Counted from the stretch's first letter, positions 1 to 64,000 are shown. The stretch: 64,000 nucleotides of DNA from Macrostomum lignano (GCA_002269645.1 NIVC01002132.1:124001-188000); one strand, 5' to 3'. Notes: generated from the sequence alone by a model not told the origin. Made by a program: numbers and translations.

Positions 1-366
1 TTTCGGGCCTTCAGATTTTCCAAATTTTAAACTTTTCAAGTTAAAGCCGAAAAACAAAGGTCCAGTTTCTGCCAGCGTGGTTATGGGACCGGCCATAGAC
101 TATCGCTATGTAATGGGGCTGGCCATATACTATCGCTATGTAATGGGGCTGGGCCATAGACTAATCGCTGTCATCCTCACACTCCGCTATGCAAAGCGTT
201 TTTGTCTACTCGAAGACAGCGCGAGACAGATAGAATAGATATGGCAAATACTGATGGATAGTTCGCCATTAGCTGTAAAGTTTTACGTATAAATATATGT
301 ATTTCATCTATTGAATAACATAATATCGCCAGGAACAAAAGCTGCACCCCTGACTTTCTCCTGCAG

Positions 367-3300
367 GCTTCGGACTGCTGGAGGCTGGCAACGTGCAACT
401 GAAGAACCAGGTAAACATCATGGTGAAGAACGTTGTCGACGTGGTGTTCGGCGGCATCTCCTGCTGGATGTTCGGCTACGGGCTGTCATTCGGCAAGGAC
501 AACGCGGGCGGCTTCTCCGGCTGGGGCGATTTCTTCGTAGACCGGAGCCCCGGGGCCCCGGACATGGGCACGAGCTTCGCCACCTTCGTATTCCAGCTGA
601 GGTAGCGGCTCTCGGGTTGCTCTTCAAGACGGGAGACGGGGCTCATTGGCAAAGTTTTTGGTGGAAGTTGTGGACGGTGAAGTCGGGAACGAGGAACGCG
701 AAACTGAGCAAAAGTTATGAATATGACAATCTTGAAAACGATGAAAATTTATTGTAATCTGAAAATATGAATACTTCTAAAATTCGAATATTCCAACCCG
801 GTAATCCAATGCTTACCTACTACGAGCGTACTTGTACGAGCTTACTAGTAGTAAGACAGGTTCACTGCCTGTACACCTCGGGTGCAAAAGTATAATAAAA
901 AATCGGTTAGTTTTTGCAAAAACGAGAGGAGATTACAGGGCCTGATGAAAGAAGGATGTGGTGTTACATCGAACTGGAGGAAACTTTGCAGGAGCTGCTC
1001 TTCTTGAAGTGATGAATGAAGTACTTGCCATGGATGAAGGAAAAGTACATGTCTTTGAGTCAAGTAGGATATCGTCCTCATCAGCAGCAGCAAAACTGCA
1101 GGAAACACAGCAAAAAAGCTGAGAGTAAACAGCACAGGCTCCGTCCGGACCGCGCGCTGGGACTTGGCCCAGTCAGGCAGCCGCCGTCACCGGGCCAGGA
1201 TGACATTGGTCACGACGCCTGACAATCGATCGCTTTGTTCCAGCATTGCCACATCGGCTCTCCAGTTCTCCGTGCTGTACAGCAGGACGGTCTCCAGTAC
1301 CGCGTAGTGCCAAGCATCCGAAAAAGTCAATCGCCCAAAATGATGTTCTCACGCCCCCGCAGTTTTGCCACCACGGCCACCACCATAGTGTCCGGCGCGA
1401 TGGCCGAGCGAGCTCGCCTGGACTCGTACATCGTGTTCTCCTTCGTGAACACCCTGGTGTACTGCATCCCGGCCCACTGGGTGTGGGACCGGCGCGGCTT
1501 TCTGCACCGTCTCGGCTGCGTTGATATCGCCGGCTCCGGGGCTGTGCACTTTCTCGGCGCCGTGTCGGCCGCCGTGGCCGCCTGGATGCTGGGGCCCCGG
1601 CTGGGGCGCTACGACTCGAGCCGCGAGTTTCCTAAGAGCGGCGATCCCACAAACGCCATGATTGGCATGTTCATGCTGTGGTAAGTGGCTCTAGGGACTA
1701 AAATTCGTATTCACCAAAAATTCACCGCTGGGTCAATTTTTCAACTTGAACAGGTGGGGCTGGCTGGCGTTCAACTGCGGCAGCACGTTCGGCATCTCCA
1801 ACGGCAAGTGGAAGCTGGCTGCCAAGTGAGTTTGGCTTGGGTTTTCAACAGTAACCCAGACTGATTGTGATGCTCTCGATAACGAACTTTATCCACTTTT
1901 AAGTGCCATTTAAATGACATTGCTGATTGGAAAAGTGTCGGTAATGGTGTGACATTGCTGATTGGTAAAGTGTCGGTAATGGTGTGCTATTGTTGATTGG
2001 TAAAGTGTCAGTAGTGATGCGACATTGCTGATTGGTAAAGTGTCGGTGATGATGTGACATTGCTGATTGGTAAAGTGTCGGTGATGATGTGACATTGCTG
2101 ATTGGTAAAGTGCCAGTAATGATGTGACATTGCTGATTAATAAAGTGTCGGTAGTGATGTGACATTGCTGATTGGTAAAGTGTCGGTAATGATGTGACAT
2201 TGCTGATTGGTAAAGTGCCAGTAATGATGTGACATTGCTGATTAATAAAGTGTCGGTAATGATGTGACATTGCTGATTGGTAGAGTGTCGGTAATGATGT
2301 GACATTGCTGATTGGTAAAGTGTCAGTAATGATGTGACATTGCTGATTGGTAAAGTGCCAATAACTTTCTCCTAATTGTAGGGCCGCTGTGACCACACTA
2401 AATGCTTCCATGGGTGGGGGGCTCAGTGGAATCTGCTTCACGTAAGTTGATCAGTTTTGATTTTTTAGGTGGCATTTCTATGCATTAGTATATCTGATTG
2501 CCGAGAAGTTTAAACCCACAACAATAGGTTTCTCATGAACAAAGGCAAGTTCGAGATAAACGACATCGTGAACTCCGTTCTGGCTGGGCTGGTCTCCGTC
2601 ACCGGTGAGTTCTGTGATCTACTCCGTAATTTGAGAAGCTTCCCCACTCTGCTCCTGCTCAGTTGAGTTCGATCGTCACAATTACAGCAAGCTGCTCAAT
2701 TGTCCGGCCCTGGGAGGCCCTCATCATCGGCCTGATAGGCGGCCTCATTGTTGTGCTAGCGGAGCCTCTGTTGGACAAAATCCGCTTGGACGACCCCGTA
2801 GCGGCCATCCCGGTGCACGGATTCGGCGGGCTGTGGGTGCGTTGGGCTGTGCTGCTGCTGTTGGGCTGTGCTGCTGCTGTGGATTGTGCTGCTGCTGTTT
2901 TGACCTGTGCTGCTGCTGTGGGTTGTGCTGCTGCTGTGGGTTGTGTTGCTGCTGTGGGTTGTGCTGTAGCTGTGGGTTGTGCTGCTGCTGTGGGTTGTGC
3001 TGCTGTGGGTTGTGCTGCTGTGGGTTGTGCTGCTGCTGTGGGTTGTGCTGCTGCTGTGGGTTGTGCTGCTGTGGGTTGTGCTGCTGTGGGTTGTGCTGCT
3101 GCTGTGGGTTGTGCTGCTGTGGGTTGTGCTGCTGTGGGTTGTGCTGCTGCTGTGGGTTGTGCTGCTGCTGTGGGTTGTGCTGCTGCTGTGGGTTGTGCTG
3201 CTGCTGTGGGTTGTGCTGTAGCTGTGGGTTGTGCTGCTGCTGTGGGTTGTGCTGCTGCTGTGGGTTGTGCTGCTGCTGTGGGTTGTGCTGTAGCTGTGGG

Positions 3301-4164
3301 TTGTGCTGCTGCTGTGGGTTGTGCTGCTGCTGTGGGTTGTGCTGCTGTGGATTGTGTTGCCATGGATTTAGTTGGTGCGTTTTTTTGCCTTGTGTTATGG
3401 GCTGTAACACTTTTGCTGTCTTTTCAACGTACTTCATTGAAGTGAGTGGGAATATGAGTTCAGCCAGTGTGATGGTTTTTCTGTAAGTAATTAAATTATC
3501 TTTTCTTGAGTCCAAGAATTTGCCTCCATGCTACCTGTCCTGGTCAGGGCATGCTGGCTTGCGGCCTGTTTGTAGACACTGACACAGTGGAGAACATGAA
3601 CAATGGGCAGATTGGCCTGTTCCACGGCGGTGGACTCAGACTGCTGGGCGTGCAGCTGCTCACCTGCCTGTGCATCGGGTGCTGGAGTGCCGTCATCACT
3701 TTCTTGTCGCTGGGGGTGAGCGGCTTCTGTCAATTTGGATTCTTTTATCTGATTGTGGTTTCTGGCAGTCTGGCAGGACGGCTGAGCATTAGGGTTAAGG
3801 GCTGTGGATCTTGTCTCAGGGCTGAGGATCTTGTCTCAGGGCTGTGGATCTTGTCTCAGGGCTGTGGATCTTGTCTCAGGGCTGAGGATCTTGTCTCAGG
3901 GCTGTGGATCTTGTCTCAGGGCTGTGGATCTTGTCTCAGGGCTGAGGATCTTGTCTCAGTGCTGTGGATCTTGTCTCAGGGCTGAGGATCTTGTCTCAGG
4001 GCTGAGGATCTTGTCTCAGTGCTGAGGATCTTGTCTCAGTACTGAGGATCTTAGCTGAGAATCAACGGTCGCCCATCTCCTTCAGCTTCTGAAAGTGACC
4101 ATGGGGGTCCGCATGTCGATACGAGAGGAGATTCTGGGCGCTGATTTCGTTGAGCACAACATTG
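367..4164 (+). CDS. amt: Ammonium transporter (Amt family), multi-exon, 5' part upstream of window. Exons read: 367-601, 1363-1680, 1754-1825, 2382-2441, 2528-2604, 2688-2836, 3548-3715, 4086-4164+ (3' end unresolved)
   Basis: GT-AG exons join in frame to give GFGLLEAG..KNVVDVVFGG, FQLSFATTATTIVSGAMAER, VDIAGSGAVH (His1), WWGWLAFNCGS, NSVLAGLVSVTA, DDPVAAIPVHGFGG (His2), EEILGADFVEH. Confidence 0.95.
1040..1320 (-). mobile_element. Degraded RTE-like non-LTR retrotransposon fragment in Amt intron
   Basis: Minus-strand translations HYAVLETVLLYSTENW and RRLPDWAKSQR..EPVLFTL resemble the LINE C-terminal motifs VxSxLLYGxETW and RRLxWAGH; frames are broken. Confidence 0.45.
1913..2360. repeat. ~39-bp intronic minisatellite (TGACATTGCTGATTGGTAAAGTGTCGGTAATGATG-type)
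   Basis: Direct tandem periodicity; 13-aa repeats in spurious ORFs. Confidence 0.95.
2845..3360. repeat. 18/21-bp intronic minisatellite (GTGGGTTGT(GCT)3-4)
   Basis: Direct tandem periodicity starting just after the donor at 2837. Confidence 0.95.
3797..4052. repeat. 20-bp intronic minisatellite (GGGCTGWGGATCTTGTCTCA)
   Basis: About 12 tandem copies. Confidence 0.95.
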
Positions 4165-6009
4165 GTGAGCAGGACGAACTGCTGCTGATGGAGGAGCAGC
4201 GCTACTTCAGCTCGGAGGCTGGAAAGTTTCAACGCCGACTGTCCGGTCTGCTCGCCCAGGCGCTCCAGCGCCGGTGCAACTGCAAGGGCGGATGCAGCCC
4301 TGCAAGCCCGAAATTTCAGGCCAGCTCTGCGGCCGGGAGCCTTCAGCAACAGTTCGGCACAAGGCGAGTGCAAGTACATGCATGCATTTACTGTCTGTTC
4401 CGAATAAAGTTCGACAGTTCACGCCATGGCGAGAGTGAACATGTTCAAAACCAAAGATTAATCGATACTGCATGGGTGCAATTTTTATTAGGCTGGCAAA
4501 CGTCTGGCTGAGAAGTGGAAATATCTGTTTATAGCGGTGTTACCTGTTTAGCCCCTATTTTACTAGCTTGAAAAACTGTAGTTCTGTGTTTTGCAGCCTC
4601 ATGATTCAGCAATTAAACTGTATTATATAAGTTGCCTGACAGCGCAATAGATCGCTTGGACGGGCCAAGCTAGCAAGGCGATAGATGCGTAAAAGGTCGG
4701 TTGCATTAAAATCATGTACTTTCTAGCCTTCACTTCACGTTCCTGCAGGTGTTTAACGGAGACAACTGCACCTAATGGATTGGACTCAGGGAGCTGTCAA
4801 ACAGGGATAAAGAAACAGTACCATGCTCAAAAACAACAGCAGAAAACACCACAAGGGCAGCATTCTCAACATCAACAACAGCAACAAAGTTCACAAAAGC
4901 ATCAACGAGAACAGCAGCAACGCCAGGGGCAGGGAAGCTGGCGAGCTCCGCAACACGGGCAGCGAGTTCCAAAGAGGCAGCGTCAGCTGCAGCAGCTGTC
5001 AACGAGGCTGGGCAGGCCACCACCAACCCTGTTCGTCACCAGCCTGTAGCAGTAGTCCTGGATCTGAGCCAACGATTGAGAGACCGAGAAATATAAACTA
5101 CATAGCTAAAAATGAGTTCAAATCTCAAGGACTGATTTCATGAAAGTTTTTGGAATTTATCCTCAAAAACTGCCCGTCTTCTCTTCTTGGCTTCAACTTG
5201 AAGCAAGTTTAAGGGATTTTTCTACTCAAACTGCCATCAGGCGAAGTTGCTCTCACAAAAATTGAGTTGAATAATTCACAGCAGATTTGATTGTCCGATC
5301 GATGGAGACTAGCGAACTTGCCAGTAATTGCAATCACACTTGGAGTGCTTCTATTTCATGAGCAAGGCAGTCTCAGTGTAAACAAAGTACAAAATCTGAA
5401 GTAAGCTCGGGATTAAGGAAGTGCAGTGAGCAGCGAGTCCGTTTGCAGGGTTCTTAGGTAGACAAAGGCAAAAGCAAGAAGGAGAATGTTTCTGTTAGGC
5501 AGTTACGCATTATTCCGTGTCTTCTTGTGAAACAAGGCTTAATTGGTCAGTCAATACCTGGCTTTACCAGTATGAGGGTATCAAATTTCAACCATCGACA
5601 GTAGGAAAATGCTAATGGTGTCTACACTCAGGCAAAAACATGGATGCTGGGGCATCTTGTGAACAATCTGATTGGCTGGCGGAGTGCTTGAGACAGTGAC
5701 GTCATTAGGGCATCTTGTGAACAATCTGATTGGCTGGCGGAGTGCTTGAGACAGTGACGTCATTAAGGCATCTTGTGAGCAATCTGATTGGCTGCATGGC
5801 GGAGTGAGACAGTTACGTTATAAAGTATCTGAAGAGCTTGGGGAACCTAGATAAGTAAATAGTTCAAACAATCTAATTGGCTGGTAAGGCAGCTGCAACC
5901 GGGAAAAAGAGCAATGAGGAGTGCCAAAGACAATCTGAAGGACAATCTGGGCATAAAAGACTGTCAGCTTGTGCAAGATTTGAGAATTAAGTTATCAACA
6001 TTCCGGGCG

Positions 6010-7160
6010 CTACTCTGTCATGGACCGGCGCACCACCCGCATGGTCGGCAGCCTCAGGTCACCCGGGCGGTTCTGGCTGGCCACCAGGTCCCGCAGCTGC
6101 TGCCTCAGGCTGGCCCGGGACACGGCCAGCTGCACCCGGGCCGCCCGCCGTCTCGGCTCGTGCAACCCAGGCGGCGCCTCGCATCTGAGCTGCCGTTTCC
6201 ACTGTGGACCTGACTCAGCAGCGTCCTCCTCGTCGGCTCCTTCAGCGAGGTCCTGGCTGTCATCATCGTCTGACTGAACAGTGTCGGAATCATTGTCGGC
6301 ATCCTTTTTGGCAGCCGATGCGGCAGGCAGAGGCGCCGCAGCAGCTGACGCCGAGGCGCTGCGACCGCCCGCGCCAATGGTGGCCTTGCGCAGCAGCTCG
6401 CCGCTCTGGTTGAACATCCGGCTCTGCTTGTCCGCCAGGCGGCTCAGCGCGGCCACCGCGTCCGCCCGGACCATCCGGCTGTTGCTGGGCGCCTCTGCCG
6501 CCACAGCCGCCGAGGCTGCCGCGGCTTCCGCCCTGGCGGCCGCTCGTGCCTGCCAAACGCCGTTGCCAATGCCGCTTCCGCTGTTGTCGCTCCCGGTGAC
6601 AGGCGGCGTCGACTGTGACCGACTGTGAAGACGCCTGGACGGTGCCGCGTCCGAGGAGGCGGCCAGCGTTGGCCGGCGCCGCTCGATGACGCCGAGCTCA
6701 AGCAGCAGGTGGTTGAGGGCATCCTGCTGGTCCTGACGTTGGCGCACCTCCGCCCGGTGAGGCGCAGCGCCCTCTCCGCCGACGCCTCGTGCAGCTTCCA
6801 TCGCCCGAGCGCTTTCTCGCTCAGCTTCCGGCCCGAGGTGAAGTAGGCGGACTCGCGCAGCACCTGGTCGCCGCGCTCCGGTCGAACGCCCAGCGGGCTG
6901 TAGCCGGTAGTTCGGTGAATCTCCTCTACCTGACGAAGCACCTTCCGCTTCTCCACTGACCCGACATGGCGTTTGTGCTCGCGCTCTTTCTCCATCACCC
7001 TGAGCCGCGTTTCCAGCCTCTGGCCCTCCGACTGGTTGGTTTTCTCCGCCTTTTGCTCGCGGTAGCTCAGCGGCCTCGGCGGCTGCGGCGGCTGCAAGCT
7101 GTAGCGGTGAATCTGCTGCTGCTGGGTGAAGCCGCCGCCGCCGTCCGCTGATGGAAACAT
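6010..7160 (-). CDS. Intronless uncharacterised coiled-coil/low-complexity protein (~380 aa) with one apparent 1-bp frameshift near 6755
   Basis: ATG at 7160 (MFPSADGG..LETRLRVMEKERE..). Coding-like codon usage switches frame at CTCACCGGGCGGAG; adding one base gives LTRAEVRQRQDQQDALNHLLLEL..; stop at 6010. Confidence 0.6.
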
Positions 7161-8605
7161 TTTGAGAGCGGAGGAGCTGCAGCGGAAAGCGGGCGTCGCT
7201 CCTAACTCAGTCGGCCCTGGAAACAGCTGTTTTATATCAGGCCAGCAGGATAGATGGGGCCGTGAAGGGCTAACAGAAGCGCTGGAAAGGAGAGAGTTTG
7301 GGGAGGTCGGCGGCGGCCGGACAACTTCCACTGCTCATTAGCTGCACCTCTGTGGCGCTGCAATCCTAGTTTTCCAAAGGCATCTCTACAGAAGCTTTTT
7401 AAGCTTTTTAAGCCCCATCCCCCAGGCAGCTCAATTCCCCTCCATTGTTTTGACCAGTCAGTGGGGTTCGCTCCCCCCCCCCCCTCCTCTTCATGTCCCT
7501 CCCTGTCGCCACCCTGTCCTTGCTGCTTCCGCTGCAGTGAATAATTCAGGCCCAGCACTTCTTCAGGCCTTGCTGGACCCGTTGCGCCGCTGCTGCATAT
7601 TGCATGGCCTGCCGCCCCGCCCGCGCCGTGACGGAGGAGAAAACGCTGCACATTTCCGGATGGCAAGTTTGAAGTGCCTTGTCTGCGACTGGAGTCCCAC
7701 ATCCTGCGCTTCCAGACTGGGGGTGAAACGGGAAATTTGGAGTCAGCATTGATAAAGCTGCCTGCCTGTCACGCCTTGTCGAGGAATATGGGAGCCAAAG
7801 CTTTGAGTTCCGCTGGGCTTTCCTGACAAGTTTTGCCCCTCCCGTAGCAACTAACGCGGCAATGAGTCAGGAACTGCGAGACAGAAGCTTTCACAAACAG
7901 CAAATACTTTTTAGGCCAATCTTCGCCTTGCCCGTCCGACCCGGGAATTGATTCCGATCTGGAAGCTTCCTGACGATCTTAGTGGAAAATGCTATACTAT
8001 TCAATAGGGAAATTTCTGTTCAGTGCCAACAAATTCAAACCATAAGACTAAACAATTTCGTTTAAACCTTTACCACCTGGCACGAATTTAATGTAGAGCA
8101 CTCGTTCAGTATATGCTCCTATTAGTAGGTATGCAATAGCATAACAGTAGGAATACCAAGCCATTTTTCAGTTTTCTGCCGTCAACCTACCAAGGGGGGG
8201 GGGAATCCCCCCCTGACAATTTTTTGACGGAGCAACTATCTAATCTCATCCAGTTCCTTCGGGCGACAAGACGAGCCACTTTCTTCTCCACGGAAGATCC
8301 CGCTGCCGGACGGACCGGCGGACCACCCTGACCGGCCCCACGCCTCTGCCTGTCTGCGGGCCTCCAGGGGCTAGCGGAATGGGCGATCCTCGCCTCCCCG
8401 CTGTGTCGACAACCACCCTTATCCGCAGCTTTCGACCCTTCCCATTTTCTTAGGTAGTCCATTCTTGCCTTGATTACTGACTTCCATGATTTTCGGTCCC
8501 GCGCTATCTGTTCAATGTTGTCCGGCTCGTCTCCTGTCTTTCTTAATTACTTTTCTCCAGTAGTTAATGGTCGTTTGGTTGCGCTTTTTCGTTTTTTCGT
8601 TTTCC

Positions 8606-9311
8606 ATCCTCATTCTCATCCTCATCTTCATCTTCATTTTCATCCTCATTCTCATTCTCATCCTCATCCTCATCCTCATCCTCATCTTCATTTTTATCCT
8701 CATCCTCATCCTTATTCTCATCCCCATTCTCATTCTCATCCTCATCCTCATCTTCATTTTTATCCTCATCCTCATCCTTATTCTCATCCCCATTCTCATC
8801 CTCATCCTCATCCTCATCTTCATTTTTATCCTCATCCTCATCCTATTCTCATCCCCATTCTCATCCTCATCCTCATCCTCATCTTCATTTTCATCCTCAT
8901 TCTCATTCTCATCCTCATCCTCATCCTCATCCTCATCTTCATTTTCATCCTCATTCTCATTCTCATCCTCATCCTCATCCTCATCCTCATCTTCATTTTT
9001 ATCCTCATCCTCATCCTTATTCTCATCCCCATTCTCATTCTCATCCTCATCCTCATCTTCATTTTTATCCTCATCCTCATCCTTATTCTCATCCCCATTC
9101 TCATCCTCATCCTCATCCTCATCTTCATTTTTATCCTCATCCTCATCCTTATTCTCATCCCCATTCTCATCCTCATCCTCATCCTCATCTTCATTTTCAT
9201 CCTCATCCCCAATCTCATCCTCATCTTTATCTTCATCCTCATCCTCATCTTCATCCTCATCCTCATCTTCATTCTCATCCTCATCCCATCTTCATCCTCA
9301 TCCTCATCTTC
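8606..9311. repeat. Degenerate hexamer microsatellite (ATCCTC/ATTCTC/ATCTTC)n
   Basis: Direct periodicity. Confidence 0.95.
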
Positions 9312-10227
9312 CTGCTTGAGATTGTCTAGATCTGATGTTTCTACAAGCATTGCCGCAAAGGAGCTGTGTTTCTTTTGACTAGCAATAGTAATAATAACAG
9401 AATAAATAAAATTAAAATCCGGCATGGGTTTGTCTCAATGGAATCATGAAGGCTTTAATTCATTTCCAACTGACACGGACCGGCAGACGCTACTCACAAA
9501 AAAATTTCTCCAATAAGTTGGCCTCATTCAACTTACTCAGCATCGCGTTACGGTTCACGGTTGCAAGACTCACCTAGGCATCTCTCAGCAGGTAGTTGCT
9601 CTTGTTGGCAGAGTCGCTGAAGCAGAAACTAAAGCAGAAAATTGACATTAACTAACAGGTAGGTTGCTGTCGGTTGCTATGCTGTTAAAGACTGTCTAAC
9701 CAGTCTTGAAGTATGTTCCAACGCTGGCTGCGGTTGGGTGAGCTGGGCTCAGCTAGTCAAACTTCATGCTACGCTCGCTCCAGCAGCTGTTTCGCCTCAT
9801 CTGAGCATTGCTCCTGAGCGCTCAGCTGCCAGTCGCGAGAAATCTATTCCACAGAGGAGGGGAGTGAATTTTTCTCTTCGATGATGCTCTCCATCTTTCG
9901 CATTCTAGACACCTAATGCTGAAGTCGGAATCTTGAGCGTTCTTGAGCGATTTCATGTTTTCAATATTCGGTTACTCTGTATGCTGCAGAGCTGTGTGTG
10001 TTCTGGCCACAGCTGCGAATTTCTCTGCTATAAAGACAGCCAGCTCCATGAAGGTTTGAGCTGTTGCATCTTCCGTAGCTTTTCCGTGGCAATATTATAG
10101 AAACCATTACGCGAGCCTAGCTGAAGCATACTAACAATTATTTGGAGTCAGAAGGCTCTAAATGATTTTTATGATTATTTTGATTTTTGGTAAGCTTTTT
10201 GGATGCTCCAACTGCTGGGACGCTCTG

Positions 10228-11393
10228 ATGCACAACTCCGCCAGTTGGGGACTGCCAGCTCTTGTGGCTTCTGCCTGCGGCTGCCTCGGCCGCGGCTGAC
10301 TGCTGGCGGAGCAGAGAACTTGCTGCGAATGCAAATCAACGAGTTCTACAGGCCGAACTGATGGCAGACACGATCGCCGTTGCTTCTGCCCGTGTCGCAA
10401 CTGTAATTTATAGTACGAATACTCAAGTATATCTGTGGCTGCTTACTCAGATGATTGAGCATCTAAGAAACCCGTGTGCCACTAAACTACCCATTCATCA
10501 GGCTCCGGCATGGGCAGAACTGGCAAAATTATCTACGTTGCGGTGAACGAGACCGGCTGCTACCGCATGGAGGCGCTCGGAGCCAGAGGCGGCAGCACCA
10601 ACCCGGCCTTCAGCCCCGTCTACACCGGCGGATTCGGGGCCCGCATCGGAGGCAGCTTCAACCTGACGGCGGGAATGCAGCTCAGCCTGGTGATCGGACA
10701 GCGGGGCGGCGACGCCACTCAAAACGCGTAGATGATATTTGAAAGCGGTAAATTAAAATCCAGTCAAACACATGCGCTCACGAGAAAGACTGGCATGGAA
10801 CTTATATTCAGGCCCTTTTTGCATCATTTCTAAAACAAGTGAAAAACGGCACTCCACAAGCGTGATCTGAGCTCATTAATTACGATGTGCTTGGTACATG
10901 TGTCAACGGATCAGCTGGTCTGAACGGAACCGACTCCATCGGCAACGCCTTATTAATCGGCTATGGCGGTGCGAACGGACAGTCCGGGAGCTACGGACCG
11001 TCCACAATGACATGCAGGGGCGGCCTGGGAGCCGCCTGGCTGGGAGTCCCCAACGCCAGGACCATCACGTGCTACGGCGATCGTGGAGGCGGCATCAACG
11101 AAGGCTGGATCGGCGGTGTCGCCGGACACGGCAATAAGGGCGCCATCGAAGGCTTCGGCGAAGGCGGCGGCCATCATAAATGCGCTGCCAGAGGCGGCAG
11201 CGGCTTCAGCGGCGGCGGCTTCAACGGCGGCGGCTTCAGCGGCGGCGGAGCCGGTAGCTGGTATTCTCAGGCTGTCGGCGGCGCGGCTCCTTCTGCTCCG
11301 GTGTCGGCTGCTCAGCCAACCCTGGAGCAAACGTTGTCAGCAACGACGGCTGCGTAAAAATAAAGCTGCTGACGAACTCTACCTGCGCCTAAG
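10228..11393 (+). pseudogene. Glycine-rich (ALK/LTK-like) domain gene, copy 1, degenerate
   Basis: Homologous to copy 2 (VNETGCYRMEALGARGG..). Frameshift in the signal-peptide region (~10261), TAG at 10729 with loss of the GGGGGTFV segment, acceptor AG reads AT (~10899), 1-bp deletion at ~11282. Confidence 0.75.
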
Positions 11394-11423
11394 CCAAACA
11401 GTTGAACACACCATAAACACAGG

Positions 11424-14400
11424 TTTGTCACAGACAGCTACCATAGACACCCGTTTGCAACCGTTTGTCACGGAAGGCTACCATAGACAACCGTTTGCAA
11501 CCGTTTGTCACGGAAGGCTACCATGGACACCCGTTTGTCACGGAAGGCTACCATAGACACCCGTTTGTCACGGAAGGCTACCATAGACAACCGTTTGCAA
11601 CCGTTTGTCACGGAAGGCTACCATAGACAACCGTTTGCAACCGTTTGTCACGGAAGGCTACCATGGACACCCGTTTGTCACGGAAGGCTACCATAGACAC
11701 CCGTTTGTCACGGAAGGCTACCATAGACAACCGTTTGCAACCGTTTGTCACGGAAGGCTACCATAGACAACCGTTTGCAACCGTTTGTCACGGAAGGCTA
11801 CCATAGACAACCGTTTGTCACGGAAGGCTACCATAGACAACCGTTTGTCACGGAAGGCTACCATAGACAACCGTTTGTCACGGAAGGCTACCATAGACAA
11901 CCGTTTGTCACAGACAGCTACCATAGACACCCGTTTGTCACGGAAGGCTACCATAGACAACCGTTTGTCACGGAAGGCTACCATAGACAACCGTTTGCAA
12001 CCGTTTGTCACGGAAGGCTACCATAGACAACCGTTTGCAACCGTTTGTCACGGAAGGCTACCATAGACAACCGTTTGTCACAGACAGCTACCATAGACAA
12101 CCGTTTGTCACGGAAGGCTACCATGGACACCCGTTTGTCACGGAAGGCTACCATAGACACCCGTTTGTCACGGAAGGCTACCATAGACACCCGTTTGTCA
12201 CGGACAGCTACCATAGACAACCGTTTGTCACGGAAGGCTACCATAGACACCCGTTTGTCACAGACAGCTACCATAGACAACCGTTTGTCACGGAAGGCTA
12301 CCATGGACACCCGTTTGTCACGGAAGGCTACCATAGACACCCGTTTGTCACGGAAGGCTACCATAGACAACCGTTTGTCACGGAAGGCTACCATAGACAC
12401 CCGTTTGTCACGGAAGGCTACCATAGACACTCGTTTGTCACGGAAAGCTACCATAGACACCCGTTTGTCACGGAAGGCTACCATGACACCCGTTTGTCAC
12501 GGAAGGCTACCATAGACACCCGTTTGTCACGGAAGGCTACCATAGACACCCGTTTGTCACGGACAGCTACCATAGACAACCGTTTGTCACGGAAGGCTAC
12601 CATAGACACCCGTTTGTCACAGACAGCTACCATAGACAACCGTTTGTCACGGAAGGCTACCATGGACACCCGTTTGTCACGGAAGGCTACCATAGACACC
12701 CGTTTGTCACGGAAGGCTACCATAGACACCCGTTTGTCACGGAAGGCTACCATAGACACCCGTTTGTCACGGAAGGCTACCATAGACACTCGTTTGTCAC
12801 GGAAAGCTACCATAGACACCCGTTTGTCACGGAAGGCTACCATAGACACCCGTTTGTCACGGAAGGCTACCATAGACACCCGTTTGTCACGGAAGGCTAC
12901 CATAGACAACCGTTTGTCACGGAAGGCTACCATAGACACCCGTTTGTCACGGAAGGCTACCATAGACACCCGTTTGTCACGGAAGGCTACCATAGACACC
13001 CGTTTGTCACGGAAGGCTACCATAGACAACCGTTTGTCACGGAAGGCTACCATAGACACCCGTTTGTCACGGAAGGCTACCATAGACAACCGTTTGTCAC
13101 GGAAGGCTACCATAGACACCCGTTTGTCACGGAAGGCTACCATAGACACCCGTTTGTCACGGAAGGCTACCATAGACACCCGTTTGTCACGGAAGGCTAC
13201 CATAGACACCGTTTGTCACGGAAGGCTACCATAGACACCCGTTTGTCACGGAAGGCTACCATAGACACCCGTTTGTCACGGAAGGCTACCATAGACACCC
13301 GTTTGTCACGGAAGCTACCATAGACACCCGTTTGTCACGGAAGGCTACCATAGACACCCGTTTGTCACGGAAGGCTACCATAGACACCCGTTTGTCACGG
13401 AAGGCTACCATAGACACCCGTTTGTCACGGAAGGCTACCATAGACACCGTTTGTCACGGAAGGCTACCATAGACACCCGTTTGTCACGGAAGGCTACCAT
13501 AGACACCCGTTTGTCACGGAAGGCTACCATAGACACCCGTTTGTCACGGAAGGCTACCATAGACACCCGTTTGTCACGGAAGGCTACCATAGACACCCGT
13601 TTGTCACGGAAGGCTACCATAGACACCCGTTTGTCACGGAAGGCTACCATAGACACCCGTTTGTCACGGAAGCTACCATAGACACCCGTTTGTCACGGAA
13701 GGCTACCATAGACACCCGTTTGTCACGGAAGGCTACCATAGACACCGTTTGTCACGGAAGGCTACCATAGACACCGTTTGTCACGGAAGGCTACCATAGA
13801 CACCCGTTTGTCACGGAAGGCTACCATAGACACCCGTTTGTCACGGAAGCTACCATAGACACCCGTTTGTCACGGAAGCTACCATAGACACCCGTTTGTC
13901 ACGGAAGGCTACCATAGACACCCGTTTGTCACGGAAGGCTACCATAGACACCCGTTTGTCACGGAAGGCTACCATAGACACCCGTTTGTCACGGAAGGCT
14001 ACCATAGACACCCGTTTGTCACGGAAGGCTACCATAGACACCCGTTTGTCACGGAAGGCTACCATAGACACCCGTTTGTCACGGAAGGCTACCATAGACA
14101 CCGTTTGTCACGGAAGGCTACCATAGACACCGTTTGTCACGGAAGGCTACCATAGACACCCGTTTGTCACGGAAGGCTACCATAGACACCCGTTTGTCAC
14201 GGAAGGCTACCATAGACACCCGTTTGTCACGGAAGCTACCATAGACACCCGTTTGTCACGGAAGGCTACCATAGACACCGTTTGTCACGGAAGGCTACCA
14301 TAGACACCGTTTGTCACGGAAGGCTACCATAGACACCCGTTTGTCACGGAAGGCTACCATAGACACCCGTTTGTCACGGAAGGCTACCATAGACACCCGT

Positions 14401-15565
14401 TTGTCACGGAAGGCTACCATAGACACCCGTTTGTCACGGAAGGCTACCATAGACACCCGTTTGTCACGGAAGGCTACCATAGACACCCGTTTGTCACGGA
14501 CAGCTACCATAGACACCCGTTTGTCACGGAAGGCTACCATAGACACCCGTTTGTCACGGAAGGCTACCATAGACACCCGTTTGTCACGGACAGCTACCAT
14601 AGACACCCGTTTGTCACGGACAGCTACCATAGACACCCGTTTGTCACGGAAGGCTACCATAGACACCTGTTTGTCACGGACAGCTACCATAGACACCCGT
14701 TTGTCACGGAAGGCTACCATAGACACCCGTTTGTCACGGAAGGCTACCATAGACACCCGTTTGTCACGGAAGGCTACCATAGACACCGTTTGTCACGGAA
14801 GGCTACCATAGACACCCGTTTGTCACGGACAGCTACCATAGACACCCGTTTGTCACGGAAGGCTACCATAGACACCCGTTTGTCACGGAAGGCTACCATA
14901 GACACCCGTTTGTCACGGAAGGCTACCATAGACACCCGTTTGTCACGGAAGGCTACCATAGACACCCGTTTGTCACGGAAGGCTACCATAGACACCCGTT
15001 TGTCACGGACAGCTACCATAGACACCCGTTTGTCACGGAAGGCTACCATAGACAACCGTTTGTCACGGAAGGCTACCATAGACACCCGTTTGTCACGGAC
15101 AGCTACCATAGACACCCGTTTGTCACGGAAGGCTACCATAGACACCCGTTTGTCACGGAAGGCTACCATAGACACCCGTTTGTCACGGAAGGCTACCATA
15201 GACACCCGTTTGTCACGGAAGGCTACCATAGACACCCGTTTGTCACGGAAGGCTACCATAGACACCCGTTTGTCACGGAAGGCTACCATAGACACCCGTT
15301 TGTCACGGAAGGCTACCATAGACACCCGTTTGTCACGGAAGCTACCATAGACACCCGTTTGTCACGGAAGGCTACCATAGACACCCGTTTGTCACGGAAG
15401 GCTACCATAGACACCCGTTTGTCACGGAAGGCTACCATAGACACCCGTTTGTCACGGAAGGCTACCATAGACAACCGTTTGTCACGGAAGGCTACCATAG
15501 ACACCCGTTTGTCACGGACAGCTACCATAGACACCCGTTTATCACGGAAGGCTACCATAGACAGC
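11424..15565. repeat. 30-bp satellite array (CCCGTTTGTCACGGAAGGCTACCATAGACA), ~138 units
   Basis: Direct tandem periodicity; all ORFs in this interval are repeat translations. Confidence 0.98.
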
Positions 15566-16129
15566 CACCGGTCAATACCGTAGCGCATCAAGCGCTCAGC
15601 TTCACACTTTAAATCCCAGTGAATCGACCTAAATATTGTTATAAGCCCCAATTTTCGGAAAGTTACCGTGAAAATTTTTGTTTTTATTGTTCGATCAATC
15701 TGATTTAAATCATTAAAATTCAAATTCAATCTGACAATAGCTCATGCTGAGAAGAATTTCTAGTTTTTTAATCTCGCCCATTGGTCTCTGGTGTATTGTT
15801 GTGGCTTACGAAAGCATTTTGTTAAATGCTATATAAAATTGTTCGAAAACTATGTTGCTTCTATGTCGACTCCCAGGAGTTGATCCCTCTCAGAGTCAAT
15901 GGGGTGAGGCCTCCATGTTTCTGCCCCAACGGCCCTCTTAGCCAGTCAGCTGTTGTTTGGAGCCCCGATCGGTTGGCATGGCAACGATTAGCTTCCCAAC
16001 ACCCCAGTTTTAGCTCGGCCTAAGAGGCCTAGCTCGCCTTTAAAAACTGAGGGCAAATGAGCGACATGTGCGACTGTCTGCTCCTATCTCAAGTGATTTC
16101 ACCAGCGTTTTTACCTGCAGCAATTGAGT

Positions 16130-19100
16130 ATGAATTCTGCCTTGAATTTGGTGCTCGCTCTGCTTCTGATAGGTAAGAATGCGAATTCTGAATACTACCA
16201 AAAAGTCACGGTTCTGATAGAACAGCTCAAAATCCATGATTGACATTTTGTTTAAAATATGAGAAAGAGCAAGAAAAAGTGCTGTCCGTAAGTTCATTTT
16301 AATACCGTATAATTGTAACACGCGGTATTTGGCAGTGTGAGATCAAAAACACGAAAACCCAGCGAACGATATATTTATTGGCATCAATGTACATATAAAT
16401 CGAGATGTACATTCCTATATACAAAGCGACAATGATTCAGCAATATCCACGAGTTTGCCTCTAAGGCAAGAAATTTCCCATTTTCCCCCCAACAAAAAGA
16501 GTAAAAGCAAATGAGGTAATAAAATCAAACGGTAGCACAAAAAGACAACCAGCTACAACAGATGCAATAAAAGAACAGTCCACACCGGTCTCTGTCTCTC
16601 ACTCAGTGCTCACGCCAAAGAAGTCCGGAGGCCGCCGCTGCCTGGCCGGGTACCGCCGCTCGGTCTGGCTGGTCTCCGGCGCGACCTGGTGGGTCACCGG
16701 CTGCTGGCGGAGCTGGTCAGAGTCGGGCTGGGCTGCGAACCGCTTGCGCAGCCGGTTCACGTGCACCCAGCGGACCGGCCGGCTGCCGAAGGCGCGGCGG
16801 ATGCACACCGAGTGACCGCGCTGCTCAAGCACCGTCCAGCCCGGCTCCCAGTAGGGCGCCGACTTTGAGCGCCGCATTTCGATGCTGAGCAGCACCTTGG
16901 CACCTTGCGGGAACTGCGGCAGGTCCGCCGCCTTCTTGTTGTGAGCGGCCTTCTGCTGCTGCCCGGCGGCTACCAGGTTCTTCTCGATGAACTCGCGGAT
17001 CCGGGCCAGCCGCCGCTCCAGCAGTGCTGAGTAGGTGCCGATGTCGAACTGCTGCTCGCTGCTCTGCACCTCCGGCGAGAGCTGCGGGTCGCGGCCGGTC
17101 ATCACCGTCAGCGGCGCCACATTGGTTGAGCTGTGGACCCTGTAGTTGTAGGACAGGACCACCAGCAGCAGCTGCTCCTCCCAGCTGGACTCAGTCTCGG
17201 CGAACAGCCTCAGCAGCTGCAGCAGCGACTTGTTGCCGCGTTCCACCAGTCCATTTCCCTGCGGATGGTACGGCGTAATGCGCATCTTCTTGATGCCCAG
17301 TGTTTTCAGCGTCTCCTGGAACAGCTCGCTCTCGAAGTTCGCGCCCTGGTCCGAGTGGATGACGGACGGGACTCCGAGCAGAGAGAAGACTTTCACTGCA
17401 GCGTCCGCGATGGTTTTGGCGGTCGGATCTGGCATCGGCACGGCGGTCAGGAACTTGGAGAACTGGTCCTGCATCACCAGTAGGTAGCTGTTGCCTCGGT
17501 CCGATGTCGGCACCTTCAGCACATCGATCGCCACCGTCTGCCAGGGCTTGCCGATCGGCATCTCACCGAGAGGGGCTGCGGGCCGGCGCTGCGCCTTTTT
17601 CAGCTGGCAGGTCTGGCACTCCTGGCAGAAACTCGCGGTCTGCTTCAGCGTGTCGGCCATTTTCTCCGGTCCGAAATGACCGCCGATGCCCTCGTGAATG
17701 TCGGTCAGGAACTGGCGCCGCAGCAACTCCGGAATCACGGGAACCTCCCTCGGTCTTGCAGCGTCGTTGAAGGCCGGGCAGAGAAGGCCGTCTTGAATTC
17801 GCAACTTCCGCCAGATGCGGCTGAGGTGTCGCAGTCTGTTGTCGGACCATCTTGGCGGAGTCGTGCTGTCTTTGGTCACCTGACTGTAGTCGCTCTGTCC
17901 TTGTCGCTGAGCTCAAGGAAGGCCACCAGAGCCTCGCCATCCAGAAACGTTGGCAGATGCAGGTGTTTGTCATTTGTCCACTTGTTGGCTGCTGCACACA
18001 GCTCAAACCGCTGCAGCCACTCATTAAAGTTGCCAGAGCGCCAAAAGTTCTTGGAATCGCGCGGTGGCTGCCCTCTGCCATTCTGAGCTCTGCTACCACT
18101 TGTGACACGCGGTATTTGGCAGTGTGAGATCAAAAACACGAAAACCCTGCGGGGCAGCGAACGATATATTTATTGACATCAATGTACATATAGATCGAGA
18201 TGTACATTCCTATATTTAAAGCGACAATGATTCAGCAATATCTACGAGTTTGCCTCTAAGGCAAGGAATAAAACATTACGAGCGTACGAATGATTTCTGC
18301 AAAAGCGGTATCATTGCTCTAAAAACACTTCCAGGTCTCGTCTGCCCGTTAGCAGCCGAAGAGGCAAATTTAAGCGAAGTTTTTCGTCTGGCACAGTCGC
18401 TCACTGGCTCGGTCGTTACCGTGGGGCAGGGGACGAACAGCTGCAAGACTGTGGAAGTTCTGCAGGGCATCCGCAGCAGCGTTGAGTGCCTTTTCCGGTG
18501 CAGCAGCTCAGGCTGTGCAGCTGCGGCGTTCAAGGACGGCGTCTGCAGGACTGTTCATGTTGAGCCTGTGCTGTTCCGTCTGGCCAGGCCGGAATGCAAC
18601 ACAACCTTCAATGGCACCAGCGGTGAAATGGTCTTTGTTTCACAGAAGATCAACATCCTGTGGAACATCACCTATAATACATATAGAAGTGAGCAGTTGC
18701 CTTCTAATGCTCAGATTTCAATGAGATATAAGACTTCCTCAAAGATTTGCTTATTACGGCATACTGCTTCGCATTCCAGACAGCAGCTCGGGCCGGACCG
18801 GCTCCATCCAGACCCTGACGGTGAACGAGACCGGCTGCTACCGCATGGAGGCGCTCGGAGCCAGAGGCGGCAGCTCCAACCCGGCCTTCAGCCCCGTCTA
18901 CACCGGCGGATTCGGCGCCCGCATCGGAGGCAGCTTCAACCTGACGGCGGGAACGCAGCTCAGCCTGGTGATCGGACAGCGGGGCGGCGACGCCACTCAA
19001 AGTTACAACCACGCCGCTTCTGGCGGCGGCGGCGGCACCTTCGTGTACCGGAGCTCGGACAACTTGCTGTACCTGGCTGCTGGCGGAGGCGGCGGTGGCT

Positions 19101-19751
19101 CCATCGGATACAAAGGTATAAATTCAGATACAGGCTATGAATTAAGAATAACATGATACTTCTAACGTGATTTCACTTCTAACGATACCAACGATTCTAA
19201 AGTACTTTTAATGGTGATCACCGTAGTGCATTTAGGTGACTCACAGCTCCGATCTTTGCTATCTTTGTGGCCTCAACGCAGGCGTGAACGGATCGGCTGG
19301 TCCAAACGGAACCGACTCGGTCGGCACGGCTTCCTACGTCGGCTACGGCGGTGCGAACGGGCAGCCCGGGAGCTACGGACCGTCTACAAGGACATACAAG
19401 GGCGGCCTGGGAGCCGGCTGGCTGGGAGTGGCCATCTCCAGGACCAGAACCTGCTACGGCGATCGCGGAGGCGGCATCAGCCAGGGCTGGGTCGGCGGCG
19501 TCGCCGGACACGGCAACGAGGGCGCTGTCGGAGGCTTCGGTGGAGGCGGAGGCGGCAGCCATCAAAGCGGCGCTGCCGGAGGCGGTGGCGGCTTCAGCGG
19601 CGGCGCTGCCGGTAGCTGGTATCCGCAGGCCGGCGGCGGCGGCGGCTCCTTCTGCTCCGGCGTCGGCTGCAGCGGCGAGTCGGGCGGCAACTCGCTGAGC
19701 GACAGCGGCCTGCTGCTGTTCGGCCTGATCCGCCCTGGCAGCTGCGCCTGA
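16130..19751 (+). CDS. Secreted glycine-rich (ALK/LTK-like, Gly_rich) domain protein, copy 2, intact, 400 aa. Exons 16130-16172, 18335-18688, 18780-19115, 19282-19751
   Basis: Phase-compatible GT-AG exons total 1203 nt. Signal peptide MNSALNLVLALLLIGLVCPLAA; Cys-rich PAN/apple-like segment (CKTV..ECLFRCSSSGC..GVC); TGCYRMEALGARGG..GARIGGSFNL..LVIGQRG..GGGGGTFV..LYLAAGGGGG; no TM segment or kinase. Confidence 0.85.
16314..18275 (-). mobile_element. Internally deleted Ty3/Gypsy LTR retrotransposon (gag N-terminus plus integrase, no PR/RT/RNaseH) in intron 1 of glycine-rich gene copy 2
   Basis: LTRs 16314-16480 and 18101-18275 (TG..CA). PBS TGGTAGCAGAGC (initiator-Met tRNA type) next to the 18101 LTR end; PPT GGGGGGAAAA next to 16480; no clear TSD. 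Confidence 0.9.
16599..17879 (-). CDS. Retroviral-type integrase of the Gypsy element
   Basis: HHCC motif (IHEGIGGHFG..CQECQTCQ); DDE triad (AIDVL, HSDQGANF, NGLVERGN); 426-aa open frame. Confidence 0.9.
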   Translation of the reverse strand: MTKDSTTPPRWSDNRLRHLSRIWRKLRIQDGLLCPAFNDAARPREVPVIPELLRRQFLTDIHEGIGGHFGPEKMADTLKQTASFCQECQTCQLKKAQRRPAAPLGEMPIGKPWQTVAIDVLKVPTSDRGNSYLLVMQDQFSKFLTAVPMPDPTAKTIADAAVKVFSLLGVPSVIHSDQGANFESELFQETLKTLGIKKMRITPYHPQGNGLVERGNKSLLQLLRLFAETESSWEEQLLLVVLSYNYRVHSSTNVAPLTVMTGRDPQLSPEVQSSEQQFDIGTYSALLERRLARIREFIEKNLVAAGQQQKAAHNKKAADLPQFPQGAKVLLSIEMRRSKSAPYWEPGWTVLEQRGHSVCIRRAFGSRPVRWVHVNRLRKRFAAQPDSDQLRQQPVTHQVAPETSQTERRYPARQRRPPDFFGVSTE

Positions 19752-20692
19752 GCCGGCCATGCCTTCTACTGGAGGCAAAAAGACAAAATTTTGTGGTTTG
19801 GATGACTCTGACAACTTGGCGTTTGAGTTTAGGACAGGTTTCGACCAACACGTGTTTTTGACTGACCTTTGCGGACACTGCATAGCTGATGCTGCTATTG
19901 AGATTGTTTAAATGTTTAATCAACTTAAGTTCTTTTCTTAATCTTTATTAACACACGATACGCTTGGCATACGATAAACGTTCCTTGCTTTATACTCTAT
20001 GATAAACTGTAAACCTTCAGTTATCAAATTACGCAAAATTAATTTTCAAATAGGTTTCAGACTTCTTACGAGACGGAATTAAAATTTATGCTATGTTCTC
20101 TACTGAAGCTGATGAGATGTTTTGTTCCTGTTTAAATGTTTAAAAAACTTAATCAACTTAAGTCAAATATGGCTTTTCTCTTGTTAATCTTTATTAACAC
20201 ACGATACGCTTGGGCATACGATAAACGTTCCTTGCTTTATACTCTATGATAAACTGTAAACCTTCAGTTATCAAATTACGCAAAATTAATTTTCAAAATA
20301 GGTTTCAGCCAACCTAATGCCATCATTTTTTAATAATATTTTAATAACACTTCTACTATTTATTAAATTCTGTGTTCATATTTAAAATTTTGCTTGTTGT
20401 TTCTACGGATCGTATTTTCGAAATCTGAACCCACTCTTTTGTCAACAAAATATTTTCCCTTGTGGCAATAAACTGTTGAATTATTTTCTTTAAGACTTTA
20501 GAATAGCACTTGCATATAAACTGTACGTTTTACTGAAGGCTGCTGCAGTAACTTATTAAACTTATTTCAGCTTTGTCAAAGAACCAGTTTTTTGTTTATG
20601 TCAGAGAATTCCCCGTTTTGGTAAAAAATGCTTACACAAAAATTAAATTTGAGTTTATTGAAAGCCACCGCGTGTCGTCTAAGCATGACAGC

Positions 20693-21032
20693 GGGGGCGT
20701 AGCCCAGTGGTCTGGCGCGGCGCTCTGATGTGCCAGCGACCCAGGCTCGATTCCAAGTGCAGTCACATTAATTTTTTGGGCGGCTAAATTGGAATCTCGG
20801 CTTGGCTCTGCTCGTGCAATTAACGCCCAGCTTAAGGGCCAACCCCCAAGGCGCAGTGAAGTGTACATGCCTAACGATAAAATAAAGTGAGGGCCGCTGT
20901 ACACTCCTGTGTGAGTGTGTGTCTGTGCGTATGACTGCGTACGTATCCGCGCGCTTGTGTGCCTGCTCAGGGGAGTCGGCGGAATGGCAGTAATGCCTCT
21001 CGCCGGTTGTGTGACAATGCTCGCTTAAAGTG
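20693..21032 (+). mobile_element. tRNA-derived SINE, family B copy 1
   Basis: A box TAGCCCAGTGG (20700), B box GGCTCGATTCC (20744); colinear second copy at 57130. Confidence 0.75.
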
Positions 21033-21227
21033 CGCCACAGGCCCTGGTTCTGCAACACACCACAGGCCCTGCTTCAAGCAACTGAAAGTTTGCGTCGAAG
21101 CGCCATGCATTCAGTAGTTGGGCAGAACAGTACGAGACGTTCACATGTTTTACATGTAGCTACTATATGTGCGATTGATCTCATTAAGCTACTTGAAGTA
21201 AACTGTTCCAGTCATTGCGGAACTGTT

Positions 21228-22195
21228 CCAGGACTCATGACTTCACCACTCATTAACTGACCAGCTCCTCCATTCTTATTCATGAGTGTTCCATTCTGTT
21301 CCGCTCTGAACTGTTCCAGGACTCATGACTTCACCACTCATTAACTGACCAGCTCCTCCATTCTGTTCCGCTCTGAACTGTTCCAGGACTCATGACTTCA
21401 CCACTCATTAACTGACCAGCTCCTCCATTCTGTTCCGCTCTGAACTGTTCCAGGACTCATGACTTCACCACTCATTAACTGACCAGCTCCTCCATTCTGT
21501 TCCGCTCTGAACTGTTCCAGGACTCATGACTTCACCACTCATTAACTGACCAGCTCCTCCATTCTGTTCCGCTCTGAACTGTCCAGGACTCATGACTTCA
21601 CCACTCATTAACTGACCAGCTCCTCCATTCTGTTCCGCTCTGAACTGTTCCAGGACTCATGACTTCACCACTCATTAACTGACCAGCTCCTCCATTCTGT
21701 TCCGCTCTGAACTGTTCCAGGACTCATGACTTCACCACTCATTAACTGGCTCATTCTGTTCCGCCTGAACTGCTCCTTCACCACTCATTAACTGACCAGC
21801 TCCTCCATTCTGAACTGTTCCAGGACTCATGACTTCACCACTCATTAACTGACCAGCTCCTCCATTCTGTTCCGCTCTGAACTGTTCCAGGACTCATGAC
21901 TTCACCACTCATTAACTGACCAGCTCCTCCATTCTGTTCCGCTCTGAACTGTTCCAGGACTCATGACTTCACCACTCATTAACTGACCAGCTCCTCCATT
22001 CTGTTCCGCTCTGAACTGTTCCAGGACTCATGACTTCACCACTCATTAACTGACCAGCTCCTCCATTCTGTTCCGCTCTGAACTGTTCAGAGCGGAACAG
22101 AATGGACCAGCTCCTCCATTCTGTTCCGCTCTGACTGTTCCACTCATGACTTCAGACCAGCTCCTCCATTCTGTTCCGCTCTGAACTCCAGACTC
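21228..22195. repeat. 67-bp minisatellite, ~14 units, decaying at its right end
   Basis: Unit GACTCATGACTTCACCACTCATTAACTGACCAGCTCCTCCATTCTGTTCCGCTCTGAACTGTTCCAG; period checked at 21320/21387. Confidence 0.95.
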
Positions 22196-22200
22196 ATCGG

Positions 22201-23512
22201 CTCAGCCCCGAGCTCCGGTGAGTTTTCATCTGACGAAAGCCCAACTGGCTCAGCCGCCTTCAAGCTCGGGTGGAGAAGAACGTTTGCAAGTTGGTGCACA
22301 CTCTCCAGGACACTCCAGCACCGCTGAGGGCCAGCAGCTCTTCTCGGCTGTGGCCTTCAAGAACGGAGTCTGTCAGATGGTTCGGTGGTTCGCGATTCCT
22401 GCGTTGTATGCGAAGATCATGGAGTGCGACATCGAAAACGAATTCAAAGCCACACGGGACGAGGAGGTCCTTGTGTCAGAAAATTTCAATCTGAGCAAAG
22501 CCGTCATCGTCTATAGAAGTGAGGCCTTTGCTGAACTTTTTGTGTGTGAGTTTTGATCGCACAGCGACACCGGAGCTCACAGAGGAGCTGACCCGCATTC
22601 CAGACAGCAGCTCGGGCAGGACCGGCTCCATCCAGACCCTGACGGTGAACGAGACCGGCTGCTACCGCATGGAGGCGCTCGGAGCCAGAGGCGGCAGCTC
22701 CAACCCGGCCTACAGTCCCGTCTACACCGGCGGATTCGGCGCCCGCATCGGAGGCAGCTTCAACCTGACGGCGGGAACGCAGCTCAGCCTGGTGATCGGA
22801 CAGCGGGGCGGCAACGCGACTCAAAGTTACAACCACGCAGCTTCTGGCGGCGGCGGCGGCACCTTCGTGTACCGGAGCTCGGACAACCTGCTGTACCTGG
22901 CTGCCGGCGGAGGCGGCGGTGGCTCCATCGGATACAAGGGTATAAATTCAGATACAGGCTATTATGATCAACATGTAATACTGCATGTGCATTTAGGTGA
23001 CTCACAGCTCCGATCTTTGCTATCTTTGTGGCCTCAACGCAGGCGTGAACGGATCGGCTGGTCCAAACGGAACCGACTCTGTCGGCACGGCTTCCTACGT
23101 CGGCTACGGCGGTGCGAACGGGCAGCCCGGGAGCTACGGACCGTCATCAAGGTCATTCAAGGGCGGCCTGGGAGCCGGCTGGCTGGGAGTGGCCATCTCC
23201 AGGACCAGAACCTGCTACGGCGATCGTGGAGGCGGTATCAACGAGAGCTGGATTGGCGGCGTCGCCGGACACGGCAACAAGGGTGCCGTCGGAGGCTTCG
23301 GTGGAGGCGGAGGTGGCAGCCATCAAAGCGGCGCTGCCGGAGGCGGTGGCGGCTTCAGCGGCGGCGGAGCCGGTAGCTGGTATCCGCAGGCCGGCGGCGG
23401 CGGCGGCTCCTTCTGCTCCGGCGTCGGCTGCAGGGGCGAGTCGGGCGGCAACTCGCTCAGCGACAGCGGCCTGCTGCTGTTTTGGAAGAAACGCTTTGGC
23501 AGCTGCGCCTGA
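22201..23512 (+). pseudogene. Glycine-rich (ALK/LTK-like) domain gene, copy 3. Exons 22604-22939 and 23043-23512 intact; N-terminal exon frameshifted; signal exon not found
   Basis: Last two exons have the same lengths (336, 470 nt) and near-identical protein to copy 2. Upstream exon (ends 22518) is split over frames and abuts the 67-bp array. Confidence 0.7.
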
Positions 23513-24690
23513 GTTGCGAAGTGGAAGCCGAAAGCTGGAAGCTACCAGGCACAGTCGAAGACGCCACCAGAGGAGCTGCTGTGCTTACTGATTTACTTAG
23601 TTATATGCTAATAATATAATTTTGAGCCTGTGATTAATCAATAGATTTTATAAGTGATGCCGCACGAAACAAAATTTCCTGCAGAAGTTTGAACTTTTTT
23701 AGCGGTCTCTGTTGCCAATGCGTTCAATTGTCTCGTAGTAAGACCAGATTGTATCCCTAATTAATTTATGAATGTTGCTTCAATTTGAAAGCTGAACTGT
23801 TTCTCTATCCAAATCTGAATATGAACTCTAATTCTAATCTAAATATACTAAATCTCTAATCGTCTACTATAGCTATTAAATTTAAAGCAGAATTTCACAA
23901 GCAAAATTGTCTGCTATCAGCGGCAAATTTGGAACAGCCAGCCATAATTTGCCATGCCCCACTCGAACCCATTCTTCTTATTACTACAAGTAGGCCTATA
24001 AGGGTCTATGACAGAATAATTGACAAATACGCTCGTACTACAGAGATGTCAATTCGGTGCAGTCCCTGTAGCGGTTAGCAAACTTTATCTATACGTAAAT
24101 GTGACTACGTAATGTGCAGATAGAGCAGGGTTTTCAGATGTTTTGACGCAAAAAACGCAAATTATACTACTATCTGAAAATGAAGTAAGTAGTATACAAA
24201 AACGCTATCCTAAGCGTGATATGGAAATATGTAGTCGTAATAATCCATGTGCTCATATATGTACATTAATTCCATGTACATTATTCCCTATCTATCTCAA
24301 ATTGTACATTAATTCCATGTACATTAATCCCTATCCCAAATTGTCTATCCCCAATTCTACATGTACACTCACATTAATCTACAGTGTCATCCCCAGCGCG
24401 CGCACACCCCAAGATTACAACTCGAAACCCTACTACATGTACAATATCATCCAAATGAGTCAACACCCAAGTTTTACAAACCACGTTATATACATATTCC
24501 TATTTATATGTCAATTATTCAAAATCTACATGTAGCTGATTACACTACTACCTTTAGTAGAGTTACAAATCAAGATTCTATTGAAAAAGACTGTATTCAT
24601 ATAGTTTTCACATTGGAAAAGCGTATATTTTTTCATTTCAATAATTGAAAAAGAGAGCAAAAACAGTAAGAGACAACAGCAAGTTGAGAC

Positions 24691-25149
24691 TTAATTATAG
24701 CCTGTACTACCAAACCCTCCTGCACCGCGAATTGAGTGGCTGCCAGCGGCCTCCTCTTCGCCATTCCCTCTATAGAGATCCCTTACAACTACGGGAGCAA
24801 TCATTACACGCTCCAAAACTAATTGAGCGATACGGTAGCCCCGAGTTATGAACCAGTCCGCACTGCCATGATTAAATATCACCACAGTCAATTCTCCAGT
24901 ATAGTCAGGGTCGATCACGCCGGCGCCCACTTGTATAGACTTGCGCAACGCCAGCCCAGACCGGCCGGCAATCCGAGCGTAGGTCCCATCAGGCGGTTGG
25001 ATCGAAATTCCGAGAGGCACCTGCGCAACCGACCCTGCCCGGACAACCACATCTTCAGAGGCAAAGAGATCGTAGCCAACAGAACCGATCGTCTGGCGAG
25101 CCGGCGGGCGGGCACCTTCAGTCAGCAGCGACACCTTTAAAGCAGCCAT
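24691..25149 (-). CDS. dut: dUTPase (trimeric family), left-arm copy, intronless, 152 aa from MAALKV
   Basis: All five motifs: GSVGYDL, IAGRSGLA, GVIDPDYTGE, GYRIAQL, RGAGGFGSTG. Confidence 0.97.
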   Translation of the reverse strand: MAALKVSLLTEGARPPARQTIGSVGYDLFASEDVVVRAGSVAQVPLGISIQPPDGTYARIAGRSGLALRKSIQVGAGVIDPDYTGELTVVIFNHGSADWFITRGYRIAQLVLERVMIAPVVVRDLYRGNGEEEAAGSHSIRGAGGFGSTGYN

Positions 25150-26264
25150 GATGACGTAGCTGGAATTGGTGAGTTTGCGGTTATAATCAGTCACAGTGTT
25201 TACACACGGAATGGTTTATAGTTTTTTTTCATTCTAAATATCATTAATCGAAAAAATGGTAAAAATCTCAACGCAATATTTAAATTTTGCAAAACAATTT
25301 ATTTGAAAAGAATGTGCATGTGGATAGCGTAAGTGTGCATACACAACATTTATAGCGAGTCGAGATATATACTATGGGTGCATGAAAATTTAGATTGAGT
25401 GCAGACACAACACTTGATATAAAACAAGATATGTACAAGGTGCATGAAAATAAAAATGCGTGCAGACACAACATTAAATTGTCAACAATATTAACAAAGC
25501 CCCGAGCCGGGGAATAATCTGTCCAACTCTTCAGCGACCTCCTCATGGAGGTCAGCCTCATACACCCGCCGCTCCTTCACCGCCGTGTAATACGCACGCT
25601 CCTCAGAGCGGCTGCCAAAACAATAGTCGGCTAGCTAGAAAAGGGAATGGGCGGGGAAAGTTTTCCGCTATAATGCATTGAAATTTTGAATCAGCAATTA
25701 GTTGCTAAATGAAAAGTTTTCGGATAAAATGCAATTATTTACCATGTCCAAGTCTGGCTCGCGGCACCAACGCCGCAAAAACTCTTGGTAGGTTGCCTCG
25801 CCATCGTCGTCAGCAGCACCAACAGCAGCCTTTTCACTAGCAGCAGCGTCAGTACTGTGCTGCTGCTGCTGCTGCTGCAGCCCCATCCGAGGGGCTAAAT
25901 TGATGCCCAATCGGCAGCGGCTCGTCTTCTTATTCTTCAGTTGCCGCGGTTGCTGATTCAGACTGCTGCTGCTGCCTTCAATAGTCGCGGCGGCAGCGGT
26001 GGCGACTGCGGCATATTCGCAAGGGCTGGCTCCCAGCAGCCCACAGTCATTACCGGGCTGGCAACATTCATTGCCGCAGTAGCTACCGCCGCACCAACCT
26101 TGAAAGTCGTCAACGCTGCTAGTGTCTCCACTGATGCTACTGCTGCTGCTGCTGCTGCTGCCGCTACTACTGTTGTTGCTGTTGTCAGACTTACACGCCA
26201 GACTTAAAACCGGTCGGGCGGTAGATCGAAGCGGCGGGTTCCGGCCTACTCGACCGCCCCCAAC

Positions 26265-29200
26265 CACAGACCAATAAGTATAACTAGACTGCGCGTGTGG
26301 GGCAAGAAATGTGTGCCTCTTTCCAAGTAGGAAAAATGGCACCCCAGCTCCCACCCCCTCACGATCGATATTTTTGGCTTCCTTTCCCTTCCAACCCCTC
26401 TGTCATTGGGCCCGCTGTATTAATTGTTGCCTTTTGCCATGGAACACGGATTGCTAACCATTTAACCAACTTTATTGCAACTAGCAATTTAACAGTTTAA
26501 ATCCAGTATTATTTTTCGATTTATTAAAAACTAAAAAACCGTACAAAAACGCTTGCAGACAAAATGAGACCTTTTTGTTGTTGCTGATAGCATAGAAGCA
26601 GTAATAAAAGTATATAAATAGCTCACCTGGTTTCGAATATACTATAGATTAAGAAATATCGCTGCTCGAAGTAGTCTCTGCCTCCTTCCTGGTCTTCTTC
26701 CTGCGCGAGAAAGTTCTTTAGCTAGTTTTTTCATTCTGATCTTTATGAAGAGCCCGGCCATGACTCGAATTAAATGGAGCTTGTGCGACTCAATGCCGCT
26801 GCTTGCGGATGCCGAATGCGAGTCAAGCTCAGGGAATAGATTGCTCGACATGCGCAAAGTCTCGTGAACTGCTACGTCACTGGAGAATTGGCTGTTATAG
26901 CTGGCACGTCGAATAACAGACTCAGCACTGAGCAGCACACGGAAGACATCGCTGCTGGGAAAAATCAAGCCGCCAGTTCCTTCCTTGTTCAAAACATTCT
27001 TCAAGGCAACAAGTGAGCAAGGGGCACGAAAAGCTGGTGGCGTCTCGGAGCTGGCAGTCAGAGCTGACCTGCACGTAGCACATTCGACAACTTTCAACAT
27101 GCTTCGCACAACTGCTCCGGCAATATAGTACACAATAGACTGGCAAATCTCACAATTAGATGCATTCATGCAGTGCTGGATGGATTCAAGACTCAGTCCC
27201 ATATCATTCTGAACTTTCATCTTCCACTGCTTCTGTGCTGATTCAGCTGATGATGGTAGGCATGACAAGGACAGTTGAATGGTGGCATCCTGCTGCTTCA
27301 CATTCGGGCTGACAGACTGGAGAATCCCACCTCCGGCATGCACCAGCAGCTGCCTAAATGCCGAGCGAAACTGCTTTGGTGTCGGGTTGTGGTTCCAGCC
27401 ATTTCGAAGCCTGACTGCATTAAAGAATAGTTCTAGAAAGTCCTGAGACAGCTTGTAAGTGCAAAGAAAGAAGAATTCGCCAGTTGAAAATAAATACTTG
27501 GCAAGCGCAATAACGGCATGGCAATTGGTGATGAAGCCTAAAAATCCTGTCTTCTTTGCAGTGTCAACGATTTTGCATCTAGCTGGAGTTTCTAAGCTCT
27601 TGAGAAGCTGGATCGAGTCAGTGAAGAAGTCAATCCAGTCAGACTGGTTGTCAGCTCTTAGAGCCATTTTAGCCCCATAATTTACCAGTCGCTTCGAGTT
27701 GAACGCATCGAACAGATCATTGATGTGCTCAATAAAATCTGCTGTCACTAATACATCGGAATGATCAAATCCGGCCAAGCCTTGCTTGTGCACCCATCGT
27801 AATGAGTCAGCCACCGACTTACTAAAAAGTTGTGAGGCCAAATAAACTTTCATCTTTAAATTAGCAAAGTTAATGTGATGCCTGCTCAGCTTATTGCCCA
27901 GTCTGAGTCCATGGCTCTCCTGTACTTGCTGCAACATGCACACATATTTCCAATCAATATTTCCTCTGTCCGGCCAAACAAATGTTCCCAGGGACTGCCA
28001 CTGGTTTCGAATCAGCTTCAAATGTGCGGCACATCCAAGAAGGCTGAAACCTGAATGCCGGGATCGCAGGGGTGTGGGAAAGAGGCAACTATCTCATTGG
28101 GAGAGCTTATTCTGGCACCAAGAAGCTCGATCGCTCGAATATTGTGCTGAGTCCCATCGCATGTAAATGATGAGGCAATAACGCCAACCTGGTAGAGCCG
28201 CTGGATTGATTCCTCTACGACACTTGAAAGAAATTCGCCATCAACTCCGCTCACTAGAAAATATCCTAAAGGTAGCTTCCAATAGCTCTTGAGACCCACT
28301 GCCATCACTACCAATGCTGAAGTTGCCTCCTGATCAGTTGACTTGCCATCGCCTTTGTCAACATAGCCAAAGAAACTGCCTTCATTTGAATTCCACTCAA
28401 CCATCGCTTCCAGTGACATTTCATCAGCTACAACGTTGCAGTAGTCGAAGGATCGGTCATCATTGGAGCTGCGTCGCCGAGAAAGTTCCTGAAAGGCTTG
28501 GTCACAAAATCCTGGAAGGCATTTCGCATTCGAGAGCCATCTTCTAAGCGAAGCTGGATGCGGAAGCTGAAAGTACTGTCTCACATACGCATAGGCCTTC
28601 GGGCTGTAAAAGTGCAATGTGGAGGCGAATTTCCGCACTTCGTGGGAGAATATTCTTGTCCTCTTGGTAATCTTGCTTGGCAAAATGCTGCTAAGCAGTG
28701 AATCGGAGGTCAAGAAATTCAGCCGAGATGCAGCAGCTTCATTCAAAATACATTTGGCCCTTAACTCTCGAATCACATCTTTCAGGGTCTTGGCTCTTTG
28801 TTTAATTTGCCTATGCTTTGAGCGCAGTGATCGAATTTTGCGGTACTTGCTCTGGAGCGACCGCCTTAAGATTTCAACAGCCTTTGCACTTTTCTTGAAC
28901 CGGCTATGAGTAGATAGAAGCCTTCTGTATCTGCGCCGAAGATTTTTAAGTGCTCTCACCTTCTTGTCGAATTCTTCTCTGGGCACGCAGTTAACATGGA
29001 TGTCCGGTCCAGGATCTTCATCTTCCTTGGCAGCCACTGGAGCTTCCGGCTCGCTGCTCTCTGTTGATTTACAAAATGCAGCGAAATCAACTTCGCGAGC
29101 TGCGGCCGCGGTGGCAGTCTTCCGTTTCTTCTCAGCTTTCGGCTGCAGATGGTCAGGGAACGCCGGGAAGATGGAAGGAACGGCATTTGGATATAGCCGT

Positions 29201-29756
29201 CTTTTGACGCTAGGCAGAAAGCCTGCAAATTGCTCTTTGAAGCAAGATTCCTCAAAATGCATTGAGCAGACTTGCGTGGATGGCGATGGCTCAAAATCTT
29301 TTCTTTTCAGCGCTATCAGCCACTTTTTCCTTATTTCCTTGTCCTTTGGAAAAGTATGAAAGGACACTCCCGCCAAAGACATTGCTGAGTTGTTCGAGCA
29401 GCCAGCAGCGCAGCAAAAGCTGCCGTAATTTCCTTTTCTTTTCCTCGGCAATTTAGAAGATTCAGGTTGTTCTTCCATTTCGTTTTGAGAAATTATTAAT
29501 TTTTTAATAACTTTGCTTAGCTGTTTAAGGTTAGTATAGCATTGCTATTGTGGTCCCCAAGCCGCATTAATATACATGTTAATTTAAAAAAGGCCAGTGC
29601 AGACAGCTGAAGAAGGGCCAGTCTTCCCCAAGCCAAAAATATCGATCGTTTTGGGCTGGGGTAGAGAGGACCATTTTTTGCTTTGTCATTTTGTCAAAAA
29701 ACGAGCCCACGCAAGCAATGCTGGATGCGCAGTCTAGTTATACTTATTGGTCTGTG
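26265..29756 (-). mobile_element. P-superfamily (THAP9-like) DNA transposon, 3492 bp
   Basis: Perfect 30-bp TIRs CACAGACCAATAAGTATAACTAGACTGCGC; 8-bp TSD CCCCCAAC at 26257-26264 and 29757-29764; the right arm of the host element shows the empty site. Confidence 0.95.
26642..29478 (-). CDS. THAP-domain P-element-type transposase (~945 aa) with a single 1-bp frameshift at ~28021
   Basis: THAP C2CH (CCAAGC..VCSMHF..AVPSIF); VADEM, TCDG, DVPH and SQDFLELFF motifs. One added T restores DVPHILKLIRN. Confidence 0.93.
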
Positions 29757-30143
29757 CCCCCAACCCCGCACCACAGGATTGAGGGAGATCGGCCGCAACG
29801 CAGTGCTACAGCCACCGCAACTAACTGCGACGGCTCTTCTACACTGCTGCTGCTGCTGCTGCTGCTGCTACCGTTGCCGCTATTCATTGTGTGTGTGTGT
29901 GTGTGTGGTTGATCGTAAATTTGAAAAGATTTTCAGCCGCGCAGGGGTCTCGTTTTTATAGTGATTTTACGAAGTCTCTCATTGGCTCCGCCAGTCCGCA
30001 AGCAAGCAAGCAAGCAAGCAAGTCTGCCCAAACCTCAGCCCAGCCAGCGAGTTAGTCAGTCTGACTCAACAGCGAGCTATACCTGTTTTAACAATAAAAT
30101 TTCAGATTCTCAAAAATTTCAGAGTCTAGGTTATTTCAATTTC

Positions 30144-31031
30144 AAAAAACAAATGAAATAAGACCATTTTAATTCCAGAGATGGTATTTGTCAATTCCAG
30201 TTTATTCAAAAGATGGTTTTCACATTATTAGAGTTGATATAATCGCAGAAACACAAATTCCCACAAGTAAAAATTATACAATTGAGAGTTAATCAGCATC
30301 AACATCAAAGGCCCTGCCTAAATTTAAAGCAAAAGGCTACGAATATGAAGTAGCCTTCACAGCGGATATTGTCGATGTCGAGACACATTTGCGAAAATAA
30401 TAACAACCCTCTGCGCTGACCTGCACGCTAACGATTTCATCTCAGCCAAACTAACGGCCAACAAAATGTTGCTCACTATTAACGTGCCGCCCGCTTCACT
30501 GCAGAGCTTGTTTTCAAGCACATAAACAAGGTTCTACAGTAGAGTTATTATTATACAAACCATATATCCCCACAAAAGCAATGATTATACAGCCCACACA
30601 TTACGAATATGAATATTCCCACACAAAAAGCAATGATTATACAGCCCACACAAAAAGAGTCTTTTTAGCAATTGTCTTAATCATTTCACTCGACACGCAT
30701 TGTAGGCAGCTGCTGCAGTTTGGCCTTGTCGCTGCTGTAGATTAGCTTAATTCGCTTGTTCTGCTCCTTGATCACAGCAGCCCAGGCAGCAAAGGCCGGC
30801 TCGTGAGGCCCAATCTGATGGGTCGGGGTCTTGAAAAGCTGTTCATCAGTCAGGCCAGCGGCAGCAGCAGCTCGTCGAGCTCAGTCGAGTCCGGGGGATA
30901 CGAGTGCCACCACTTGTAGCTGCTGCCGCTGCCGCTGCCGCCGTCAGTCGTAGAAAGCTTCTTCACCTGCGGCTGCAGGTGAGTCCGGGGGATACGAGTG
31001 CCACCGATTGAACTGCAGCCGAACTGCAGCC
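30144..31031. other. Unique spacer of the foldback element with two convergent ORF remnants (30296-30525 +; 30686-~30975 -)
   Basis: Plus: KALPKFKAKGYEYEVAFTADIVDVETHLRK/IITTLCADLHANDFISAKLTANKMLLTINVPP. Minus: GLTDEQLFKTPTHQIGPHEPAFAAWAAVIKEQNKRIKLIYS. Confidence 0.55.
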
Positions 31032-31189
31032 GAAATTGAAATAACCTAGACTCTGAAATTTTTGAGAATCTGAAATTTTATTGTTAAAACAGGTATAGCT
31101 CGCTGTTGAGTCAGACTGACTAACTCGCTGGCTGGGCTGAGGTTTGGGCAGACTTGCTTGCTTGCTTGCTTGCTTGCGGACTGGCGGAG

Positions 31190-31222
31190 CCAATGAGAGA
31201 CTTCGTAAAATCACTATAAAAA
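31190..31222 (+). promoter_or_regulatory. Putative Pol II promoter (CCAAT box plus TATA box) in the arm, mirrored in the left arm
   Basis: CCAAT at 31190 and TATAAAAA at 31215, 73 nt upstream of ATG 31288; a second TATAAA at 32455 lies upstream of dUTPase. Confidence 0.5.
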
Positions 31223-31287
31223 CGAGACCCCTGCGCGGCTGAAAATCTTTTCAAATTTACGATCAACCACACACACACACACACACA

Positions 31288-32184
31288 ATGAATAGCGGCA
31301 ACGGTAGCAGCAGCAGCAGCAGCAGCAGCAGTGTAGAAGAGCCGTCGCAGTTAGTTGCGGTGGCTGTAGCACTGCGTTGCGGCCGATCTCCCTCAATCCT
31401 GTGGTGCGGGGTTGGGGGCGGTCGAGTAGGCCGGAACCCGCCGCTTCGATCTACCGCCCGACCGGTTTTAAGTCTGGCGTGTAAGTCTGACAACAGCAAC
31501 AACAGTAGTAGCGGCAGCAGCAGCAGCAGCAGCAGTAGCATCAGTGGAGACACTAGCAGCGTTGACGACTTTCAAGGTTGGTGCGGCGGTAGCTACTGCG
31601 GCAATGAATGTTGCCAGCCCGGTAATGACTGTGGGCTGCTGGGAGCCAGCCCTTGCGAATATGCCGCAGTCGCCACCGCTGCCGCCGCGACTATTGAAGG
31701 CAGCAGCAGCAGTCTGAATCAGCAACCGCGGCAACTGAAGAATAAGAAGACGAGCCGCTGCCGATTGGGCATCAATTTAGCCCCTCGGATGGGGCTGCAG
31801 CAGCAGCAGCAGCAGCACAGTACTGACGCTGCTGCTAGTGAAAAGGCTGCTGTTGGTGCTGCTGACGACGATGGCGAGGCAACCTACCAAGAGTTTTTGC
31901 GGCGTTGGTGCCGCGAGCCAGACTTGGACATGGTAAATAATTGCATTTTATCCGAAAACTTTTCATTTAGCAACTAATTGCTGATTCAAAATTTCAATGC
32001 ATTATAGCGGAAAACTTTCCCCGCCCATTCCCTTTTCTAGCTAGCCGACTATTGTTTTGGCAGCCGCTCTGAGGAGCGTGCGTATTACACGGCGGTGAAG
32101 GAGCGGCGGGTGTATGAGGCTGACCTCCATGAGGAGGTCGCTGAAGAGTTGGACAGATTATTCCCCGGCTCGGGGCTTTGTTAA
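31288..32184 (+). CDS. Ser/Gln-rich orphan protein, 262 aa, two exons (31288-31932, 32041-32184), right-arm copy
   Basis: Donor ATG|GTAAAT and acceptor CCTTTTCTAG|CTA join in phase 0, giving ..YQEFLRRWCREPDLDM-LADYCFGSRSEERAYYTAVKERRVYEADLHEEVAEELDRLFPGSGLC*. Confidence 0.65.
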
Positions 32185-32525
32185 TATTGTTGACAATTTA
32201 ATGTTGTGTCTGCACGCATTTTTATTTTCATGCACCTTGTACATATCTTGTTTTATATCAAGTGTTGTGTCTGCACTCAATCTAAATTTTCATGCACCCA
32301 TAGTATATATCTCGACTCGCTATAAATGTTGTGTATGCACACTTACGCTATCCACATGCACATTCTTTTCAAATAAATTGTTTTGCAAAATTTAAATATT
32401 GCGTTGAGATTTTTACCATTTTTTCGATTAATGATATTTAGAATGAAAAAAAACTATAAACCATTCCGTGTGTAAACACTGTGACTGATTATAACCGCAA
32501 ACTCACCAATTCCAGCTACGTCATC

Positions 32526-32984
32526 ATGGCTGCTTTAAAGGTGTCGCTGCTGACTGAAGGTGCCCGCCCGCCGGCTCGCCAGACGATCGGTTCTGTTGGC
32601 TACGATCTCTTTGCCTCTGAAGATGTGGTTGTCCGGGCAGGGTCGGTTGCGCAGGTGCCTCTCGGAATTTCGATCCAACCGCCTGATGGGACCTACGCTC
32701 GGATTGCCGGCCGGTCTGGGCTGGCGTTGCGCAAGTCTATACAAGTGGGCGCCGGCGTGATCGACCCTGACTATACTGGAGAATTGACTGTGGTGATATT
32801 TAATCATGGCAGTGCGGACTGGTTCATAACTCGGGGCTACCGTATCGCTCAATTAGTTTTGGAGCGTGTAATGATTGCTCCCGTAGTTGTAAGGGATCTC
32901 TATAGAGGGAATGGCGAAGAGGAGGCCGCTGGCAGCCACTCAATTCGCGGTGCAGGAGGGTTTGGTAGTACAGGCTATAATTAA
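32526..32984 (+). CDS. dut: dUTPase, right-arm copy, same translation as the left copy
   Basis: Same five motifs; identical translation in the ORF track. Confidence 0.97.
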   Translation: MAALKVSLLTEGARPPARQTIGSVGYDLFASEDVVVRAGSVAQVPLGISIQPPDGTYARIAGRSGLALRKSIQVGAGVIDPDYTGELTVVIFNHGSADWFITRGYRIAQLVLERVMIAPVVVRDLYRGNGEEEAAGSHSIRGAGGFGSTGYN

Positions 32985-33857
32985 GTCTCAACTTGCTGTT
33001 GTCTCTTACTGTTTTTGCTCTCTTTTTCAATTATTGAAATGAAAAAAATATACGCTTTTCCAATGTGAAAACTATATGAATACAGTCTTTTTCAATAGAA
33101 TCTTGATTTGTAACTCTACTAAAGGTAGTAGTGTAATCAGCTACATGTAGATTTTGAATAATTGACATATAAATAGGAATATGTATATAACGTGGTTTGT
33201 AAAACTTGGGTGTTGACTCATTTGGATGATATTGTACATGTAGTAGGGTTTCGAGTTGTAATCTTGGGGTGTGCGCGCGCTGGGGATGACACTGTAGATT
33301 AATGTGAGTGTACATGTAGAATTGGGGATAGACAATTTGGGATAGGGATTAATGTACATGGAATTAATGTACAATTTGAGATAGATAGGGAATAATGTAC
33401 ATGGAATTAATGACATATATGAGCACATGGATTATTACGACTACATATTTCCATATCACGCTTAGGATAGCGTTTTTGTATACTACTTACTTCATTTTCA
33501 GATAGTAGTATAATTTGCGTTTTTTTGCGTCAAAACATCTGAAAACCCTGCTCTATCTGCACATTACGTAGTAATGTGTCACGAGTTTGTGTGCAACTAC
33601 AGGCAGTGCGCTCGCTCATTCTGCAGCAACATGTCAGATTTCCACAGTGGTCAAACAAGCGGTCAACTTTTCCCAGGTCTCAGCCTCAAGTTATTGCAAT
33701 CGCCCGCGGTTCTCGTCTCAACTGTTGGGTGATGCAGTTTTGCGTCGCAAGGCCCTGGCTTGGGCTGGTGAGAAGAGAGTGAAGAGTTATGACTAGAGCT
33801 GGATTAAAGCTGCCACTCTCGGTTCTCATGAAGAGGGTGTTTTGAGCTTACGAACTT

Positions 33858-34098
33858 TCCAGCTTGTGATGCTTCCAGCTTGTGAAGTTTCGAGCTTGTG
33901 AAGTTTCGAGCTTGTGAAGTTTCGAGCTTGTGAAGTTTCGAGCTTGTGAAGCTTCGAGCTTGTGAAGTTTCGAGCTTGTGAAGTTTCGAGCTTGTGAAGT
34001 TTCGAGCTTGTGTAGCTTCGAGCTTGTGAAGTTTCGAGCTTGTGAAGTTTCGAGCTTGTGTAGCTTCGAGCTTGTGAAGTTTCGAGCTTGTGAAGTTT
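33858..34098. repeat. 16-bp minisatellite (GAAGTTTCGAGCTTGT)
   Basis: Direct periodicity. Confidence 0.93.
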
Positions 34099-34883
34099 TA
34101 AGCTGCGATGCAGTACAAATCGACGATGCTGTAAACCGTTTACGAGCAAAACCAAGAAATTAATTATCATTGCGTTAAACGATCAAATATTACGTCAGTA
34201 CAATTTATATAAAAGCAGTAATTGTAACGTACTGCTATATGCCAATAATATAATATTGAGCCTGTATGATTAATCAATAGATTTTATTAGTAGCAGTACG
34301 TGTAGAAGGCTCTTAAAAATTGCAACCTATTATGTTTAATGACAGCTTTGCGTCGTTTCCATTCCTTTGTACTGACGTATTTCTTTTGTGTTGAGTCGAT
34401 AGCTCATCAATGGATGCCTGAGATGATGAACCCAATTGATCTGAAGGCTGAAGCAATTGCAAATACAGAATGCTGCAATGAAAATCCACTGGATGGAACT
34501 GACAATGTAATGTTCGAAGCTCGTATATATGCGATTGATTTTATAGAAATGTACTTTTTGCTCTCGATGTGACGACCTGAGCTAGGCCACATGTTGATGT
34601 GGAGCCTAGATTATACATTCTTCATTTCATAGTCCATACATGACCTGCACCTTTGCATTGTAAAAATGGGACTGTATACTTACATATAATTAATGTCGGT
34701 TCCATGGTAACCTGGCTAGATCTTCGTTGTGAGCACCTTTTTGGCGCAACGCCTTCGGCGGCATCGTCCCAAAACCGATTTTGCGCCAATTGCGCTGAAT
34801 TCTGAGCACATACAATTAAACGCGCGGATACTGTACGCACTCATGCATACATAATATTAATAATATTGATTACACCTGCCCCA

Positions 34884-35149
34884 ATGGACAGATTTGCAAC
34901 CGACAGCTCAGCCGCAGCTATTGCGCGGCGCTTATGAAGGCTGCGTACGGCTGTTCAGTCCAAGGGACTGGGGGGTCGCCACACAGCCTCAATTACCCCA
35001 GCTAATGCTGGCACCCATTCTGGGTGAACTCAAGCAATGCAGAGTTAAGTGTCATGCTCAGGGACACAAATTGTTCCAAGTGGGTAGAGAATCGAACCCC
35101 CGACCTTTCAGTCGCGAGTCAGACCTCTAACCACTAGGTTACAACCGCC
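34884..35149 (-). mobile_element. tRNA-derived SINE, family A copy 1
   Basis: Minus strand: A box TAACCTAGTGG, B box GGTTCGATTCT; homologous to the 46609 and 48936 copies. Confidence 0.8.
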
Positions 35150-36068
35150 TGTACATGTAACACATACTGTACACTGAGCCAGGTGCCATCATGGGGCCCT
35201 CATTGTGAATCGCACAAGCCCCTTAAGTCAATTTCTGATTTCTAATTTAAAATGACGCGCACGGAATCGAACCAGAGGTCGCAACGCGAGTCCTCAGCTA
35301 TAGTAAAATTTTTATTGAGGTAGACCTTTACAACTAGATACCGCTAAAATAGTTGTCATGGTCACAGCACTGGATTGCTAGTATAACGAAGTAGGCAGAA
35401 ATCGCGCTAGAGTCCAGCTGACTCAGCCTGCTAGTTCTCTGGAATGACTGACTGTACTCGGTCAGTTTCGAATACAATAGCGAAGCGTTTAGCCTAGTCA
35501 ACTCAAGCCTCATCTCTGCTAGCTCATCAAGTGTACTCAAGGTGCTCAATAGCATACAAGCTGGCCAGTTCTTTCTAGATCTACTATGCAACTATAGAGG
35601 CCAGTGACAAACCAGTTTGGTGGCACCTCCTTCGAGCAAAGGAATTCATCTCTGTAGATTATTAACCAAGACTGTGCAGTATTAAGAGAAATAGCTCAGA
35701 CAGCTGAATGATATTTCAGTATGGGAGCAGAGCTCCAGAGAGAATAAACAGGGCGGGCCATCAAGGATAAAATAATATGAGAAAGAGCCGCACTGCCCTT
35801 TGCGCACTTGGCCGGTGGTTTTCAGTCGGAATGAGCCAGTACTGGGTTAAAAAGTGTAGTCAGAGTCGCGAACAGCTGGACATAGAAAAAGAGATTAGCT
35901 AGAAGATTAACGCAGAAGACACATCTACGTATAATAGGTTTATAATAGGTTTATATTTTCCCTCGCAAACGAGGGAAAATTGACCACAAATTTAACAAAA
36001 AACAAACGGCTTAACAACATAGGCCTCTCAGTGACAAGAGTGTGTATTAGAATAATCAGTAATTGAGT

Positions 36069-36605
36069 TCACATGGCCACAAGGATCTCAAACTGCTTGC
36101 TAGAGTGCTCAGCGCCGCCCCAGCTGAAGTAGGCGCACTGATGCGGACTATAAACTTTACCGGCAGCCGCGTCGCCATTAACAAATCCCTTGCCGATGTA
36201 AAGGGGTTCGTTCCTGTCAGTGTGTCCGCCAATGATGGCGTTTGGCGGCACGTTGAAGCCCTGGCAGGGGGCCCAGGCCCAGCCGCAGCCGAAGCAGGGC
36301 ATGCCGGAGTCGCACAGCACCTCGTACTGCTGCACAAGGTGCTCCTTGCCGCCGTAGGGCAGGCAGACGTGGCCGTGGCCCTGCACCAGCTTGGCCGGGA
36401 TCAGCTCGTTGCCGTGGCGGGCCCGGCTGACGTACACGGGCGAGCCGTCGCGCTGAGTGCCCACCTGCACCGCCCTGGGCGGGACCTGACCGTTGGAGGC
36501 CGGCACCCAGCTCAGGCACACCTGGGCCGGCTTGCCGCTGCCACCGCCGCCACCGTACGGCGGAGGCTGGGCGCCCGGTTGCGGGTAAGGCTGGTTGCCG
36601 TACAT
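36069..36605 (-). CDS. DM9-repeat (DUF3421) protein, 178 aa, two DM9 units
   Basis: WVPASNGQVPPRAV..YVSRARH..IPAKL..YGGKEH..YEVL and WAPCQGFNVPPNAIIGG..LYIGK..GKV..WGGAEH..FEIL. Confidence 0.9.
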   Translation of the reverse strand: MYGNQPYPQPGAQPPPYGGGGGSGKPAQVCLSWVPASNGQVPPRAVQVGTQRDGSPVYVSRARHGNELIPAKLVQGHGHVCLPYGGKEHLVQQYEVLCDSGMPCFGCGWAWAPCQGFNVPPNAIIGGHTDRNEPLYIGKGFVNGDAAAGKVYSPHQCAYFSWGGAEHSSKQFEILVAM

Positions 36606-37929
36606 TTTCGAATGCGGACTGCAATAGGAAAGGGGAGATGGGAAGAATCGTAGACGTAGTCTGAAACAAGACTCTCAGAATAGGTCACGCCATCATCGCA
36701 CAGGTAGATGATTAGGTTGAGCTGAGACGCTACGCTACCCCTTCTCAATATTTGCTTGGCGTTGGCCCCAACCCCTAAGCTCCCTATCTAGAGTTAATTT
36801 GGCCTGGATGCAGGTAATAATTTCGGACAGATAGTATAATAAAAAACACGATAGACTCACCTGAGTCGCAGAAATGAGAACTGATGTCTAAAAGCAAGAC
36901 GGCCTCGGGTCCTGGAGACTGGAGAGTATGTAGGAAAGGCAAAGGCAAGGTACATAGGCAAGGCTGGACAGGCTTTTAAGCCCGGTGTGAACAGAGGGAG
37001 ACCTGAGTGTACCCCCCCCCCCTGTTAAAAGTAAAACCGGTTGGCTGGGCGCGTTGAAAGGAAAGGGAACTTCTAACAAAATCAATACGTCCAGTGTACA
37101 TTGGCCTCTTATCCGGCCGACCCACCCCCGCCATCCCACCCCCGAGAGAGCACTAAGTACATTTGGAAATGTACGCAAATTGAGAGGCGTGTCTGAAGCC
37201 GGCGGGGAGGGGCAACAGCGCTATTTACGCGCACATAATAGTTTTCCTGGAAATAGAACTAAGCGCTGGCCGCTGGGGTTAATATCACCACATTACTTAC
37301 TGTTAGAACTTAGAATTGTCTTACCCTAACCCTAGTAGAAATGTGATGAACAATTTTATTTCAAGCCTAAGCGATAAACAAAGTTATTTTTAGCAACCTC
37401 TGTACAATATGAAATGCCATGCCCCCACAGCATACTGTGCGTGCCTGGCTGCTGCAGTAGAGAAAGAAATGAATGATGCATTTTGACGATTCATGAGATC
37501 ATAGTCAACGTAATAGCTACGTAGTGTAGGACTGGACGGAGCACTAATTGGACTATCAACTGAACATCTAGCTTATTCTAGATGACTACTGATTAATTAC
37601 TGAGTAGCTACAGATGGACTTCCAATTCTAGCTAGCTCTGGCCCCTGACTATGATGCGACGTGGAGCCCCCCATCCTGTGGAAACCTGCGTCATCTATTG
37701 TCATCATAACTGTGTGACCCCGCTGCCGCAGTGTCGTAGCCAGGATTTTCATCTGAAGACGTGAGGAGGGATCACAAATCACAACAAGTCGGAGCCACAA
37801 CAGCTATATAGTCAATGTAATTGTAACAATCAGGCGCCAAGGAATACTTTTTGCCAGGGGAAAGAGTCCCATTTCCCAGTCCAATTTCCCATTTTGGCCG
37901 GCAATCTCCTGTACCGGAAAGATTTGAGC

Positions 37930-38561
37930 GGCAATTCAGCTCAGCAGGTGATTACTATAAGCGCCAATTCAGCTCAGCAGGTGATTACTATAAGCGTCAC
38001 TTTAGCTCAGCAGGTGAGATTTAAGCGCCAATTTAGCTCAGCAGGTGATTACTATAAGCGTCACTTTAGCTCAGCAGGTGAGATTTAAGCGCCAATTTAG
38101 CTCAGCAGGTGTTACTATAAGCGCCAATTCAGCTCAGCAGGTGATTACTATAAGCGCCAATTCAGCTCAGCAGGTGATTACTATAAGCGCCAATTCAGCT
38201 CAGCAGGTGATTACTATAAGCGCCAATTCAGCTCAGCAGGTGATTACTATAAGCGCCAATTCAGCTCAGCAGGTGATTACTATAAGCGTCACTTTAGCTC
38301 AGCAGGTGAGATTTAAGCGCCAATTTAGCTCAGCAGGTGATTACTATAAGCGCCAATTCAGCTCAGCACGTGAGATTTAGGCGTCACTTTAGAGCTCAGC
38401 AGGTGAGATCTAAGCGCCAATTTAGCTCAGCAGGTAATTACTATAAGCGCCAATTCAGCTCAGCACGTGAGATTTAGGCGTCACTTTAGAGCTCAGCAGG
38501 TGAGATCTAAGCGCCAATTTAGCTCCGCAAATGTAATTTATCTCTACATATAAAAATCAAA

Positions 38562-38629
<68 letters not shown>
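37930..38629. repeat. 33-bp minisatellite (GCGCCAATTCAGCTCAGCAGGTGATTACTATAA) followed by (GT)n at 38566-38629
   Basis: Direct periodicity. Confidence 0.9.
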
Positions 38630-38631
<2 letters not shown>

Positions 38632-39021
38632 TGTCTGTCTGTGGACAATACTAATATAAAATTTAATAGTCTTGCATTGTAGACATTTACTATATGGGTG
38701 GATAAATCATTCGATACATGTTTTGTAGTGTTCTAACTGCCCTGTGGTGTCACTGTCTGACAAAGAAGTGCAAGTCTATAGACTGATAGATTTATAGCAC
38801 ACTTGGCACTCTTAACAGCTTAGCCCCTCATCTGAGCGGGCCTGTGTATTTAACCAAACAGTTTCTCATACCACCTCAACGCGGGGCCTTAGATTGGCTC
38901 ACAGGAGAGACCGGGTAAGACACCGGCACATAGACATTACTCACACACAAACTGTAGGGTGGGGAGGCCGGGGATGAGACAGCTTAGTCATGCTATCTGT
39001 GCTTGGGAAAGGGGGCATGGG

Positions 39022-40339
39022 TAGGGATTCCAAAATCCCGACATTTTACAATCCCGGGATTGAATAGTCCCGAAATCCCGATGCTGTTGAAATCCCGGGA
39101 TTCAAAATCCCGGAATCCCGGTGCTTTTGCAATCCCGGGATTAAAAATCCCGGGATTCGATTCCCAAAAAAATCCCGGGATTCAAATCCCGGATTTTTGG
39201 CCCCAATCCCGGGATCCCGGGATCCCGGGATTGGAATCCCTAAGACGGACTGTGCAGCGTGCCGCGTGCAGTAGTCATGGTCTCGCGACTCTCAGAGCCT
39301 TTTCATATTACCAATTCCAGAACCAGAATCGGTTCGGAATTCCAAGAAAAACAGCAGTATAACTATTGGTTTTTGCGAGCTATCTCAGCCAAGGAGCAAG
39401 CAAACTCATCCATCCCATAGATTTCAATACGACGAAGGAGGTGGTTTGAACCATAGACTATCACGTTTTTTCAAACAAACTCATCCAACGGGCGAGCAAT
39501 CTCAGCCATAGCTTGTCTGCCCATTCATTTCCTCTTCCCTTCGTTCTTTCCTCCTCCTCCGATGGCTCAGTTGCGACAAACATCCTCTTATATACGAACT
39601 AATTAGATTTTTCGCTTAATAAACAAGCTATGGCTGAGATTGCTCGCCCGTTGGATGAGTTTGGTTGAAAAAACGTGATAGTCTATGGTTCAAACCACCT
39701 CCTTCGTCGTATTGAAATCTATGGGATGGATGAGTTTGCTTGCTCCTTGGCTGAGATAGCTCGCAAAAACCAATATTAAACTCTGTTAATATTTGACTGC
39801 CTTAACAGCCTCACTTTGCACGATTTTTCACTTTCTTCTTGGCGATTGTCATTCAATAATAAAAACTTTATAGCACGTATCTCCCTCTAGTTATGGAGAC
39901 AAAAAGTTATACTTCACAAATTGGTTCTGGTTCTGGAACCAGAACAAGCACTATGAAAAGGCCCTCAGTCTCGTCTCGTGGTGGAAAACGAAAAAAAGTT
40001 AAAATTATCTATCATTTACAGTTCACATTAACAATTTTTAGCTCAATTAGGACAGGAGCTTTGCAAATGTTTAACGTTTCATTGAGAAACAGCAAAAACA
40101 AATAAATGTTTTATTATTCAAATAAACGTTTAGACTTTAAATTATCTAATTTAGGCATTGAAAGGTTGTTCTAATCCCGGACCAATCCCGGGATTAAGGC
40201 CTTGAAATCCCGGGATCCCGATCCCGGACTTTTGCAATCCCGGGATTAGAAATCCCGGGATTCGATTCCCAAAAAAATCCCGGGATTCAAATCCCGGATT
40301 TTTGGCCCCAATCCCGGGATCCCGGGATTGGAATCCCTA
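39022..40339. mobile_element. Non-autonomous hAT-like element, 1318 bp
   Basis: TIR TAGGGATTCCAA; 8-bp TSD GGCATGGG at 39014-39021 and 40340-40347; subterminal ATCCCGGGAT palindromes; extra internal right end at ~39242. Confidence 0.85.
39366..39773. mobile_element. MITE with 151-bp TIRs flanked by TA, nested in the hAT-like element
   Basis: Arms 39366-39516 and 39623-39773 are near-perfect inverted repeats; TA at 39364-39365 and 39774-39775. Confidence 0.85.
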
Positions 40340-40614
40340 GGCATGGGTGCACTGGATACGCAGCAGACAGGGTATCAAGCCTAGACAGGCTCTAACGTGT
40401 CACTCCTCGCTCACAGTCACAACATGTAGTAACTAGGTTATTCACAGAAATAAATGGCATTGGCAGCATGCCAGCTGAAGGAAAAATCCAGTTGTCTGAT
40501 AGTCAATTTGAGAGGCCAATTTAGATTCTAGACCCGAGGCAACACTATTTTGTTTAGGGATCAGCAAACTCTTTTACTAAAGGCCAAATCCAGCTTGTGG
40601 CTGCGGGCCAGGTG

Positions 40615-41055
40615 AAAGGAAATGAGAGGGAATAGAGGAGAGAGAAGTGGAAAGAACAGAGGAGTGATGAGAGAAAAGAGGAGAGGGCGAGAGGTGAGAG
40701 ATAAGAGGAAAGAATAGAGAGGAGATGAGATTAGGATAAGAGATTAGAGATTAGAGAATGGGGGAAAGAAATGAGAAAGATGAGATTAGAGTAGAGAAGA
40801 GTAGAGAAAAGAGGGGGAGAGAGTAAAGAAAGAGAAGAGAGAAGAGAGAAGAGAGAGATAGGAGAGAAGAGGGAAGAGAGAAGAGAGAGATAGGAGAGAA
40901 GAGGGAAGAGAGAAGAGGGAGAGAGGAGAGAAGAGAGAATGAGATAAAAGAGAAGAGAGAAGAGAGAATTGAGGAGAGAGAATAGAGAATATAGGAGGTA
41001 AAAGAGAAGATTTAAGCACCTAAGCACCTAAGCACCTAAGCACCTAAGCACCTAA
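40615..41055. repeat. Purine-rich (AG) low-complexity tract plus (AAGCACCT)x5
   Basis: Composition and direct periodicity. Confidence 0.85.
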
Positions 41056-41814
41056 GATTTAGGCAATTGATAAAGAGAAGATTTTATCAATTTTCTCTAT
41101 ATTATACAGAATAAGCTTACATGTACATGTAGATTTGCACTTATTCTCCAGCTGGGTCCAAGCCATAGACAGCTGATCAGTTCTGAATTCTCTGCTAGAT
41201 AATGCACAGCGCTGAATGGGGTTTTGCCATAGACGAATTCGGCAAAGAAAAATCTGATCTATGCGGCTGATTTCTAAGAAATGAAGTGTAGCGTAGCGTC
41301 CTGCTACTGGTTGTTGTCCATGGCCAAGCTTTCAATGCAAGACTCGGGGGCCTACTGAAGCGTACAGATAATTGCCGTGCTGTTCATGCCTTGCATCGAG
41401 CGACAGATTGCGGCAGTTTAAGAGAGAGTCTTACACTTATACAGTTTGAAGGGCCTTGTATTTGGTAGGGCAGCACTCTCCACAGGCAGCAATTGCTGGC
41501 ACATATGGGAGGCACCAGCGTGTGCTGGCCAGGCCAGAAGGGAGAGAGAAGTGAAAGCGAAAGTTTGACAGACGCAAACACGCGGCGAGCTCATAATGAG
41601 TGGGAGGGGGGTAGAGAGCGGGGGCAAGAGGAGGCGACTTGCAGCACACGATCTGGTGGGCGGTAATGAGCTTGCTACCGACCTGTGCAAACTAAAGCGC
41701 AATTCCACTCATGACATCTACAACTCATGCAGCCTTAGAGCGCGTCTGCCTTGTCTTAGGAGCTTTTAGAGCTGCTTTCAGCTGAAAGAAATCCTGTCCA
41801 AAGACTTAATCGGC

Positions 41815-43062
<1,248 letters not shown>

Positions 43063-43759
43063 GAGAGCTTATTATATAGCAAACTGCCATTGGTTCTTTT
43101 GTTTGACTGAGAAGCGGGCCAAGTGTGTACAGAACTTACTAGAAATACTTCAATCTTGATTAAGAAATTTGACCGAAAAAAGATAGTTTTCTTTTTGACA
43201 CTACGCACTACACAAATAGCAAAATAGGCTCACAGAACACTTTTTCTCTTCTATTATTTTGGTCGTGACGTTGAATAAATAAAATATTTGAACACAATTA
43301 TCCCGCACCGTCTCGATATACAAGCTACAGTAAATGTACTTTTTAGTGAATGTACTTAACAGTAAATTTACTTTACAGTGAATGTATACTTTACAGTAAA
43401 TGTACTTTGTAGTAAATGTACTTTATCGTAGTACGGATGTGTGTGTGCGTGCGTGTTGCTCTGCAAACTTAAATCGCAATAAGCTCAATATTCAAGAGTG
43501 TTGATTGACATAATTCACATTGCATAGTTTACAGGCGTAAGGACTTTGATCAATACGCCGGTTTGCCGGAAAAGTCATTTCATGCATTTAGTAGAAGTAT
43601 GTAAATTACAGAAGTACAAAGAAATCACGGAGGCATTACAGTAGAATTATCGAATTACCATTGCTAATTTAATATAGAAGTTTAAGCTTTGCTTCAGTAA
43701 CACAAAAGCAGTGAAATTTCAGGGTTCCGGACACCAGTGCATTGGAATCTCTTGAGCTG

Positions 43760-59293
<15,534 letters not shown>

Positions 59294-59734
59294 GTGAGCA
59301 GGCAAACCGACAGAGGGAGCCGACAACAGAGAGCTGTCTGGCCAGCTGACCCAAGCCGCCAGATTTGTTAGCCTGGGCCAATTCAAGTCTCTGATGGAAT
59401 GGGGGAAATCCCGGTTGGTGGGAAGTTTCACCAACCAATCAAACGGTGCAGCCGGGGTGACAGCCGCAATGATTGACTCGCTGACGGATCGGCTGCAGAA
59501 CTCCCGACCGGCTCATTTATCGCGGCTCATCTGTCTTGACTATGGCACATGCCTTTCAAGCCTGCATCTTCTCGTCTTGCTTTTGGTTGGACTCATCAGC
59601 TTTTCTCGCGAATAAATACAGCCTGCAGTCGCTATCTCTTACCCCATGGGAGCTCGGTGGCGAAATGGTTCTTACGCCTAGCCTGAACCTCCTGCTGGAT
59701 GCGCCTCAGGTGAGGCAGCCAGCGGCACAGCCGA

Positions 59735-60610
59735 TACCCTTCTGGCACTGTAGGGGGCTGTGTACAGCTGGTACACTGCTGGCACTGTAGGGGGCGGGCT
59801 GTGTACAGCTGGTACCCTTCTGGCACTGTAGGGGGCTGTGTACAGCTGGTACACTGCTGGCACTGTAGGGGGCTGTGTACAGCTGGTACACTTCTGGCAC
59901 TGTAGGGGCTGTGTACAGCTGGTACACTGCTGGCACTGTAGGGGGCTGTGTACAGCTGTTACACTTCTGGCACTGTAGGGGCTGTGTACAGCTGTTACAC
60001 TTCTGGCACTGTAGGGGCTGTGTACAGCTGGTACACTGCTGGCACTGTAGGGGCTGTGTACAGCTGTTACACTTCTGGCACTGTAGGGGCTGTGTACAGC
60101 TGGTACACATCTGGCACTGTAGGGGGCTGTGTATAGCTGTACACTGCTGGCACTGTAGGGGCTGTGTACAGCTGGTACACTGCTGGCACTGTAGGGGGCT
60201 GTGTACAGCTGGTACACTGCTGGCACTGTAGGGGGCTGTGTACAGCTGGTACACTGCTGGCACTGTAGGGGGCTGTGTACAGCTGTTACACTTCTGGCAC
60301 TGTAGGGGCTGTGTACAGCTGGTACACTTCTGGCACTGTAGGGGGCTGTGTACAGCTGTACACTGCTGGCACTGTAGGGGCTGTGTACAGCTGGTACACT
60401 GCTGGCACTGTAGGGGCTGTGTACAGCTGGTACACTTCTGGCACTGTAGGGGGCTGTGTACAGCTGGTACACTTCTGGCACTGTAGGGGCTGTGTACAGC
60501 AGGTACACTGCTGGCACTGTAGGGGCTGTGTACAGCTGGTACACTGCTGGCACTGTAGGGGCTGTGTACAGCTGGTACACTGCTGGCACTGTAGGTGGCT
60601 GTGTACAGCT
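59735..60610. repeat. ~36-bp minisatellite (GTACAGCTGGTACACTGCTGGCACTGTAGGGGCTGT)
   Basis: Direct periodicity. Confidence 0.93.
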
Positions 60611-60659
60611 TGAAGGGGGTTGAAACCTCGTCTTCCTGTATTTCTACCGCGCTACCCCT

Positions 60660-63600
60660 TTAGAATAGATCCACCTTGGCTGCGCAATAATTTACGACCA
60701 AATAATTTTCTAGAAACAACAAATCCGGATGCTTGAGAGCTTTCGTACTCAAAGTAGCGACTTGCGAGCATTCTATCGTAGCCAGCAAATATTTTGAGCA
60801 AAGCTTGTCTTGACTTTCTCTGTTGTTCAGCTTTTCAAATCTGAGATGATCGATAAGCACCTGGAGCTGATGGATGAGCCGATGAAAAATGCTAATAAGA
60901 TCTGGTTGGAATTTTTTTGAAAAACGGCGCATGAACGATGACGGAAAATGATTGACTGGGGAGCCGGACATGGCTGCGTGTGCAGTGTAATCTCGCTGCT
61001 CCATCAGAGCCCAGAAATTTCACTTCCCCAGTGCTGCGGCTGCGGCACAATGGGCATTGAAACTCGCTGCTTAAAATGGGGCCTCAGCAGCTTCCTGGAT
61101 GCGGACTATGGACCTGGGCTCCTGGTCCATTGTGCCAATTTTAGCTCAGGATGTCTCAAGACTTTCATCCTCTGGCGGTTAAGTTGCTTTCCTTGCTTCA
61201 GAGAGGTCCCAAGTTCGAGACCCAAAGTATGTTTGCTATACATTTGTTTTGGGTGCACAGGCAAGGAAAAGCTTAGGGGTCCATGGCTGGGGGTCAAGGG
61301 GGTCAGCTGACCGTCAGGAGAGAAGGGTTATAAATTCCGTGCTGGTGAATTGGTGCAGACAAATGAAGGTCAGACACGGGCAGCGTGAGTCTCAGTAGAC
61401 TAAGTTGATGAGGCTTGGGGAAGCTGTTCATGATGGGCCGATCGGCGGTTGATGAAGCATGCGTTAAGAGACTGGAAGTCGTTTACCAGGACAGGTAAGA
61501 GAGAGGGACACAAGAAAAGGGATTTGCGAAAATTGGGACTTGACGCCGGCTCGAGACCTGAGCACACTGAGCCGGGCTGTGAAGGGTGGCATGCAGTTGC
61601 AGGTGAGAAAGCAAATCTGAGAGCAAAGTGGAAACCTGAACAATTACTGAAACGATTAAAGAGCGACAGGAAATGACAGTCAAAGGGACAGGCGAATTGC
61701 GGTCAGGTATGGGACAGGTGAATTGCGGTCAGGTATGGGACAGGTGAATTGCGGTCAGGTATGGGACAGGTTAGTTGCGGTCAGGTATGGGACAGGTTAG
61801 TTGCGGTCAGGTATGGGACAGGTGAATTGCGGTCAGGTATGGGGCAGGTGAACAGCAGTCAGATAGCACAGGTGAACAGCAGTCAGATAGCACAGGTGAA
61901 CAGCAGTCAAATAGCACAGGTGAAGAGCAGTCAGATAGCACAGGTGAAGAGCAGTCAGATAGCACAGGTGAACAGCAGTCAAACGAACATCAGAGTCAGC
62001 AATCAGAGGCCGTGTAGTCACGGCTATAAAAAGTTTGCATAGTAAATCAATACAGCAAGTTTCTTTTTTGGGAAAGGCTTAAAAAACTACGTCTATAATT
62101 AGGTGCGCATTGCTAATTGGGTCTTACACAAGCCCAGTTTTGTCAAGCAACTGCTTATATAAAATAAGATTTGGTATGAAATATGAAAAAGTGGAATAAT
62201 GTTTTTTGCAAAAAGAAGCGCGCCCTTGTAATTTGAATAAGTAGGCACGAACTGCCTCGCTTTTAAGGATTCCTCTTGTCGAAAGTTGTTGACTGAAGAA
62301 GTGCACCCGTTCTTCCCGACTCTCGGGTGAAGCTGGTGCGTGAAAATGGGAAATTAGCATGGGATATGAGAGATTGCGAGTAGAATTTCGCTAGCCATAA
62401 ATAGCTGGTTGCGGAGAGGAAGGGAACGGCAGGTATAGGGTGGACTCCAGTCGTTCCTATGCCAACTCAAGGAATTGAATTGAAGCTGAACATCAAAACA
62501 CGAATTCTGAATAGTTACATGTAGTAGATGAGGCTCTCTCGTTGATAGCAACGGACAATAAGGGAGGCTGGAGAACCCAACCTGTGGGATGCGGCAGTCA
62601 AAGTACTGGCTGCTCAAACAAAGCCGCTCTCTAGTGGAGTACAAGAGACGGATCGATAGCCAGGCTGCTCAGGTCAGTGGCTGTGAGAGTACTCGCTCTC
62701 AGTCTGTGCAGTGTCCCCAAAGCAACAGGTCCATACCCTCCCAGACTCTTGAAACTAAATGAACAGCCGGGGCTGGGTGGATTCAGTCATGCTTCAATGG
62801 CTTGAATCAATTCAATCGATCTAACAGATGGAGCGACATTTTATCCATTGCGTTAGACGCATCAGCGGCACCTTAAGTTGGTTGGTGCTAAAATTTGTCT
62901 GTGTTCTAGCACCGATGCCAGATGAAACATTGAGGCATTGATCCGGGAGCTTGACGAGCAGATACTCAAAATGCCTTTGGCAAATTTCGTATCTCCTAAT
63001 GCTCAGCCTTGAGTTTACAGGAATTAGCTGCTGCCACTCTCTCTCTCGGCTCCATTTTCTTTCCCAGAAACTGCACCCCCACCCAGACCCAGACTGTGGG
63101 AAATGGATTTTTACTCTCTGCAAAATGCTTGCACAATCCGGTCTTAACAAACCGTGCCAGCTGCAGCTCTGCCAGGGCCTGGGACAGGAGCGCCCGTCAG
63201 AGTGCCTGTCAGCGGTTGCGTGACCCAGAAATTTGCTGGGCACGCGAGCTACTGCTTATATTGAGTAAATGCAGCCTGAGCAGTTTTCAATACCTGTCTG
63301 GGGGAGCTCAGAGCTCACAGGAAGGAGCAGAAGACTGATCTAGCCCTGAATGACAGCTGCATGGCTGCTCCAGCAGGAGCGACTGAGCGGAGGCTCAGAC
63401 AAGAGCTCCAGGCAGTTCTACTCTAAATGCAATGTGCATGTCCATGACAAGTGCCTATTGGCGAAAATTCCACTAAAAAATAAGAATTGATTTGTTTTGC
63501 TGGCGGTAAGCAGCCCGTTGTTGCATTTGCTATTAACTATATTTCGGCTTGTCTGCAAACCTTTGATGCAGAGCCTGACCAGTTGAGGCAGGTCTGGCTC

Positions 63601-63980
63601 AGGTCCAGGATCCAAATAGCAGTGTTTGACCCCAATTTGTCCGGCTCGCAGTCATTGTCACCCTCCCCAGGGCATTATCAATGATTAAATTCAAGTCTCA
63701 CCTGTTTAACTCGATCGGTTGATGTAGAAGACTTCGACTCAAATTTCTGCTCAAGAGTCAGCGAGCTTTATTTCTATTTTCTACTTACTGGACAAGTGGC
63801 CAGGCCAGTCTCCGCGTCCATCTTATAGCTGGTGAAACCGAATTTCAGTGTTCCCCTTCCAATCAGACAGGTCACTCTCACAACGGACCAATCAGGGAGC
63901 AGCGGCATCAGTGCCTTTCCAGTTCTAGACGGCGTATGGTCTGTAAACCAAGTAGGTAAGGCTGTTAGTACCAATAATTA
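60660..63980 (-). mobile_element. Highly degraded non-LTR retrotransposon debris (possibly several fragments), with short tandem arrays at 61685-61985
   Basis: Broken minus-strand motifs LAQWTRSPGP, KKFQPDLISIF and LTASKT resemble RT-region motifs KSPGPD, ELAPxL and LNxxKT. Confidence 0.4.
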
Positions 63981-64000
63981 TTGCGATTATCGCTAAAGCC

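Follow-up and report, generated by a model that had tools for sequence, protein, structure and literature searches.

The genome of the flatworm Macrostomum lignano contains a locus that raises the question of what kind of mobile element consists largely of two mirror-image arms with the same genes, and of how such a palindrome came to lie in a chromosome. We approached this question through a window of 64,000 nucleotides (GCA_002269645.1, NIVC01002132.1:124001-188000), the term window being used below for this whole stretch of analysed DNA. The element measures 9,469 bp including a P-superfamily transposon in its left arm; removal of the latter (3,492 bp) along with one copy of its 8-bp target-site duplication (TSD) leaves 5,969 bp, of which the arms constitute 85% (Table 1). 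These values agree with the approximately 5.97 kb and 85% given in an initial annotation made by a model from the sequence alone. Global alignment of arm against arm likewise recovered the lengths (2,540 and 2,541 bp) and the three 1-bp indels that this annotation had reported, with 0 substitutions; two of the indels lie in homopolymers (A6/A7 and T6/T7), and the third is a single A in a non-homopolymer context. The inverted repeat ends exactly at ACTACG.../...CGTAGT, and AATGTG abuts it on the outside at both ends, as had been noted, a 6/6 match at fixed positions that is expected by chance in about 1 of 4,096 cases. The further description of each arm as holding a CCAAT/TATA region, a spliced gene and a dUTPase, all directed outward, is borne out by the coordinates and the Pfam matches.

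Table 1. Features of the mirror-image element, with positions counted from the first nucleotide of the window.
Feature	Position	Strand	Basis or remarks
TSD, left copy, AATGTG	24098..24103		Read directly; same as 33573-33578
Outer section of left arm, with terminus ACTACG..., dUTPase, exon 2, intron and the greater part of exon 1	24104..26264	-	Inverted match to 31411-33572 except for three 1-bp indels
Subterminal 43-bp direct repeat, about two copies	24252..24335		Tandem Repeats Finder and repeat families D7 and D9; mirrored at 33332-33412
dUTPase, left copy, intact, 152 codons and stop	24691..25149	-	Mirror of 32526-32984; Pfam dUTPase, E 6.5e-31
Leader gene, left copy, split once by the P element	25491..29887	-	Mirror of 31288-32184; also matched by tblastn with P0241
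P-superfamily transposon, 3,492 bp, perfect 30-bp terminal inverted repeats (TIRs)	26265..29756	-	8-bp TSD CCCCCAAC at 26257-26264 and 29757-29764
P-type transposase gene, two ORFs split by one frameshift	26642..29478	-	Pfam, E 8e-16 to 4.8e-39
Inner section of left arm, with the beginning of exon 1, the TATA/CCAAT region and sequence further upstream	29765..30143	-	Perfect inverted match to 31032-31410
Spacer, 888 bp, unique mosaic	30144..31031		Polymerase fragment, repeat, short ORF, tandem duplication
Broken polymerase-gene remnant, similar to A0A1I8GWG8 residues 136-217	30305..30539	+	tblastn with P0241, summed E 5e-22, 63-84% identity
Right arm, uninterrupted, 2,541 bp	31032..33572	+	Self-alignment
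CCAAT (31190) and TATAAAA (31215), 67-98 bp upstream of ATG 31288	31190..31221	+	Read directly; promoter-like by sequence only
Leader gene, 262 aa	31288..32184	+	Splice model: exon 1 31288-31932, intron 31933-32040, exon 2 32041-32184 including stop
Three copies of TGTTGTGT[C/A]TGCAC, 61-64 bp apart, with TATA-like motif and AATAAA, between leader gene and dUTPase	32202..32341	+	Repeat families D5/D6
dUTPase, right copy, intact, 152 aa	32526..32984	+	Pfam PF00692, E 6.5e-31; PHROG 135, E 2.4e-34
TSD, right copy, AATGTG	33573..33578		Read directly

The terminal 27-mer occurs at just 2 sites within the window, i.e. the two ends (0 expected in shuffles), and neither it nor the terminal 20-mer has a match in IMG/VR or the JGI metagenomes; no second copy or longer relative with the same termini was retrieved from the window or from the viral and metagenome collections. 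A search for a paralogous empty site in a left-hand segmental duplication found that the paralogy stops about 590 bp short of the insertion. No Rfam families or tRNAs were found within the 64-kb window. The flanks lack extended similarity to the arms, which gives no support to nesting within an older copy, and an inverted segmental duplication of host DNA was rejected in view of the precise ends, the TSD and the homology to a polymerase gene described below.

The secondary insertion displays all the features by which the P-element superfamily is recognized, namely THAP and P-type transposase domains, TIRs of about 30 bp and a 7-8-bp duplication, despite one frameshift in its reading frame. Five Pfam domains were recovered in its transposase: THAP, the Tnp_P_element HTH, the N and C parts of the RNase H-like domain, and the GTP-binding insertion domain. 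This transposon is present in the left arm only and the right arm holds its target once, uninterrupted; hence, the two arms are physically distinct. It inserted into one arm after the element had formed, and represents a very young insertion with a built-in empty-site control. These observations bear on whether the palindrome might be an assembly artefact, in which the mirror duplication would stem from a mis-join or from a long read that is a fold-back chimera. Such an origin would fit arms that lack substitutions and differ in two of three cases by homopolymer length, a typical long-read error; however, a fold-back read would have mirrored the P element too, without such flanks, whereas here one arm contains the P element, bordered by an 8-bp duplication of its own, and the other an empty target. 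Likewise, the centre is composed of 888 bp of unique, element-related sequence, and the outer flanks are different host sequences bearing the matching 6-bp duplication. We therefore regard an artefact as highly improbable and the structure as very probably real.

A 6-bp TSD combined with long TIRs is the signature of Mavericks (PMC8097293). Both are seen at this locus: AATGTG abuts the inverted repeat at either end, and the TIRs extend over 2,540/2,541 bp, where hundreds of bp are expected. The termini begin with ACTACG and contain an imperfect ACT/ACG reiteration only, unlike the 5'-(AG)3, (AGT)2 or (AC)3A ends of vertebrate Mavericks, though these motifs were described in vertebrates, and flatworm lineages need not share them. 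Unlike Mavericks, the element lacks genes for integrase, capsid, ATPase and protease, and retains only remnants of the polymerase gene. Specifically, there is no rve integrase ORF in 24104-33572, and the sole rve ORF in the window (16599-17879), 6 kb away, contains the zinc-binding domain (H2C2) found in integrases of LTR retrotransposons. No capsid, packaging ATPase or maturation protease was detected in or beside the element, and no unaccounted ORF could encode them. Given the absence of these four genes the element is non-autonomous. In place of an intact polymerase gene, the arms each contain a leader exon and the spacer a broken fragment, all of them similar to the 5' part of a single polymerase gene model, and this lack of an intact polymerase marks it as a derivative rather than an autonomous member.

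The link to the polymerase came from the spliced gene in each arm, previously described as an orphan, which we now term the leader gene. An exhaustive HMMER comparison of its 262-residue product with 1.84 billion representative proteins recovered a single match (E 7.1e-22; 83% identity), namely UniRef100_A0A1I8GWG8 (hereafter P0241), a 'DNA-directed DNA polymerase' from M. lignano itself. Residues 134-215 of the leader align with residues 42-120 of P0241, and the alignment stops exactly at the predicted donor site of the 108-nt, GT..AG intron. The gene is, accordingly, not an orphan, its exon 1 matching the 5' part of an M. lignano polymerase gene model. No match was obtained when the same product was run against 5.8 billion proteins by a word-indexed search, the runs of Ser, Gln and Ala having probably swamped the candidates, and exon 2 has no Pfam or PHROG match. 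P0241 in turn matches Pfam DNA_pol_B_2 (E 1.1e-5) and PHROG DNA-polymerase families (E 6e-5 and 0.015), and aligns collinearly (BLASTP 5e-11) with a polymerase encoded on a virus-like metagenomic contig, where this polymerase (DNA_pol_B_2, 2.7e-46) adjoins a capsid-like gene. Searches with P0241 found no relative in IMG/VR, only distant polymerases in a metagenome scan, and no PDB or NCBIfam match. Judging from the above matches, the polymerase part of P0241 is related to bona fide protein-primed PolB. The part matching our element lies N-terminal to the polymerase domain, and if the gene model fuses neighbors, the link would be to a polymerase-adjacent gene.

The dUTPase scores 107.2 bits against PF00692 (cut-off 22) and contains all five motifs, including the C-terminal RGxxGFGSTG, as seen in an alignment with 118 relatives. 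Its identity to everything compared is about 50%, and no relative exceeds 54%, on which ground a recent copy of a host gene was rejected. In a neighbor-joining tree it groups, with weak support (bootstrap 59/100), as sister to the dUTPase of another, Maverick-like M. lignano locus, L001, and its other nearest relatives come from giant-virus-like and phage-like contigs, not from cellular genomes. On one strand of L001, the gene for a protein-primed PolB (2.3e-19) is directly followed by that for the dUTPase, beyond which lie a PLA2-like gene and an ORF containing a Walker-A-like motif; genes of the PLA2-like type characterize Alpha adintoviruses (PMC8502044). Comparison of the element with L001 by blastn and tblastx gave a match in the dUTPase only, and tblastn with the PLA2-like, Walker-A-like and neighboring ORFs of L001 recovered nothing else in the window. 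The P0241 and L001 polymerases show no detectable BLASTP similarity, and thus belong to different lineages.

The initial annotation had proposed a core-deleted, non-autonomous and recently mobilised Polinton/Maverick derivative with duplicated cargo. The polymerase homology and the PolB-dUTPase order of L001 support the first part of this proposal, and we consider it likely that the element is Maverick-derived; recent mobilisation does not follow from the identity of the arms, which dates the inverted duplication and not a transposition, and the palindrome might have arisen in situ within an older insertion. Other groups of TIR transposons, such as IS3EU and Dada, also make duplications of about 6 bp, and an element of such a group might have picked up Maverick and dUTPase fragments as passengers. 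This would accommodate the absence of the usual Maverick end motifs and of every Maverick core gene, and also the subterminal direct repeats, which occur in many cut-and-paste transposons. Nevertheless, each identifiable piece is Maverick-linked, the polymerase-then-dUTPase order of the Maverick-like locus is kept, and there is no other transposase in or next to the element save that of the P element, which has its own ends and 8-bp duplication. We hence consider an origin from such a group improbable.

As to the mirror arrangement, the order within each arm is a promoter-like region, the leader exon of the polymerase transcript, an intact dUTPase gene and, outermost, the terminus. The spacer between the arms had been described as free of an integrase or polymerase ORF; this holds for the integrase and for an intact polymerase ORF, but tblastn uncovered the broken polymerase-gene fragment, which is spread over three frames (two frameshifts), truncated at both ends and not collinear with either exon 1. 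Given this non-collinearity of the polymerase pieces, more than one rearrangement is needed to derive the element. The spacer also contains a 27-bp repeat (30574-30657) and an 11-bp tandem duplication at its right junction, and its short minus-strand ORFs have no Pfam or PHROG match. Taking the above together, the locus is probably a Maverick/Polinton (adintovirus-like) derivative that is defective and non-autonomous, with one end present twice, in mirror image, round a short rearranged centre. Going by its shape alone, the mirror structure may stem from a fold-back (snap-back) strand switch in a protein-primed linear copy undergoing strand-displacement replication, the product of which would have the same valid terminus at both ends. 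Such a palindromic molecule would then have integrated as a unit, with the 6-bp duplication presumably made by the rve integrase of a complete relative. We give formation of the palindrome before integration a little less than an even chance, and are doubtful of its formation after integration.

In a specific version of the latter sequence of events, a longer Maverick would have inserted with its 6-bp TSD, and a later internal break would have been repaired by copying that started at the terminal repeat of the other end and proceeded inward, as a fold-back or break-induced inverted duplication. The core genes would thereby have been lost and the terminal repeats lengthened to 2.5 kb, and the present form would never have been mobilised. 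Natural TIRs supply the homology for such repair, and the mosaic spacer, the non-collinear polymerase pieces and the 11-bp junction duplication fit a messy repair process; moreover, just one copy exists within the window, no feature of which speaks against this scenario, and the homology evidence is the same as for a palindrome integrated as a unit. However, the rearrangement must spare both outer ends and the duplication, which is plausible, and it leaves the exact promoter-to-terminus unit unexplained. We consider this scenario as a whole unlikely.

The mirror-image element shares with animal Mavericks/Polintons of the adintovirus-like type the 6-bp TSD, long TIRs, homology to a protein-primed polymerase, and a dUTPase following the polymerase as in L001. 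It differs from vertebrate Mavericks in being 6 kb as against 12.7-24.6 kb for intact elements, and in having TIRs of 2.54 kb as against 46-1,447 bp (PMC8097293); further, its polymerase transcript is apparently spliced, whereas intact vertebrate elements are intronless. Butterfly polintons have gene-bearing TIRs of about 2 kb and include polB-less yet amplified derivatives (bioRxiv 10.1101/2025.02.07.637071). The arms of our element come close to this TIR length. As in our element, whole genes lie in the butterfly TIRs and are thereby present twofold, and their polymerase-less derivatives are still TIR-flanked insertions. Yet, the butterfly elements retain most core genes, with hexon and adenain in the TIRs, whereas in the flatworm element the TIRs, with a dUTPase and a polymerase leader exon, account for nearly the whole and no core is left.

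A different kind of parallel is offered by defective viral genomes. Incomplete particles of adenovirus reportedly contain left-end inverted molecules. Snap-back defective genomes have been described as having a 'highly symmetric palindromic structure' (PMC13506859); in them, as in our element, one genome end is mirrored, resulting in the same terminus at both ends. These genomes are, however, free viral molecules in infected cells, whereas here we have one chromosomal insertion whose origin by replication is suggested by its shape alone. The Foldback (FB) and Galileo elements of Drosophila possess very long inverted arms made of short tandem subrepeats, are gene-less and make 7-9-bp duplications. 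These elements, too, are dominated by very long inverted arms that enclose little, if any, other sequence, but the arms of the M. lignano element are unique and gene-bearing, with no tandem subrepeats other than the subterminal 43-bp repeat, and its duplication is of 6 bp; a Foldback/Galileo-type element was rejected on these grounds.

In functional terms, the element is predicted to be inert by itself. At most, its promoter-like regions may express the dUTPase and a truncated leader peptide, and the dUTPase, if expressed, would hold dUTP low during DNA synthesis.

Gene-bearing TIRs of about 2 kb and polB-less polintons are already known from butterflies. The locus leaves the concept of the family unchanged, its value being in detail rather than in principle. 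It adds a lineage of flatworm Mavericks in which a dUTPase of viral type follows the polymerase, and an apparently spliced polymerase leader exon with what looks to be its own CCAAT/TATA promoter-like region. Mavericks/Polintons are generally regarded as viruses that replicate and integrate by means of a protein-primed polymerase and an integrase of their own, and the evidence for their free replication in animals is indirect. A mirror-image derivative of a single end is the shape that strand-switching replication yields. We tentatively entertain, while thinking it rather unlikely, that a snap-back defective genome has been fossilised at this locus: a germ-line Maverick would have replicated as a free linear molecule and undergone a strand switch that yielded an inverted dimer of one end, following which the integrase would have inserted the 6-kb mini-genome. 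If more copies were to exist at other sites, they would afford a purely genomic read-out of the mode of replication and of the minimal ends required for integration. Were the snap-back reading true, the locus would constitute structural evidence in an animal genome for extrachromosomal Maverick replication, it would imply that two copies of a single end suffice for integration, and the twin dUTPase genes could be cargo spread by such mini-elements.

Repeat finding, global alignment and direct reading of the bases outside the inverted repeat bore out the architecture proposed in the initial annotation: without its secondary insertion the element measures 5.97 kb, 85% of which is made up of two inverted arms distinguished by no substitutions and three 1-bp indels, with AATGTG immediately beyond each end (Table). 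The indels comprise one A6/A7 and one T6/T7 homopolymer difference and a single A outside homopolymers. The exact limits of the inverted repeat are ACTACG.../...CGTAGT, and the terminal 27-mer has no further occurrence in the window beyond the element's two ends (chance expectation 0). Vertebrate Mavericks have (AG)3, (AGT)2 or (AC)3A end motifs, whereas the present termini lack these, ACT-ACG being at best an imperfect reiteration. We also observed, within 24087-24116 and 33560-33578, that the AATGTG hexamer recurs at positions 8-13 of each terminus and that the left flank TACGTAAATGTG nearly matches the terminus TACGTAATGTG; this resemblance may stem from a preference for end-like target sites, or may be fortuitous. 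What the identical arms date is the inverted duplication, or ongoing gene conversion from one arm to the other, rather than any act of transposition. Searches recovered no relative with termini, so that recent mobilisation and a distinct lineage, both put forward previously, stand as possibilities.

Features of the element, the remaining window and two related contigs (window positions unless a contig is named)
Feature	Position	Strand	Description
Left arm	24104-26264 + 29765-30143		2,540 bp; repeat finder and global alignment
Right arm	31032-33572		2,541 bp; repeat finder and global alignment
Spacer	30144-31031		888 bp, unique sequence
CCAAT box	31190	plus	upstream of ATG at 31288
TATAAAA	31215	plus	upstream of ATG at 31288
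Leader gene	ATG 31288; GT donor 31933	plus	108-nt intron with AG end; 144-nt exon 2
15-nt motif	32202-32341; mirror 25334-25473		n=3, 61-64 bp apart, near TATA-like site
dUTPase	32526-32984	plus	152 codons
P-superfamily transposon	26265-29756		3,492 bp; perfect 30-bp terminal repeats, 8-bp duplication CCCCCAAC
P transposase gene	26642-29478	minus	THAP, P-element HTH, RNase H-like and GTP-binding insertion domains
Ammonium transporter (Amt) exons	393-3985	plus	host gene
DM9-repeat protein gene	36069-36605	minus	single-exon; Pfam E 2.9e-52; exact protein absent from the public gene-position collection
PIF/Harbinger-type pair	49491-51721		DDE_Tnp_4 transposase ORF 50987-51721 plus; Myb/SANT-like ORF 49491-50306 minus
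L001 gene row	NIVC01004009.1, 660-6273	one strand	PolB, dUTPase, PLA2-like gene, Walker-A-like ORF
L013	MDTB01030519.1, 7168-10163		virus-like contig, full protein-primed PolB

As had been stated earlier, both arm genes run from the centre towards the terminus, and the CCAAT/TATA region, the spliced gene (here the leader gene) and the dUTPase could all be located in the right arm. The predicted leader product is 262 aa long, with exon 2 closing the frame. A 340-bp interval separates the dUTPase from the leader gene and holds a TATA-like site, AATAAA and three copies of the motif TGTTGTGT[C/A]TGCAC, which are candidate regulatory repeats of the dUTPase; the outermost 590 bp of the arm are non-coding and contain a 43-bp subterminal direct repeat.

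A word-indexed protein search with the leader product gave no matches; when 1.84 billion representative proteins were scanned exhaustively with HMMER, a single one emerged, the Macrostomum lignano protein UniRef100_A0A1I8GWG8 (hereafter P0241; E 7.1e-22, 83% identity, query residues 134-215), recorded as 'DNA-directed DNA polymerase', and the previous description of the arm gene as an orphan is thereby refuted. The similarity stops at ...DLDM, precisely at the predicted splice donor, which supports the donor and identifies exon 1 as a 5' exon of the polymerase gene. That P0241 is a protein-primed polymerase is indicated by three profile matches, weak but in agreement: Pfam DNA_pol_B_2 (E 1.1e-5; 25.0 bits, cut-off 25.8), PHROG 1907 'DNA polymerase' (6e-5), and PHROG 17 over the exonuclease part (0.015). 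P0241 is also collinear, in its exonuclease and motif-B regions (BLASTP 5e-11, 0.003), with a 978-aa polymerase (DNA_pol_B_2 2.7e-46) recovered in a metagenome scan on the contig L013; a gene whose N-terminus is capsid-like lies nearby. Three ORFs downstream of this PolB share an MFQQRKM start, and a capsid-like N-terminus is seen in one of them. The element-matching part of P0241 spans residues 45-217 and its polymerase domain begins near residue 470; if its gene model represents two fused neighbours, the element's link would be to a polymerase-adjacent gene.

The dUTPase matches the corresponding profiles (Pfam PF00692, E 6.5e-31; PHROG 135, 2.4e-34), with all five motifs present. Its identity to any of 5.8 billion proteins does not exceed 54%, indicating that it is not a recent host-gene copy. 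A 50% identical M. lignano protein, P0043, is encoded at the locus L001, about 210 bp downstream of a protein-primed PolB (DNA_pol_B_2 2.3e-19) that is split in two ORFs, contains an Endonuclease VII-like insert and, like P0241, matches PHROG 1907. The same row includes a PLA2-like gene (3.9e-7), a type of gene that characterises Alpha adintoviruses (PMC8502044). M. lignano, the source of P0241, thus has a Maverick/adintovirus-like element with a polymerase-then-dUTPase arrangement; the arms have the same order, with the leader in the place of the polymerase. LTR-retrotransposon-like integrase pieces follow the L001 gene row at ~8.6-9.4 kb. In a neighbour-joining tree the element dUTPase is sister to P0043 (bootstrap 59/100), and the two have in common a long linker ahead of motif V. 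Giant-virus-like contigs (L002, L006, L009) and a phage-like contig (L008) carry further close relatives, placing the element dUTPase, at low resolution, in the virus-associated part of the tree.

No integrase, capsid, packaging ATPase or protease genes were found in the element, which is therefore non-autonomous and core-deleted, as originally proposed. Non-autonomous Polintons are known in general from Repbase entries. The sole rve ORF in the window (16599-17879, minus, 426 aa, rve plus H2C2 zinc-binding domain) was rejected as the element's integrase, being of LTR-retrotransposon type and not part of the palindrome. The spacer had been described as free of integrase and polymerase ORFs; this holds for intact ORFs, but tblastn matched P0241 residues 136-217 to a broken polymerase-gene piece within 30305-30539 (plus strand), spread over three frames by two frameshifts and truncated at both ends. 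This piece is non-collinear with either copy of exon 1, indicating that the element's centre has been rearranged. The minus strand at 30690-31000 shows short ORF pieces accompanied by splice-like signals, among them a 55-aa stretch with a terminal stop and a twice-repeated WHSYPPDS motif; these have no homologue in Pfam or PHROGs and may be the remnant of a gene whose transcription diverged from that of the arm promoter.

The nearly intact P element breaks exon 1 of the left-arm leader gene, while its target octamer CCCCCAAC is present once, unbroken, in the right arm. Its transposase occupies two ORFs owing to one frameshift, which could be a sequencing error of the long-read assembly. Confinement of this insertion to one arm implies that the arms are physically separate DNA and that it is younger than the inverted duplication. 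That the palindrome is an assembly artefact is unlikely, given the one-sided insertion, a unique spacer that is element-related, and flanks that differ yet carry the matching duplication. The other arm keeps the P element's empty target, a built-in before/after pair.

Elsewhere in the window, the Amt exons share 53-54% identity with proteins of molluscs, nemerteans and annelids, with a best identity of 60% over 57% of the query to M. lignano; taken together with the sole P0241 match, this makes a flatworm of or near Macrostomum the most probable host. A long minisatellite (about 2840-3440) fills one Amt intron. Three copies of a glycine-rich gene (10541-11357, 18776-19752, 22600-23513) lie within a segmental duplication of 80-97% identity, whose paralogy stops ~590 bp before the insertion site, and the window contains no paralogous empty site. 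The window is very rich in repeats, with many long minisatellite arrays (8470-9425, 12005-15350, 33839-34098, 41806-43010, 52679-54247, 59678-60589) in which several frames show long but spurious ORFs.

The simplest reading is that the element is an inverted dimer of one Maverick genome end. A linear replicon that starts replication at both ends by strand displacement could undergo strand switching and copy-back, yielding a palindromic 'snap-back' defective genome with an identical terminus at either end, for which adenovirus provides a precedent. An integrase provided in trans by a complete relative would find two valid ends on such a molecule, and the 6-bp duplication would be accounted for. 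Snap-back defective genomes form a general class (PMC13506859). Alternatively, a longer element might have inserted here and later shrunk in place, by fold-back repair via its natural terminal repeats. Across the right spacer/arm junction (31010-31034), the 11-bp unit GAACTGCAGCC is tandemly duplicated in 2.3 copies, which may be a scar of the palindrome-forming rearrangement; together with the mosaic spacer it is compatible with both the snap-back and the in-place origin.

Gene-bearing terminal repeats have been described in butterfly polintons, where they are ~2 kb long and carry hexon and adenain, and polB-less butterfly polintons are still amplified (bioRxiv 10.1101/2025.02.07.637071). The present element is unusual as an extreme form, its terminal repeats constituting 85% of the element and its core being wholly gone, and also in its cargo of two intact dUTPases, its apparently spliced polymerase leader and its flatworm host.
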